Assembly (NCBI GenBank): GCA_043228905.1 | Contig: JBHGNT010000005.1 | Coordinates: forward strand, 10,726,001 to 10,790,000 | DNA length: 64,000 nt | DNA from: Azolla caroliniana | Lineage: Eukaryota; Plantae; Polypodiophyta | Direction: 5' to 3' | In this document: positions 1 through 64,000 of the stretch, piece after piece | Position numbering within the stretch: position 1 is the stretch's first letter | Layout of the letters: the number at the start of each line of letters is the position of its first letter | Notes under the pieces: generated by a model | The model's database searches: none | Told to the model about the DNA's origin: nothing | The model's input: the letters and a program-made list of their open reading frames with translations, nothing else | Made by a program: the position numbers and the translations under genes

Positions 1-981
1 AGTGATCAACAAGATATGACAAGATAGGATGTAAAATGATAATTGAGGGAATGTAAGAAATTTATAATTATTTCATGAAAGAGTTCAAAATGGTTGCGAG
101 CATCGTTGAACCGTCGAACTTTGTCTCACAAGGTAGTCGCTCTTCTCTTTCTTGATAGTAGACCACAATCTTCCCTTCTATCTTTCGACGACGATAAGAC
201 TCGAACCTCCGCCTTTTCGTTGCGAGTTGAGCACCGCCGCCTCCAAGCTAGTTCTTCTCTTGTCTTTTGAAGATTGTATATAGATTTTACCTTCTCTCCC
301 TCTTTCTCTATTATGATATCTCTTACAATATAATTTCGCTCAATTCCATACAATAATTCTATTCAATATGATTGTTTGATTCCTTGATGTCCTTGTGACT
401 ATACTCCCTTCTCCTTTAATAGGAAGGGGATGGTTTTGCATGTGACCCATATGTCACACATGCAAAGAGGGCTCTTGCATGTGTGCTATATGGTGCACAT
501 GTAGTACATTACATGGTTTAGACTATACAATGCTACTTCAAATAAAACAATACTTTTTTTTTTATACATATGATGAGTTTGGTTAAATGGTAGGTTTTGA
601 GTGTCATAATGTGGAGGTTGTTGGTTCAAGTTTTCTCTCGCCCATGTAATACAATATATGATGCACATGTAGTACATTATATGGTTTAGGATTTAAACCA
701 TACAATATTACTTCAAATAAAACAAGACAAATAGTTTTATACAAATTACAATTATAGGGTAAATGGTAAGGTTTCAGAGTCATAAGGTGGGTGTTATTGG
801 TGCAAGTCCTCTCTTGTCCATGTAATATTTATTTATTTATTGCCTCTACATATAATGTATAATATTATCATAGGGTGTTTTTAATATTACCTTTATAAAA
901 CATTATGAAGATATATTTTATTTTAGTTACATATTTATCTTTTTGTAGACTTTTAATGTGAAGCTTTCGTACTTCACGACA
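1..981 (-). repeat. G1 3' LTR (partial; similarity to the 5' LTR starts at about nt 12)
   Basis: Direct repeat of 27161-27282/34686-35534. A purine-rich minus-strand tract (AGAGGCGGTGGA) abuts it at 982-993. Confidence 0.9.
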
Positions 982-1021
982 TCCACCGCCTCTAGACCTA
1001 CACATCCTCCGGCATGTGCCA

Positions 1022-2660
1022 CTATCTTCCATCGTCATGTTGATCTATTGGAGGAGGTTCTAGCTCAAACCTTTTCTTAAATACTTTTATCCTCTTTCCA
1101 GCTACCACATTTAGGATTAGTGTCCCATCCAATTCACTAAGTTTATAAGTAAAGTTATCATATACTTTTCTTAGTATGTAAGGCCCAAACCATCTTTCAA
1201 CGAACTTGCGGACAGTGCTATGTTCATTATCTAAATTGCTATCATACACAAGCAGCCAATCCCCTTCTTCTATCTTCTTATGTCGAATTCTGTGAGTTTT
1301 ATCAAAACAAATTTTATTCTTTAGTCGAGCCTCCTTCAATCATTGTGCTGCTAATTCTACATCTTCAGGCTGACGTTGTAATTGTTGAATTCTCAAAGCA
1401 AGCAATTCTTCTCTGCTTAGCTCTTCTCTCCATGGAATAGATGTCCATGACATAATTGATTCTTCTATTGGCATGATGGGCTTTTGGCCAAGTATTAGTT
1501 CAACTGGCATATATCCTCTTACCGAACTATCTGTTGTCCGATCTACCCATATTGCATAAGGTAGCATGCGTGGCCAATCTCTTAATCTACCTTTAAAACT
1601 TTTCATGATCGCCTTAACTATTGGGCTATGTCCTCTTTCCATCTTTCCATTGCCTTTTGGATTATAAGCAATTGTAAGTGATAACTTGACCCCTATCCGA
1701 CTGAAGAATTGTCTAGCTTCATCAAAATCAAGCTCTCCTTTATCTGCAATTACTTTACCAACACACCCATAACGACATATTACATCTTCTAACAAAAATT
1801 TACATACAACTTTATTTGTTTTTGTCGTAGTGGTCTTCCTTCTACTTGGTTTGTAAGGTCTTCTCTTGCTAGTACTAAATATCGCATTTGACCTTCCCCA
1901 AGTGGCATTGTCACTAGGTCGACCATCCATTTATAATGCATTAATGATGAATATGTTGGGTTTAGCTCATCTCGATACCGAATAGTCGAGTACCTCTAGC
2001 AAACCTCACAGGTTTCCACAAATTTCATTACATCTTTATACATATGTGGCCACCAATACTTTTCTTTCAACTTCATAAATGTCTCCCATATGCCTCTATG
2101 TCCTGCCCACAAACTATCATGGAATTCACTAATTAATTTTCTCTTAATTTCATCCTTACAAATGACTCCAAGAGGATTTTCGGTTGGCCTTTTTGGACGC
2201 CTCCATAAATGTCCTTCATGTAGGAAAAACTTGAATGCTCGTCTTCGAAATTCATTTAATTGTTTCTTGGACCATGATGGGTTGCTTCTTGAGTCTTTAG
2301 AAAATTTCCTATTTCTAACCACTGACCTTCATACTCTGTGTCTTTGAACATAATTCTTACATTAAACTCATCATGAGGCTTAATAGATACTTGATGAGCA
2401 ACTTGATGGCTTGTAGTTGCCCAATTTTTATCTTCAGCTTGCATCACCCTTTCATTTATGAACCTTGCTCTTGACAGCATATCTGCGACTGGGTTCTCTT
2501 TGCCCTTTATATGCCGTAATTCTAGGTTCATGGATTTGATGTATGCAATCCACCGAAGCATTGCAATATCTAGTGCCGTGCAACTTGCTATCATTCCGAT
2601 GAGTGGCAGACAATCTATTTCAACCACTACATCTGCTTGAATCAGTAAGCAAACCCCACA
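1022..2660 (-). pseudogene. G1 RNase H C-terminus and integrase, fragmented
   Basis: ORF pieces HIKGKENPVADMLSR, FHDSLWAGHRG...KYWWPHM...CEVC (zinc finger), AYNPKGNGKMERGH, RWFGPY (GPY/F). Confidence 0.9.
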
Positions 2661-2894
2661 ATTCTCGTTTAACTTGTGTATAATTTCTTTGTCTTTCATT
2701 TAATATCTTTGCTCCAAATCTTCTTTGTCTTTCATTTAATTTCTTTGTCTTTCAAGCTCCTCTTGCATTCATACATCCTAGTCACACACATAGCTCCACT
2801 TTCAGAAACATGAAATGACTTATTCATATGTTGTAATGCCCTAGGTGAGGGCCTTTTAATAATGGGACTATTGCAACCCTCATTTGCAGCAGTC

Positions 2895-3677
2895 CTAGTC
2901 AAAAACTTGATTATCAAAATCATCAGATTCTTTTGGTATCGAATGATCATGAAGCTCTTGCTTGTTCCTCTCATGATTTGGGCGAACTGTAATAAACTGT
3001 ACAGTTCTTCGTCCATCTTGGCTTCGAATCTTCGCATAGGCAGAACCATTGTCAAGGACTTTGGTCTCCATCTGTACCGCTATGATGTATGGTTGCCCCA
3101 AGATTATCGGATAGGTAGATCCTTCCTGCACAAAGAAATGTTGATCTACCTCTATATCACCAATAGTAACCTTTACATTTGGGCATGCACCAAATAAATG
3201 TTTGGTGACTGATGTGGTTGCTTTTACATGCCAACCATGTTGAGTATCAATTGGCCATCTACCTTTCCTGTAAAAATCAGCACTCATTATATTTATTTCA
3301 AAACCATGGTCAATAAGTGCCATCATTGGGTCTGGAACATTTCCAATCTTCACATGATGCTCAATAGTGGCTCTTGCCCAACATTTGTGAGAGTAGTGGC
3401 TTCTTCTCTCTGTTGAACTTATCATTGAGGTTGATGCATGTTGAGAGTCAACAATGATATTGTTCGACTCGTTGCTTACCACTTCATATGCCACCTTCCG
3501 ATTTGGCTCTTTAACATGCTCATTTACTTGCTTCTTTCTTCGCACAATATCCATTATTTCATCATGAAATTCCTTTTTTGCAATACCTAACACTTCTAGT
3601 GTAAATTCTACTCGACTATCTAGTATTCTTGTTTCTAAAATTTTCTTTAAATCTGTATCCTTTTCAATATCAGACAT
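2895..3677 (-). pseudogene. G1 aspartic protease region
   Basis: ALIDHGFEINIM ... PIILGQPY; homologous to G2 7958-9030; interrupted at 3678 by copia A. Confidence 0.85.
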
Positions 3678-3937
3678 TGTTGAGGATCAAGCGCATTGGG
3701 ATTTGAACCTTGTACCTTTACTTTATATATTATAGAACTTATAATAATGATATGTATCATTTATTATTATACGATAAACATACTAGCATGTAATGCATAG
3801 AATGTCATGCATACATGAAGCCATGTGGCGAGCATGAGGCGAACATGCTCGCATGCTTCATCTTATATAAAGGGGGCTTACCCCCACCATTCAATAAGAC
3901 TTATTATTTGAAGATATCTCATATCTAGATCTTAACA
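3678..3937 (+). repeat. Copia A 5' LTR (260 bp)
   Basis: TG...CA termini, TATATAAA at ~3864, followed directly by a tRNA-iMet PBS (3938-3950). Confidence 0.85.
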
Positions 3938-4247
3938 TGGTATCAGAGCCATAATCAACCGTTTATCTTTGCCAAAGATTCTCCCATCATTTCTCGATTA
4001 CTTCTCCACAAACTCAACCATCAATATCAACATCTCAACACCATAGCCAACTTTTGTACAACCTTTTCTTCCTCATCTCAACTATCAATATCAACATCTC
4101 AACAATAAGTGATTTCTTCTACGATTATCGCAACGACATATCGAAAGGCCGTCAAGCAACAATCTATCATGAACACACAAGCTCTTCAACAACAACGGTT
4201 TTTTGGTAAACACTTTTAATTAAGATCCTTATGTACTTGCATTCAAT

Positions 4248-5841
4248 ATGTCTGTTCAAGTAACGAAACTTGAAAATTTGACTAAAGATAATTATGCATC
4301 ATGGAAGTATAAAGTCATGTTGTTTTTAAAAGGAGAAGAATTGTGGCATATAGTTGTTAATGATAAACCTAGTCCTACAATAAAAGAAGAAGATAGAAAG
4401 GGAAAGGAAAAAGAATCTGGTGTTATTGAGTATGCAAAGGATTGGAATAAAAAGGATGCACAAGCCATGTAATACTTTCAAACACTCTTTCATCATCTTT
4501 GATTCCACATATAAAGCATTGTAATACTACTAAGGAAATGTGGAATACATTAGAAAATATTTTTTCGAATATATCTTCGACTAGAAAAATGCAACTAAAA
4601 GAGCAATTACAAAATGTTAAAATGGATAGAAACATGACAATCATGGATTATGTTGGAAAAATTAGGAAAATTGTGGATGATTTGGCATTGATAGATTGTA
4701 TTGTGGATGATGATGATATTGTGCGTGTATGTTTGAAACGATTGCCATCAAACTTTAATATATTTAAAACATCCATTTATGTTGCTGGAATACCATCATT
4801 TGATGAGTTGATTCCTAAGCTGCGACAAGAAGAACAAATTACAAGTTCATCAAAGAGTGGTAAGGATTGGAGTGAAGAACCATCTTTCTATGCTAATAGA
4901 GGAAAATCTCTAAGAGGAAAAGGAGGAAGGTGGCAACAACGAGGAAGAAATCCAGCTCGTGGAAGATGGCAAAATGAACAAATTTACAATGAAAATAAAC
5001 AAGAAGGTGAGAACTACAATAACAATAATAGTAGAGGGAGAGGGAGAATGCAAAGAGGATGAAAATTTCAGAATAATCAAGGTAATTTTCATGGTTATTC
5101 AGCCTCAACTATTAAGTGTTTTTATTGTAATAAGATTGGGCATCATGTGCAAGACTGTTGGATTCGACAAAGTGACATAAAGAATGGAAAATATAGTGAA
5201 AGTAATTATGCATGCAGTAGTATTACTCAAGTAGATGAAAATAATGAGAATACATGTGATAAAAATGCACTTGCAATTACAATTGGTAAGAATGCAAATA
5301 ATGCTTGGTATCTTGATTCTGGTTGTTCAAATCACATGACTAGAGATTGTGGTTTGTTTGACGCAACAAAGGGTTTGTCCACTCCAATTGAAATTTGTAT
5401 GGGTGATGATACATGTTATGATGTAAAAAGTTGTGGAGATGTTCAATTGTCGAATGACATGTCCAAAAAGCTAAAAGATATGTGGTACGTACCTGGTGTT
5501 AAAAATAATTTAATTTCTATTGGTCGACTAGTTGAGAAAGATATGGTTGTATTGTTTAATAAGTATGGATGTACAGTAACAAGTTCAAACATGGGAGAAG
5601 TGCTTGTAACCGGAAGAAAAGTAGGACGAATGTTCATATTGAATGATACAAAAAAGAAATGCATGATTGCAAATGAAAAAAATGAGTTTGAGTTGTGGCA
5701 TAAAAGATTGGGACATGTGAGTGCAAAAAGATTGCTAAATATGAGTAATAATGATTTGGTTCATGGATTGCCAAAGTTTAATAGAGATTGTGTTCTACCT
5801 TTTTTGTGAGCCGTGTTGTAAAGCAAAGTTCACAAGGACGG
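4248..5841 (+). pseudogene. Copia A gag, protease and GAG-pre-integrase
   Basis: LTKDNYASWK, CFYCNKIGHHVQDC zinc knuckle, WYLDSGCSNHMT, LWHKRLGH; contains stops and frameshifts. Confidence 0.9.
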
Positions 5842-6567
5842 TGTCATAGTGTGAATCACACACTACGTGAAATATGTAAAATACTATATCCAAAGTACGT
5901 ATAATAAATAAAATAAAATATTAAAAACATTTATTACATGCATAGGGTAAGATTCAAAACCTACACCTCCACGTAGACAAACCCCAACCTTACCATTGTA
6001 CTAACTTATCCTAAGTGTTTTAAATATAGATTGAATACATATAAGAACTTTATTTACGCCTACCTTTATTAAAAGGAAAGTCATGCATTTTTTAGAATAC
6101 GTGAATACTTTATTTATAAGAAAAATGTACACCAATAAAAAATGACTCGTGCACATCTAGCGAGCATGAGCACTATATTTAGGAAATAAAAGCATAGTGT
6201 AAAAAGGCAACTCATGCACATTTAGTGTGCATGAACACTTTAGAAAAATAAAGCATGAAGTTATGCTTAGCCTCTTCCATCCTTATATAAGGAGGAGAGA
6301 ATGATGTAAGGGGGTTGTTGCTTATTTTACAAGGGTGGATTAATATAATATAATCGTGGGATTCACGAATTTGCTAACTATTTTTCTCTCTTAATCTAAG
6401 TACTCACTAATACACTATACTCGTGGGATTCACGAGTTTTTCATATTTTTCTTTCTTACAACATATTTCATATTCTTCATTGCCTTAGAATCTTCTTTTC
6501 TCCTAGTCCAAAACCTCAGTGGTTCCCACCCGACTCACGGAACGATCCGGAGCCGAAAGGCACGACA
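5842..6567 (+). repeat. G2 5' LTR
   Basis: Direct repeat of 17646-18376; TATATAAGG at ~6283. Confidence 0.92.
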
Positions 6568-6571
6568 CAAG

Positions 6572-6589
6572 TGGTGAACCCGACGTGAA
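6572..6589 (+). promoter_or_regulatory. Primer-binding site complementary to the tRNA-Trp 3' end
   Basis: TGGTGAACCCGACGTGAA is the reverse complement of the plant tRNA-Trp(CCA) end ...TTCACGTCGGGTTCACCA (recalled, not searched). It lies 4 nt after the LTR. Confidence 0.8.
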
Positions 6590-6605
6590 CACGAGTGGCA
6601 AGGAG

Positions 6606-9030
6606 ATGGAAAATCAACCGGAGGCTAACAACATGATGATGATATTCGAGCGAATGCTTCAAGAACAATGTGCGATGTTAGAGATAGCGGCAGCAGTAGA
6701 GTGGCTCGTGCAACGGATCCGGCAATTCAACAGGAAGGACGTATCACGCTATCTTCGGTACTAGAAGGCGGAAATGATACAATGCGGGATTTCGAAAGGA
6801 TTGCAAGTGACATCCTTCAACCGGGTAGCTACCGACGTGCTTCAAGCAAGTATCCACGGGCTATGACAAATAAATCCAATGTGGGAAGCATTTGAAGAGG
6901 TGCTAAAGACCGCGTTCGCTATCGAGGACTCCTCCAAGGCAACGCGGAGAGGATTCGAGGATTGGGTAGAAACGTCGGACAAGGGGATGAAGGTCCTCGA
7001 TGTGTTTTCGGCATTCGAAAGTCGATTCGGGAGGTTGTCTGCGAGAGATCAAGCTATCCGCGCACCGGACAAAGTTATCATGTTCTTACGAGTCGTAGAT
7101 GTCCGGGACCGGAAGGATCTTGGAGTACTTCTAGAGGACACGACTACCGAGAGTGACCTCACCGAAACATGGGAAAGCGTGCAGGATATAGTCGCGCGAT
7201 ACACAAAGAGGGGGCAATGGCTTGCCAACGAAGAAAAGAGGGTTTCGGAACCGATTCCGAAACCGAGATCCAGATCGGAAGACCATCAACCGCAGGCTCG
7301 GGAAGCTACGACCGAGAAGGGAATCGACGCAACTATGGTGGAGCAGTTGCTGAAGGAGATGGAGAATCTAAAAATCGCGATGGTGAAGAAGTCGGATGAC
7401 CGTTCCACAAGTTCCAAGTATATGAACCGTCGGTGCATATGGTGCGATAGCACCGAACATGATCGAGATTGCGATGAGCACAAGCGCTACGACATGATCT
7501 TATCTACTACAAGGGAAATCGGATTCCTTCGAAGGACTCTCAGAAGCCGCTCCAACCGAACTTCCGAAAAGGCGGCATGAAGAAAGTCCTAGAGGAGGAA
7601 ATAGCGGCGAAGAGCAATTATGCGACAACCGCGGGAATACGTGTCAGGGAGTCATTGGGAGCAAAGGTGTCTTTTTGGCCGGAAGTGCTAGAAAACACCG
7701 AGAAAACCGAATCTAACGAGATCCGAATCACCGCGGAAGGCATCCGGGAAGGTACGGGATGGGAGTGCCCCGTCGATAACAATAGCGTATACGCCCTATG
7801 TCAATTACATGAGGTGTATGTGGACGAGAAGCAGCAACGCACGTAGGATGCGGCTGGACCATCGAAGACACCGGAGAGCTGCAACTTTGACGGAAGAGGG
7901 AAAGGAAAAACGATTCCGGCATTCAAGCTCGCCTAGGACATCGAACAACAAACGGACTTGAAAAATGTGTTCGAGGAGAGAATTCTTGACATCCGGGTAG
8001 TTTTTTCGCCTCAAGTACTACTCGGAATAGCAAAAAAAGAGTTCCATGATCTTCTTGTGGATCTCGTAAAAAGAAAAAGGCAAACTATGGAGGAAAATGC
8101 ACCGATGGTGAATGCAAATAGCATTCTAATGAACAACACTGAAGTGGAGGACGAGATTCCGAATTCCCACTATACAAAGCCACATTGGGCGCGTGCAACT
8201 ACGGAGACTCCAATCCGAGTCAGCAACATCAAAGAGCTCGTGCTAGCATTGATTGATCACAGATCGGAGATCAATTTGATGTCCAAAGAGTTCTACCGGA
8301 AGGGGAAATGGCCTATTAACACCAATCATGGATTGAAAATCCGGGCGGCCACTAAAGCAATGGAAGATCTATTTGCGGCTTGTCCGGATGTGACGGTGAA
8401 GATCAGGGATGTCGAGATCGACCAAAATTTCTTCGTACAAGACGAGGTCTCACACTCTGTGATCCTCGGGCAACCCTTTTGTTGAGAGACAAGCTCAACA
8501 TCGGCCGGATCGGCTGAAGAAGCCGAGGACCGGATCGGTTGGGACCAATCGGTTAGGCTGAGTGCGTAAACCGGGAGGCCGTTAGGGAAGATATTCCGTG
8601 AGGAATATATTTGGGAGTTAGTGTAGGAGCTCTTGATGAGCATTGAAGTACTGTCAGTACTTCGGTCAGTCCTTCTAAGACTTGTATAAAAGTGTTCACT
8701 GAGCACGTCTTATGTACAGACTGAGTATTATTGTTGAATAGAGTTTTCTGTTTCTCTCTCTGTCTCTCCTGCGTATACTGTGTAAGCCCAAGCTCTCCAT
8801 TGAACCTAAGTTTCCTTCCTTCTGTTCTGTCTTCATACTTGCTTCCACACGCTACTTTTTACACCTTTATCATAGCATCACGGATGGAGATGAAGGTGCT
8901 CAATAGCGGTGCGGCTTTTGCACAAATTCGGAGCCAAAACGGAGGGAAAGCCGTCCAATTCCTAACGGTGTTAGCAAATCATGAAAGGAACAAGAGAGAG
9001 CTCTTGTCCCAAACAAGGATGGACTTTTAG
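6606..9030 (+). pseudogene. G2 gag-protease ORF (stops, frameshifts, solo-LTR insertion)
   Basis: CIWCDSTEH knuckle, ALIDHRSEINLM, VILGQPF|IIASRME; ends ...RMDF-TAG at 9030. Confidence 0.85.
8480..8863 (+). mobile_element. Solo LTR of a copia-C-related family inside the G2 protease
   Basis: TGTTGAGAGACAAGCTCAACA...TTTTTACA; 5-bp TSD CCTTT on both sides; similar to 19832-20272. Confidence 0.9.
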
Positions 9031-9418
9031 AGCGGATTGTTGCGGAGTGGGGAAGTGATAGTCCGAGAAACCCTGATACCCCACACAGGAAGAAAATTCT
9101 CGGAGCAAAACAAGTACGAATCAGTCCGGATGGGGCATCTACGTACACGGTCGTAACCGGAGGAATGAAGAAAGAATACCGAAAGGTGGAGGATAAGTTA
9201 CGGTCGGCATCAATAATAAAAGAAGATGAAGAAATCGTGGGAATAGTTGAAGAAATGTTCTAAGGGAGCACACTACAACAGCTTGAAGAGCTCGCGAAAG
9301 ATACAAGCTAGGGAGACCGGGTAGTTCCTGTTGAGAAGCAAGCTCAACATGGTATGCGATGCTTATTGGGAAATAAGCTATAGTAGTTATTTAGCTACTT
9401 GTGAACATAAAGGAGAAA

Positions 9419-9560
9419 CAGCTAATTAGCTACTGACAGCTATTTAGCGACTGACAGCTATTTAGCTATTGACAGCTATTTAGCGATTGACAGCTAATTA
9501 GCTACTGACAGCTATTTAGCGACTGACAGCTAATTAGCTACAGGCAGCTAATTAGCTGCA
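9419..9560 (+). repeat. 18-bp tandem array (CAGCTA[A/T]TTAGC[T/G]ACTGA) in copia B U3; about 8 units here and 9 in the 3' LTR (14472-14631)
   Basis: Read directly; accounts for the 546 vs 564 bp LTR lengths. Confidence 0.9.
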
Positions 9561-10013
9561 TACGTAAGTAACTTATTACTTAGGTAGAAAGTAAGAGAGT
9601 AAAGAAAATAAGAAGAAGGAATATAGGAAGTAGAACTCTGAGAGAGAGATAGTGAGCATAGAGAGAAAGAACTCAGAGAGTGAGAGCAAAAGAGAGAAGC
9701 AAACGAGAGCAAGTAGAGCTCTGCGCATAATGAAATAGAAGAAGTTTTTGGCTGCTACAGAGGTAAGTCTCCTTCCCCCTTCCCTTCTGTGTTTGAGCAC
9801 TAAACGATCTAGCACACCACGATCCGCCGCGCACATAAGAAGAGCTCGAGTGCCTTCTTCACGTTTTCTTAACATGGTATCAGAGCAGAGTTGCTCATAA
9901 AGAAGAGTACAAAAGTGCATAGATCTGAGAAAGGTATTTCTCTGTTTGCTGATCTGAATCAGAAAGTTATTTGTTGAAGTAATCGTAGCAAAAACCCTTG
10001 TTTGGAAGAGATA

Positions 10014-13000
10014 ATGGCTGCAGAGAATGCGGGCCAAATAGTTACAGAGAAACTAGATAAAAACAATTTCCTGGCGTGGAAATTTAGAATGACAAATTTC
10101 CTAATGGGGAAAGGATATTGGGATTACATTGAAGGAGACCTAGAAGAGGCTCCGGAGATCCCAGAAGAAAATGTCACAGCAGCACAGATTAAAGCATTCA
10201 AAGATTGGAATCAAGGGGCAAGGAAGGTAATGCATTGGCTCTCACTTAGCATCTCAGATTCGATGCTTGGGCACATACAAGATGTTATGCTCCCAAAAGA
10301 AGCTTGGGACAGTTTGGTAAAACTGTTTGCAGTAAACACAAAAGCTAGAAAGCTACAGTTGAAGACTGAGCTAAATACCTTAGAAAAAGGTAAGATGTCA
10401 ATAAATGAGTATGCCTTGAAAATAAAGAGCATATGTGAATCACTTGCTTCTATCAATGTAAAGATAGAAGATGATGATAAGGTAGAAATATGCTTGAGAG
10501 GCTTGGGACCTCAATACAAAAGCTTTAAAACCTCTATGCTTACAAGGGATAGTATCCCAAGTTTTCCAGATTTGGTTTCAATGCTTGTAGTAGAAGAAAG
10601 GAATCAGATGGATGATGTAAATAAAGGAAATCTTGAGAATGAGGGGCAAGCCCTATATAATAGTGCCGGAAGAGGCCGAGGAAGAGGCCATGGAAGATTT
10701 GGCTCAGCAAGAACCCACAATAATGGTTATCAAGGAAGAGGACAACAAACCATTAGAGGAAGAAACAACAACAGAGGCAGGGGGAGCAACCAAGGTAGAG
10801 GTAAGCAAACATATGTAAATGATGATGGCTGTTGGTATTGTGGAAAACCAGGCCACACACAAGCTGAATGTTACAAGAAGCAAAATGATGAGAAAAGAGG
10901 AAAGAGTCAGCAGAATAACTATGCCCAAACTAGTGAAGATTGTGAAAAAGATGGTGCATTTGTGGTACAACATGAGATAGCAGCAGTGGCTGAAAGCTCA
11001 CAGAAATGTAATGAAGAGTTTACATGGTATGTAGACTCGGGGGCATCTAACCATATGACTGGACATGCAAACTGGTTTGAAAGGTTGAGAGAACCAGAGA
11101 TTCCTGGCTATGTACGGACGGGTGATAATAGTACTCACCAAATAGAACATGTTGGAGATATCCCATTGTGGGAGGAAAAAGGAAAGACTAAGTATATGTT
11201 GAATGTAATGCATGTTCCAAATCTTGCTAAGAATCTGATTTCTGTTGGACAGATAGTAGAGCAAGGTATGCAAGTAAAGTTTAAGCAAAGTGGATGCTAT
11301 ATAGAAAAGAATGGGAAGCTCATTGCAAAAGGAAAACGACAAGGAAGAATGTTTATTTTGGATGTTGACATGCCTAGACAGATTTCAGCTATGTTTGCAA
11401 ATGGAATGAGTGTAGTCTCAGATGTGGAAATGTGGCATAAAAGGATTGGCCACATAAGTATGCAAACCCTAAAGAATATGTTGAGAAAAGATGCAGTGGC
11501 TGGACTGCCAAAACTGAAAAATTGTGAAATGGGAAAGATATGTGAAGCATGTCAATATGGAAAGCAAAATAGGTTGCCATTCCCTCATGAAAGACATGTA
11601 AGTAAAAATTTGTTGGATTTGGTACGTACGGATGTATGGGGACCAACTAAGAATGCATCTATCGGTGGCTGCAGATTTTATGTAACTTTTATTGATGATT
11701 GCTCAAGGAAAACATGGGTGTACTTCATGAAAGAGAAAAGTGAAGTGTTTGAATGTTTTCGTAAGTTTAAATGCATGGTAGAAAAGCAGGTAGGTACAAG
11801 AATAAAATGTTTAAGATCTGATGGAGGAGGAGAGTATTTCTCCAATGAATTTTCTGATTTTCTAAGCAATCAGGGAATAAGAAGACAGTTCACATGTAGA
11901 TATACTCCACAGCAAAATGGAGTTGCTGAGAGGAAAAATAGAACATTGGTGAACATTGCAAGGGCTTTGATGACAGAGAAGAATATGCCATTGTACTATT
12001 GGGCAGAAGCTGTAAATACAACAAATTATATTCTAAATAGATGTATAACATCGGGAGTACATGAAGCAACTCCTGAAGAGTGTTTCTATGGAAGGAAACC
12101 TAGTATAGAACACTTAAAAGTGTTTGGATGCCTTGCATATGTACATGTGCCTGCAGAAGTAAGAAGTAAGCTGGATCCAAAGGCAGAAAAATGTATTTTT
12201 GTTGGCTATTCAGAAGAACAAAAAGGGTATAGATGCTATAACCCTGTAACAAAGAATACTGTGACAAGTAGGGATGTAATCTTTGATGAGTTAGCCAGCT
12301 GGTATAGTCCAAAACAGAATCCAGAGACTGATGAAGACAATGAGATTGAAGACAGAGACAAATCTGAAAATGTAGAAGACTGCCACAGAGATGGAAGCAA
12401 GGTTGGACAGCAAAGTCCAACATCAACAGAATGTTCTGGACCATCAAAAAGCTCAGATGGTAAATTTGATTCGAATTCTTGGAGTGGAAAAAGTGGAGGA
12501 CACAAAAAATGTGATGATAAAAAAGGAAAACAGAAAATGCCAGAGTATGAAATGTTGGATGACTTGTCTAAAAACATGGAAGATGAGGATTCAGATGTGT
12601 CATTGGATGATCTTCTTGGTATAAGAGGATTGAAAATCCCTGGTATGGAAAAAGCATTGAAGGATGCAAATCAGAAATTGAGAAGATCAGATAGAGAGAA
12701 AAAAATTGTTGAAAGATTTGGTTATGATACATACATGGCTATGCATTATGCATACATGTCTAAGGTGGTACTGATCCCTGATCCAAGTAGTTTTGATGAG
12801 GCTAAAACTGAGAAGAAATGGGTGGATGCAATGCAAGAAGAGATTGATGCATTGGCTGAAAACAGAACATGGGATTTGGTGAAGTTACCAAAAGGAAAAA
12901 ATGTGGTAGGTTGCAAATGGGTCTACAAGACAAAGCATGATTCCAGTGGGAATGTAAGTAGACATAAAGCAAGATTGGTTGCAAAGGGATATGCCCAAAT

Positions 13001-14363
13001 GCAAGGAATTGATTATGATGAGACATTTGCACCGGTTGCAAAGATGGCAACATTGAGGACATTACTGGTTGTAGGTGCAGCTAGAAGATGGTTTCTTCAT
13101 CATATGGATGTAAAAAATGCCTTTTTACATGGTAACTTGGAAGAAGAAGTGTATATGTGTCAACCACCAGGTTTTGAAGATAGGAAGCATCCAGATTATG
13201 TATGTAAGCTGAAAAAGGTTCTCTATGGACTGAAACAGGCACCAAGAACATGGCACAGGGAACTTTCAGATTATCTGAAAAAACTTGACTTCAAAATGTC
13301 AAAGGCTGATTCATCATTGTATGTTAAAAGGAAAGATGATTGTATGGTTGTGATTCTGATTTATGTTGATGATCTCATCATTGGAGGTGATTTCATGGAT
13401 GAGATAAGTAAGCTGAAAAGAAATTTGGAAATGAAATTTCATATGAAAGATTTGGGAGATCTGAGATATTTTTTGGGTATTGAAATCATCAGATCTGAAA
13501 GTGGTATATGTGTGTTGCAAAGACAATATGCAACAACTATGTTGAAAAAGTATGGTATGCTTGGATGCAAACCTATTGGAGTACCACTAGATAAAAACAG
13601 CAAATTGAGGGCTGATTTGGGAGCCAAAATAGAAGATGTAAACATGTACAGGTCTATGGTGGGCAGCCTTATTTATTTGACCATAACAAGACCTGATTTG
13701 AGTTATGCAGTTGGATTAGTCAGCCAATTTATGCAACAGCCAACAAAGCCGCATTTGGACTGCATTAGAAGAATTCTGAGGTATGTAAAAGCTACTCAGA
13801 ACTATGGATTGTTTTACAGGGCTGATTTGGACATAAATCTGGAAGGATATACAGATGCTGATTGGGCTGGAAGCCAAACAGATAGAAGATCCACAAGTGG
13901 ATATATCTTTACATTGGGAAGTGCAGGTATTTCATGGAGTAGCAAGAAACAGGCTACTGTTGCATTGTCTAGTACTGAAGCTGAGTACAGAGGAGCTGCC
14001 ATAGCCACTTCTGAAGAGGTATGGATCAGAAGATTGCTTGCTGATTTGGGAGAGTATATAGATGGTACTGTCACAATCTGGTGTGACAACATGAGCAGCA
14101 TTCAACTTGCAAAGAACCCAGTGTTCCATGCAAGAACAAAGCACATTGAAGTGCATTATCACTTTGTTAGAGAAAAAGTGATTGAAGGAGAAGTTGATCT
14201 GGTGTATGTGAATACAAATCAGCAGGTTGCTGATATTCTCACAAAGGGATTGAGTGTGGAAAAGCATACACAGTTTCGGAACATGATGGGAGTTGTAGAC
14301 ATTGATATGATGGCTGAAAAGCATCATGAAAAAGGAGTTGTAGATAACCCCAAGAAAGGATAA
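10014..14363 (+). CDS. Copia gag-pol polyprotein (gag, CCHC, protease, integrase, RT, RNase H)
   Basis: Uninterrupted ORF with first ATG at 10014: CWYCGKPGHTQAEC, WYVDSGASNHM, DVWGP...SDGGGEY...[30 protein letters not shown]. Confidence 0.95.
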   Translation: MAAENAGQIVTEKLDKNNFLAWKFRMTNFLMGKGYWDYIEGDLEEAPEIPEENVTAAQIKAFKDWNQGARKVMHWLSLSISDSMLGHIQDVMLPKEAWDSLVKLFAVNTKARKLQLKTELNTLEKGKMSINEYALKIKSICESLASINVKIEDDDKVEICLRGLGPQYKSFKTSMLTRDSIPSFPDLVSMLVVEERNQMDDVNKGNLENEGQALYNSAGRGRGRGHGRFGSARTHNNGYQGRGQQTIRGRNNNRGRGSNQGRGKQTYVNDDGCWYCGKPGHTQAECYKKQNDEKRGKSQQNNYAQTSEDCEKDGAFVVQHEIAAVAESSQKCNEEFTWYVDSGASNHMTGHANWFERLREPEIPGYVRTGDNSTHQIEHVGDIPLWEEKGKTKYMLNVMHVPNLAKNLISVGQIVEQGMQVKFKQSGCYIEKNGKLIAKGKRQGRMFILDVDMPRQISAMFANGMSVVSDVEMWHKRIGHISMQTLKNMLRKDAVAGLPKLKNCEMGKICEACQYGKQNRLPFPHERHVSKNLLDLVRTDVWGPTKNASIGGCRFYVTFIDDCSRKTWVYFMKEKSEVFECFRKFKCMVEKQVGTRIKCLRSDGGGEYFSNEFSDFLSNQGIRRQFTCRYTPQQNGVAERKNRTLVNIARALMTEKNMPLYYWAEAVNTTNYILNRCITSGVHEATPEECFYGRKPSIEHLKVFGCLAYVHVPAEVRSKLDPKAEKCIFVGYSEEQKGYRCYNPVTKNTVTSRDVIFDELASWYSPKQNPETDEDNEIEDRDKSENVEDCHRDGSKVGQQSPTSTECSGPSKSSDGKFDSNSWSGKSGGHKKCDDKKGKQKMPEYEMLDDLSKNMEDEDSDVSLDDLLGIRGLKIPGMEKALKDANQKLRRSDREKKIVERFGYDTYMAMHYAYMSKVVLIPDPSSFDEAKTEKKWVDAMQEEIDALAENRTWDLVKLPKGKNVVGCKWVYKTKHDSSGNVSRHKARLVAKGYAQMQGIDYDETFAPVAKMATLRTLLVVGAARRWFLHHMDVKNAFLHGNLEEEVYMCQPPGFEDRKHPDYVCKLKKVLYGLKQAPRTWHRELSDYLKKLDFKMSKADSSLYVKRKDDCMVVILIYVDDLIIGGDFMDEISKLKRNLEMKFHMKDLGDLRYFLGIEIIRSESGICVLQRQYATTMLKKYGMLGCKPIGVPLDKNSKLRADLGAKIEDVNMYRSMVGSLIYLTITRPDLSYAVGLVSQFMQQPTKPHLDCIRRILRYVKATQNYGLFYRADLDINLEGYTDADWAGSQTDRRSTSGYIFTLGSAGISWSSKKQATVALSSTEAEYRGAAIATSEEVWIRRLLADLGEYIDGTVTIWCDNMSSIQLAKNPVFHARTKHIEVHYHFVREKVIEGEVDLVYVNTNQQVADILTKGLSVEKHTQFRNMMGVVDIDMMAEKHHEKGVVDNPKKG

Positions 14364-14951
14364 GTTGAGCTTGAGGGGGAGTGTTGAGAAGCAAGCTCAA
14401 CATGGTATGCGATGCTTATTGGGAAATAAGCTATAGTAGTTATTTAGCTACTTGTGAACATAAAGGAGAAACAGCTAATTAGCTACTGACAGCTAATTAG
14501 CTACTGACAGCTATTTAGCGACTGACAGCTATTTAGCTATTGACAGCTATTTAGCGACTGACAGCTAATTAGCTACTGACAGTTATTTAGCGACTGACAG
14601 CTAATTAGCTACAGGCAGCTAATTAGCTGCATACGTAAGTAACTTATTACTTAGGTAGAAAGTAAGAGAGTAAAGAAAATAAGAAGAAGGAATACAGGAA
14701 GTAGAACTCTGAGAGAGAGATAGTGAGCATAGAGAGAAAGAACTTAGAGAGTGAGCGCAAGAGAGAGAAGCAAACGAGAGCAAGTAGAGCTCTGCGCATA
14801 ATGAAATAGAAGAAGTTTTTGGCTGCTAGAGAGGTAAGTCTCCTTCCCCCTTCCCTTCTGTGTTTGAGCACTAAACGATCTAGCACACCACGATCCGTCG
14901 CGCACATAAGAAGAGCTCGAATGCCTTCTTCACGTTTTCTTAACAGTTCCG

Positions 14952-17589
14952 ATGGAATCGGTCGAGATGTACGAGATCATTGTGAAGATGGGTCTAGATG
15001 CGCTCCGCAAAGAAGAAGCAATGGTAAGTATGAAATACAAGACCGTGGAGACGAAGGTGAAACCGGCCGCGGGACCACTACCCGCCGATAGCAAACAAAA
15101 AAGGAAAGAAGTCTCGGGAGATCCGACACTTCGGAAGTCCATGGATATCGGACATGCCTTCACAGATGAGACCCGGAAGAAACTTCGAATCGGTGGAGGT
15201 GGTTTCCTTTTACAAAATGAAGAAGAACGATTCCGAGGGATGTTGGAACAACATGGGGAAGCATTTGCATTCACATCGAAGGAGATTGGGTGCGTTGATC
15301 CGAAGATAGTGGAGCCAATGGTGATCTTCACGATTGACCATGTGTCGTGGAACCTGAAGCCGGTTCCGGTGCCATGGGCGCATATTCTGAAAGTCATCGA
15401 CTTGCTCAAGGAGAAGGTGGCGATGGGGATTCTAGAGCCATCAAATGCTCCGTACTCAAATCTATGGTTTATGGTTCCGAAGAAGAATGGGTCACTCCAA
15501 TTTATTCAAGATTTGCAACTGGTGAACAAGGTCACGATCCGGAACTCCAGAGTCGATCCGATAGTGGACGAATTTGCGGAAGGGTAAGAAGTTCAAATGG
15601 AAACCGGAGCATACCAAAGCCGTGAAGAAGCTCAAGAAATCACTACGGAGGGCAAAAGCACTAAAGAAGCTGAACTATGACCGTCCGATCATAGTAACGG
15701 TTGACACAAGTTCAGCCGGAATCGAATGGGTCATCAATCAAGCCGATCCAGATAGTTTGCGATATCTGATCCGATTCGGAGTAAAGGTTCTCAACGAAAG
15801 GCAACGCGGATATGCACAAGTCAAAAGAGAATTATTGGGAGTCGTGTCGGCAATCAAATCGGATCGAGATTATTTGATCGGAGCCGAAGTAGTGATCGAA
15901 ACGGATTGTCTTCCGATACTCGGGATGATGCGGTGTTGCACGATACCGGATGTGGCTATGCTAAGATGGATTGCATATGTTAAGTCGTTTAATCCGGAGG
16001 TAAGACACATCTTCGGAAAAGACAACGCGGTAGCGGATATGCTATCGAGGGCGCGGTTCGGAGATGACATAACCGAATCCGATAATGAAGAAGTTTCCGA
16101 AGACTACTTTGCTTCGGAGCACATATGCCGGGTGAACATAATCCGAGAATTCCGGGAAGAAGAATACGAGGGAGAAAGCTTGTTGATCGGGAAAGTGCTA
16201 CAAGAAATTGAGGAATCATCGGACAATAAAGAGAAGAGAGCCGAGATCTGAAGTAAGAAACGGCAAGTCTGAAAGTTCTTCTTGAGAAATGGATTAATAT
16301 GGAGGGAGCCGAAAAGACCGGATGGCATACCACTTCGGGTAATCGGGACGAAAGAGCAACGAAACCGGATAATTTCCGAATTTCACGAATCCGATTGGGC
16401 TGGACATCGAGGAACGTGGGCAACTTTTGTGAAAATCAAACAAAAATATTGGTGGAAGAACATGTACAAAGATATAGCGGAGTTCACGAAAAGCTGCGAG
16501 AAGTGTCAAATCTACTCCGGAGTTCGACACCGAGATGAGTTACATCCGACATTCTCACCGACAATCAGCTTCAAATGGATGGTCGATATTGTAGCCATGC
16601 CAACCGGAATCAGACAAAAGAAGTACTTGGTGTTAGCTTGGGAAGATCTCACAAACCAAGTAAATGGTCGGGCGTTACGAAGGAAAACGTGTTCTGCAGT
16701 ATGCCAATTTCTTTTGGAGGACGTGTTTTGTAGGTACGAGTGCGTAGGACAAGTGATTGCGGATCGACGAGAACTCAACTCTGATAAATCTAAGGAATTC
16801 TTCACCAAACATGGAGTTCGGTTAACACTGACAACGGCATACAATCCCGAAGCCAACGGGAAGATTGAACGATGACATAGTCCGATCGTCAAAGCACTTG
16901 CGAAGGCATGCGATGGAAGGGTGAAGGATTGGCCGCAGATGCTTTCGTATGCACTATGGGCGGATCGAACGACGCATAGCTCCGTAACCGGTTACATGCC
17001 GGCAGAACTCATGACCGGACAAGCACCGGTGATGCCAACGGAAACCGCGATCGCGACATGGACAGTGCTACCGTGGAAGGAAGAGATGAGCCGGGAAGAA
17101 CTACTAGCGGTCCGGATACGACAACTAGAGGGAAGACCGGAAGACATAGCGGAAGCAATACGCCGACAACAAGAAGCGTGATTCCAGAATAAAAGCCGGT
17201 TTGACACAAAGCACCGACTACGACCGCGGAAGATTGAAGAAGGATATTGGGTGATTATCTACGACAGTAGTTTGGATCATCAACATACAACGATGCGGAA
17301 GTTCACGAAAAGGTGGTTCGGGCCATACGAGGTTCAGAAAGTTTTCGACAACGGAACTTACCGACTATGCAAGTTGGATGGAACGATGCTACGAGTGCCT
17401 ATAGCCGGGAAACGGGTGAAGATTTTCAAGAAGCGGGCTGATGAAGAACCCTATGTGATCCTAGACAAGACCGACAAGAAGGAGCAATCGGACGAAGATC
17501 GCGGTGATGCAGGAAGCGAAGAAAGTGGATTACAACTCACAGTCGACTTAAGGGGAGAATCGGAGGAAGCTTCGGATGAAGGTGAATAG
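14952..17589 (+). pseudogene. G2 pol: RT N-terminus, RT core deleted, RNase H, integrase
   Basis: WFMVPKKNGSLQFIQDL...VDEFAE joins directly to RKGKKFKW; TVDTS, GKDNAVADMLSR, HESDWAGHRG, AYNPEANGKIER, WFGPY. Confidence 0.9.
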
Positions 17590-17645
17590 CAAGCATCGGG
17601 GACTTCGGCACATACCGGAGGATGTGCAGGTTCGGAGGGGGCAAG

Positions 17646-18376
17646 TGTCGTAGTGTGAATCACACACTACGTGAAATATGTAAAATACTATATCCGATTT
17701 AAAGTACGTATAATAAATAAAATAAAATATTAAAAATATTTATTATGTGCATAAGGTAGGATTTAAACCCTATACCTCCACATAGACAAACCCCAAACTT
17801 ACCATTGTACTAACTTATCCTAAGTGTTCTAAATATAGATTTAATACATATAAGACCTTTATTTATGCCTACCTTTATTAAAAGGACAGTCATGCATTTT
17901 TTAGAATACGTGAATACTTTATTTATAAGAAAAATTTACACCAATAAAAAATGACTCGTGCACATCTAGCGAGCATGAGCACTATATTTAGGAAATAAAA
18001 GCATAGTGTAAAAAGGCAACTCATGCACATTTAGTGTGCATGAACACTTTAGAAAAATAAAGCATGAAGTTATGCTTAGCCTCTTCCATCCTTATATAAG
18101 GAGGAGAGAATGATGTATGGAGGTTGTTGCTTATTTTACAAGGGTGGATTAATATAATATAATCGTGGGATTCACGAATTTGCTAACTATTTTTCTCTCT
18201 TAATCTGAGTACTCACTAATACACTATACTCGTGGGATTCATGAGTTTTTCATATCTTTCTTTCTTACAACATATTTCATATTCTTCATTGCCTTAGAAT
18301 CTTCTTTTCTCCTATTCCAAAACCTCAGTGGTTCCCACCCGACTCACGCAACGATCCGGAGCCAAAAGGCACGACA
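17646..18376 (+). repeat. G2 3' LTR
   Basis: Direct repeat of 5842-6567. Confidence 0.92.
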
Positions 18377-19831
18377 ATCGTAATGCCGATGAGGAATCCA
18401 ACTTTCAGGCACCCATTGGAGTTGGTTCATATGGATGTTTGGGGTCCTTTACAAGTAGCAAGCATTGGAGGATCAAGGTATTTTGTAACATTCATATGAT
18501 TATTCTAGAATGGTGTGGATATACTTTGTAAAAAAGAAAAGTGACATTTTTACAAAGTTCATTGAATTCAAGCAAATGGTTGAAAATCAATGTAATAGAA
18601 AAATAAAAATGCTTCGAAGTGATGGAGGAACCGAGTATATGTCAAATGAATTTGATAAGTTCTTAATAGAAAATGGTATTAAAGGCAAGTCACACCTAGA
18701 TACACTCCTCAAATGAATGGAGTTGCAGAAAGGAAAAATAGACATATACTAGAGATAGCTAGAGCTATGCTATTTGAAGTAAATTTGTGAAAAAGGTTTT
18801 GGGTTGATGCTTGTCATTATGCAGTGACTTTGAAAAATAGAATGCCAACAGCCATAATTGGTAACAATACTCCTTATGAATTGTTTTATAATAAAAAGCC
18901 TCAAGTTGATATATTAAAAGTTTTTGGATGTATTTGCTATGTATATGTTCCTAGTCAAGTAAGGAAGAAGCTTGATGAAGAGGCTATAAAGTGTATTTTC
19001 CTAGGTATTGATGTCATAAAAAATGGATATAGATGTTTTGATATAGATGATGAGAAGTTTCACATCTCAAAGAGTGTCAAATTTGATGAAATGCAAAATA
19101 GGAAAACATTAGAATGTGATGTGCAAATGCCTTTGTCAAGTAAGCTAAGTAGTGTGGATCACGAAAATGATGTTGATACCGAGAATGAGAAAATAGATGA
19201 TTACGTTGAAGAAGCTGACATAAATTGTGGGACAACTTCATAATTAAGAAGATCTAGTAGAATAAGAAAACATGTTCAGAGGTTAATATATGATAGTTGC
19301 ATTGCACAACATTATCTGTTTATGGCAAAAGTTAATGATTTTATTGAGCCTAATTGTTTTGAAGATGCATATAAGAATAGAGAATGGAAGTGTGTTATGC
19401 AGGAAGAAATTGATGCATTATACAAGAATGATACATGGGAGCTAGTGCCTAGACCGAATGATAAAAAGGTAATTGGTTGTAAGTGGGTATATAAGTCTAA
19501 GTTCAATTCGATGGTACTTTGAATAGATGTAAAGCAAGATTAGTGGCTAAAGGTTATTCTCAAACATATGGTCTAGATTATGAGGAAACATTTTCACCAG
19601 TAGCTAAAATGGCCTCTATTAGGGTTGTTATCTCTTTAGCAGCATCTCTAAAATGGAATTTATATCAAATGGATATAAAAAATGCTTGTTTGAATGGTAT
19701 TTTGAAGGAAGAAGTGTTCATGGAACAACCACATGGTTTTAAGGATAATGTTAACCCTGATTATGTGTGCAAATTGAAGAGGGGCTTATACGGACTAAAA
19801 CAATCACCAAGAATATGGTTTGAAAGGTTAG
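18377..19831 (+). pseudogene. Copia A integrase and RT (continuation)
   Basis: [41 protein letters not shown]. Confidence 0.9.
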
Positions 19832-22800
19832 TGTTGAGAGACAAGCTCAACATCGGCCGGATCGGCTGAGCAAGCCGAGGACCGAATCGGTTGGGACCGA
19901 TCGGTTAGGCCGGACCGGTGCGTAAAATGGATGCGTAAACCGGTGCGTAGGAAGGCCGTATCGGTGCGTAAACCGAAAGGCCGTTAGAAAGATATTCATC
20001 GTAAGGAATAGTTTTGGGAGTAAGAGTCGAGGCTCATTTATGAGCAGTCAAGTATTGTCAGTACTTGTGCCAGGCCGATTGTCAGGGCTTGTATAAAAGT
20101 GCTCACAAAGCACATCCTATGTACAGATTGAGTATTATTTTTTGAATTAAGTTCTTGTGTTTACTATCTCTCTGTCTCTCTTGTGCGTACTGTGCAAACC
20201 TAAGCTTTCCATTAAACCTGCATTTTCTGTTGTTCGGTTTTTCTATATTGCTTCCGCATGCCATTCTTTTCATGGTATCAGAGCACGAGGGTTGAGAACC
20301 TCTGCAGCCGACTTTGCTTGAAGAAGAACAAGAAAACCGATGGACAAAGGAGTGGCTAGCTCGCTTCCGACGGAGAAGCTCAACAAAAACAATTACGCGT
20401 CTTGGTCTTACAAGATTCACCAGTACCTGCTTGGACACGGTTACTCGAGCTATGTCAATGGTGCAAATGACACAGCACCCAATTCGACACACAAAGACTT
20501 CCCGGCGTGAGAACAATCGGCGAGCAGAGTGTTGTACTGCTTCGTGTCTTGTGTGGGTGAACAGCTATTAAGCTACGTTCAGGATGGAAAAACGCCGAAG
20601 GGTGCGTGGGAAAATCTGAAGAAGATTTTCGCCGCGAGCACCACAGCTAGGAAGCTTCAGCTCCGACAGGAGTTGAGCAACCTATGATAATGCAATTTTT
20701 TGGTGGCTGACTATACCTCCAAGATCAAGGACATATGTGACTCCTTAGCTTCCATCGATGTGAACATCGAGGAAAGCGAGATGGTCCAGGTCTGTCTCGA
20801 GGGTTTGACGTCAAAGTTCGGTGCGTTCCGAACTGTTGTGTGTACCCGGGAGAATACGTCGTCCTTTTTCGACTTACAGTCGATGCTCCTAGTAGAGGAG
20901 AACCATGCGGGTGCGTCAACGAGCACGCATACCGATAGCAAGATGTTGTACACGGAGAGAGATAGGCCCCGTGGTCGTGGCGGACGAGGCGAGTCGGTAT
21001 GCAATGGAGGCGGCCGACGAGATCAAGGAAGAAGGCACCGAAGTGATGCCGACAGCAATTCCGGACCCTCCGGAAACACGGGGAGTCCATGCGATGAGAA
21101 CCGGCAAGGGAAATCCGCTGCGGAATGTTGGTACTATGGCAAGAAAGGCCACAGGGAGAGCGAGTGCTGGAAAAAGCGCGCCAAGTCGGAGAGGACCGAA
21201 CATACCGACAAAGGAAACCGGCAGCAATCGCACTACGCTGAAGGATCCAGAAAAGGGTTAGTCTTCGTGACGAGACACGAAGCCAACTCAATGAAGAAGA
21301 TCACCCCGAAGTCGGAGGTGTGGTACGTCGACTCTGGCGCGTCAAACCACATGACGTGCCACGAGGAGTGGTTCTCATACCTTGAGAAACCAACGCAACC
21401 AGGAGTAGTCGCAACCGGAGACGACACTCCACATCCGATCGCGAATGTCGGTGAAGTTACCTTGAGACATGTCGGGCAGAAAGGGAAACTTATGAACATC
21501 TTACACGTCCCGACCATCATGAAGAATCTGGTGTCGGTCGAGCAGATCGTCGACCAGGGGATGCAGGTTCAGTTTACATACCTCGGGTGCTTCATTGAGG
21601 AAGAAGGCCGTATTATTGTGCAAGGGTGCAGTGATGGGAGGATGTTCATCCTCGACTCTACTGATGGTGGCACCACAATGTTCGCGAAGGGTCAAAAAGT
21701 CGAGTCGGACAACAACTTATGGCACAAGCGGATAGGCCACGTCAACTACCAACGGCTTCAAGACCTGCAATCGAAACAAGTGGTGTTCGGATTGGCCAAA
21801 TTTAGTGGCCGGAAGGCACAAATTTGTGATGCTTGCCAGCTTGGGAAGCAACACCGACTTCCCTTCCCCAACGAGCATAACCGGAGCCGGAACAAGCTCG
21901 ACGTGATACACTCCGATGTGTGGGGGCCGGCACAAAACGTTAGTCTTGGCGGGAGCCGATATTTCGTCTCCTTCATCGACGACTACACGCAGCACACATG
22001 GATCTACCTCATCGAGAGGAAGAGCGAAGTCTTCGACTGTTTCCAGGACCTCAAAGGGTTCGTGGAAACGGAAACAGGAAGACAGATCAAATGCATGCGG
22101 TCGGATGGCTGAAAAGAATACTTTTCTGATCAATTCAACGGTTATCTACAACAAATGGGAATTCGGCGCGAATTCAGTTGCAGATACACGCCGGAGCAAA
22201 ACGGCATGGCCGAGAGGAAAAATCAGTCAGTTGTGGAAGCGGCACGGGCAATGCTGGAAGAGAAGAGCTTGCCCAAGTTCTATTGGGCCGAGACGGTAAG
22301 GACCGCGGTATACATCCAGAATTGGATCGGAGATAAAGTGTCGGCTCACGAGCTATATTTCGGAACCAAGCCGAACTTACGACACTTATGAGTTTTCGGT
22401 AGCATTGCGTATGTGCATGTGCCGAAGGAGAAAAGGAGGAAGTTGGACACGAAAGCCGAGAAGTGTAACTTGGTCGGCTATTTGGACGAGTAAAAGGGTT
22501 ATAAGTGCTATAACCCGCGTACCAGACAAGCATGCGTGAGCCACGACGTTGTGTTTGATGAGTCCGCGTCCTGGTACTTGCCCCAGACTCCGGACCTCAC
22601 CTCCAATCCGGGTTCTGACAATGAGGTCAGCGAGACTGAGATGCCTCCGGATGAGCCTGAAATCGGAACCCGTGAAGAGAGTTCGATTTCATTTAGGTTA
22701 AGTGGACCGAATGGACGACTGAGTCGTTTCGACCATTCCGACGAAAATCTGGCGAGTAGTGGAGACTCAGCCGTACATTCCCCGCGCAGGAAGCCGAGGA

Positions 22801-25541
22801 AACGGCTTACGCGCAAAGAGAAAGGGAAGAAAAAGGTGTCAGATTCCGGCACGGATAGAAATGAGTCAAACCGACGCGAGTCCAACTCCGAGGAAAGCGG
22901 TGACGGGTCTTCAAGAGCGAAGTCCGCGTCAGCCGAGAAGACCATGACATCGGCTAAAGACCGATTACGCCGATCTACCCGCCAGAAGACCCCAGTTGTG
23001 CGGTTCGGATACAACGAGTACATGGCGCATCATTATGCATACATGAACCGTGTAGCGGAAGTGCGTGAGCTGGAGAGCTACACAGAAGCGGCTAAGGACG
23101 CGAACTGGCGTGCCGCGATGAAGGAAGAGATGCACGCATTGGCGGAAAACGAGACCTGGGACCAGGTTGACGCACCAAAGGGTGTGAAGCCGATCAGATG
23201 TAGGTGGGTGTACAAGGTCAAGTACAACACCGACGGCTCGGCCAACCAATACAAGGCCCAGTTAGTAGCAAAAGGCTACGCGTAGAAACACGGCATCGAC
23301 TATGATGAGACATTTGCGCCGGTCGCGAAGATGACGACCGTCCGTGTTTTGCTCGCGGTAGTTGCGGCAAAGGGGTGGCACTTACATCAGATGGATGTAA
23401 AGAATGCGTTCCTGCAAGGTGAGCTTGACGAACAGGTGTACATGGTACAGCCCCCCGGATTTCACTCCGAAACGAACACCTCGGCGGTGTGCCGATTGAA
23501 GAAGTCCCTTTACGGACTGAAGCAAGCCCCGCGTGCCTGGAACGTAGCAACTGCATCGGATGGGCTTTGCAACGTCAAAATCGGACTCTTCCATGTTCAT
23601 CCAGAAAGGTCGACTCGGGCCAGTTAGTATTTTACTATATGTTGATGACTTGGTCATCACCGGCGCCGACCTAGGTGAAATCGACCGCGTGAAGCTCCAG
23701 CTTGCGACATCATTCGACATGAAGGATCTGGGGGACCTTCATTACTTCCTTGGGATCGAAGTGGTCCACACCCCCAAAGGCATACTGATCAGCCAACGTC
23801 ATTATGCGTTGAATATGCTCTTCAAATTCGAGATGGCAGACTGTACTGTCTCGACTCCTCTTGATAAAACCGTCAAGCTTCGCCCCAATTCCGGAAAGGT
23901 GTGCGACCCGACGAGGTTCCGACAAATTGTCGGAAGCCTTATTTACTTGACAATCACCCGACCCAATCTCAGTTATCCAGTCGGGGTGATCAGTCAGTTT
24001 ATGGCGGGACCTACCGAGGAGCACCTTCAGTGTGCGCAACACGTACTACAGTACATAAGCGGCACTAAGGACCGGGGACTGCTATTTCGGACCAGTCTAG
24101 CCCCGTAGTTGGTTGGCTACACTGATGCTGATTGGGCTGGCAACGCCGCCGATCGCCGATCCACATCCGGATACGCGTTCTCTCTTGGGAGTGCCGCGAT
24201 AGCGTGGAGTAGCAAGAAACAGCCGACAGTTGCACTGTCGAGCACCGAAGCCGAGTATAGAGGAGCAGTTGTCGCGACATGCGAAGCCATATGGTTGAAG
24301 TGGCTACTTAAGGATCACCAGGTGGAGGTGTCCGATCCGATGACGATCTACTGCGACAACCTCAGCAGCATCCAGCTCGCGAAGAACCCCTTCTTCCACG
24401 CACAGACCAAGCACATTGAGGTGCACTACCATTTTATCCGTGAGTGTGTCCTTTCCGATGAAGTCGAACTTCAGTATGTTCCGACGGATCGGCAGACCGC
24501 CGACATCTTCACCAAGCCTCTTGATCTGGACAAGTTGCGGCAATTCTCGGGTGCGCTTGGGTTGCGTCACCTCGACGTGCCGAACTTGAGGGGAGAGACG
24601 TCCCAGATGACCACAGAAGGGAGCAAGAAAGGAGCGGAAAAGACCGTAGCGCCGAGTCGGATGACGAATTCGATTTCGGATCAGCTGAAGAAGCCGAGGG
24701 TGGATCCGCGGAAGAGTCCGAAAGCGGATATAAGGGGAGCAGTCGGAAGAAAGAGCCAAAGCCAACCAAGCATGGGGGAGATGATGCGGTCAAGGGCGAG
24801 AAGACCGAAGACGAGTTGGAGACAGCCAACTCGGACGAGAGCGAAAACCGATCGGAGGTAGCCGAGTCAGTTCGAGTGTTTGATTCGGATACACTGAATC
24901 GAACGAGGGCCAAGCGGAAAAGAAGGTAGCAGGAGAAGCGCCAAGACTGCGACAGCAAGGGAGCTGTGAAGGGTCGAAGCGCACGGAGTCGAAAAGGCCG
25001 AGGAGCGCGAGCGAGGCGTGGAGCCAGGAAGAACCGGAGCGGTGATCCGGAAGATCCCAAAGAGCCTCAAGTTGAGCTTGAGGGGGAGTGTTGAGAGACA
25101 AGCTCAACATCGTCCGGATCGGCTGAGCAAGCAGAGGACCGGATCGGTTGGGATCGATCGGTTAGGCCGGACCGGTGCGTAAAACGGATGCGTAAACCGA
25201 TACGCAAACCGGTGCGTAGGAAGATCGTATCGGTGTGTAAACCGAAAGGCCGTTAGAAAGATATTCCTCGTAAGGAATAGTTTTGGGAGCAAGAGTCGAG
25301 GCTCATTTATGAGCAGTCAAGTACTATCAGTACTTGTGCCAGGCCGATTGTCAGGGCTTGTATAAAAGTGCTCACTGAGCACATCCTATGTACAGATTGA
25401 GTATTATTTTTTGAATTAAGTTCTTATGTTTACTCTCTCTCTGTCTCTCCTGTGCGTACTGTGCAAACCTAAGCTTTCCATTAAACGTGCGTTTTCTGTT
25501 GTTCGGTTTTTCTATATTGCTTCCGCATGCCATTCTTTTCA
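19832..25541 (+). mobile_element. Full-length but degenerate GC-rich Ty1/copia element C (relative of B)
   Basis: LTRs 19832-20272 and 25089-25541, TSD GTTAG, PBS 20273-20284, PPT GAGGGGGAG. Confidence 0.95.
20340..24861 (+). pseudogene. Copia C gag-pol with multiple stops and frameshifts
   Basis: [41 protein letters not shown]; collinear with the B polyprotein. Confidence 0.92.
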
Positions 25542-25705
25542 GTTAGGAAACTACTTGAAAAGTATGAACTTCAAGCAAAGTTGTGCAAACGCATCAGTTT
25601 TTATGAATGATGGTACAAATGGTAAAATCATCATTGTTTTATACGTAGATTATCTAATTATAACAGGGTGTACAAAAAACCTAAACCCTTATATAAAGGG
25701 GGCTT

Positions 25706-26978
25706 TCTCTTGTTTCATGCTTTTTGGTTGAGCCAATCTCATCATCCGACCTTTTCCTTTTTTCTTCCACTATCACCTCATGCTCTTGGTGTTCTGCCAT
25801 CTGAGCATAGAATGTCATAACATCTACTGGAACATCCCATCCAATGTTTTTCCTTATAGAATCTCCGGCAACACGAAGGTCTTCCATCTTCAGCTTTTGC
25901 TTTTGTGCCGAACCAACCTTCAAGACGCATTCCTGTCGTTGCCAAGTAGTACATTGCAGAAGCCTTCTTTGCTTCAGCTTCTTCAAACTTAACCTTAACA
26001 CCACCATCACCAAAGTTCTTTGTAAGTGGACTTCTAGTTTTAGTTAAGTAAATGTTACCATTTTTCCAATAGACCAAGTCTCGATTTTCCATGTCTTTAT
26101 ATTCCGCACAATCACGTAATCGATGTTCGAGACTATCACACCACATGCATCGAGGTCGAAATGGTTCCCTTGACCTCGAAGTCTGACCATTCTCAAGCTT
26201 TGCCACTTTAATTGTTAGATATTTCATACTTTGAACTAAATCATCAAGCAAAGACTCACTCTTAGTTTCGATCATTTCTCGTGGTTGATGGACCATTTCG
26301 TGTGTGATGGTTCTCGACCAAGTCTTTGAACCGATTTGTGATTCCCACATGTGGTATTTGTAGCATTGCACCATTCCTTTGTATTCTTTTCATAAATTTA
26401 TTACAAGCATTTGTTACCTCATTCCAATCTGCAGTTATACCATCTTCGATATTTGGTATTTCAAGCATAAATTCCAATTCTTTTCTATATCTCTTGTCAA
26501 CTGCCTGCAAAAATAAAGCAACCTTTTGCCAAGACAAAGAATTTCTTTCTTCTGGCTTTAAGTGTCCATACAATCTATCAAACTCTTTTTTTGTGTCAGC
26601 CACAGATAATCCTTTATTTTCTTTTAGGACCCATTCATGGAATGAACGCATAGTAACGCGAGAGAAATCCTCACAAGCATATTCAGACACAAGTGCTTCT
26701 TTGAATGCATTCCAATCCAAACTATGCAATGTTTGTATTTCAAGAATTCTATCTCTTAATTCCATGTCCACTAATTTATAAAAGTTTGCTATTATATTGA
26801 CATCATTCATACCAGACATTTCCATTTCATCATAATATATATTCACATACTTCGAAATATTTGTGCCATCAAACATACCAATCTTCTCTCAGACTTCTCG
26901 TAAGGCATGAAATAATCGATCTTGATTCAACTTTTCAATAAACAACATTACCGGATCCATTGTACTCGTACTTGCCAT
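25706..26978 (-). pseudogene. G1 gag
   Basis: Homologous to G2 gag (VALFLQAVD, CMWCDSLEH); ATG near 26978 just downstream of the PBS. Confidence 0.85.
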
Positions 26979-27022
26979 GTTGATGTTCATCTTTACTTTA
27001 GATGTCTCTTCTACTTCCCCGT

Positions 27023-27040
27023 TTCACATCGGGTTCACCA
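27023..27040 (-). promoter_or_regulatory. G1 PBS (tRNA-Trp)
   Basis: Minus strand TGGTGAACCCGATGTGAA, 5 nt from the LTR end at 27046; 17/18 identical to the G2 PBS. Confidence 0.8.
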
Positions 27041-29685
27041 AATTGTGTCGTGGCGTCGTTCGCCTAGAAGCGTTGCGTAGACAGAAGACAACGTGAAAGT
27101 GAGGAAGGAATCGTTGGGATTTTGGACGAAAGAGACGAAAGAGTGGAAATAGATAAATAGAGATATGACAAGATAGGATGTAAAATGATAATTGAGGGAA
27201 TGTAAGAAATTTATAATTATTTCATGAAAGAGTTACAAAATGGTTGCGAGCGTCGTTGAACCGTCGAACTTTGTCTCACAAGCAAGGTTGTTAGGTACAT
27301 TAGATACGGTACGGATACCATACGTATTTAACGTATTAATACGCATATAGTACCTCCCAATTTAAAAATACGTTAAATACGTTTTTTAATATGTTAAATA
27401 CTTATCAAATACGTAAAATACGTATTTGACGTATTTTACGTATAATACGTTAAATACTTCTAGAATTTGAAAATTACTTATCTTTCAAAAAAATATTTGT
27501 AATATTGTAAAAAACATCTATGTTTACACAATGTACATTATAGTTCTACATCCTAAAATGCATATCAAACATTTGAACATTTCACATCCTAAAATACGTA
27601 TTAATATGAATGTCGACATTCACTTGTTCTATAAATTAGTGTGTATCACGATGTTCTACTTCAAATTGCAATTATTTACAATTATGCCCTTATAGATTGA
27701 GGAATCGTCTACGATTATCACACTCACTTTACATTTCTCTCTTCTTTTCTCTCTTCTTCATTATCTTCTTCATCATCCTTCTTCTTCTATCTTCTGTGAT
27801 TATCACACTTAGAGCCAGGACAGGTTTCAGTCTTCTTTTCTCTCTTTTTCTTCTTCTTCTTCGTCAACATCTCTTCTGTTCTTCTTTCTCTCCTTCTTTT
27901 TGCTTCTTTTTCACTCTTTTTTTTTTCTTTGGCTTTTTGTTGGGGTTTGGCTTACATTTTTTTATAAATACATATTATACCTGTTTTTCAAATGTATGTT
28001 AAACACCGTATTGGACAAATGTACATGATATTTGACTGAACAACATTGAGGTATAATACGTGTCACGAACACACCAAGCGTGGACTAAGACGGAGCACGG
28101 ATGATGAGACTACGACGGAGCAATGACGGAATGACACAAGAGCATAAAGATAGAGATGAAGATCAAGGAGAGAGGATGGGCGAAACGAGAATACTAGATT
28201 GATATGTCCATGACTAGCGTTGTTCACCTTGAATTCCTTCAAGGTGAACTCAACTATTTATACTAAGTGGCATGCATACCTGTTGCATGCATGTGATACA
28301 ATAGAGCATGTAGGCAGTAGGTACGCATGCATGTGCCAAGTGTTAATAATACAAGGGAGAAATTATGCACATAATGCTAGCTAAAACCTACAATGAGGAA
28401 GTATATACATGATTATATACTAGATGTGTGGTTAACACATAACACTCGATTATAACATGGTCATGTCAAGAGTTCGATTCTTGACATTATCCCCCCTCCA
28501 ACGATGCCTTCCCAAATTGTTTGTCGGCTTAAGGGGATATTGTTGATGAAAATCTTAGATCACCCCCAAAGTATTCTGTAAATCCTAGACAAGGAGTAAC
28601 CCTTCCACAAGACAGGGTATTTAACACCAACGGGCATGAGCGACCATGTGTGGTCCTCGCTAGCAATGGGCACAGTTTCGGCTCAAACCGAACCGAACCG
28701 TTAAACCGTGGCTTAACGGTTTATCGGTTCAAAATTAAATAATGAGTTTGGTTTGGTTTAAAGAATGGAAGTTCGGTTTGGTTTCGGTTCGGTTCGGTTT
28801 AACATTTATCGGTTTATCGGTTTATCGGTTTTATCGGTTTCTATTAATTTGGTTCGGTTTATAGGTTTATAGGTTCTTACCCTAGCCCTAAATTTTCAAT
28901 TTTATAAATTATACCCTTCCTAAATTTTCTATTTTATAAATTATACCCTTCTTATTTTTACTATGGACCTAATACTAGTTAGTAGTAGTAAGTACATACT
29001 ACAAACTACAGTGTATCTACAGACAGACAGACACAACTATCGAACAGAAAGGATTTAGGAGGCGCACTACACAGGCGGCATTGTGCAGGTTGAGGCGGCA
29101 ACCACCAATCACCACTTCCAATCACCACTTCATTGCTCTTCAGACTCCAGACTCTCCATAACACAGGTATGATCCATAACACAGGCTAAGTTTTTCCTTT
29201 TAGTTAACATGAAAAAATTGCAGTCTTCTCTTTGACTGATGAGTTGAAGATCATTTTAGACATGTATGAGAAGTAAATCATGCTCTTGATGGTGGAATTT
29301 ATTATCACATCGTTTTTAATAAATTGGATTGAAACCTTATCATTTCCGGGTTTCCTCTGCATTACATTTGTATAGTGCACCATAACATATAGTTCCATTG
29401 CATTTAATCGGTTTCTCACAAATTGGGCCGAACCCTTATCATTGTTCCCAGTACTTTACTTTATATTTGTATTGTATTGTGCAGCCAGAACTTCAGTGCA
29501 TGGGATGTTAGTTTCATTGCGATTTACTGCTCTATGGAATTATTTATATATACAAGATTCCTCTTGACATTATCTTTATGCTTATTAGACTCGGGATTTG
29601 GCTTATGGTGCTTCATAAAATAGGTCCAAAATTCTCTCTCAGATTTAATTATAACTAAATTTGATTAAATCACATAACTTAACAT

Positions 29686-30149
29686 CTTCCCTCACCTGCT
29701 TTTGAAAGGCCATTGGCAAGGAAATTATAAGTGTTTATGTTGGGCACTTCTCCCTTTTCTTTCATCATCTTAAATAATGCAACATCTCCTGGTTTCTCTT
29801 CTTGCTAGAAGGAATAAACAAGAAGGTTACATATATACAAGTTTGTTAACAAAACATGCTGAAGCATCTTATCATACATCCCATAAGCTTGCTTTGGAAA
29901 CCCTGCTTTCACCAATGCATCAATCATTATGTTAAATGTATGGGAATTGGGAATGCAGTCATATTTCTCCATCCTTTCAAAGGCTGTGACAGAAGCTTCA
30001 AGCATTCCAACATAAGCATAGACCCTGGCAATAGCTGTGAAAGCATTCGGTATCAAACTAACTTGATCCTTAACTATGTCTTCCATGAGAAATTCTATGG
30101 TCTTGAAATCCTTTGCCTCCCCAAGAATCTCAAAAAGCCACCAAGTTGA
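29686..30149 (-). pseudogene. Captured pentatricopeptide-repeat (PPR) gene fragment
   Basis: PNAFTAIARVYAYVG...AFERMEKYDCIPNSHTFNIMIDALVKAGFPKQAYGMYDKM...LFKMMKEKGEVPNINTYNFLANGLSKAG are P-class PPR motifs. Confidence 0.8.
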
Positions 30150-30340
30150 GCTAACTTAGCAATGTAACAATGTATCTTTCTATGTTAACATGTCTATCTT
30201 TCTATGTTTGCCATTAGACATAATGGTTGTTTTACTGTTCTTAGCTAACTTAGCAAACTTTCTACTTCATTTATTTTTCTCATTATAATGTATTTGAAAT
30301 GTGCTAATTGAGTTAATTGAATTTTATAGGACACCATAAA

Positions 30341-32552
30341 ATGGAATCATCATCTCAAACTGATGCTGCAATGAACTCATCTTCAATTGATGTTAGTCGT
30401 GGGTCAACAAGTAGCTCAAGAAAAAGGCTACGCACATCATGGACAGATGCTCACATCATATTTTATATGGATAATGGCACACCTCGACGATGATGCCATC
30501 ATTGCCATGTTTGTTGGTCTTCTACAACATCCACAGGCACTATAGCCAAACATTTAGCAGAAAAGCATCGTTTATCAAGCGACCCAGACCAAAATTCAGG
30601 TATATCACAGCACATTCAATCTTCAATTGAGTCAGCTAGAGTATCTCATGTTTTAGAGAAGAAAATTGATGCTGCCATCGTGAAGTATATTGTGAAGGGA
30701 ACATTGCCCCATGCACATGTGGAATCACCTGAATTTAAGGAGTTCATGCAACAAATTGTACCTGGATATCAAGTAAAGTCAAGACGCACAATTAAGCGTT
30801 CTATCCTAGAAATGTATGTGGTGTTGCGTCGTCAGGTGATAGATTTGCTATCGAAATGCCAATCAAGATTTTCCATAACATTTGATGGTTGGTCAAATAG
30901 TAGTTTGAAGGGCTTTTACTCAGTGACACTTCATTGGGTATGTCATGAAACAGCAAGGTCAAGGTCAATGTTATTGGATTTTGTGCATGTATTTCCAGGT
31001 GTTGGATCAGGGAAGCGTTGTGCACATGCCCTTTTTGCTCGACTTCGATCCTTTGATATTTCTAGTCGACTCTTAGCTACAATTTTTGATGGAGTGAGTG
31101 ATGCACAAGTAGCTGCAAAAGAGTTGAGCATGTTGTTACAAGATGAGCATGGTAAGGAAATTTTGGCTCCATCACATATGTTAAGATGTATGGTTCACAC
31201 TTTTCAGTTGGGTATCAAGGCAGCATTAGAGGTTATCTCACCCTCAACAGAAAAGTTGAGAACAGTGCTCCATACTATTAGATCTAGCAAGGTTCGAAGG
31301 GAAGTGTTTAGGAAGTATGCTAGGATGGTTGAGCATCATGAAAGGGAACCCCCAAGGCTCGATGTTGTTACAAGATGGAATTCTACCTTGGAAATGTTTA
31401 GGCAATCTATCAAGGATAAAGATGTATTGAACTTTACAATTTCAGATTTAACAATATCAAGTGATTTCAATGGTAATGTCTTGACCAGAGAAGATTGGAG
31501 TCACATACATGCCATGGCGGAATGGCTAGATACACCGGCCGAGGTTTCTACTTTTCTGGGAGGCTCAAGATATCCTACATTATCACTAGCATCGCTAGCA
31601 TATAATTGTTTACTAAATCATTGCAATCAATTTTTAGATTCTTCGCTTCCAGGATCATCTAGATTCACACAAGAGGTGCTTCAAAGAGCATCTAAGAACT
31701 GCTTGCAATATTTAATTAAGTATCAAGAATCGTTAAAGTCTATTCCATCTCGCATAGCAATGTTTCTTGATCCCAGGTAATGCTTACCTTTATATCATAC
31801 AATTATCATCATGATTTCTGATTTTTTATTTGAGTTTAAAACCGTTTTATTTGTTTGATAGATTGCCTCTTCCAAATAATCATACAAAAAGAGAGTTAGA
31901 TATTAAGTTGGTTGAAAGCATGATTGAGTCCCACTATCACTCGTTCTCGAGTGATGTTGAACCACCTTCGGCTTCAACCACAATACATGAAAATGATAAG
32001 AATTCTAAAATTTGGACGTTAATGGGTGTAAATAATAAAAGTCTTATTTCCGATTCACAGTCAGAAATTCAACATTTTATGAGACTTCCTTCGGCTAGCA
32101 CGGACAAGGATCCTTTACAATGGTGGAATGATAATAAATCGGCAATGCCTTCACTATATAGGATGGCATGTGATTACCTCAGTATACCAGCATCATCAGT
32201 ACCTGCTAAAGAGGCTAATTCGGCAGCAAAAATGTCCTTTGATAATAGGATAAAACTACATTCATGCACTTTCAAAGCTGAAATGTGCGTTCGATCATGG
32301 ATGAATGTTTTAAAAGAATGTAATGTTCAAATGTTAGATAATTTTCACATCAGTTATGCGGAACTAACAATGAATTTGGATGATCTTGTTGCTGAAGACG
32401 AGGTAATAGATTACATATCGCATGATAGTCAAAGGAAAATTAAGGTATGCATACTACTTGGTTGTTTTTTATTTGAGTCTTTACTTAAAGTATTTTTATT
32501 AATAATTACTTACTTGTTTTTATGTATTTTATATGTACAGGAATCATGTTGA
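30341..32552 (+). pseudogene. hAT transposase (BED finger, DDE core, C-terminal dimerisation domain) with a premature stop at 30491
   Basis: ATG 30341, W...*CHHC...HLAEKH, TFDGWS, RCMVH, DVVTRWNST, FLDPR, predicted introns 31777-31861 and 32445-32540, PLQWW...DYLSIPASSV. Confidence 0.9.
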
Positions 32553-33339
32553 TTTTTGACATGTTAACGACAATAGTGGTTGCAATTGGAGATCTTCAAA
32601 GTCATTGTAATTTTTATTACATGTTGTTTACTATTTTGTTTTTAGTCGATTCTTTAAATTTGTTATTATGAATTACTTAATTCTTTTGTATATTTTATAC
32701 TTTCAGGAATCCCTTATTCAAATATTGGAAACAAAAAGCTGGATTAAGTTTACATATATGGTCCTATGGATTTGGAAAATTGGAACTCTATTATATGGAT
32801 TGTTGTTCTTAATTGGAAATTTGGAACTCTATTGTATGGAATTTTGGAACTCTATTGTATGGATTTTTGTTATCATTCCAAAAAACATTTATCTTTTTAT
32901 GTAATATCTTATCATGTTTCACAAATTAACAATTTTCAGAAAATGTGTTGTGAATTTCTGTTATTTTATAGTGTTCTAGTCTTTGATTTGGTACAATTTA
33001 TTGTTTCGTGTTGCTTGGATTATGTCAAAACCAATTTGGTTTGGTTTGGTTTTGATGTTTGATACACTGGTTTGGTTTTGATTTTTGGTAAACCGGTTCG
33101 GTTTGGTTCTACATTTTACATAAACGGTTTGGTTTTAAATGGTTTGGTTTCTCATACCTATTAAACGGTTTGGTTTAAATGGTTTGGCTTAAATAGTTTG
33201 GTTTAAATGGCTTCAAATTTTTTAAATGGTTTGGTTTGGTTTTTATTCTGAATAACCGGTTTGGTTTGGTTTGGTTTGGTTTCAAGGTCAAGAAACCGAA
33301 CCGAACCGAAACCGAACCGCGCCCATTGCTAGTCCTCGC

Positions 33340-33985
33340 CTAGAACTGGAACACAAATATTAACGAGTGTGAGCGACCATGTGCGGTCCTCACGGGGAGC
33401 ATGAACACCAAGGGGCATGAGTAACCATGTGGGGTCCTTGCCGGGAACTAGAACGGTCCTCGCAGAGAGTTGGAACACGAACACCAATGGGTGTGAGCAA
33501 CCATGTTGTCCTCACCTAGAAATGGAACACGAACGAGTGAGCGACCATGTGGCCCTCGGTGGGAACAGGAACACGAATGGGAGTAATCGACCATGTGTGG
33601 TCCTCACCAAGAACTGGAACATGAACAACAACGGGCATGAGCGAACATGTCTGTCCTCACCAAGATCTGGAACACGAACAGTAGTTGGAGTGAGCGACCA
33701 TGTCGGTCCTCACCAAGATCTGGAACACGAACAATAGTTGGAGTGAGCGACCATGTGCGGTCCTCACTAGAGATTGGAACACGAACAGGAGTGAGCAACC
33801 ATGCAGCCCTCACCGGGAAACACGAACGGGAGTGAGCGGCCATGTGCGTCCCTCACTGGGAACAGGAACACAAACGGGCGTGAGCGACCATGCGGCCCTC
33901 ACCGGGAACTCGAACACCAACACCAACGGGAGTGACCGGCCTTGTGCGGCCCTCACAGGGAACTAGAACACGAACACGAACGGGA
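33340..33985. repeat. Tandem array of about 13 units of ~45-53 bp, each with the hairpin GTGAG-C-GACC-ATGTGC-GGTC-CTCAC
   Basis: Read directly; the first unit (28625-28660) is separated from the rest by the hAT insertion. Confidence 0.9.
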
Positions 33986-35534
33986 AAGAAACTAAAAAAT
34001 AGAGACAATGATGATGAGAAAATAAAAGCCAATGAAAATGATGAGAAGAAACTAGGAGATAGAAATGGCGAGGAAGATAGGAAATGAAGCGATGTTGATG
34101 ATGGTACGGTGACGATGGTAACTCTAGAAGCAAGGGTGATGACGGAGACGAGTGATGCTTCTAGTTGGAAGGTGAACAAACTGTCACGGACACACCAAGC
34201 GTGGACTAAGACGGAGCACGGATGATGAGGCTACGACGGAGCAATGACGGAATGACACAAGAGCATAAAGATAGAGATGAAGATCAAGGAGAGAGGATGG
34301 GTGAAACGAGAATACTAGATTGATATGTCCATGACTAGCGTTGTTCACCTTGAATTCCTTCAAGGTGAACTCAACTATTTATACTAAGTGGCATGCATAC
34401 CTGTTGCATGCATGTGATACAATAGAGCATGTAGGTAGTAGGTACGCATGCATGTGCCAAGTGTTAATAATACAAGGGAGAAATTATGCACATAATGCTA
34501 GCTAAAACCTACAATGAGGAAGTATATACATGATTATATGCTAGATGTGTGGTTAACACATAACACTCGATTATAACATGGTCATGTCAAGAGTTCAATT
34601 CTTGACAATACGTACTATACAAATTATGAGGTATTATACGTATTTAAACGTTAAATGCAGGTACGTAAACAACCATGCTCACAAGGTAATCGCTCTTCTC
34701 TTTCTTGATAGTAGACCACAATCTTCCCGTCTATCGTTCGATGAGGATAAGACTCGAACCTCTGCCTTTTCGTTGCGAGTTGAGCACCGCCGCCGCCAAG
34801 CTAGTTCTTCTCTTGTCTTTTGAAGATTGTATACAGCTTTTACCTTCTCTCCCTCTTACTCTATTATGATCTCTTACAATATAATTTTGCTCAATTCCAT
34901 ACAATAATTCTATTCAATATGATTGTTCGATTCCTTGATGTCCTTGTAACTATACTCCCTTCTCCTTTTATAGGAAGGGGATGGTTTTGCATGTGGGCCA
35001 TATGTCACACATGCAAAGAGGGCTCTTGCATGTGTGCTATATGGTGCGATTGTAGTACATTACATGGTTTAGACTATACAATGCTACTTCAAATAAAACA
35101 ACACATTTTCTTTTATACATATGACAAGTTTGGTTCAATGGTAGGCTTTTAGGTTCATAATGTGGAGGTTGTTGGTTCAAGTTTTCTCTCGCCCATGTAA
35201 TACAATATATGGTGCACATGTAGTACATTATATGGTTTAGGATTTAAACCATACAATATTACTTCAAATAAAATAAGACATATATTGATTTATACAAATT
35301 ACAATTATAGGGTAAATGGTAAGGTTTGAGAGTCATAAGGTGGGTGTTATTGGTTCAAGTCCTCTTTTGTCCATGTAATTTTTTATTTTTTTTTGCCTCT
35401 ACATATAATGTATAATATTATCATAGTGTGTTTTTAATATTACCTTTATAAAACATTATGAAGATATATTTTATTTTAGTTACGTATTTATCTTTTTGTA
35501 GACTTTTAATGTGAAGCTTTTGTACTTCATGACA

Positions 35535-35680
35535 ACGTGTTAAACAGCACTATTTATACAAGTCCTCAAAAGGACTGACAGAAGTACTATGTACTTCAAT
35601 GCTCATACGAGCGACTGACACTACCTATGAGACAATGATTACCTAGTAGTCTAGGCTACTACTAGGCTTCCGATTTGCAC
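35535..35680 (-). repeat. Fragment of a copia-C-family LTR; probable insertion target of G1
   Basis: Reverse complement ATGAGCATTGAAGTAC...GTCAGTCC...GACTTGTATAAA resembles 8637-8708. Confidence 0.6.
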
Positions 35681-35781
35681 TCAATCCATCACGAAAGCGG
35701 TGTTTTCCTGGTCATTAGAATGCATACGGATCTAATTAAATCCGCTAAAGCCGTCTAAAAAACTATACATTTCATGCCCGG

Positions 35782-38163
35782 TATTAGAGATCTAGGTACT
35801 AAAGTAAGCTTAAGATAAGGATAAACTAATGATAGATAGAAAGGAGAAAGAGAAAGAAGGGTGTCGATCCACCCAACCACCCCCGAGAGAAGGGATCGAG
35901 ACGGACTCAAGCCTCGATCGGCGTCCCATACCACCGTCGTGGCGTCGAGTCGTACCTGGTGCTGGCGCGCTCGCTACAAGAGTTGACCCACCACAAGAGC
36001 AGAGTCTCGATGTAGTCAAAAGATGATGAAATAAGGGTAGCTAGGCCTCTTATTTATAGCGATACCCAAGGCCCCCAGGCAAGTTCACACTTGACCTAAT
36101 GGGTTGTCTCAATCCCGAGGATTAAAAGTAATCCTCCCCTTCTTTACACTCTCGTTTAACTCTCACACTAATCCACGTGTATAGAATACTACGGTAAATT
36201 CTCACCACGGGATATTATATGGTCATGCCCGTGATCTCTATATCGATTTTTTCATGGCGGCTCCCCGAGGCTCAACCATGTATGTTCGCGTCATGAGTAG
36301 TTTATACACGAAAAAAAATGTTAACAATAAACTATGTTTCTTTGCCCACATATGTGGTTTCGGCTCTTTAAGTCCTATTACGAGGACCCCGAGGTGCACT
36401 TAGACCTTAAGTCTAAACATGTGTTATAGTCATATGTATCAAGGATGTTGTATGGTTTTGGTCATATTTGAACTCGAGACCTCGAGAACAAATACATTAA
36501 ACACTTGAGCCAACCAAGTAAGTTGCTCTTCTCGAATGCTTAATGTTCGATGCGTATAAGGGATATGCGAGGCATTTGATCATATATGTTTTTTTTAAAA
36601 GAACATATATGTCAAGGGTCCTGATTTCGCCCTCATTTACCAAAACTATGTTGGTACGTTACCTAACCTCAAGTCTCGTAATTACGATGGCATACGCCAA
36701 AGTGCAACCTAATGGTCAAGCCAAATGAGCCCTCGTTTTGTAGTAGGCCCACGTGGCCCATCACATGCTCACGTCATTACGAATGCCTCTCGTAAGAACG
36801 AGCTCATGGTGGCATCGTATCCATGTAACGAGGGAGGGATGTTGGATACGTGTGTCATTGGAGCGACCTCACTTGAAGTGGGTCAAGCCCTACGTACTCA
36901 ACATCATTATGGCTATAGGCATTTCTTTACGTAACGAAATCGAGGTCATCAACGGGGTTTTCAACAATCAAAAATTGCTGAAAAAGGGATGGTGACAACG
37001 CCATTCTCACAAAAATGTGAGGACGGCCACCAACATCCTTTTCCCGACAAGGACAACTTTCGATATAATCACGTAATAACGAATATACACATATGTTTAC
37101 TTATCACATATATACGATCAAATACGTATATACTTGACCACATATGCCTATATTAAACATATCGTTATATTAAATAGCCACAAATGATGTGATCGAGGTA
37201 CGTAATCGAGGTATATACCTCTACGCACACGAAACATCCACAAATAAGAGATCATCGTAATACGAAATTGAGGTATTGACCTCTTACGCATACGAGACCA
37301 AACGCATATCCTTTACAACAAATCAAGATATTAAACTCATACGCAAACGTAACATATGTTCGTGAACGTAATACGTAATTGAGGTATTAACCTCGTACGC
37401 ATACGACACTCATCACATATTATTTATATGTCAAACGAGGTATTGACCTCGTGCACATATGTAAACGTTTTAGATAATCAATTAAAGACCACTACAACAT
37501 CATTGACTTAATATAAAAAAATGACATATAAACTAAACACATGATTAGATGGGAGAAGAGAGAATAGAAAGAAAAAAAATTACAGAAAGAGTTACCGAAG
37601 TTCTTTGTTGATCGTTGTCTGGATCAAGGCCGACCGCACATCGATCAATCACCATCAATCAAAAGACAAAAGACAAACAAAGAAACATTAGTACATATCT
37701 CTGATACCAAATATTAGAGATCTAGGTACTAAAGTAAGCTTAAGATAAGGATAAACTAATGATAGATAGAAAGGAGAAAGAGAAAGAAGGGTGCCGATCC
37801 ACCCAACCACCCCCGAGTGAAGGGATCGAGACGGACTCAAGCCTCGATCGGCGTCCCATACCACCGCCGTGGCGTCGAGTCGTACCTGGTGCTGGCGCGC
37901 TCGCTACAAGAGTTGACCCACCACAAGAGCAAAGTCTCGATGTAGTCAAAAGATGATGAAATGAGGGTAGTTAGGCCTCTTATTTATAGCGATACCCAAG
38001 GCCCCCATGCAAGTTCACACTTGACCTAATGGGTTGTCTCAATCCCGAGGATTAAAAGTAATCCTCCCCTTTACACTCTCGTTTAACCCTCACACTAATC
38101 CACGTGTATAGAATACTATGGTAAATTCTCACCACGGGATATTATATGGTCATGCCCGTAACA
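35782..38163 (-). mobile_element. Internally deleted chromovirus-related LTR element (LTRs plus leader only)
   Basis: LTRs 35782-36232 and 37712-38163, TSD CCCGG/CCCAG, iMet PBS 37698-37709; LTR motifs (GGTATGGGACG, GGGGTGGTYGGGTGGA) are shared with the 56028 element; gag-pol and PPT absent. Confidence 0.85.
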
Positions 38164-38240
38164 CCCAGCTATGGCGTCGAGTACACCATCTGTGAAGGGA
38201 AGGGGAAAACCATATGTAAATGTCACCGCATTGAGCTTTC

Positions 38241-38669
38241 TATAAAGAATCAGATATGATTCTTATTTGTCGGTTGTGACTCCTTGTAATGCTACATTTT
38301 GTATTTGCTATTTTACTTGTCAATATACACCTTCTTGAGTACTTCATTTTTCTTTCATCTATCTATCTTGTATTTTCTCTTCTCTCATCTTTTTCCTCTC
38401 ACACATACACGTATGAAGTAGGAGAAGGGTGCTTTATATAAGGTCACCCTCTCTCTTCATTAACTCACTACACTAACTATTCTCTCTTGGGGAATGTGAA
38501 GACTCATAGTCATGGGGAATATGGAACTCATTAGTTATGTGTCATAGAATATGATTCTATGACACATAGTTAATGTGTAGAGAGTAGTGTGACTCTTGAC
38601 CTTTGAGTGATCATAGATTCTCAAAGGGTGTGTTCACACATTCCATTAGGTTGAGCTTGATTCTCAACA
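38241..38669 (-). mobile_element. Solo LTR (copia B/C-like terminus) inside the RT of element D
   Basis: Minus-strand start TGTTGAGAATCAAGCTCAAC; TSD CTTTC/TTTTC; removing it restores the RT frame. Confidence 0.8.
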
Positions 38670-41600
38670 TTTTCAATAGTCGACACAAACGTGAATTTTC
38701 CCGTTCTTCTTTGGTACGACTACAATCGGACTCAGCCACGTTGCCTACTTGATTGGTCTAATGAACCCGATTTTCAAGAGCTTATCGATTTCTTCTTTTA
38801 TGCGAGCCGTGTAGTTTGGGTTCATATGGTAATGCCTTTGCTGGACGGGCTTTGCATCCGTCACCAGGTTTATCTAATGTTGGTAGAACTTTGGGTGCAG
38901 CCCCTTCATCTCCTCATGAGACCATGCGAATACATCTTTATATTCATGCAACAGGTCGATCATGGCCGCCTTTTCTGAAGGAGGTAAGTCCTTCGCTATC
39001 AACAGAGGACACGGCTCATCGGAAGTCTCGACATTGATTTCCTCTAAAGCTGATGCCGTGACGCATCGAGAGATTTCTGTTTCTTGATCGAACACCTCTT
39101 GTGCCCTCGGAGTTCCATGAGGGCCTCCATATCAGGTTCGCAGTCTTCAGCTCCAGCTGTTGTAGGCGTGGTGTAGGCTCCGACTGTCTCGATGACATCG
39201 ATTTCAAAAAATGGCACGATTTGAGGGTTCTCTTCCAGATAATTTTCCAATTCCTCATCGTCTAACCCCTCGAGCATGTGGACTTCCTCTAAGTACAACA
39301 GGTTCGTAGCTTTAGTGGGTGGGTGCTTTACTGTGTTGGCACCCGAACCTTGGCTCAGCCTTGGTGAAAACTCATGTTGTCGTACTACCAATTTTTCTTG
39401 ATGTTTGCCGAGTGCAACCATGGTCGGCCTAATAGTAGGGGGTAAGCGCCAGGAGCATCAAGGAGGTTCAATACGACGGCCGATATCTCAAATGTATGTC
39501 CGCCTATCACGATCTTTAACTTACAGAGTAGACCCAGTGGTTGGACAGGTCATGTATCTGCCATGCAGAGCCAGAATGGGCACACTTCCCAATCTATAAT
39601 GTTGAGGCTGATGCAAGTGGCTTTGCTAATGACATTCACCCAGAACTGCCATCGACTATACACCCTGAGATTTCCTCCCCTTGTAAGATGACCTTAATGG
39701 CCAGGTTATGGTGATCCATCACGGCCGACCCTGTCGTGGATTCGGAAAAAATTGGTTGGAATCATTACATGGTCTCTTCTACACATACGGTTTTCTATTG
39801 CTTGCTAGAATCGAGGGACCAAATTTAACAGCTTGTTCATTGTGAAGGTGATCTGGTAGTCTGTGAGGGCTTGCCATACCGGATCCTCATCCGTCGTAGT
39901 GCCCTCCATACGGGACGATGATGCCTCAACTTCCGCGTCCTGATGCATGCAATCAATGTTAACCTCATTGGCATTTTCTACCTAGGCTTTTGCAGCTTTT
40001 CTTATGTCATCTTGCACTTCCCACTCGGCTACCTTTGACTGGCTACAAGTGGTCACCAGTTGTACTTCCGTCATGATCATATTCACCGCCGGTTCCTTGC
40101 CCATATCGCATCACAGGCACTGATTCATGCAATGCCCTAGCTGTTGAAAGATAAAACAAAGTAGACTAGACTCACCTTTTTCTATTGTGGGTTGAGCCAT
40201 GGGCTCGAGTGGTGGTGCAGCCTCATCGTGAGGTCGTTGTTGATACTGATGTTGCCACGTATTCTGGGGCTTCCTGCACTAATCACGGAGATTGCTATTC
40301 TGGGAACAACCTCGGTCTTCCTCCGAAGTGTCATCGTGGGACTGCTAGTTACGTGGTTGTTTGACACCTTTGTACGTCCCTGTTTCAGCTTACCCACCTC
40401 GATTGTTCGTGGAGCGCCAATTCTTGCAGTGTCGCCCTCTGTGATCGTTATACCGGTCATTACGATGATAGTCATCTTCCTCTTGATCATCATCTTCCCA
40501 ATATTGATCATCATCTCGACTATTACAGTCATTACGCCGAGTGTCCCGGGTTAAGGCAAATTGTGCATTGAATGGCCTGCCGGAAGCGATACTCGTTGTC
40601 CAGCGGTAATGCCTGCTATAAGGATGTCATGGACATTCCTTCGTCAGTGTCTTCCAGCTCCTACTGTAAGGAAGAACCCGGTCGATGACCGTGTCCGTTG
40701 TCTGGCCCGTAAAATCGAGCATGCCCAACGTCGTTCGCATGGGTCGGCACAAAGCAGCGAGGAAGGTTTCCTTAGCCCCATCCTCGGTAGGTGACCGTGT
40801 AAGCTGGCTTCTTAAGTTCTAGAACCGGATGATGAAATCGATGATAGATTCCTGATTGATCTTCCGGATAGAGTAGAACTGACCAATGATTTTGTGTTGT
40901 GGAACACTCCGGTGAAACAGTCAAAGGAAGGCCTTGTGGAGCTAGTCGAAAGTCGTGAAAATCGAGAGATCGAGTTGCGAATGCCACCACATTGCTCGTC
41001 CATCGAGGGTAAGCCTAAACTCTATGATCTTAGAGGCGTTGGCATCGGCCTCCGCTAGCCACTACGACACATGGTTTGTGTTCCATACGTTAAGAAAAGA
41101 TCATGTGAGAGCCTCAGCATTGGGTTCACTGTTGTAACAAGGATAAGAGAAGGCCATGGTTGCGCATGTATATCGTCCGAGGTTGGCGTAGGTGGGCTCG
41201 GTCGGAAGTGGTGGGAGGTTTTTCTCAAAAGTGCTACTAGTGCTTTCAATGACTGGGTGCAACTATGGGGAGAGGACCTCCTGACCACTCGTGCTCTGCT
41301 CGGTGAGCATGGACTCAAACACACTTTCGTCGAGATTCGGTAAGCGGGTGTCGAGGCGTGACTTTTCCACAGCAAGTTCTGCCACATTTCGGGATTCTGC
41401 CTAAGACTGGGGTTTACCTTTGCGATTTGTTTCGCTGCTGCCTCTGCCGCTAGACAACATCCATCCTACGATGTTCAACTGTGCTTGTCACAGATCTCCG
41501 GGCGTGCCAAAAGTGTTACCGGTTAAGGTGATATGGTGTCGAATCCTCGGTCCTTTGGGGTTCGGCTCAAGGGAATCGTGGTTCAAGCAGGAATGGGAGA

Positions 41601-42402
41601 GTAAGTGGTAACCGTGATATGGGTGACTATACACTGGACTCGTAAGTGTTGACCTAATCGTGAAGACTATGGAGATTAGGAAGACGGCTACAACCGACTT
41701 CTTATGCACTAGCACACAAAGCATATATGGCTCAACATAGAGAAAATAAACTCGGCACAAACAGATATGAACAGTTACGAGAACACAGAGAGTCAGGCAA
41801 TAACAAACTATATTTCAGACATTGAATACAAAATTATCGCTAGCTTTTCACAAGTTTTCCATGCCCTTTATATACAGGGTCATGGGCGGTTACGCTCGGT
41901 GCATGAACCATTACTTTCATTAACTATGCTACGGTTGTTACTCCCTCTTTACTACGTTATGGCCCCACCCATCTTCTTCGCTTGCTGTAACCGTCCCTTT
42001 GTCTTTCTTCTTCTTGAGTCTCGAGCTTTCCCACTTGGCCGTCCAAGGCGGCCAACATGAGCTAGAGAGAGTAACACAACCGGTTCATTACAAACTATTG
42101 GCGAATGAGGTGGAGGACAAGTTATAGAGCCAAGGAAGGTCAAAACTGGAAATGGAAGAAGAACTAGTAATGCAGAGTCCGTGGGAGAACATAGAGAACG
42201 CGAAGATGTCGGAGGCAATGCATCAGTTTGTTGTACTCACCCAACACAGGACCTGCCGGCAACTATTAGAATGGGTGGGGAACCAAGTTACCGGAGTGGT
42301 TGATCAGGTGGAAGTTGAACCCTAAACCCTAAACCGGCCTACACAGACAGAGCAGGTGACGGCTCTGATGGAACAACTGGCAGAGGCCAAGAACCATATT
42401 TA

Positions 42403-42948
42403 TGTTGGGGATATGTCCCTCCAGTGGGAGGAACTGATAGTTCGGAAGTAGCTGACAGTCGAAGAGTCGAAGGAACCGATTGTTCGGAAATAGTTGACAG
42501 TCGAAGAGTCGACAACAGAGCGTCAATTATTCAAACAGATTATTATTATTATTATAGTAATAATAATAGTAATGATATGTAGTAGTGGCTATAATTGTAA
42601 ATAGTCCATACAATGTATCAATATGAATACATCTAGGGCAAACATAGTAGTGTGAGTACAACAGAAGTAGCGTGTGAGCGTGTGAGAAAGAGAGGTAGAG
42701 AGAGAGATAACGGCACCATAGCTGTGTGAGTAACAGCAGGCGTCAAGAGTCTTCTGTGGCTGATACACTCCACAAAATGTTGTAATATCTCTGTTGTATA
42801 TCCACTGTATAGTGAAGTTTCTATTTTCCCGTGGTTTTCTCCTGTTTCTGGGTTTCCACGTAAATCTGTGTACTGTGTCGTTGTGTGACTTTGTTGTGTA
42901 TTTTTCAGTATCGTTTGATCTTGTGGTTTTACGAATCGATTCTCAACA
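42403..42948 (+). mobile_element. Solo LTR (copia-type)
   Basis: TGTTGGGG...CTCAACA, TSD ATTTA; CCGTGGTTTT...GGGTTTCCACG motif shared with copia E LTRs. Confidence 0.88.
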
Positions 42949-43110
42949 ATTTAAACGTTGGAAGAGGAGTCGCAATGGACCAAAGAGCTATTGGTTATCC
43001 ATGCAAATTTAGGCCAAGACAACATGACAGAGCCAGAGCCGGAAGAGCCGGAAACAGTACAAGTAGGGGCTCAGAGAGAAGAACCAATTGCAAGTAAAGC
43101 ACCGGAAAAA

Positions 43111-46100
43111 TGTTAGGAAACAGGTCCCTCCGAATGGGAAGTGAGAAGAACAGTGTTGATGAGCAAACTCGGCCGAGGCCGAAACCGGATGTGGTGTACC
43201 TGGCAACGGAAGACCCGGTAAGAATCGGACGTGGAGTACCCGGCTACGGAAGACCCGGTGAGAACCGGATGACGAGTACCCTGCAAGAGCCAGATGGTGA
43301 AGGCCCGATGAGAAATGCTCACCGGATGAAGGGACATATTCGTAAATATGTTTTTTGAGAGTCCATCGGGGCTATATTTGTAAATAGCCGAAAAATCATA
43401 TTAGTATAAATATGACTTAGGGCAAACTTAGTTTTTGTAGTAGTTGTCATTCTTGTTGGTGCAAGATTTGAGTGCGTAACTGTGTACAAAGAGAGAGAGA
43501 GAGAGGAAGAGGTTGTTGCCTCTGTTGTAACCACCGCCTATGGCGAAGATAGCAAGCTCGAGGTCGTTGCCTCGGTGCTTTACTATTGTACATTGTGATA
43601 TAGTGATAGTTTGCAGTCTGTGGGCTGCCGTGGTTTTTTCCCTAGTTTGGGTTTTCCACATTAACATCATGTGTACTCTTCTCTTTACTGTGTCGTGCAT
43701 TCATTACCCGTTTTCTATGTTTGATCCTAGGCTCGGTTATGGCCGAGCGTTGTTCATCGGGAGCGTGTATTCCTTTCAAATTGGTATCAGAGCGAAACGA
43801 CACAGAAAATGGACGAATCGTTGGGAGGCATGTTCAAGCTCACCAGCTCCAACTATTCAGTGTGGAAGTCGAAGATGAGGGACATGCTCGTGGTTAAAGA
43901 TCTTTGGTTGCCGGTTCAGTTCGGGGACAAGAGACCGGACAAAATCGATGCCACGATATGGGAGGTGATGCATATGAAGACAACGGCATACATACGGTGC
44001 TTCATCGACATGAGTCTATACAACAACTTCAATGAAGAGAGCAAGGCTCATGAGCTCTGGGAGAAGATCGGCATTATGTTTCAGAACAAAAATGTTGTTA
44101 ATCAGGTTTCAGTATTTTGGAAGCTAGTAAGACTCTGGTACCAAGATGGCTCCAGCATGGCGGAGCACATGAATGCCTTCTAGGGGCTGATCTACCAGGC
44201 AACATCATTGGAAGTACCTCTCGCCGATGAGGTACTAGCACTACTCCTGCTCGGTTCCCTCCCAGATAGCTGGGAGACGTTGGTTGTCACCTTGGGCAAC
44301 GCCGGGCCGGAAGGGAAACGGTTATCCCTAGCAAGAGTGAAGTCGAGCTTGCTAGATGAGGAGGCGCGTCGAAAAGACAAGGATACGAACTCCGACTCCA
44401 AAGCGCTCATTACCGAATCGGAACGCGGAAGACAAAGGAACCGTAGTCCCCAGAACCGGGAGAAGTTGGGGACACGGTCAAAGTCAAGGGGGGGGGCTAC
44501 CTGCTTCTATTGCAGCAAGCCGGGACACTTCTAGAAGAACTGTCAGCACTTCCGAAAAGACAAGGAAACCGATGGTGCCGATTCGAAGCGGACACCGGAC
44601 TAGAACGGTAAAGACCGGAGGGGGCCGGACCGGAAGGGAACGGCGGCAATCGCGGCAAGTGAAGAAGAGTTGATGTGCATCACCGAGGAGAGTTAGATAA
44701 ATCGCGGCAAGCATGGACCTCGAGGTAGACCAGCTAACGTGAAGATGGCATTCCTTCACGGTGACCTCGAAGAAGAGATCTACATGCAGCAACCAGAAGG
44801 ATTTGTGGAGAAAGGTGTTAGGAAACAGGTCCCTCCGGATGGGAAGTGAGAAGAACAGTGCTGATGAGAAAACGGATGAGGAGTACCCAGCTACGGAAGA
44901 CCCGGTGAGAACCGGATGAGGAGTACCCGGCAACTGAAGACCCTGTGAAAACCGGATGAAGAGTACCCGGCAACGGAAGACCCGGTGAGAACCGGATGTG
45001 GAGTACCCGGCAAGAGCCGGATGGTGAAGGCCCGATGAGAACCGGATGAGGAGTCCCCAGCAAGAACCGGATGAGGAGTACCCGGCAAGAGCCGGATGGT
45101 GAAGGCCCGGTGAGAAGTGCTCACCGGATGAAGGGACATATTCGTAAATATGTTTTCTGGGAGTCCATCAAGGCTATATTTGTAAATAGCTGAAAAGACA
45201 TATTAGTATAAATATGACTTAGGGCAAACTTAGTATATGCGTTGTTGTCATTCTTGTTGGCGTGAGATTAGAGAGCGCGTAACAGTGTACAGAGAGATAG
45301 AGAGAGAAGAAGAGGTTGTTGCCTCTGTTGTAACCGCCGCCTGTGGCGAAGATCGTGAGCACGAGGTCGTTGCCTCCGTGAGCTGTAATCATTGTGATAT
45401 AGTGATAGTTTGGAGTCTGTGGACTCCCGTGGTTTTTCCCTCTCAGGTTTTTCCACGTTAAACTCTCCTTTGTGTTGTGCGTTTCATTATCTGTTTTCTG
45501 TGTTCGATTCTAGACTCAGTTGTGGCCGAGTGTTGTGGAAAGGGAGCATGCATTCCCCTCAAAAGGGAAGGAGCACCTGGTTTGCCGGTTAAAGAAGAGC
45601 TTGTACGGACTGAAGCAGGCTCCCCGACAGTGGTACCAGAAATTTGACTCCTTCATGACCGATCAAGGGTACCACAAGACACAGGCCGATCACTGCGTGT
45701 TTGTGAAGAAGATTGAAGGAGGTGTCTTCTTGATACTCCTTCTGTACGTGGACGACATGTTGATAGTCGGACGGGACCAAGCCAAAATACGGATGCTGAA
45801 GAAGGCCCTCAACCGAACATTTGCAATGAAGGACTTGGGTCCGGCAAGACAGATATTGGGGATGCACATCATCCGGGACCGATCAAAGAAGCAATTGTGG
45901 TTGTCACAGGAGAAATACTTGACAAAGGTGCTTCAGCGGTTCAACATGTTAGAAGCAAAACCAGTCGGATCGACACTCCGGGCAAACTGCAGACTATTCG
46001 GTAAGCAAAACCCGAAGACGAAAGCAGAGAAGGCTGATATGATGAAGGTTCCATATCTCTCTACTGTCGGGAGCTTGATGTACGCAATGGTGTGTACTCG

Positions 46101-47440
46101 GTCGGATATTGGATACGCAGTCGGAGTGGTGAGCCGGTTTATGAGCAATCCCGGCAAGGAGCACTGGAACGCGGTCAAATGGATACTCCGGTACTTGAAG
46201 GGCGCTTCGAATATGTGTCTCCAATTTGGCTCCGGTAAACCTCAACTTGACGGTTTTACCGATTTGGACATGTCAGCTGATGTGGATACTAGCCGGTCTA
46301 CATCTGGGTATGTAATGACATATGCGAGGGGGAGCTGTTTCGTGGCAGTCGAGGCTACAGAAGACGGTTGCATTGTCAACCACGGAGGCGGAGTACATGG
46401 CGGCTGTGGAAGCCAGCAAGGAAATATTATGGATGAAGAACTTCATCGGAGAGCTCGGTATCCGGCAAGATGAATACCGGCTCTATTGCGATAGTCAAAG
46501 TGTCATCCACCTTGCTAAGAACGCAACGTACCATTCCAAGACGAAGCACATCCAGCGTAGGTATCACTGGATCCGGGAGCGAGTAGAAGATCGAGAGTTC
46601 GCGCTAACAAAGATCCACACGGCCGAGAACGGGTCAGATATGCTGACCAAAGTACTGATACCCGAGAAGCTGGATGCATGTCGGAAGCGGATCGGACTAG
46701 TAAGACATCCCATGCCAGAGTGAAGGGGGAGTTTGTTAGGAAACAGGTCCCTCCGGATGGGAAGTGAGAAGAACAGTGTTGATGAGCAAACTCGGCCGAG
46801 GCCGAAACTGGATGTGGTGTACCCGGCAACGGAAGACCCGGTGAGAACCGGATGTGGAGTACCCGGCAACGGAAGACCCAGTGAGAACCGTATGTGGAGT
46901 ACCCGACTACGGAAGACCCGGTGAGAACCGGATGACGAGTACCCCGCAAGAGCCAGATGGTGAAGGCCCAGTGAGAAGTGCTCACCGGATGAAGGGACAT
47001 ATTCGTAAATATGTTTTTTGAGAGTCCATCGGGGCTATATTTGTAAATAGCCGAAAAGTCATATTAGTATAAATATGACTTAGGGCAAACTTAGTTTTTG
47101 TAGTAGTTGTCATTCTTGTTGGTGCAAGATTTGAGTGCGTAACTGTGTACAAAGAGAGAGAGAGAGAGGAAGAGGTTGTTGCCTCTGTTGTAACCACCGC
47201 CTATGGCGAAGATAGCAAGCTCGAGGTCGTTGCCTCGGTGCTTTACTATTGTACATTGTGATATAGTGATAGTTTGCAGTCTGTGGGCTGCCGTGGTTTT
47301 TCCCTAGTTTGGGTTTTCCACGTTAACATCATGTGTACTCTTCTCTTTACTGTGTCGTGCGTTCATTACTCGTTTTCTATGTTTGATCCTAGGCTTGGTT
47401 ATGGCCGAGCGTTGTTCATCGGGAGCGTGTATTCCTTTCA
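43111..47440 (+). mobile_element. Ty1/copia element E (Tnt1/Tork-like) with protease and integrase deleted
   Basis: LTRs 43111-43778 and 46734-47440, TSD AAAAA, PBS 43782-43793, PPT GAAGGGGGAG; gag (43809-) joins RT at about 44700; YVDDML, TKHIQRRYHW. Confidence 0.93.
44816..45561 (+). mobile_element. Solo LTR of an E-family subfamily inserted in the RT of element E
   Basis: TGTTAGGAAACAGG...CCCCTCA, TSD AAAGG; the RT frame resumes as EKG|[17 protein letters not shown]. Confidence 0.92.
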
Positions 47441-47568
47441 AAAAAGAGCACGAATGGGAAAAAGAATTTGAAGCACTGAAAGACGAATTGGTCGTGCAAG
47501 TAGCATTAAAAGAAAAAGAAAAACAATTAAGGAAGAAAAACAAAGGATGGAAGGACTCTGGAGATTAC

Positions 47569-48353
47569 TAGCAATGGGCCCGGTTCAGTTTCGGTTCGGT
47601 TTGGTTTCTTGGCCTTGAAACCAAACCAAACCATTTATTAATAAAAAAAACTAAACCAAACTGCTTTAAAATTTATGAAGCCATTTAAACTGAACCGTTT
47701 AGAGCCGAACCGTTAAACCAAACCGTTTAAAGCATAGGAGAAACCAAACCGTTTACGAAAAATTTAAAACCAAACCAAACCAAACCATTTATTATTGATA
47801 TTAATCATTATACTTATTATATATTTGTGTGAGAAAATCATCATAAATTTATTGATCATACTCATCATAAATTTTGACATCATACTTATTATAAAATTTG
47901 TCATCATACTTATCATAATTTTGGTCATCATACTAATCATAAATTTGATCATCATACTAATCATAAAGTTTATCATCATACTAATCATAAATTTGATTAT
48001 CATACTTATCATAATTGATCATCATAAATTAAAAAGAGACTCTACATATAATACATATAAAATTTAATAAGTTAAAACAAGAGTTTAAAATTAAAAGTTA
48101 AAAGTTATAGCTTATAGAAAATATTTATGAGTATTTTTTAACCTATAAACCTTTAAACCGAACCACATAAACAGAAACCGATAAGCCGCTAAACCGCTAA
48201 ACCGGTCAATTCAAAACCAAACCAAACCAAACCAAAACCGATTAGTAACATTTGAAACCAAACCAAACTGTTTAGTTATCTTTGAACCTATAAACCGTTA
48301 AGCCACAGTTTTTCGGTTCGGTTCGGTTCGAGCCGAAACCGGGCCCATTGCTA
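47569..48353 (-). mobile_element. hAT MITE (785 bp) of the same family as 28661-33331, opposite orientation
   Basis: TIR TAGCAATGGGCCCGGTT, TSD GAGATTAC/GATATTAC, shared subterminal sequence, internal 24-bp AT-rich tandem repeat (47800-48030). Confidence 0.92.
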
Positions 48354-51160
48354 GATATTACAAAGCAACATGGACCAGCTGAAGGAGGAGAAAAACGTTG
48401 GATTGGAGCGTAATCACAAGGAAAGGATTACGAACAGCAATGGCGGCAGTCGCAGACAACAAGAAGGTATGCCTGGCCGTAGCTTGGTGGTTGACAATCT
48501 TAGCACCACCGCCACTGACTATTAAGGACAAGAAAAAGAGGACGACTGAGGTAACTCCCCAACAATCAAAACGGCCCGTCAGGCAACTGGCTGCCAAAAA
48601 AAAACTCTCACAGAGTAAGATCACCCCCAGCTGTCATGAGGGGTGCAATTGCGGAACCGGAAAATACACTTAGAATTAGATTGAAGCAGAAGAACTCAGC
48701 ACAAGCAAAACCGATAGACAATGCCCACCAAGAAACTGCATGGGAAGAAGACGCAGTAGAGGAAGAAGAGAAACCTTTGCAAAGATGCAAGTGAATACAT
48801 CTCGGAAAACGGGCAGGTGACGAGTCGGGTCCACAAGAGGACATTACGTCAGTCTTCATGGAAGCAGTGGGAGCAGGGGCTAGTCGAAAACATGGCACAA
48901 AGGAGTTCCGAAATGGAAGCGTTGGTTTAGCCGAAAAAAGAACCAAAAAAGTTGAGTCAACCAGTTATTCAAGACAACGGCAGGAGGAGAACGAGGGAGC
49001 AAGCCAATTGGATTACTTCACAAAGGGTTGGTCAGCCAAAGAGATAGGGATAATGTGCTAGAACCAACTAGGGGGTCAGGTTCGAAGATGTCGAAAGTTG
49101 TGCATGTGTTCGCAGCAATTACACAATACAGAACCTGCCAACAATTAGTCGAATGGTTGGGGGCGCAAGTCACCATAGCGGTAGCACAAATGGCAGAGGA
49201 GCAACTGGAATGGCTCAGCATACCCACACAAAAGGATAAGTCAGATGAGATGTCCAAGCAATTGGAGGCCAACGGCCGAATTGAAGAACTAGAGGAGTTG
49301 AAGCATGCCAATGAGTTATTGGTTGTACAAGTGGAAATAGGCCAATATAGGACAATTGTGGCGGAACCAAAGAGCCAAGTTTAGGAACAAAGAGAAGTAC
49401 CCATTGCCGGAACTGAACCGGAAAAAGAAAATCTGGTCGCACGGGTAGTTGCGGCGGAGAAGGAAATAAGCAAATTACAAGAAGACATCGCAATGTAAGC
49501 AACGGTGGTTAAGAAAGAGAAACAGTTGTGGGGAATGTCTGAAGAAGAGAAAAAGAAGATGGGGGAAGACTCTGTATGGTTCAAGAAAGTCTGAACCGGA
49601 TGAAGGAAGAGAAGGAGGCGATTTAGCAGGAAAAAGAGAAAATCAAAAGCATAGCCGAAATGGAAATCTAATGGTTGTAGGAGGAACTCCAGCAACAGAA
49701 GGAATGAGATGATCGGTTGCATGCACAGATCCACCGATGATTAAAGGAAAAGCAATCATATTTCAAGAAACTATATCGAGATCACAAGAAGCTGGAGGAG
49801 TTTGACCAACAATGGGAGAAGCTCAAGGAGGCACAGGCAGAAATAAAGGAGAAGAACGAATCATTGATGTCGCAGGAAAAGTTCTTTGAAGAAACAAATG
49901 AGAGAATGAGAGAAGAGGCAACAACGGAGAAGGCGAAGCTGCTTGAAGACCAGGACCGGATGATTGAACGATTTAGAGAAGTGTTGACAAATGTACAGAC
50001 CACGTATCAAACTCAACTAACAACATATGAGGTCCAACCAATAACAACGATGCAATAGATTAAGCGGCTAAAATAGGAAAAATAGGCCATGCAAGAGAAG
50101 ACAAACATGGAGATAAAAAGAATCCAGATAATTGTAGAAAACCGGCGGCAACAGATGAAGGAGAAACTTCAGGAATGTTTGGTTAAGGAATGGTTGGGGC
50201 AAGCGGCAAAACTACAAGGGTTTCGTGCGGATGCGGAGAACTGGAAAAAAACCAGAGATCATTTTTATAAGATGGAGGAAGAAAGCATCATCACAATCCA
50301 GGAGGAGTTATCCGAAGACTTTCAGGTTGTGGCTCAAGTTCAAACTGATGAAATACGGAAAATCTTGGAAGAGTTTGAGGATGATTAGTTGCATTTAACA
50401 TTGGAGTTGGAGGCTTACGAGTTCAGTTGACGAAACAACTGATCCGGGACAACCAAGCCGAATGGATAAATCTTAGTGACGAAGAGAGATCGGAGGAGGA
50501 GCCACTATAGACACACATGGAGCTGGAGCAGGTGAAGAAGCAACCGCATCAATTGGTGGAGCAAAAGACGTGGCAAGGAAGGGCTGAAGATGAGGAACCG
50601 CCACAAACAGCAGAGAATGAATAGCAACATGTTGAAACTCAGCAAGACGGGATGGAGGACGGACAACAAGATATTCTGGGAATATTGGATGAAAGCTAAG
50701 GGCATGTGGGTTCGACGTGCAAGGCACGTTCCCACGAGTGTGCCAAGTGTTACTTGGTGGAGCTAGAATCAGGATAGAGTCAAGAAGAGGAAAGCCGGAA
50801 GGACAAAATAGAGCCGAAGGAAACCCCAGGGAACCGAAATCCAGAAGCAGTGTGAATCGGAGACAGTATGAAGCAGAATCGAGACGAATATTAGAGGATA
50901 TGTAGTAATTAGATATATTAGGAGAAACGAAGCATTGTAATGGAAATAAATTAGAAGAGTTATTATGTTAAGGGGTGATGGATGCGGAAAGATGTGCCAG
51001 AATTTGGACGAATATTAGAGGATATGTAGTAATTAGAATATTAGGAGAAGCGAAGCATTGTAATGGAAATAGATTAGAAGAGTTATTATGTTAAAGGGTG
51101 ATGGATCCGGAAAGATGTGCCGATCCGGATGAACGCCATTTTGTATCTGAACCGACCACC

Positions 51161-51692
51161 TGTCCCATTCTAGAGTCGAACCTCTAACTTTTAACAAAAT
51201 GTACATTGTGTTGTGTTAACCATATGGAAACTCTTGTGAACTATCCACATTCGATTGTAAACTTGTATATATTGTAGAGTCTAGTGTATAGTACATTCAA
51301 GAATATTCTAGTCGTTAGTATATTCTAGACGGGTTTAGGGACCAAGGATGTTTGAATCCCTTGAAAGGGACCAAAGATGTTACAAGTATTTATACAATTT
51401 CCATTTAGAAAATATATCTCGAGAATATACCTTGAATATACCTTGAATTTCCATTTACAAGTATTTGAATCCCTTGAAATATCTCGAGAATATACCCGTT
51501 TAGAATATACCATAGAATCATTCTAGAATATACTAACGATTAGAATATTCTTGAATGTACTATACACTATACTCTACAATATATACAAGTTTACAATCAA
51601 ATGTGGACAGTTCACAAGAGTTTCCATATGGTTAACACAACACAATGTACTGTGTGTGTTAAAAGTCAGAGGTTCGAGTCTAGAATGCGACA
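51161..51692. mobile_element. Foldback/MITE with ~170-bp TIRs, TGT...ACA ends and a 5-bp TSD
   Basis: 51161-51329 is the reverse complement of 51522-51692; flanks CCACC/CTACC. Confidence 0.8.
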
Positions 51693-51999
51693 CTACCTAT
51701 ATAAGGAGTTTGGATAGTATTGTTGAAGACGAAAGTAATATATTATATTTGGAAAATCGGTGTGCTTGTTGTCTCGTGTACTTGAATGTCTAATCTTACT
51801 TGTGCCTGGGAAACTTTGTGATACCTCCACTTATAAGTTATACCCCCAAATCTAGAGGTCCCTTCTAATGATGATGGGTGACTCATGTCCTTCTCTAACC
51901 TTTGCAAGGGGTGGTTAGACACCCTTTCTTCCTTATTTTCTCCTTTCATTTTCTTAATGCTAATTTAAATTCTTACAATCGTGCTGAGCTACAAATTCT

Positions 52000-52810
52000 A
52001 GGCATATGGAGCAGAATTCTACTTAACTTTCATAGTCACAAGGTCAAGAAACCAACAAGTGGCACATGATCGTATCAGGGTGCCCTTTTCTCCCAGTTAG
52101 TCGATATATTTCGAAAATGATACAACTTGTAATTGAAAATGCTTTAGAAAGTTGTGTCTGCAATTGAGTAATTTCAAATGGTGTTCCAACTACAAGAATG
52201 TTATCCACATATAGTGTTACTGCTAAAAATTGATTAGATGTATGATTATGTCTAATTTATATATTTGGTTATGATAACAATGTAGAGTAGTCATGTGAGA
52301 GCATGCAATAGTTAAATTTTTGAAACCATAATCTAGGATATTTTTTGACTCCATAATGGGATTGATGCTGAGAAACATAGTTTGGTTGAGAACATGACTC
52401 AAACCCAAGAGGTTGTGACATGTAGATTTCTTGTGGTAGGTCACCATGTAGGAATGTTATTTTGTACATCCACATGATGTACCTCAAGGTCACGAATGGT
52501 GGTGAGCATCATAAGGAGAACATGACATGTAGATTTCTTCTGGTAGATCACCATACATGAATGTTGTTTGTACATCCAAATGATGTACAAGAATGGTGGT
52601 TAGAACTTAGAACCATAAGGAGAATGTCACATATAGCTTTCTTTTGGTAGATCACCATGTAGAAATGTTGTTTGTACATCCAAATGATGTACCTCAAGGT
52701 CAATAATGGTGGCTAGAGCCATAAGGAGAATGTGCAAAAATGTCTCACAATAGTCAACTCCTTCGCTTGCAAGTAACCATGACCAACAAGTCAAGCTTTG
52801 TAACATACAA
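52000..52810 (-). pseudogene. Highly degenerate copia RT fragment with internal tandem duplications
   Basis: FLHGDLPQEIYMSQPLGF, YGVKKYPRLWFQKF, LYVDNILVVG; the HGDL segment recurs three times at 52420-52740. Confidence 0.7.
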
Positions 52811-55800
52811 TTGTACCATCAATGTGTAGCTCTCTCTTCAACACCCATTTGCATTAGATAGCGGAAGCCTATAAGGAGTGATACTAGAGTTCATGTTTTG
52901 TTCGTAGAGAGAGATTTAAGTTCTTTCTTCATGGTGACTTGCCATTCAACATGATCCGGACTCTATAATGTTAGGATTTTGACACGGGGTACAAGGTTAT
53001 GGCAAACAAGAATGATGGAACAACTTGGAATGCAAATCAGAAATTCGATTAACAAAAACAAGTTGGTAATACAACTGAGAGAGATGGCTAAAGGATGTAA
53101 GGATGCAGAGCACACCAAATAGGTTCCCTAGCTTCCTCTTTATATAGCAAAGGAAGTGGAGGAAAAAAAAATGAGGTAAGCTTTTGAAATACAAAAACTG
53201 AAATACAACTAATGTGAAACTGTTTCCTTTTGCTATTTAGTAATTAACTAAGTAGTTGCTTACTGACATCTAATTAGTTAATTATAACTTCTAACACACA
53301 CCCCCCTTAACACCAACACCACACTTGAGGCCAATGTTTTGATAACATGCCCAGTGTTTGAGAGAAGGGACTAGTTTTTTCAAAAAATCAACCCACATGG
53401 TAAGAGTGGGAGTATAACCGATCTACAAGACGGCATCTTCAAATAATTCACACAAGAAATGATATCTAGCCCAAATATGCTTATTTTGATCAATGATTTT
53501 AGGATTCCGTGAAAACTTGATGCATGATTGGTTATCACACCAAAGTCGAAATTCGGTTATGTGGATGATGTCGAGTTCCGAAAAAATTGACTGTAGCCAA
53601 AGTCCCTCCTTAGCCACCAAAGTAGCCGCAATATATTCTGTTTCGGTGGAGGATAGTGCCACGGTAGCTTGTTTCTTGGTCCTCCATGTAATGGCACCAC
53701 CAGCAAAAGTGAAAACAAAACCAAATGTAGACCGAGATGTGTCCCTGTCACCTCTCCAATCCGCATTTGTCCAACCTTGAAGGACCACCATGTCTCGTTT
53801 AGAGGAGGGAGATAAGGCTTTATAGGTTAGTGTCATATCTCTTGAATATTTCAAGTAGCAGAGGACGTGTTTCAAAGCTTCCCAATGACGAGGGCCAAGG
53901 TTCTCCATAAACCTAGATAAGAATCCCGTAGAATAGGGTAGGTCTGGCCGAGTGCAGCTCACCAAGTATCTTAAACTACCTAGAATATGGCGGTAGGGTA
54001 TACTTTGCATGAAGGATTCTTCTTCATTTGTAGAGGGAGAGTCAGAGGTGGAGAGATGACAAGGGATTGTGAGAGGAGTGGCAGCTGGGGAACAAGTCAT
54101 CATATCATATTTACGCAAGATGTTGTCAACTAATTTGCATTGAGATACTGATAGAGTGCCAAGACTTTGATTCTGGTTGACCTCCAGTCCAAGGAAATAT
54201 TCTAGCTCACCAAGATGTTTGGTGGGAAAAGTTTGTTGTAAGTCGTTGACAAATCGAAGAATGTGCCTTAGAGGTGCCAGCAATAGGAAGGTTATCCACA
54301 TAGACACCCAAAAGAAGAAAATTGTGATCTTTCTTTCGAACATACAAAGTTGGCTCAGACTGTAATTGAACAAAACTATTTGTGAGAAGAAATCTATGAA
54401 GTTTAGCATACCATTGCTTGGGAGACTGCTTTAAACCATATAATGGTTTATGCAATTTGCAAACATAGTTGGGATTTGATTCATCCTTCAAGAGTTGTGG
54501 TTGCTCCATGAAGATTTCTTCCTTCAAATCTCCATGTAAGAAAGTTGTCTCAATATCAACATGATGCAATTCCAAATTTAAGTAGGCAGTGATTGCAAAA
54601 ATAAGACGGAGAGAGGTGAGTTTGAGTGTAGGAGAAAAAGTCTCATGATAATCCACACCAGGAATTTGAGTGAAACCCCTTGCAATAAGTCATGCCTTAA
54701 AGCAAATATTCCCATGGGCATCATATTTCTTTGTAAACAACCACTTACAACTTACCACATTTGAGTTAGGTGGCTTTTGGACAACTCTCCATGTGTGATT
54801 CTTGTATATTGTATCGGCCTCAACTTGTACTGCCTCCGGCCATTTGTCTTTGTATGGGCTTTGTAGAACCTGTCTCAATGTAAGTATAGGAACAAATGCA
54901 ATTGTATCATCTGTAACAATAGATACGAAGCAGTTCTCTATCATATTTGTAGCATCATAGATTTCGCGTAGAGACCGAGTTTTCCCTTTCTTTGTCCGAT
55001 CTTGTGTTGATGTTTCTGTTGTAGTAGATATCGATCATGAGCAAGGTGGTGAGTTTGCCCGAGCATGTGTTGCTTGCTTCCCAAGTATGAATCCCTTCCC
55101 ATATGGTCTTGTACTTGTTTTGATTCTTTGAGCATCCTTAATTGTTGTATCTCCATCAGCAGCATCAGGTTGTAATTCTTGTATAGATGCTCCACCATCC
55201 ATATGTAAGGTTCCGGATGATGATTTACCTTCATCAAATAACCAGTCTTCATCAAATTTAACAGATCTACTATATACCACCTTACCAGTCTGTGAGTTGT
55301 AGATTTTGTATGCTTTCATGCCATTGGAGTCACCATACCCAATGAATCTTCCTTTGAAACACCGATCATCTAGTTTGGATCTGTGGTGCTCATGGACATA
55401 CACATAGGCAACTACACCAAATACTTTAAGATGAGAAACATTAGGTGGATAGCCATACCATAATGTAAAAGGGATTGCATTTCCTAATGCACTGTGTGAA
55501 AATCTGTTTTGCAGGTAGCAAGCAGTGGAGATTGCCTCCTCCCAAAAAGATTGCTCCATGTGGCTAGTTTTCAGCATGCAGCGGCCTGCATTAAGCAAGG
55601 TTCTATTTTTCCTTTCTGCCACACCATTCTGTTGTGGTGTGTACGGGACCATTTTCTGGTGAAGTATACCATTTTCTTGACAAAACTTTTCCCATTCATG
55701 AGAGATATATTCCCCTCCATTGTCACTGCGAAGTATCTTGATGGTGCTTGATGTTTGTTTTTCTGCATATTTTTTATACTTGCAGAATGCTGCAAATGCT

Positions 55801-56744
55801 TGATTTTTTTTCTTAATAAAGCTTACAACTGTGAATCTGGTAGTATGATCTATGAACAAAATGAAATACCTTGCACCTGATAAGGATGGTATCAGGAATG
55901 GTCCACATAGATCTGTATGGACAAGTCGAAGTAGACGCTCTGTCGTTGTACAATTGTCTGTAAATGGTTGGTGTGTCATTTTTCCAAATAGATAGCTTTC
56001 ACACATGAAATATAAATTGAAGATTTTTGTTATGTACACATAACGTTGGTGAGTGTAGGTCACTAATATTTACATTAGTGAAGGGTATGTTCACTATTAT
56101 TAAAAAGGGGACTAATGATTGGATAGAATGAATGATATGTGCATGCACTATCATGATTTAGACAACCAATGAATAGAGAGCCTTTTAGAAAGGCACATCT
56201 ATTCAAGGGGCCTAGGAAAAGGTATAAATATGAGGCTTAGCTACCCTCATAGAGAGCATCACGTCGGAAGGCTGCTGTCGTAGACACCGGTGGTGCGGGC
56301 TAGGCTTTCGTCTCGACGATCGTGTTTATCTCTTCCAAGGTATTAGTCATCCTAATATCCGGCGGTATGGGACGTCGGTGGTAGGTTGGCTATGTCTAGA
56401 TCATAGCTCGGGGGTGGTCGGGTGGAACGGGTTCTTCTATCCAATCTATTTTCTTCCTTTTTACTTGATTTGGTCTATTGATTAGTAATAGACTCTTAAC
56501 AGTGGTATCAGAGCTTTTACTAACAATTTTTTTGTTGTTTTGATGTTTTTTGCGTGTGAGCGAGGGGGATCTAACAAGGCTCGTCATGCTCGTCTCAGGA
56601 TCAAAACAACACTCTAAACCCGGTATTCTTCTTTTTTGATCTCTTCTCTTTTTCTATTATGCGTTCTTTATGGTCGAATCAAATTGGTATTACGTTTTAT
56701 TCTCTTTCTTTCTACCTCCTACTACGCTACGATTTTACTTATTA

Positions 56745-57275
56745 TTATGCATCGGGCCGAGCGTGTTTGCACTAATCGCACACACTCAACTCATGGCCTT
56801 TTGCATATTGCGATATATATCCCACTCTCTCCTCTCTTGAACTCTTACGATAATAATTATTCTTGTGCATTGGGTCGAGCGTGTTTGCTCTAATCGCACA
56901 CGCTTATCTCATGGCCGTTTTGCATATGATGTTGAGTATACCACTCTTCCCCTCTATTGAGCCATCACTTGGCCGATTCTAAGGGATGATGTGGCCTTGA
57001 CGAGGTGTATGTTGCCTACCTATGCCACTCTACTCTCTATTAAGCCATCAATTGGCCGATTCTATGGGATGTTGTGGCCTTGACAAGGTATATGTAGCTT
57101 ACATATGCCACTTTTCTTTTTAATTAGCCATCAATTGGCAGATTCTAAGGGATGATGTGGCCTTGACGAGGTATATGTCACTTACCTATGCCACTTTCCT
57201 CTTTAATTAGCCATTACTTGGCCGATTCTAGGGATATGTGGTGGTCTTGAGGAGGTGCATGTCAACTACCCTAGG
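56745..57275 (+). repeat. Tandem repeats in the chromovirus leader: two of ~118 bp, then four of ~83 bp
   Basis: CGAGCGTGTTTGC..TAATCGCACAC twice; TTGGCCGATTCTAAGGGATGATGTGGCCTTGACGAGGT...ACCTATGCCAC four times. Confidence 0.85.
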
Positions 57276-58273
57276 GTTTCATATCTTAGGGCATGTTTGA
57301 TTCCATACACCTAATTGTTGATTATTCTAATTAAATTTTAATTTCATAAGTATTGTTTCACTTATATGATTTTTTAGTAATTATTATTTACCCGCCCACA
57401 ATTAACTCTCCTTTTTCCACTTCCTTTTCATGTATAAAGTATTTACATCGTTTATTTTAATGTAACCTTTACGTGTAGACTAATTTTTCGTATGGAGTGG
57501 CTTGTTGAACGATTTATTTATTTTTTCAACGGGTCATCTAGGTTTAACTCTTATCATCAAGCCTTAGAAAACGAGTAAAACCATATGAGTTCCCTTATTG
57601 ATGTTTTACTCATGGATTGAGTATTACATCTTTGCGCACAACACCGTCATCACTTGTATCAATTTGTGGCTTATGTCACAATTGTGCAAGTTATAACAAT
57701 CATATTGGGATGTATATGTGCATACCTTGCACTTCCCATTTATTTGTGACATTGTTTTTTTCGTAGGTAACACATGGGTTCTTTTTTTTTTTTACCCTTG
57801 TTTTCGTCACTACTTAACTCTTATGAGTAGTGCCTTATTTTATCATTTTATCATCACGTTTGCTTATTGCTCGCAAGACTAGAATATTACTTGTGAGTGC
57901 ACTTGTTTTTTCACGTAATACACTTTCTCGACCATATAATACATGATGGGTTGGCATTAATATAAGGCTATCTAGGAAATTTCATTGATGTAAGAACCAT
58001 GGTTGAGCCTCGGGGAGCCGCCATGATTACTCAAGATAGAGATCCGAGAAATACATCTTAGCTATGTTTTCCCCCATGGTTTTTAAAACACCATAGTGTT
58101 ACCATAGTTATCGGATCTCGAATCACATCTCATATGTCTAGAGGGGTAAAGACATGAGATACTTTCTTGGATAAAGTTCTTTCAATCAAAATTTCAAGCA
58201 TTCATTTTGCTTGTGTATTTTCTGAACCTCCTTATTTTATTGCATACCCACAGCGTGCATCATCGAACAAGTT

Positions 58274-61200
58274 TTGAACGCAGTTGGAACGATCTCTCCA
58301 AATGAGACCTCTCAACCCCAATCCGCATCTCGCACACAAGCTGAGATCACTATTGAGCAATTGCTCACTACTACCTTGAATCAATTGGCCGAAATGAGAC
58401 AGGCCAATATGGCATTGGAAAAGAAATTCCAAGAATTAACTATTGAGTCCAAGAAAGAAGGTGAACCTTCCTTCGTAGTCACGCCTTTCAAGGGAGATAA
58501 GAAAGAAAGAACCGAGGAGGCCATTAGCACTTGGCTTGGTCGTTGGGAGTCTCACTTTGAGCTTCATCCCAAGCCAGATGCAGTAAAAATTGGTTATGTC
58601 GGTCGTGAGTTAGGTGGCCGAGCTGCTGCTTGGTGGCGTGGCCTAAGGACCGCAAAAAACTTACCCACAACTTGGGAAGGTTTCGTTGATGTTTTTAAGA
58701 AACAATTCTTGCAGCCACCTTCTCAAACCGAACAAGCGCAACACTTGCTCACATTGTCTAGTAAGCCATTTACCTCTCTCGAGGATTATGTGCATCACGC
58801 TCGGACCCAGATCCAAAAATCGGGACTTACGGGTGAGAAATGGTTTGTCGCTTGTTTTTTGAATGGTATTCCCAATGGGGATTATCATTGGATTGTCCAT
58901 GACAAGGACCCCACAACTTTCGAGGAAGCCGTCAACATTGTGCTGCGATACCATAGGACTTCCAAGAAAGACCACAATAAACCTGAGTTCGCCAAAACTC
59001 CGAATGTCAAGTTCATTGGGAAACGTAAGCAATCCAGTGACACTCTTGACCGCGACTCAAAGAAACCGAACCTCTTCTGTGCATATTGCAAGAAGCGGGG
59101 CCACACAAAGGATACCTGTCGTCGTCTTGAGAGGAAGTCAATGAACACCCCTCCTCAAGACAAATCTACGAGTCACACAGGTGAGTCTTTTGATATTGTT
59201 GAAGTTCATACCAATCACTTAAGTTTATGTGAATGCACTTTTCCTTCACATTTACTTGGACCTAATGATTTACTCCGAGCAGTCGGATATATCAATGGAA
59301 CACAAGCACATTTCTTGTTTGATTCCGATAGTTCTCACAATTTTCTTAATGATCACTTTGTGCAGCAAATGGAGCTCCACATAAACGCAAGTGATCATAT
59401 CTATCAAGTTCACATGGCAAATGGAAACGTTCAATACATCAGTGGCATTGTTTGTCAACTGCCAATTCAAATAGATACTTATTTGGAGAAGCTTGACTTT
59501 CATGTTATGAAATTACAATCCGCAGATGTCATTTTAGGATATCCTTGGTTTTTTAATAAAAACCCTTCTTTGTCCATTGATTGGGTTAATCACTCAATCA
59601 CATTTGAACTTAATAATTGTAAACATTTTATTCAATGTTCCAAACTTCCTTCTCATTCACTTGTGTCTTCTAAATCTTTAAGTGAGTATTCTAGTTCATT
59701 AATTTATTCGTGTGTAATTGATCCGGCGGTTCAATTTTATTATTTTAATATTGACGCCACACAAATACCACATTTTGAGCAACGATTACTCGACTCTATT
59801 TTAGAGGATTTTCAAGATGTGTTTCCTACTAAATTACCGCTTACTTTACCACCTAAACGTAATGTGGACCATCAAATTGAACTCATCCCTGGGGCTGCTC
59901 CTGTGAGCATTCCACCTTACCGACTTAGTCGATTAGAAGAGGATGAGATCGCTAAACAACTTAAGGAATACTTGAGTATGGGCCACATTAGGTATAGTAA
60001 ATCACCTTGGGGTGCGCCAGTTCTATTAGTCAAGAAGAAGGAAGGTTCGTGGCGAATGTGTATCAATTATCGCCGTTTGAATAAAATGACAATTAAGAAT
60101 GCATATCCATTACCTCGTGCCGATGATTTGATTGATCGTTTGCACGGGGCTCGATATTTTACGAAAATTGACTTACGAACTGGTTATCATCAGATTCGCA
60201 TCGCTGAGGATGATATTCCTAAAACCGCTTTTCGTACGCGCTATGGCCATTATGAGTTTTTAGTCATGCCATTTGGGTTGACTAATGCTCCAGCCACATT
60301 CCAACAAGCGATGAATGATGTTTTCCGAGATCAACTCGGTGATTTTGTTGTCGTCTTCTTGGATGATATTTTGATATATAGCCGTACCTTGCAAGATCAT
60401 GTTCAACATGTTCGATTTGTTTTGCGAAAGTTGCGTGACAACTCTTTCTATGCAAAACATTCAAAATGTGACTTCTTCCAAAAATCTATTGTGTACCTAG
60501 GTCATTTAATTACAGAAAATGGCGTTGAAATTGAACCTTCTCGTATTGAAAAGGTTAAACTTTGGCCCATTCCTCGTAATATTCGTGAACTTAGATCATT
60601 CTTAGGGTTTGTTGGATTTTTACGAAAATCAATTCGTAACTATTCCAAATTGACTACGCCATTAACTGACCTTTTAAAAGGTCATCCACGTAAGTCTGTC
60701 AAACCAATTTCATGGAATGAACAACTTGACAAATCATTTGAGACACTCAAGGAGCATGTGTGTCAGGCTCCCACTCTTCTATTACCAGACCCTTCTAAGC
60801 CTTTCTCAATTGAAACCGATGCTAGTGATTATGCTATTGGTGTCGTTCTTTATCAAGGTGGTCACCCTATCGCTTTTGAAAGTAAGAAGCTTGATGTTGC
60901 TCAATCTCGGTATTCGGTTCAAGAGAAAGAGTTGTTTGCGGTGATACACGCACTTAAAACATGGAGGCACTATCTCTATGGAAATAAATTTGTGGTTACA
61001 ACAGACCATCAGTCATTAAAGTATTTTTCTGACCAGCCCGATCTTGTTGGTCGTAAAGGCCGTTGGGCTGACCTTATGCAAGATTTTGATTTTTCCACAC
61101 GATATCGCAAGGGTTCTATGAACACCGTTGCTGATGCTCTTAGTCGCATTAAAGAAGTTAACATGCTTAGCTTCACGGAAATAAAATCTGATCTTTTAGA

Positions 61201-62665
61201 TCACCTTCGAGGGAAATACCTTGATGACAGTTATTTCTCAAAATACTGGACGAAAGCCGAATCTGGTTTAGATGCCGATACTAGCACCCTACCCTCGAAG
61301 GCGACCTTTCCCATTACAAACGGTTTGCTCTACCGTAGTGGAAAGGTCTGTGTTCCAGATTTACCAAATGTTAAACAGAAAATTTTTCATGAATGTCATG
61401 ATGCACCATCTGCTGGTCATCCTGGAATACAACGCACACTCGTTCTCATCTCGTGTACTTTTTTCTGGCCTAAGATGCGCTCTGACGTGCATAAATACGT
61501 AACTCAATGCTTACAATGTCAGATTAATAAGTCGGAACGACTTAAAGCTGCTGGTCTTTTACATCCCTTAGATATTCCCAACAATAAATGGGAAAGTATC
61601 TCGATGGATTTTATTGTTAGTTTACCTCGTACACAGAGGGGTCATGATGCCATATGGGTTGTCGTTGACAGGCTAACAAAATTAGCTAGATTTATTCCTA
61701 CAAAAACCACGGTAACCGCTCAACAGTTGGCTTATCAATTTGTTGATGAGTTATTTCGTTTTTATGGATTACCGATGGATATTGTTAGTGATCGAGATTC
61801 CAAGTTTACTAGTGACTTTTGGACTCAGGTCTTTAAGAAACTAGAAACTACGTTGAGCATGAGTTCCGCAGATCATCCTCAGTCTGATGGACAAACTGAA
61901 CGAGTTAATCAAATTATTGAGGACATGCTTCGAGCTTATGTAGCAAAAACCCCTTCTAAGTGGGAGCAATACCTTCCTATCTTAGAATTTGCCTATAATA
62001 GCTCTAAACATACATCCACTGGATATAGTCCTTTTATGTTGATGTATGGTTTTCAGTCACGTGCCCCAGTTGATGTCACGATTCATTGTGATACATTAGA
62101 CAGTACACGCAATTTTTTGCAAGACATGAACCAAATGTTGCATATTGCCAAAGAAAATGTCAAGACAGCTCAAGATCGTGCTCGATTTTATGCTGATCAG
62201 GATAGACGTCCTCGTGCATTTACTATTGGTCAAAAAGTTTTTTTGCGTGTCCCGACTGATTCTACGTCATTATCTACGGGCAAGTGCGCTAAGTTAGCCC
62301 CACGATATTGTGGCCCATTTGAAATCCTTAAGCGAGTTGGGTCATCTGCTTATCACCTTGCCTTACCTCGTAACGTTGGTATTCATCCTGTTTTTCACGT
62401 CAGTCGTCTAAAACCATTTTTAGGCTCTGGTGATAACACCATCACAATCCAAGATCTTGTAACATTAGAGGATTTTTCTTACAAACCTCATGTTCCTGAA
62501 CGAATTCTTGATTCTCGTACTAAACGTTTACGTTCTAAAGAGATTCGGCTATTCAAGATCAAATGGATGGATAAACCTATTGATGATGCCACATGGGAAC
62601 GCGAGCATTCGCTTAAGGCACAATTTCCTCACTTTATATTGCAAGAGTGCAATCTTTTGAAGTAG
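58274..62665 (+). CDS. Gypsy gag-pol polyprotein with C-terminal chromodomain; true start probably on an upstream exon (56586-56622)
   Basis: [23 protein letters not shown] (protease), FTKIDL...[29 protein letters not shown]...SDRD...QTER, CGPF, PERILD...[14 protein letters not shown]. Confidence 0.93.
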
Positions 62666-64000
62666 GGGAGTATGTTATGTACACATAACGTTGGTGAGTG
62701 TAGGTCACTAATATTTACATTAGTGAAGGGTATGTTCACTATTATTAAAAAGGGGACTAATGATTGGATAGAATGAATGATATGTGCATGCACTATCATG
62801 ATTTAGACAACCAATGAATAGAGAGCCTTTTAGAAAGGCACATCTATTCAAGGGGCCTAGGAAAAGGTATAAATATGAGGCTTAGCTACCCTCATAGAGA
62901 GCATCACGTCGGAAGGCTGCTGTCGTAGACACCGGTGGTGCGGGCTAGGCTTTCGTCTCGACGATCGTGTTTATCTCTTCCAAGGTATTAGTCATCCTAA
63001 TATCCGGCGGTATGGGACGTCGGTGGTAGGTTGGCTATGTCTAGATCATAGCTCGGGGGTGGTCGGGTGGAACGGGTTCTTCTATCCAATCTATTTTCTT
63101 CCTTTTTACTTGATTTGGTCTATTGATTAGTAATAGACTCTTAACAATTTTGGATGGCAACCCTTGAACTCTTTTTTGTTGTTGACATTGTTGTAGTGCT
63201 TGATAGTAAACCCTTGAACTCTTTTTTGTTGTTGACATTGTTGTAGTGCTTGATAGTGCTTGAAGTAGACACTCTGTCGTTGTACAGTTGTTTGTAAATG
63301 GTTGGTGTGTCATTTTTCCAAATAGATAGCTTTCACACATGAAATCTGAATTGAAGATTTTGGATGGCAACCCTTGAACTCTTTTTTGTTGTTGACATTG
63401 TTGTAGTGCTTGATAGTGTACATGCCCAAGCCGGCAATGCCATAATTGAGTTAGTGAAGATCTTTTCTTGTGATTTTGCAGGACTGCTGAGAATGCATTT
63501 GGAGGATGACTCTGTATTTGATATAAGTGCTTCTCCTTGGGACACACCAACTGTGTACTTGTGTTTCCATTTTTGAAAAATAGAATTGCTTTCTCTTTAC
63601 AGAATTGTATTATTAGTCCGTCTACAGTTGCTTGTCCAACTGATAACAGGTGCTTAGCTAGTCCTGGTACATAATAGACATTTGGGACTGTAATCTCGTG
63701 ATTATCTAACAATCTGAGTTGATTGCTTCCTTTGCCGATTGTTGTTTTCCGTTTGTTGTCTCCAAAAGTAACTGACAGTGGGTTGGACAAAATCTAATAG
63801 AAATTTAACCAGTCCTTCTGATATGTGAGGTGATGTGTAGCTCCAATCTCTAGGTACCATGTATCATGTTCAGTTTTTGTCTCTTCTGCAATGACATGAT
63901 ATGCTCACAAAATATTGTCATCTTCTGTAATTTCATCCGAATCTCCTCCAAATTCCGTGTATTCTTCTGACTTCGAGTTTGATTTTTCTTCTAATGTTGC

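Follow-up and report, generated by a model that had tools for sequence, protein, structure and literature searches.

A +1/−2 pol frame and a covarying pseudoknot at the protease/RT junction of a Phygy-like gypsy element: a candidate −2 frameshift signal

Organization of the G1 insertion

The window analysed here is the 64,000-nt stretch G000:C5:10726001-10790000, part of a 523-Mb genome, and it consists of a nest of LTR elements. G1 is a gypsy element on the minus strand, a single insertion of which is spread over about 35.6 kb of the window (Table 1), with the target-site duplication ACGT at both of its ends. Within window 3680-34680, about 22 kb of nested elements (copia, G2 and a further copia) part the G1 gag from its protease, and further DNA, part of it a hAT-type element near 28061-34481, splits the 5' LTR of G1. 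The window copy of G1 is itself broken, both by deletion of its RT and by these nested insertions. The protease of G2 is interrupted by a roughly 400-nt LTR-like piece at 8477-8872, similar to stretches at 19830-19947 and 25087-25204, and its pol by a copia element with an open frame of 1461 codons (9978-14363). On the plus strand, a chromovirus gypsy at 58226-62665 has a single open gag-pol frame of 1479 codons and LTR stretches at 56028 and 62673 that are 100% alike, and is a very young insertion.

Table 1. Features of the G1 insertion and of the G2 junction used for comparison (positions in the window)
Feature	Position	Strand	Remarks
G1 3' LTR	1..981	-	extends about 117 nt beyond window start; then ACGT
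G1 RNase H / integrase remnant, broken	1022..2721	-	
Deletion join in G1	2721..2750	-	RT-bearing stretch of about 1.6 kb (L061 4808-6385) missing
G1 pol frame start	2732..2905	-	+1/−2 relative to gag-pro; truncated by internal deletion
Predicted stem 2, 3' arm	2846..2851	-	CCCUCA, past 13-nt loop
Predicted stem 1, 3' arm	2865..2876	-	
Predicted stem 2, 5' arm	2877..2882	-	UGAGGG, in stem 1 loop
Predicted pseudoknot stem 1, 5' arm	2884..2895	-	starts at G of TAG
G1 gag-pro ORF remnant	2895..3686	-	aspartic-protease-like region, LIDHG motif; ends at TAG 2897-2895
G1 junction	2909-2895	-	CAA GTT TTT GAC TAG
Protease piece of the split G1 insertion	3678-2895	-	
Spacer, UUU to stem 1 core	2896..2900	-	GACUA, 5 nt
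UGA met at once in −1 frame	2899..2901	-	
Predicted shift site of G1	2901..2907	-	A_GUU_UUU here
G2 junction	9021..9084	+	G_GAC_UUU here, TAG, predicted pseudoknot, pol in −1
5' half of this G1 insertion	25702..27282	-	LTR end, broken gag
G1 tRNA-Trp primer-binding site	about 27024-27040	-	
G1 5' LTR start region	34678..35538	-	LTR begins 35534; ACGT at 35538-35535

G1 resembles Phygy, described in PMC6317226 as a non-chromovirus Ty3/gypsy element of Physcomitrella, in having a 4-bp NCGN target duplication, a tRNA-Trp primer site, a length of about 7.9 kb and no chromodomain; the first three of these sequence characters fit Phygy. NCGN duplications were found at window G1 (ACGT) and at the loci L061 (GCGG) and L068 (ACGT), while other flanks, those of window G2 included, were not clean. 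The primer-binding site matches, as a short pattern, the 3' end of the host tRNA-Trp(CCA) genes. The G1 copy L061 spans 1332-9204, within the Phygy size of 7.7-10 kb, and has no Chromo match. The G1 LTR contains a His/Met-rich open frame of 158 codons from a short-repeat region (L061:1574-2050, L062:1514-1990). The tRNA-Trp 3' motif also occurs in tandem clusters with a spacing of about 1.2 kb, 17 on G000:C8:17796786-17823370 and 20 on C16:4989496-5105657, which are possibly tRNA gene arrays or tRNA-derived repeats.

The protease/pol junction in the window copy

The end of the window gag-pro frame is 93.6% identical to the ORF1 end of copy L061. A first-pass annotation of this DNA had reported the minus-strand junction, a stem 1 and both arms of a stem 2, and on re-checking of the coordinates all were present at the positions given there; its reading of the downstream open frame as +1 (that is, +1/−2) and not −1 was likewise correct. 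Stem 1 forms 11 pairs over 12 positions, with a single C-A mismatch. The same annotation had likened the geometry of the junction to that of G2, with an equal spacer and the same position. The spacers are equal only when the extra basal C-G pair of G2 is counted. The GG[A/G]C core of the stem, homologous between the two, lies 5 nt past the UUU in G1 as against 6 nt in G2. The stop follows directly after UUU in G2 and one codon later in G1.

A filter calling for a stem 1 of at least 11 and a stem 2 of at least 6 was passed by 2 of 2000 dinucleotide-shuffled versions of the 68-nt segment and by 13 of 3762 tiles of the window, the G1 junction among them. As a single copy the fold is thus rare and not unique, so that proof has to come from covariation across families. 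ViennaRNA, which folds nested structures only and does not score pseudoknots, gives stem 1 as the minimum-energy fold at L061 and at L070, a sister family of G1; in window G1 it favours another hairpin because of the C-A mismatch, the probability of stem 1 being 0.02 versus 0.99 in L061.

The +1/−2 frame across G1 copies

The first-pass annotation had ascribed the +1 frame to decay through a base change in the T-run and had proposed aligning G1 copies to look for an extra base. No copy with an extra T was found, and the consensus holds the +1/−2 relationship, which refutes that explanation. An exact search of the genome returned 76 occurrences of the 5-T junction and none of the 6-T junction. 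A pattern of variable length identified 88 G1 junctions, all 88 of equal length, under a requirement for intact flanks that under-samples old copies. These comprise 70 AGGTTTTTG, 7 AGGTTTTTT, 3 AAGTTTTTG, 2 AAGATTTTG, 2 AAGGTTTTG, 2 AGGTGTTTT and 2 singletons. The heptamer G_GUU_UUU is present in 77 of the 88, and N_NUU_UUU, which would let the A-site Phe re-pair after a −2 slip, in 80 of the 88 and also in L070. The variant A_GAU_UUU, unsuited to a −2 slip, was found in two of the 88 (G000:C19:1028579 and C4:11203979); in one of these copies both frames are open and the first RT aspartate is replaced by Asn.

Seventy-two G1 loci were fetched, giving 57 distinct junctions, and 55 of the fetched junctions have no indel across the signal. 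Frames open for at least 150 codons on either side, in the order 0 then +1/−2, were seen at 23 of the 57 distinct junctions and in the order 0 then −1 at none of the 57; at 13 of the 57, both frames stay open as far as the fetched DNA extends. In 52 of the 57 a UGA shuts the −1 frame after 2 codons, and since this frame is closed the canonical −1 route is unable to reach pol in G1. Copy L061 has an ORF1 of 739 codons, an ORF2 of 1181 codons in +1 and near-identical LTRs, and open pol frames of 1181 codons are kept in many G1 copies. Every intact copy examined has the G1 pol in the +1/−2 frame. Contigs X1 and X3, which are of uncertain or DNA type and are silent on splicing and expression, span the junction without indel or joint.

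Shift sites and spacers in the related families

A metagenome scan combined with the genome search yielded 118 loci (L061-L178), from which 20 without a protease or RT anchor and 7 with breaks or misplaced anchors were removed; the remaining 91 loci group into 30 families when clustered at 85% nucleotide identity. In 28 of the 30, pol occupies the −1 frame, the stem core sits 6 nt further on and the representative shift site is G_GAU_UUU (22 families), G_GAU_UUC (2), G_AAU_UUU (2), A_AAU_UUU (1) or G_GGU_UUU (1). The other two families, G1 (including L069) and L070, combine pol in +1/−2 with the site AG_GUU_UUU and a core 5 nt further on. Across 30 loci of G2 the −1 frame is open, with G_GAU_UUU in 23 of the 30. 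The conserved clade-wide −1 signal, mostly G_GAU_UUU followed by a stop and a predicted pseudoknot and found in 28 families from bryophyte-like and metagenome contigs (e.g., the L065-L139 representatives, G2 at 9021-9084, and L149-L178), sits between protease and RT and not between gag and protease.

The sister family L070, 72% identical to G1 in nucleotide sequence, has retained AG_GUU_UUU together with a 5-nt spacer and pol in +1/−2; 5 of its 12 stem 1 pairs differ from those of G1, and every one of them still pairs. The gag-pro and pol frames of L070 overlap by only 26 nt, so any shift is confined to the end of gag-pro. In the RT tree, G1, L069 and L070 form one clade with a support of 100/100 placed among the −1 rows (midpoint root; deep nodes open). 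By parsimony, we infer a single origin of the +1/−2 arrangement from a −1 signal, and the two families count as one evolutionary event and not as independent cases. Between G1 and L070, dN/dS is 0.105 for pol (dS 1.03, 1095 codons), 0.118 for gag-pro and 0.25 for the first 125 pol codons. Such purifying selection on pol at this dS argues that the +1/−2 frame has long been translated across the G1/L070 clade.

A search for further +1/−2 families returned only P0001 and P0002 among the proteins searched, and genome searches with L070 queries returned G1 copies followed by weaker matches to other families. A looser genome pattern gave four more matches among those listed, which resemble variant copies of −1 families. 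Two viral-contig pattern matches (L209 and L210) lack a following stem and were set aside as chance hits. Among named proteins the nearest come from Riccia, most of them at 62-68% identity, which makes a bryophyte host likely.

Covariation of the predicted pseudoknot

Scored on the gap-free part of a sequence-only alignment, where sequence kinship can inflate the shuffle test, stem 1 is paired at 75.4% over the 30 families, compared with 64.0% in shuffles and 30-43% in slid controls. Double-change cells number 58 in stem 1 versus 24 in the shuffles, and double changes are seen at 11 of its 13 pairs. Stem 2 was scored family by family because MAFFT fails to align it, loop 3 being variable. Its arms take forms such as GAGGG/CCCUC, GCGAGA/UCUCGC, GCAGGA/UCCUGC and GGUGA/UCACC, varying in step with the loop; 14 of the 30 families reach p<0.05 against shuffles, and the mean is 15.9 for own versus 12.9 for cross-family pairings. 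The comparative support is weaker for stem 2 than for stem 1.

The covariation across these 30 related Phygy-like gypsy families confirms a pseudoknot-like element as real, and the conserved predicted structure of G1, at 5 nt, falls within the 5-9 nt downstream that is usual for a canonical −1 signal. The stem 1 statistics also uphold the earlier suggestion that G1 and G2 share one pseudoknot topology with natural covariation between them. Covariance model R1 matches nothing in the window besides G1 and G2, but relatives of these two went into building it. Curated Rfam models gave no match at E<=1 for the 3 loci searched.

A candidate −2 frameshift

The G1 pol is quite probably reached by a pseudoknot-stimulated −2 slip at G_GUU_UUU that evolved from a −1 signal. 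Most ribosomes would read GAC and terminate at the stop, giving Gag-Pro. A −1 slip would lead to the UGA and shorten Gag-Pro by one residue. After a −2 slip the tRNA-Phe would re-pair on UUU, with poor re-pairing in the P site like that of the arteriviruses, and the resulting Gag-Pro-Pol would read V-F-L-T-R at its junction, which is colinear with the D-F-L-x-R seen in most −1 families. Stimulation would be provided by the conserved predicted pseudoknot 5 nt downstream of G_GUU_UUU, and the +1/−2 layout would have derived once from the G_GAU_UUU −1 signal of the clade (stem core at +6) with the pseudoknot retained. The codon in the A site after a −2 slip is AUU or GUU in 28 of 28 −1 families and UUU in both +1/−2 families. 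The 5-nt spacer is partly set by geometry, because the stem holds its pol-frame register, and 11 of the 28 −1 families reach 5 nt by way of an extra basal stem 1 pair. The U5 run may simply be inherited, as UUUU joined by the first base (U) of the ancestral stop. At 22 of 24 nt, the junctions of G1 and L070 are highly conserved but not exceptionally so, 13% of windows being equally good.

A +1 shift would give the identical frame, with the peptidyl-tRNA-Phe moving forward from UUU or slipping at the UAG in an antizyme-like manner with the pseudoknot close behind, and is an unlikely alternative. It is compatible with the A_GAU_UUU variant, and the +1 codon is UUU in L070 and 7 G1 copies; UUU-based +1 sites are known, and the spacer length of antizyme tunes +1 versus −2 according to PMC3498833. 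In 70 of the 88 G1 copies, however, the +1 codon is UUG, which would re-pair poorly, and the A-site codon GAC/UAC differs from the UUU_CGN motif. For a slip at the UAG, stem 1 must already be melted, as it includes the G of that codon, and on either version the conserved AG_GUU is left unexplained.

Separate synthesis of Pol, by termination-reinitiation or by its own initiation at an AUG in the overlap, is improbable. A pol-frame AUG does lie ahead of the stop, by 26 nt in G1 and 17 nt in L070, but at non-homologous positions, and 8 of the 28 −1 families have such an AUG by chance in their unused +1 frame. The open G1 copy L183 is without the AUG at −26, and the retained pseudoknot would be unexplained. 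Pol normally requires fusion to Gag for packaging, which also counts against reinitiation.

Splicing from CAG/GU at the junction could join protease to RT, as in Ogre, and is given the same low standing as reinitiation. The GUU of the shift site makes an AG/GU donor core that is absent from the −1 families, frame-compatible AGs lie at 178 nt (L061) and 157 nt (L070), and Ogre splices between PROT and RT in the account of PMC6317226. The would-be intron nevertheless reads open in the pol frame, where purifying selection acts over the first 125 codons, L069 is without the 178-nt acceptor, and the pseudoknot would be left without a role. Decay, or a non-autonomous family with pol not expressed, is very improbable: the window copy is indeed broken, but the lack of extra-T copies, the constant length of 88 of 88 junctions, a pol dN/dS of 0.10 and the 1181-codon pol frames of many copies speak against it.

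Relationship to known frameshift systems

Natural −2 frameshifts are few in reviews (phage Mu, the arteriviruses and TVV1), and the best-studied of them needs protein cofactors. In TVV1, a −2 fusion at C_CUU_UUU was shown by an MS junction peptide; a −1 slip there would meet UGA and give a product one acidic residue shorter, and TVV2-4 probably use −1 (all as given in PMC3622925). G1 is like TVV1 in its N_NUU_UUU site, its polymerase ORF in +1, the UGA that a −1 slip would meet, giving a product one residue shorter, and its −1 sisters (probably −1 in the case of TVV1). TVV1 is a dsRNA totivirus whose frameshifting section in that source names no stimulatory structure, whereas G1 is an LTR retrotransposon with a covarying pseudoknot.

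AG_GUU_UUU is the −2/−1 site of PRRSV, with an immediate −1 stop (PMC7618472, PMC6675879), and G1 shares with arterivirus nsp2TF the identical site, the immediate −1 stop and limited P-site re-pairing. The same two papers describe a shift that is stimulated by nsp1beta and PCBP at a C-rich motif, 9-10 nt past the site, and that involves no RNA structure; in contrast, the candidate stimulator in G1 is a cis pseudoknot at 5 nt. The arterivirus CCCANCUCC motif is absent from G1 at the 9-10 nt distance, where the pseudoknot lies instead. On engineered U6A sites, as reported in PMC3458567, −2 shifting works best when the spacer is 1-2 nt shorter than for −1, pseudoknots included, a change of the first base inhibits −2, and the pseudoknot optimum is 6 nt with a range of 5-8. 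The likeness to G1 lies in a U-rich site with a shorter spacer moving the slip from −1 to −2; those constructs are artificial, and G1 would be a natural case on G_GUU_UUU. Canonical −1 frameshifting with an H-type pseudoknot, of the retroviral and plant-virus type, is represented by the 28 of 30 sister families with an X_XXY_YYZ-like site, a 6-nt spacer and two stems, and differs from G1 in that the −1 frame of G1 is closed (open at 0 of 57 junctions).

On balance, it is likely that G1 represents a natural −2 shift driven by a cis pseudoknot in an active retrotransposon, derived from a −1 signal whose stimulator was retained, and by the literature searched it would then be the first −2 shift in a retroelement. 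If true, it would be a natural version of the spacer-tension experiment. The presence of G2 (−1) and G1 (+1/−2) with the same pseudoknot in one genome makes the direction and size of the slip directly testable. In literature outside subscription journals, nothing was found on −2 frameshifting in any retroelement or on pseudoknot frameshifting in bryophyte retrotransposons. The ORF organisation of Phygy is given as "ND" in Additional file 5 of PMC6317226, in which overlapping frames come after GAG, not after PROT, in Tcn1, Selgy and some SIRE elements. The survey of Gao et al. (2003), as relayed in part by PMC5009743, recorded split frames in no more than two types of plant element, +1 in each case. 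The 30-family set points to a frameshift between protease and RT as the means by which a bryophyte gypsy clade is expressed, apparently one not described before.

Annotators should be warned that +1 offsets in these elements are not decay. Among the Riccia proteins (P0019-P0120), many gene models fuse protease and RT at ragged joins, which suggests that introns are being invented by gene callers to bridge the frameshift.

Follow-up and report, generated by a model that had tools for sequence, protein, structure and literature searches.

A candidate -1 ribosomal frameshift signal downstream of the protease in Phygy-like Ty3/gypsy retrotransposons, examined from a decayed copy in Azolla caroliniana

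The G2 element and its surroundings

The window analysed here is a stretch of 64,000 nucleotides of the Azolla caroliniana genome (contig JBHGNT010000005.1, positions 10,726,001 to 10,790,000, forward strand), in which a Ty3/gypsy element, referred to as G2, extends from position 5842 to 18376, inside the integrase region of a copia element (Table 1). This copy is dead and decayed, and its ORF2 has been damaged by stops, by a copia insertion and by a deletion in the reverse transcriptase (RT) near position 15580. The LTR of the inserted copia element contains a short tandem repeat of CAGCTA-type units. G2 is flanked by ACGG on the left (5838-5841) and ATCG on the right (18377-18380), an imperfect 4-bp duplication, whereas among 20 young sister copies from the same genome, two of them unscorable, the duplication is perfect in 16 of 18, and NCGN is found at the right end in all 18.

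Table 1. Coordinates of the features of G2 and of a related decayed element in the window
Feature	Position	Strand	Remark
Junction of decayed +1/-2-clade element	2846..2908	-	AA_GUU_UUU_GAC_UAG; AG_GUU_UUU in sister copies
Predicted pseudoknot of the decayed +1/-2 copy	stem 1 2895-2886 with 2874-2865; stem 2 2882-2877 with 2851-2846	-	
5' LTR of G2 (TGTCATAG...GCACGACA)	5842..6567	+	95.9% identity with 3' LTR
Primer binding site, complementary to tRNA-Trp	6572..6589	+	pattern match
ORF1, gag-protease	6606..9030	+	interrupted by stop codons, by a break in the frame near 7481-7499 and by a solo LTR
Predicted retropepsin-fold protease domain, end of ORF1	8200..8970, approximate	+	model of a sister copy mapped to the window; split by the solo LTR
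Copia-family solo LTR inside the protease gene	8480..8863	+	CCTTT on both flanks; resembles LTRs at 19830 and 25087
ORF2 (linker-RT-RH-INT, without chromodomain)	8985..17589	+	-1 frame; 14-codon overlap with ORF1
Candidate shift-site heptamer G_GAC_UUU	9021..9027	+	G_GAU_UUU in most relatives
ORF1 stop, directly 3' of the heptamer	9028..9030	+	TAG in 30/30 nearest copies
Predicted pseudoknot stem 1	9033-9043 with 9055-9065	+	9034-9041 with 9057-9064 form the conserved core
Predicted pseudoknot stem 2	9047-9052 with 9079-9084	+	its loops are 3, 2 and 13 nt long
Nested copia element	9329..14945	+	1461-codon open frame; perfect GTTCC target duplication
3' LTR of G2	17646..18376	+	purine tract just upstream

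Several traits bear on the identity of G2. The pattern matching its primer site falls in a tRNA-Trp(CCA) gene of the same genome, and in an unbroken sister ORF2 the Pfam domains RVT_1, RT_RNaseH, Integrase_H2C2, rve and SH3 were found, with zero matches to Chromo or to RNase_H (aRH). The body of the young sister copies is filled by two frames and contains no extra ORFs. The named relatives come from Physcomitrium patens, Riccia and Adiantum, which would fit a seed-free land plant as host. In the sections cited of a survey of plant LTR retrotransposons, the Phygy lineage is described by a tRNA-Trp primer site, a 4-bp NCGN duplication and a compact body with no extra domain (PMC6317226). The family studied here shares with Phygy the tRNA-Trp site, the NCGN duplication, the lack of an extra domain and the Physcomitrium relatives, and differs in length (7.2-7.5 kb versus 7.7-10.0 kb in those sections of the survey; PMC6317226). 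On these traits G2 appears to be a Ty3/gypsy element with features of the Phygy lineage, the similarity to Physcomitrium proteins being a proxy for placement only.

The window holds further mobile elements. A chromodomain Ty3/gypsy element at 56028-63146 has a single 1479-codon frame and 474-bp LTRs that are 100% identical; it is very young and has no frameshift. At 28061-34607 a remnant of a hAT transposase lies between direct repeats of 426 bp that are 98.6% alike, together with an array of repeats of about 53 bp at 33332-34008. Remnants of a decayed Phygy-type element of the +1/-2 clade described below occupy about 1055-3686 on the minus strand, and a third remnant of Phygy-like gag, more divergent at about 34-36% identity, is located at 25711-26879, also on the minus strand.

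Frame layout at the protease-RT junction

In the initial annotation the gag-pro frame of G2 was read as ending in ATG GAC TTT TAG, and these codons do lie at 9019-9021, 9022-9024, 9025-9027 and 9028-9030, respectively. It was also proposed that, once the copia insertion is removed, the RT-RH-INT frame is the -1 frame and runs from this point into RT with only two in-frame stops; the -1 frame and the two stops before copia were recovered, while RT itself is not traversed, about 196 codons being absent, which correspond to residues 352-548 in the ORF2 of a sister copy.

The position of the junction relative to the protease was addressed with an AlphaFold2 model of the unbroken ORF1 of a sister copy (60-row alignment, mean pLDDT 72.6). 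This model contains a strand-rich domain at residues 566-693, for which Foldseek returned the RVP domain of Ddi1 and the proteases of XMRV, EIAV and HIV (66 at E<=0.001, the lowest value being 3.4e-6); the Pfam protease call on ORF1 is weak (E 0.004), and an ORF1-profile sequence search of solved structures gave no meaningful match. Since the domain preceding the site is predicted to adopt a retropepsin fold, the site lies after the protease. Of the 120 relatives among the matches listed (P0121-P0240), 111 have D-H-G as their active-site motif, where retroviral proteases carry DTG or DSG (PMC12789967, sections cited). In the decayed copy in the window the motif reads D-H-R, at about 8255-8263, and DTG occurs in some Riccia models.

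Comparison with other copies in the same genome clarifies the state of the heptamer. From 1500 candidates, 40 loci were scored, and the 30 closest to the window were taken as the nearest-copy set; GGATTTT is found in 23 of them, GGACTTT in two (one being the window itself), GGAGTTT in two, GAATTTT in two and GGAATTT in one, and TAG always comes next. The same position of the heptamer is altered, from T to C, G or A, in five of these 30 older copies (L001-L030). A younger subfamily has GGATTTT in all 49 further loci, with TAA in frame in 48 and a single-base deletion in the remaining one. Twenty young copies, picked from the hit list mostly by a long open ORF1, were taken whole: they measure 7.2-7.5 kb, have LTR identities of 99.1-100% (18 scorable) and carry pol in the -1 frame in 20 of 20, and in ten of them both frames are unbroken over the site (712 and 1232-1241 codons). 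Young copies that encode protease and RT in the same frame, which would have spoken against the initial proposal, are thus absent from this set. GGACUUU had been regarded as either a variant or a mutated form of GGAUUUU, and it stands as a private change of the window copy, a site that has decayed along with its dead element, and not as a family variant. Because the young copies read GGATTTT and keep both frames open, GGACUUU is attributed to decay and the split frames to the working state of the element.

The same layout extends to distant relatives. A metagenome scan gave 176 loci, of which the best 80 (37-99% identity in the best segment) were retained, most of them from assemblies with neighbouring accession numbers, so that they may be collapsed repeats from few host species. 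The protease end is present in 72 of these 80, and RT as well in 61 of the 72; among these 61 scorable loci RT lies in the -1 frame in 58, in the +1 frame in three and in frame 0 in none, and a single ORF across the junction was found in 0 of 72 relatives. One locus with RT in the +1 frame, L122, was treated as decay, its ORF2 closing before it reaches the junction. No relative was found in IMG/VR.

ORF1 ends in D-F-stop in 61 of 73 loci (L061 included), and a G precedes GAT in 61 of 61. Among 29 distinct D-F-stop junctions the preceding codon occurs in 13 forms, every one of them ending in G, against a background of 131 out of 464 Asp codons that follow a G; Asp is encoded by GAT in 29/29, compared with 281/465 in the background, and the stop is TAG in 13, TAA in 11 and TGA in five. 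DNA-level variants of the site comprise G_GAU_UUC, G_GGU_UUU and G_GUU_UUY, and in some of these the stop is displaced downstream by 1 or 5 codons. At the protein level, the 120 ORF1 relatives listed end in DF (65), GF (3), NF (2), DF or GF plus five residues (25), VFx (2) or otherwise (23), so that 97 of the 120 matches listed end in a site pattern, proteins from Physcomitrium, Riccia and Adiantum included. In 32 families ORF1 and ORF2 overlap by 10-121 nt, in place of a non-coding spacer of the Ogre type; in four families the overlap is only 10-13 nt, so that a shift would have no other site available. The first AUG of ORF2 lies 0-109 codons past the stop in the 32 families, and no start codon is conserved.

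These observations bear on other ways in which Pol could be made. It is extremely unlikely that Pol arises through reinitiation or internal initiation past the ORF1 stop, or through stop-codon readthrough. Readthrough has a precedent in Retand, where GAG-PROT:stop:RT is found in 49% of intact elements, and a pseudoknot 3' of the stop can drive it; it would keep the frame, yet RT is in frame 0 in 0/61 loci and frame 0 shuts within 41 codons of the ORF1 stop in 29 of the 30 nearest copies. TAG, TAA and TGA are freely used, which counts against this reading, and the variable position of the first AUG, none being conserved, speaks against reinitiation.

Fusion of protease and RT was observed in 27 of the best 102 ORF2 relatives, namely 26 gene models of Riccia sorocarpa and one unannotated protein, P0090, all compared as proteins only. 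P0090, a distant relative in which protease and RT share a frame, retains an A-D-F remnant at the junction; it may be a copy altered by mutation or represent a genuine single-ORF branch. On the one hand, the 26 Riccia models, by joining protease to RT, would fit an Ogre-like splicing event that removes the ORF1 stop, or a separate pol mRNA, the hairpin then being a splicing or packaging signal. On the other hand, the Ogre spacer measures about 274 bp, whereas the frames overlap by 10-121 nt here; the joints differ from one Riccia model to the next, and the Riccia proteins P0157 and P0240 end in DF-stop. Splicing would also leave unexplained why G_GAU_UUU is kept at synonymous positions and at a fixed distance of 5-7 nt from the stem, and it is considered highly unlikely. 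In each of three poly(A) RNA runs under the same species label, 78-150 reads aligned, most of them 90-95% alike and located over gag, with the junction covered less than once. At L061:1910-3119 the sparse stranded reads of runs X6-X8, which derive from a diverged copy, fall on gag and scarcely on pol.

It could also be supposed that an accidental frame break became fixed in non-autonomous elements which use the Pol of a single-ORF helper, the stems being a by-product of conserved residues in the linker or a packaging signal. P0090 and the dead state of the window copy are compatible with such a scenario, which nevertheless appears most improbable, given that frames of 712 and 1241 codons are open in copies with identical LTRs, and that the break occupies the same position in relatives with as little as about 37% identity while the linker residues vary freely.

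Predicted pseudoknot and proposed -1 frameshifting

Downstream of the heptamer, an 11-bp stem with its loop paired to a distal segment had been proposed. The 11 bp do fold as claimed, with four G-U pairs, and GTGGGG at 9047-9052 is indeed complementary to CCCCAC at 9079-9084; the outer C-G pair of stem 1, by contrast, is formed in only 13 of 38 aligned rows, and the conserved core amounts to 8 bp starting 6 nt 3' of the heptamer. Taken as a single copy, the fold in the window is unremarkable: its hairpin has a z-score of -3.8 over a trimmed 33-nt segment, which is a biased window, -1.1 at 63 nt and +0.25 at 112 nt, all for nested folds only. Rfam gave zero matches at E<=5 over 8900-9250.

It is conservation and covariation that lift the pseudoknot above chance. 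An alignment-free finder requiring the heptamer, a spacer of 4-8 nt and minimum lengths of 6 bp for stem 1 and 4 bp for stem 2 was applied, with a score cut-off of 28, to a non-redundant set of junctions that omits L143, L144, L148 and L149 (frame breaks near the junction) as well as L100 and L150 (too short). A score of at least 28 was reached by 32 of 37 junctions, whereas within these loci only 8 of 436 control positions reached it. The window itself scores 39; the five junctions missed by this strict finder have a mismatch within stem 1. The spacer measures 4-7 nt in the 32 junctions found, and 5-6 nt in 29 of them. In a 38-row alignment 14 of 17 pairs have changed on both sides, kinship being ignored in this count, and 81% of paired cells can pair, versus 39-43% with slid partners. 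All five covariation measures were reached by at most 1 of 500 shuffles, a control that ignores relatedness; on a protease tree (36 of 37 rows, L157 being left out for an upstream indel) there are only 1-2 independent contrasts per pair, which is below the reach of significance. Stem 2 has no fixed-column alignment and is 78% paired. The residues encoded by the stems vary while pairing persists, indicating that the stems are not due to protein constraint.

The family thus has overlapping frames, a heptamer of the X_XXY_YYZ type in the zero frame and a predicted 3' structure, as in -1 programmed frameshifting, while the window's own G_GAC_UUU departs from the family G_GAU_UUU. In these computational tests, the layout, GGAUUUU and the conserved, covarying stems support the gag-pro/pol frameshift advanced in the initial annotation, and the signal appears broader than claimed there, being lineage-wide with one sister clade apparently switched to the +1/-2 frame. 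On this comparative sequence evidence, it is highly probable that the family uses programmed -1 ribosomal frameshifting after the protease, at G_GAU_UUU, with a predicted H-type pseudoknot 5-6 nt downstream.

Under this mechanism, most ribosomes would stop after the protease and release Gag-Pro as the main product, while a minority, halted by the pseudoknot when tRNA-Asp and tRNA-Phe occupy GAU UUU, would slip to GGA UUU and continue translating, yielding a minor Gag-Pro-Pol. The protease would then be made one-to-one with Gag, and only RT/RH/IN would be rationed, as in alpharetroviruses. The G_GAC_UUU of the window would allow poorer re-pairing, and this copy would be unable to make Pol regardless. 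In the sections cited of PMC5009743, insect flaviviruses, umbraviruses and dianthoviruses are documented as using G_GA for X_XX, and pea enation mosaic virus needs a nearby stop, of any identity, after G_GAU_UUU.

A nested clade whose pol lies in the +1/-2 frame, and comparison with known systems

In two families, L128 and L135 (about 70% alike in DNA), pol is open in the +1/-2 frame past the ORF1 stop, and the protease tree (36 of 37 rows) places both in one clade nested within the -1 elements. Their site, AG_GUU_UUU, is the homologue of G_GAU_UUU, and the spacer between it and the shared pseudoknot core measures 5 nt in place of 6. Among copies of this clade in the Azolla genome (G000; L161-L217, 40 loci with six duplicates dropped), the +1/-2 relation holds in 34/34 and AG_GUU_UUU in 33/34. 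Sixteen of these copies were taken whole, and five have both frames (739 and 1164-1181 codons) open over the site and LTR identities of 99.8-100%, suggesting recent mobility in the +1/-2 state.

On sequence grounds, it is somewhat more probable than its alternatives that Pol of this clade is made by a -2 frameshift. A +1 shift in its place is possible and less likely, because UUU_G in the G000 family would defeat re-pairing of tRNA-Phe in +1, whereas a -2 shift gives UUU in both families. With comparable, moderate confidence, a switch of direction may be proposed, in which the ancestral G_GAU_UUU with a 6-nt spacer directs a -1 shift, and in the nested clade AG_GUU_UUU with the pseudoknot one base closer directs a -2 shift by RNA only. 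L141, a locus of low coverage, has G_GUU_UUC, a 6-nt spacer and pol in the -1 frame, which fits this reading. The proposed -2 shift resembles that of arterivirus nsp2TF, which also involves G_GUU_UUU and re-pairing in which AGG_UUU takes the place of GUU_UUU, and the G000 family shares with it the same following _ga and an immediate stop in the -1 frame (PMC7618843, sections cited). Arteriviruses differ, in the same sections, by a protein-bound C-rich motif 11-14 nt downstream, whereas the sister clade has a predicted pseudoknot 5 nt downstream (PMC7618843); this C-rich motif is absent from the sister-clade sequences, the pseudoknot standing in its place, and in the sister clade the shift would be required for Pol.

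The -1 signal of the wider family has parallels in several known systems, here drawn from the sections cited of each source. Like the alpharetroviruses RSV/ASLV, the family has its protease within the Gag frame (PMC12789967) and a -1 shift with a 3' pseudoknot that would open pol (PMC5009743); it differs in being a plant LTR retrotransposon with another heptamer and without an env frame. Since no sequence relation with alpharetroviruses is expected, we infer that the alpharetrovirus-like layout is convergent. Umbraviruses, dianthoviruses and insect-specific flaviviruses share the same G_GAU_UUU, with a close stop as in pea enation mosaic virus, but in umbra- and dianthoviruses stimulation relies on long-distance pairing, as opposed to the compact local H-type pseudoknot predicted here (PMC5009743). 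Ogre and Retand, of the Tat group, likewise have the polyprotein break after the protease; Ogre has a spacer or intron and Retand an in-frame stop, both with aRH, whereas the frames overlap here (PMC6317226).

The position of the break after the protease is therefore already known from Ogre and Retand, as recorded in those sections (PMC6317226); it is the signal that appears new, though the survey's supplements may list the overlap for individual Phygy elements. In the same sections of the survey, Phygy is given as Physcomitrella-specific with its ORF organisation listed as not determined, and GAG-PROT overlapping RT-RH-INT is not the prevailing form for any tabulated lineage (PMC6317226). The words 'frameshift', 'ORF' and 'Phygy' do not occur in the cited text of PMC7466625. 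In the literature covered, with subscription papers and repeat-database entries outside its scope, no frameshift signal has been described for Phygy or after a plant Ty3/gypsy protease, and no -2 shifting in a retrotransposon.

A lineage-wide -1 signal would fill the 'not determined' ORF entry of Phygy, and would mean that the alpharetrovirus layout also arose in a plant retrotransposon; it would moreover account for gene finders splitting or mis-splicing these elements. The family offers dozens of natural covarying pseudoknots that are testable in moss and liverwort systems, and the question of -1 versus -2 shifting is directly testable with two natural cassettes that have one pseudoknot in common. 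If true, the shift proposed for the sister clade would be the first -2 frameshift known for a retroelement Pol, and would put to the test, in a living system, the proposed rule linking spacer length to the direction of the shift.

Follow-up and report, generated by a model that had tools for sequence, protein, structure and literature searches.

A 64,000-nt stretch of the Azolla caroliniana genome (contig JBHGNT010000005.1, positions 10,726,001 to 10,790,000; hereafter the window) contains a non-coding LTR retrotransposon without a tRNA-type primer binding site (PBS), raising the questions of how such an element starts reverse transcription and whose proteins it uses. The first-pass annotation, whose coordinates all proved correct, had proposed a gene-less parasite of a self-priming chromovirus, primed by its own 5' end. 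The results described here make it very probable that a gene-less multicopy family of about 1.9 kb primes reverse transcription as Tf1 does, with an 11-mer of its own LTR, and draws on a related coding chromovirus for its proteins.

The element occupies 34607-28061 on the minus strand, between CGTAT target site duplications (TSDs) at 34612-34608 (upstream) and 28060-28056 (downstream). Its 426-bp LTRs (TG...CA; 34607-34182 and 28486-28061) are identical at 420 of 426 positions; together with the perfect TSD and an intact polypurine tract (PPT, GGAGGGGGG plus an ATAA spacer, 28499-28487), they agree with what had been annotated. In the 5' LTR, the TATA box TATAAAT (34383-34377) lies 32 nt ahead of the predicted self-primer AAGGTGAACAA (34351-34341), which is preceded by C and would form nt 1-11 of the RNA; the 3' LTR has its own TATA box, U3 arm and primer copy (28230-28220). 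There is no TGG, and GT separates the 5' LTR from the PBS TTGTTCACCTT (34179-34169), again as first read. A non-coding leader and a degenerate array of 46-54-nt tandem repeats, variable in number among copies, follow at 34168-33332. The chromodomain remnant noted beside the PPT (28625-28489) is real: it is broken by an internal deletion, a frameshift and a stop, yet matches coding elements (tblastx E 8e-11) and is homologous to the 3' end of the helper pol described below.

The window copy measures 6.55 kb because a later 4671-bp hAT DNA transposon, not part of the family, sits inside it (33331-28661; terminal inverted repeats beginning TAGCAATGGGC, 8-bp TSD GCGAGGAC); without this insert the element is about 1.87 kb. 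The insert carries transposase fragments on the plus strand (30494-32552) and a PPR gene fragment on the minus strand (30155-29805), and hAT dimerisation and PPR domains were detected in it. The captured PPR fragment adjoins broken transposase frames, and termini related to those of the insert occur near 47560-48354. Two other LTR elements of the window have ordinary primer binding sites. A second, non-coding-looking element of 2.4 kb (35782-38159, minus strand; 451-bp LTRs, 97% identical) has the PBS TGGTATCAGAG, and an intact chromovirus at 56028-63146 (one ORF of 1479 aa; 474-bp LTRs, 100% identical) has a TGG PBS. Nested elements spanning about 34 kb are bracketed by an 860-bp repeat pair (125-981 and 34678-35534, 94% identical). 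Both copies contain internal repeats of about 170 bp, and neither strand showed a recognisable PBS.

The PBS is the exact complement of the 11-nt LTR tract, offset by two nucleotides from the 5' LTR. In five of 20000 shuffled LTRs, 11 nt were complementary to a tract that began 0-5 nt past the LTR end. The element thus combines the absence of a tRNA PBS with at least 10 nt of self-complement beginning 0-5 nt after the 5' LTR, the span by which plant self-primers have been defined (at least 10 bp, starting 0-5 bp past the 5' LTR; PMC6317226). No tRNA matched the PBS among 39 distinct tRNA sequences of 12 types, a partial sample of the genome, the best having three mismatches in 11; nor did Rfam and ARAGORN find a tRNA, 5S RNA or ribozyme in the 1.9-kb element.

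Conservation of the pairing was read at 28 family junctions, a set biased towards sequences similar to the query. Complementarity was kept in 25 of the 28 and the primer was exact in all, and in other families the two sequences change in step. Five primer types in the genome co-vary with the PBS. The pair AAGGTGAACAA/TTGTTCACCTT is found in the 1.9-kb family and in the coding families A and C; AAGGAGATCAA/TTGATCTCCTT in family D (seen at the 5' junctions of 4 among 20 loci, and in L119 and L120); AAGGGATTCAA/TTGAATCCCTT in subfamily G, with the exact primer upstream in 14 of the 20 loci read; and AATTGGTTCAA/TTGAACCAATT in family E, the PBS of each pair beginning two bases past the LTR. The F type, read in one copy, contains two G-U pairs. 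Further primer types that co-vary with the PBS occur in metagenomic relatives. At one locus (L135), a recombinant LTR joins a B/C-like arm to a G-type primer, and the PBS matches the G type.

The distance from TATA box to primer is nearly constant. It was 31-34 nt for each of the nine LTR types measured in the genome. Sufficient upstream DNA was available for 47 metagenomic relatives; 13 of these yielded a self-primer candidate, 12 with the primer at this spacing. Nine metagenomic loci of a Tcn1-like clade (L197, L206, L207, L214, L218, L240, L244, L248 and L260) have 10-12-nt self-primers 32-34 nt after the TATA box and are armless. In eight related metagenomic elements with clear LTRs (L202, L213, L222, L229, L230, L250, L257 and L258), a TGG PBS was absent, as was any exact self-complement of at least 9 nt. 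In three polyA RNA-seq runs, 66, 39 and 39 reads fell on the LTR, mostly at most 90-95% alike and continuing into other sequence, and 22, 15 and 13 on the helper; read starts in these sparse runs formed no pile-up. That the primer is the 5' end of the RNA is supported indirectly, by the constant TATA spacing and by where the inverted segments described below end.

When the RNA was folded from 34351, the C at nt 12 was predicted to bulge out after the 11 bp, and pairing to continue for a further 19 bp with the end of U5 (z -3.5). The first-pass annotation had the complementarity stopping on both sides; this holds for the first helix only, since pairing is predicted to resume beyond the bulge, between the R segment at 34339-34320 and the U5 end plus GT spacer at 34198-34180. 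The predicted second duplex (-26.7 kcal/mol) was equalled by none of 300 shuffles. It was weaker in coding families, where 9 of 300 shuffles did as well as the second duplex of A, 11 as that of D, 250 as that of C and 271 as that of E. The arrangement of 11 bp, nt-12 bulge and short helix recurred in predictions for A, C, G, L187, L189 and L190, the bulge being predicted in the 1.9-kb element and in six of eight other elements folded. A third duplex on the leader side, as in the Tf1 'pretzel', was unsupported for the first 25 nt of the leader (189 of 300 shuffles as good), and the folds of A, D, G, L187 and L190 likewise gave weak ones.

Searches of the 523-Mb genome were used to count copies. 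A 25-mer spanning the LTR end, PBS and leader occurred exactly 70 times, indicating at least 70 copies with the exact PBS junction. Both LTRs were visible at 16 of the 30 best loci, with lengths of 1355-1941 bp and LTR identities of 95-99.8%; the 5-bp TSDs of these 16 copies were perfect in nine, had one mismatch in three and did not match in four. In four intact copies that were checked, the longest ATG-initiated ORF was 81-116 aa, and no coding region for Gag, protease, reverse transcriptase, RNase H, integrase and chromodomain was present. Since such non-coding copies are dispersed and have their own, differing TSDs, the family moved in its reduced form, as had been suggested, and intact copies of 1.36-1.94 kb bear this out. 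It has amplified with intact cis signals and is a non-autonomous LTR retrotransposon in the broad sense. One locus (L002) holds two family copies in opposite orientation with exchanged TSDs (139-562, 1531-1956 and 2821-3246), an exchange that reads as the mark of inversion by LTR-LTR recombination.

A coding partner was located by a chromodomain search followed by comparison with the remnant and the LTR. The resulting family A is 5.3 kb long and has a Gag of 341 aa overlapping a Pol of 1199 aa with protease, reverse transcriptase (RT), RNase H, integrase and chromodomain. It shares the PBS, PPT and LTR end of the 1.9-kb element, has 144 exact PBS junctions in the genome, and its LTRs are 100% identical in L061, L062 and L076. 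The proposal of a parasite of a self-priming chromovirus is thereby supported, and family A is the likely supplier of proteins, judging by these shared sequences. The primer also occurs in families B, C and H, a point against singling out A as the helper. In a quick tree, the helper RT sits among self-priming relatives and far from the tRNA-Met chromovirus of the window, whose identity to the helper Pol is 37%.

The parasite lineage itself looks modular. Over the first 280 bp (U3 and the beginning of R), its 5' LTR shares 82% identity with the coding helper family, whose R-U5 is unlike that of the 1.9-kb element. R-U5 is instead 70-80% identical to that of the non-coding sister subfamily G (142 places), which shares R-U5, leader and repeats with the 1.9-kb family and differs from it in U3 and primer. 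Two observations suggest a possible Pol III signal in these LTRs: a hairpin at the LTR start of the 1.9-kb element (34607-34585) resembles, by eye, a T-arm/B-box on the opposite strand, and family C LTRs (L103, 2700-2771 and 7726-7797) carry a full-length tRNA-like sequence, antisense, at the outer end of U3, scoring 26.7 and 25.2 bits against the Rfam tRNA model (cut-off 29).

Two features go beyond the account first given for this element, the first being a hairpin at the U3/R border. The U3 arm GTTCACCTTGAA (34370-34359) pairs with 34354-34343 across a GGAA loop, and the resulting 12-bp stem takes in nine of the 11 bases of the primer (-18.6 kcal/mol, equalled by none of 500 shuffles). Arms identical to that of the window copy were present at 26 of 28 family junctions. 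The hairpin also beat shuffled sequence (0-1 of 500 as good) in the 1.9-kb family and in A, B, C, D and H, with differing loops and inner pairs; in these strong-armed families, 7-11 primer bases are paired by the arm, and the arm of D tracks the D primer sequence. Among shuffles, 24, 33 and 95 of 500 equalled the weak arms of E, F and G, respectively; the arm of L135 is mismatched, and that of only one of 13 metagenomic self-primer candidates was significant, indicating that self-priming does not need the arm. The strong-armed families and two metagenomic relatives formed one RT clade in a quick tree (SH-aLRT 98), in which nine more distant self-primers made up a separate, armless clade. Arm covariation consists of few independent changes, all within one clade, and selection is likely to be acting on the arm. 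Its position ahead of the predicted start means that the hairpin would form only where U3 precedes the primer.

The second feature is a class of inverted copies. The genome has 435 places where U5-GT-PBS runs into the normal CC leader and 38 where GA comes next. Of these GA junctions, 37 run on as the reverse complement of U3, through the arm and TATA box, and many extend to the first base of the LTR; about 31 inverted copies are distinct, with six apparent duplicates on small contigs. Read in the sense of the element, they consist of U3, primer, AC, inverted U5/R, a jump to the interior and a normal 3' LTR, and perfect 5-bp TSDs flank L142, L167 (1.9-kb family), L169 and L179. The order primer-AC-inverted U5/R matches the sequence that self-primed minus-strand strong-stop DNA would have. 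At the remaining junction (L133, the same as L144) the PBS is 4 nt longer, its extra bases matching those immediately before the primer; a primer of slightly greater length would leave this trace. Since an 11-bp crossover gives the same junction sequence, the inversions do not prove RNA cleavage. Single-stranded PBS tails of the Tf1 type explain how such joints can form, either in the particle or at a resident copy.

The distribution of these products among families bears both ways on a role for the arm in limiting them. Inverted against normal junctions numbered 4 against 214 in A and the 1.9-kb family and 13 against about 127 in the weak-armed G (Fisher p 0.002), a comparison confounded by age. 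Families B, C and H, with good arms, contributed 14 inversions, and most inverted copies of A, H and the 1.9-kb family retain intact strong arms. Within G, the arms of inverted copies were not clearly weaker than those of normal copies (p 0.28 with RNA and 0.08 with DNA parameters; the six small-contig duplicates and L144 left aside). That the arm masks spare primer copies is, on this mixed evidence, possible at somewhat under even chances. A reading of nearly even standing accepts self-priming and gives the U3 hairpin another job, as an RT pause for first strand transfer, a 3'-end or polyadenylation signal or a promoter structure, with inversions unrelated to it. It would account for inversions that arise despite intact strong arms, for distant self-primers that lack the arm, and for the position of the hairpin exactly at the minus-strand landing site after transfer; it fits less well with a D arm that follows the D primer, with the pairing of 7-11 primer bases in strong-armed families, and with the rarity of inversions in the two strongest-armed young families.

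The inversions could also have arisen after integration rather than within the particle, through Rad52-type annealing between the single-stranded PBS tail of free cDNA and a resident element's primer copy, again with self-priming intact. Such annealing has been demonstrated for Tf1 (PMC11042837), it would keep the TSD of the resident copy, and some inversions seem to combine U3 and U5 from different families. However, of the 23 partial inversions placed (4 of 32 junction loci were unplaceable), nine end at R nt 14-27, thirteen further in, one at nt 3 and none inside U3. These ends are as expected if the 5' end of the template lay near nt 12, and they fit strong-stop DNA better than randomly truncated full cDNA, so that a post-integration origin is rather unlikely.

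It is improbable that the RNA starts upstream of the arm, making the arm/primer hairpin and the primer/PBS duplex alternative folds of one 5' end that acts as a switch. The hairpin is indeed predicted to outcompete PBS pairing once the upstream bases are included, and the 4-nt PBS extension at L133 matches bases just upstream of the primer. Yet the arm begins 13 nt past the first T of the TATA box, which is too near for a usual Pol II start, armless relatives have the same TATA spacing, and only one short extension of that kind was found in 38 junctions. Priming by a host tRNA or half-tRNA, with an incidental LTR match, is very improbable even though the tRNA set compared was partial, given the missing TGG, the three mismatches of the closest tRNA, and five different PBS sequences that each match their own LTR (chance 5/20000).

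The favoured mechanism, self-priming from the element's own 5' end, would proceed as follows. Transcription would start at about 34351, 32 nt past the TATA box; RNA nt 1-11 are predicted to pair with the PBS, with nt 12 bulged and the R/U5 helix following; and the helper RT/RNase H, by analogy with Tf1, would cut after nt 11 and extend the freed primer. Copies integrate with 5-bp TSDs, as the flanks described above demonstrate. Plus-strand synthesis would recopy the primer into the PBS, so that the PBS would follow any change in the primer and a non-coding lineage could adopt U3-primer modules from different helpers. In the last step, the weakest, the U3 arm may mask the primer copies in the 3' RNA and the plus-strand DNA, so that pairing with the PBS would be left to the free 5' end alone, and inverted copies would be the likely products when PBS-ended DNA nevertheless pairs with an arm-bearing primer copy. 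Taken as a whole, a wider reading can be put forward only tentatively: that one clade of plant self-primers evolved a U3 'anti-primer' locking all primer copies except the RNA 5' end, that about 7% of surviving PBS junctions are inverted, primer-linked strong-stop DNA, a fossil record of self-priming, and that gene-less parasites exploit cis-only priming, swapping U3-primer modules while the PBS rewrites itself. The arm points to a difficulty peculiar to self-primers, whose primer sequence recurs in each LTR and in plus-strand DNA, and suggests how it might be solved.

The mechanism is less novel than the first-pass annotation implied. Self-priming has been predicted for 83% of 1500 Tcn1 plant chromoviruses, in mosses and clubmosses (PMC6317226, Neumann et al. 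2019). Like these, the 1.9-kb element has no tRNA PBS, a self-primer by the definition used there and a 5-bp TSD, and its helper has a gag overlapping PROT-RT-RH-INT plus a chromodomain (PMC6317226). The elements of that set are coding and 5.5-9.4 kb long, whereas those described here are a 1.9-kb non-coding derivative and a helper of 5.3 kb; the U3 arm, a covariation test and inverted products do not appear in the sections of PMC6317226 consulted. A literature search over titles and abstract openings, with primary Tf1 papers, figures and bioRxiv supplements outside its scope, returned no non-autonomous self-primer, U3/R anti-primer hairpin or inversions of this kind. Tf1-style self-priming, also as predicted in plants, is thus already known, and the non-autonomous form, the U3 arm and the inverted copies are seemingly new within that search.

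Further likenesses are found among non-seed-plant chromoviruses and non-autonomous plant elements. SM-Tcn1 of Selaginella and RLG1 of Physcomitrium patens are, by description, chromoviruses of non-seed plants as well (PMC2864245, PMC7466625). The two ORFs of SM-Tcn1 (323 and 1238 aa) are close to the 341 and 1199 aa of the helper, although its authors found neither tRNA priming nor self-priming (PMC2864245). The 1.9-kb family resembles non-autonomous plant LTR retrotransposons in being non-coding, in its coding remnant, in its intact PBS, PPT and LTR ends and in modular LTR exchange between families (PMC13570524, PMC6934838). In contrast, the sugar-beet families have tRNA-derived PBS motifs, and the string 'self-prim' is absent from the main text describing them (PMC13570524). 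TRIMs measure less than 1000 bp, have a tRNA PBS and end in repeats of 100-250 bp (PMC6934838); lengths of 1355-1941 bp, 426-bp LTRs and the lack of a tRNA PBS rule out membership. Pipelines that demand a tRNA PBS would tend to overlook such families.

The closest parallel is with Tf1 of Schizosaccharomyces pombe, in which self-priming was shown by experiment (PMC7175516) and about half of the cDNAs retain the PBS as a single-stranded tail, which anneals to homologous DNA (PMC11042837). The 1.9-kb element shares with Tf1/Tf2 and the Tf1/sushi group an 11-nt primer at the predicted 5' end, a PBS directly past the LTR and an adjoining second duplex (PMC7175516, PMC4600332). Tf1 needs a three-duplex 'pretzel' (bioRxiv 2022.12.06.519325), whereas two duplexes are supported here; and Tf1 is autonomous with experimentally shown priming, whereas the 1.9-kb element is non-coding and its priming predicted. 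From its sequence, it likely works like a Tf1/sushi self-primer, minus the third duplex, with a Tcn1-like helper. In the literature consulted, experimental proof of self-priming comes from fission yeast only, and plant Tcn1 elements are self-primers by sequence prediction. Covariation and dozens of likely natural by-products of reverse transcription now back self-priming in the Azolla genome, and since this genome offers a young coding family as well as a small parasite whose predicted duplex is strong, the mechanism known from Tf1 becomes testable in a plant.

What the first reader, a model, noticed from the sequence alone, without database searches (positions are those of the whole stretch)
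56586..58256. Probable 1.63-kb intron joining a 12-codon exon to an ATG-less chromovirus gag-pol
Seen: the 1463-aa ORF opens without ATG (first ATG about 40 codons in). It is preceded by CTGAAC, a pyrimidine tract and CAG (58251-58253). Just after the PBS, ATG 56586 reads MLVSGSKQHSKP up to CG|GTATTC (56622/56623). Splicing 56623-58253 joins the two in frame (CCC G|CG TGC ATC ATC GAA). The intervening DNA is U-rich. The related element at 35782-38163 has CG|GTAACT followed by a U-rich tract 114 nt after its PBS (120 nt here). Inference: spliced RNA is the mRNA and unspliced RNA the packaged genome.
Basis: partly seen in the sequence, partly recalled or inferred. Interest (0 to 1): 0.72.

Follow-up and report, generated by a model that had tools for sequence, protein, structure and literature searches.

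The report
Leader intron in plant chromovirus families
This copy of an abundant plant jumping gene only looks start-less because its own start codon has mutated, but it and related families carry splice-like signals around a 1.6-kb non-coding leader, which is likely cut out to make the protein-coding RNA while the uncut RNA would be packaged as the genome.

Summary
All motifs are at the stated places, but 'ATG-less gag-pol' is private to this copy. Siblings have ATG at 58262-58264: 19 of 19 fetched copies covering it and 97 of the first 100 listed genome-wide. The 12-codon exon is not conserved. In sister family B the matching upstream ATG meets a stop two codons past the junction, and the acceptor-to-ATG spacer is 12 or 13 nt.

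The intron idea survives as a 5'-leader intron. Four lineages (about 75-77% identical to this one in RT) have branch-like motif, pyrimidine tract and YAG 8-13 nt before the gag ATG (4 of 4, against 69 of 2942 control ATGs). Both families with intact 5' ends have CG|GTA at PBS+114-120. A conserved, structured 165-nt box lies inside the putative intron. No intron-less genomic copy was found.

Against: no RNA junction was seen (coverage near zero), and 34 of 100 family-A copies lack the acceptor G. Verdict: a likely leader intron (about 0.6), not shown at RNA level.

The parts
56023..56027 (.). 5-bp target-site duplication, left copy (right copy 63147-63151); the element sits inside a minus-strand Ty1/copia
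56028..56501 (+). 5' LTR, 474 bp, identical to the 3' LTR; TATA-like box 56223-56229
56338..56345 (+). rival splice donor AG|GTA inside the LTR; a like site exists in family B; GC-rich downstream
   Evidence: use not shown
56503..56514 (+). primer-binding site, initiator-Met tRNA type (motif recalled), set in a predicted U5-leader stem about 56477-56527
56533..56611 (+). predicted long hairpin; the same layout is predicted in family B and B'; it ends just before the donor
   Evidence: prediction
56586..56622 (+). upstream ATG plus 12 codons; in frame with gag in family A only; likely incidental or a backup start
56623..58253 (+). putative 1631-nt 5'-leader intron: donor CG|GTATTC, T rises from 18% to 55% at the GT, 43 ATGs inside
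   Evidence: splicing inferred
56955..57233 (+). three 83-nt tandem repeats inside the putative intron
57998..58160 (+). conserved structured box, candidate packaging/dimerisation signal; least diverged region of the element
   Evidence: function inferred
58222..58253 (+). branch-like motif, pyrimidine tract and CAG acceptor
58262..58264 (+). position of the family's gag start codon; privately substituted in this copy
58262..62665 (+). single gag-PR-RT-RH-INT-chromodomain frame; this copy also has a private substitution in the protease motif (59328)
62659..62672 (+). polypurine tract
62673..63146 (+). 3' LTR
35782..38163 (-). internally deleted copy of sister subfamily B': LTR, PBS (37709), donor (GT at 37595), leader up to the start of the box, then the 3' LTR

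Best explanation
This is a young copy of a high-copy Ty3/gypsy chromovirus family whose gag-pol has its own start codon 8 nt after an acceptor-like site (mutated only in this copy), and whose 1.6-kb leader is likely a facultative 5'-UTR intron. Shown: element anatomy, private loss of the ATG, conserved donor-like and acceptor-like motifs, the conserved box between them, and no intron-less copy among those searched. Inferred: splicing from the donor at the foot of the post-PBS hairpin to the AG just before gag removes 43 of 47 upstream ATGs and gives a translatable mRNA. Inferred: the box is the packaging signal, so only unspliced RNA is packaged and copied. Inferred, weaker: splice-dead alleles spread in family A because all their RNA is packageable.
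For: Start codon: 19 of 19, 97 of 100; the Met-start N-terminus of L036 aligns by eye with the family's. Acceptor: YAG with branch-like motif and pyrimidine tract 8, 13, 8 and 8 nt before the gag ATG in A, B, L033 and L036. The rule is met by 4 of 4, against 69 of 2942 window ATGs and 7 of 179 leader ATGs, although the local sequence aligns poorly. TAG plus 8 nt is also seen in several decayed family-C copies. Family B keeps AG in 85 of 86 and GT in 97 of 97. Donor: CG|GTA at PBS+120, +118, +114, with T content jumping to 55% in both families; donor-like sites occur at 0.11 per kb in the window. Leaders hold 37-57 ATGs, which scanning could not pass (established knowledge). Box: 4.1% divergence against 7-8% in coding and 15% in mid-intron sequence; fold z -2.29, 3 of 200 shuffles as good; 5 of 40 pairs compensatory. 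No junction-type copy in A (one hit, a point variant) or B.
Against: No RNA junction: 52-59 reads per run with almost no depth at either site; no 56622-58254 joint among the joints listed for 5 contig sets (8 joints were not shown). The acceptor G is absent in 34 of 100 family-A copies: 11 of 69 young and 23 of 31 old, and in the 97%-identical assembly L032. It is the most changed of 219 CHG sites in the unbiased sample, 4 of 19 against a mean of 1.6%. At face value this is the opposite of purifying selection. Family B shows no such excess. GTATTC and CTGAAC are mediocre matches to recalled consensus. Four (A) and six (B) ATGs would remain in exon 1. Only two families have a readable 5' end, and the lineages share ancestry. 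The acceptor rule was written after the sites were seen.
Confidence: 0.6

Rival explanations
1. Same acceptor, different main donor: splicing starts at AG|GTA inside the LTR (56339/56340). This removes the PBS and every upstream ATG, so the mRNA could not be reverse-transcribed at all.
For: Better exon-side context (AG|GT); similar position in A, B and B'; intact in 31 of 32 young and 19 of 20 readable old copies; no ATG between the presumed start site and this donor in A.
Against: The next 40 nt are only 15-25% T, unlike plant introns. No cluster of loose ends is listed at 56339 although RNA depth there was 4-8 per strand (those reads are mostly diverged LTRs).
Confidence: 0.15
2. One reading: the upstream ATG 56586 is a real start after splicing and adds 15 residues. 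It would also let copies without the first AG use the in-phase AGs at 58271 or 58283.
For: In frame; present in 31 of 31 readable young copies, with no gap in the window's columns of the exon in 53 of 53 readable copies (many were chosen on this region). The next two AGs are in the same phase. This could explain why acceptor loss is tolerated in A and not in B. The 8-nt spacer in L033, L036 and family C is also stop-free in that phase.
Against: Not in frame or stop-blocked in B and B'. ATG changed in 6 of 22 readable old copies. Differences by codon position are 48/11/26 against 216/211/711 in the capsid (few independent events). The stretch is explained as a hairpin arm. Three other ATGs precede it.
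Confidence: 0.2
3. No splicing: the long leader is read by ribosome shunting or internal entry guided by the structured box, and the AG before gag is chance or a relic.
For: No junction seen; one third of family-A copies lack the AG; the box lies about 100 nt before the ATG; shunting over long uORF-rich leaders is known in plant pararetroviruses (PMC5902531, passages).
Against: Branch-like motif, pyrimidine tract and YAG recur in four lineages with different local sequence; donor-like site at a fixed distance from the PBS with a sharp U step; family B keeps both sites.
Confidence: 0.25

Closest known systems
Plant chromoviruses (Ty3/gypsy; Neumann et al. 2019, PMC6317226; passages and section 9 read)
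   Same: Single gag-pol frame in Ty3 order with a C-terminal chromodomain, LTRs, PBS, PPT, 5-bp TSD.
   Different: 1.7-kb non-coding leader with conserved splice-like signals; no leader intron is mentioned in the passages read. It has a tRNA-type PBS, unlike most Tcn1 elements. Clade not determined.
Ogre (intron between PR and RT), EVADE and BARE1 (spliced short-Gag RNA); PMC6317226, PMC12786077, PMC3735527, passages read
   Same: Facultative splicing in a plant LTR retrotransposon; BARE has separate RNA pools for translation and packaging.
   Different: Their introns lie inside the coding region and set the Gag:Pol ratio. Here the putative intron lies wholly upstream of gag and would gate all translation.
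Diaspora of soybean (PMC1142308, passages read)
   Same: Unusually long LTR-to-gag distance (873 bp) with predicted acceptors flanking the start codon.
   Different: Athila-like, not a chromovirus; only single-family predictions. The authors state (2005) that no intron upstream of gag had been reported for any LTR retroelement.
Retroviral 5' leader, PBS - hairpin - major splice donor - psi (search listing, abstracts only; layout partly recalled)
   Same: Donor about 100 nt after the PBS and a candidate packaging element downstream of it, so spliced RNA would lose it.
   Different: Retroviruses translate gag from the unspliced RNA; here gag-pol itself would come from the spliced RNA.
CaMV/RTBV leader splicing and ribosome shunting (PMC5902531, passages); Drosophila ZAM/Beagle short upstream exon spliced to env (PMC12992720, passage)
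   Same: Leader donor or short upstream exon joined to a downstream ORF.
   Different: These serve accessory or downstream ORFs, not the first gag-pol ORF of an LTR retrotransposon.

Membership tests
Ty3/gypsy chromovirus | Domain order gag-PR-RT-RH-INT | tested here: met
   Pfam hits in this order
Ty3/gypsy chromovirus | Chromodomain at the integrase C-terminus | tested here: met
   PF00385, 31.1 bits, cut-off 25.1
Ty3/gypsy chromovirus | TG...CA LTRs, PBS, PPT, TSD | tested here: met
Chromovirus clade (Tcn1, Galadriel, Tekay, Reina, CRM) | Placement in RT/INT phylogeny with reference elements | not testable with these tools
Tcn1 clade | Self-priming, no tRNA PBS (majority feature, PMC6317226) | tested here: not met
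   tRNA-type PBS at 56503 (motif identity recalled)
U2-type spliceosomal intron | GT donor, branch-like motif, pyrimidine tract, YAG; U-rich against flanks | tested here: met
U2-type spliceosomal intron | Sites conserved across diverged relatives | tested here: inconclusive
   kept between families but acceptor G lost in 34 of 100 family-A copies
U2-type spliceosomal intron | Junction seen in RNA | tested here: inconclusive
   coverage too low
Coding first exon of gag | Downstream exon lacks its own start codon | tested here: not met
   ATG in 19 of 19 and 97 of 100 siblings
Coding first exon of gag | Frame and peptide conserved across families | tested here: not met
   family B/B': stop after the junction, spacer 12 or 13 nt, frame-shifted peptide between B and B'
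Packaging signal (psi) | Needed and sufficient for Gag binding and encapsidation | not testable with these tools
   only conservation and predicted structure; no Rfam match

The most novel reading that the evidence does not exclude
A clade of plant chromoviruses makes all Gag-Pol from an RNA spliced upstream of gag, with the packaging signal inside the intron, so one splicing decision sorts mRNA from genome, the reverse of the retroviral arrangement. Copies that lose the splice-site G spread as cheaters, leaving a visible selection footprint at 58253 and, more weakly, at 56623.
Probability: 0.3. Interest if true: 0.75.

Novelty: new variant of a known kind. Interest (0 to 1): 0.5.

Why it matters
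How one retrotransposon transcript serves as both mRNA and genome is an open question (PMC3735527, passage). The plant introns named in a 2025 review are inside the coding region (Ogre, EVADE; PMC12786077, passages), and a 2005 paper says none was known upstream of gag (PMC1142308). A conserved leader intron that contains the candidate packaging signal gives a simple, testable switch. It would also explain long ATG-rich leaders in other elements. The finding also warns that an 'ATG-less ORF' in a single transposon copy must be checked against siblings.

Tried and rejected
RNA: no RNA holder on record was listed. Three raw poly(A) runs gave 52, 58 and 59 reads, mostly on the LTR, and no joint. 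Five contig sets gave no joint at the predicted sites among those listed. By bin arithmetic one X5 contig seems to stop at about 56623 and two X9 reads cover about 41 bases past 56599 together. This is near the donor, but the tables do not show it directly, X5 is only guessed to be RNA, and I do not count it as evidence.

Intron-less genomic copies: none in A (1 hit, point variant) or B (0 of 97). This fits both 'no splicing' and 'spliced RNA not packaged'.

TACTAAC at 56519-56525, shared with family B, looked like a second branch point. It is better explained by pairing with U5 around the PBS and has no consistent AG after it.

The small element as a non-autonomous family: rejected; it is a deleted B' copy, and most of 20 B'-type copies continue into gag. 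Acceptor-less copies as one clade or as more decayed: not seen; no linked marker, best p 0.15, unshared changes 0.26% in both classes.

More 5' ends: L033, L036 and the decayed family-C loci have no own PBS in the fetched DNA (the PBS-like hits in L057 and L063 were judged by eye to be unrelated); viral contigs gave nothing; Rfam nothing. The 'orf' column and the parser were faulty and are not used; spacers were counted by eye. Counts are by eye, on the first 100 of 242 and of 175 matches; the patterns demand exact flanks, so decayed copies are under-counted. L011-L030 were chosen on 56503-56700, so their donor conservation is not evidence.

Literature searches that found no report of a spliced leader upstream of gag in a plant LTR retrotransposon: (open-access library only; two returned 0 papers; no supplements read).

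Full report
Anatomy. The finding lies in a complete Ty3/gypsy element at 56028-63146. It has identical 474-bp LTRs, a 5-bp target-site duplication, a tRNA-type PBS at 56503, a polypurine tract and one frame (58226-62665 stop to stop) with capsid, protease, RT, RNase H, integrase and chromodomain. It is inserted in a minus-strand copia. The genome (G000, 523 Mb) holds hundreds of relatives: 441 candidates, 40 scored, all at 99-100%; 242 exact matches to an acceptor-region pattern. An unchecked note of this scan calls the genome a fern; I did not test that.

The ORF is not ATG-less in the family. Of 20 full-length siblings, 19 cover the site and all 19 have ATG at 58262-58264, 8 nt after the CAG. 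Genome-wide, the first 100 of 242 listed matches give ATG 97, ATT 2, and ATC once, in this copy (counted by eye). This copy is the only 100% match among 40 scored of 396 candidates. Four of 15 listed database cluster members are 1467 aa, and the two members I read start at that Met. The window copy has 23 private substitutions, including this codon and one in the protease motif; 4 are silent and 11 not, similar to the unshared changes of siblings, 74 to 182. It is a damaged copy, and the premise of the title falls.

The 12-codon exon is not a conserved coding exon. A second young family, B (L047-L054, 73.6% identical over the ORF), has its exon-1 ATGs in phase 0, a 13-nt acceptor-to-ATG spacer and a stop two codons after the junction (6 of 8 loci printed). 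Of 20 older B'-type copies, 10 have a 13-nt and 6 a 12-nt spacer, one has the stretch deleted, one is decayed and two lack the region (by eye). A 1-nt difference shared by six copies is not what coding sequence does. The exon-1 peptides of B and B' are frame-shifted against each other over nine codons. In family A the 12 codons diverge 13.6% between young and old subfamilies without third-position bias, and they overlap the 3' arm of a long hairpin predicted in A, B and B' alike. A use of ATG 56586 in family A alone is not excluded: it is in frame, and the next two AGs are in the same phase.

The intron signals are conserved. In four lineages the gag ATG is preceded by a branch-like motif, a pyrimidine tract and YAG, at 8 (A), 13 (B), 8 (L033) and 8 nt (L036); B, L033 and L036 are 75-77% identical to A in RT. 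A simple rule from recalled plant features is met by 4 of 4, by 69 of 2942 ATGs of the window and by 7 of 179 other leader ATGs. The rule was written after I saw the sites and the lineages are related, so this is supportive, not a p-value. Several decayed family-C copies show TAG plus 8 nt (13 loci fetched, 3 were family A). The donor CG|GTA stands at PBS+120 (A), +118 (B) and +114 (B'), at the foot of the hairpin, and T content jumps from 18-27% to 55% at the GT. Family B keeps AG in 85 of 86 and GT in 97 of 97 matches. The leaders contain 37-57 ATGs; removing the interval leaves 4 in A and 6 in B.

A candidate packaging signal lies inside. A 165-nt box (57998-58160) is the main part of the leader that aligns across all lineages. 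It is the least diverged region of the element, 4.1% against 7-8% in capsid and RT. It folds better than 197 of 200 shuffles, has 5 compensatory pairs of 40 in four sequences, and matches no Rfam family. Its first 22 nt plus a downstream anchor match 467 places in G000, and the first 100 listed are all of A or B type. Its function is inferred. If it is psi, spliced RNA would not be packaged, which fits the absence of intron-less copies; that absence also fits no splicing.

Results against, and an unexplained footprint. The acceptor G is missing in 34 of 100 family-A copies (A 29, T 4, C 1), while the A before it is intact in 100 of 100. By subfamily this is 11 of 69 young copies against a CHG mean of 1.6%, and 23 of 31 old copies against 16.5%. 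In the sample not chosen on this site it is 4 of 19, the highest of 219 CHG sites. The variant is linked to no other marker, and nearly all pairs of common sites show four gametes, so it recurs or recombines freely. The donor G is changed in 7 of the first 100 of 175 matches, its CpG neighbour in 1. Binomial tails are small but copies are not independent. Old B' copies lose the AG in 5 of 18, near decay level, and young B copies in 1 of 86. I read this as splice-escape alleles favoured in family A because unspliced RNA is the one copied. It can also be read as the AG being dispensable, or as a methylation hot spot with lineage effects.

RNA. No run on record as RNA holds the stretch. Three poly(A) runs, about 12% of each read, gave 52-59 reads each, nearly none at the junction, and no joint. 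Contig sets gave no joint at the sites among those listed. Splicing is therefore not shown and not refuted.

Comparison. The element is a chromovirus by the tested features; its clade was not testable. Known plant LTR-retrotransposon introns in the passages I read are within the coding region: Ogre (PMC6317226, PMC4408406), EVADE (PMC12786077) and BARE1, which also separates translated from packaged RNA (PMC3735527). The Diaspora paper predicted sites around a long leader and stated in 2005 that no intron upstream of gag was known (PMC1142308). The find calls on PMC2864245 and PMC2832683 showed nothing relevant. Ten searches of the open-access library found no later report; subscription papers and supplements were not seen, so prior description cannot be excluded.

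Verdict. Observation confirmed. Interpretation half right: there is no ATG-less gag and no conserved coding exon, but a conserved 5'-leader intron is likely (0.6). The full spliced-mRNA / unspliced-genome model with intronic packaging signal and splice-escape selection is possible (0.3). New variant of a known kind, interest 0.5.

Noticed in passing
window 56028-63146: Identical LTRs that share a private variant (56054/62699), yet 23 private changes including the start codon and protease motif. This suggests descent from an aged parent copy mobilised in trans, or LTR conversion; 2 of 19 siblings also have identical LTRs.
   Followed up: partly
window 58253 and 56623: Splice-site Gs are over-mutated in family A but not in young family B; unexplained.
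   Followed up: partly
family A copies L011-L030, L096-L107: Nearly all pairs of common polymorphisms show four gametes, pointing to frequent recombination between co-packaged RNAs or recurrent mutation.
   Followed up: partly
window 36240 (junction in 35782-38163, minus strand): The internal deletion joins the leader box to the 3' LTR a few bases after its start, apparently at a short microhomology.
   Followed up: partly
L116: A B' copy with a 13-nt deletion that removes exactly the AG and most of the spacer before the gag ATG.
   Followed up: no
window 56477-56527: U5-leader stem around the PBS with a compensatory change between families A and B, and a TACTAAC heptamer in its 3' arm.
   Followed up: partly
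window 28061-34481: Two 99%-identical repeats 6121 nt apart enclose a 428-aa frame (30494-31780) with no Pfam hit and an array of about 53-nt repeats at 33332-33956.
   Followed up: no
window 9418-14788: Apparently intact Ty1/copia, 1461-aa frame, repeats 98% identical.
   Followed up: no
window 47800-48039 and 51194-51657: A 24-nt tandem array, and a 136-nt inverted repeat (95%) with a 192-nt spacer, MITE-like.
   Followed up: no
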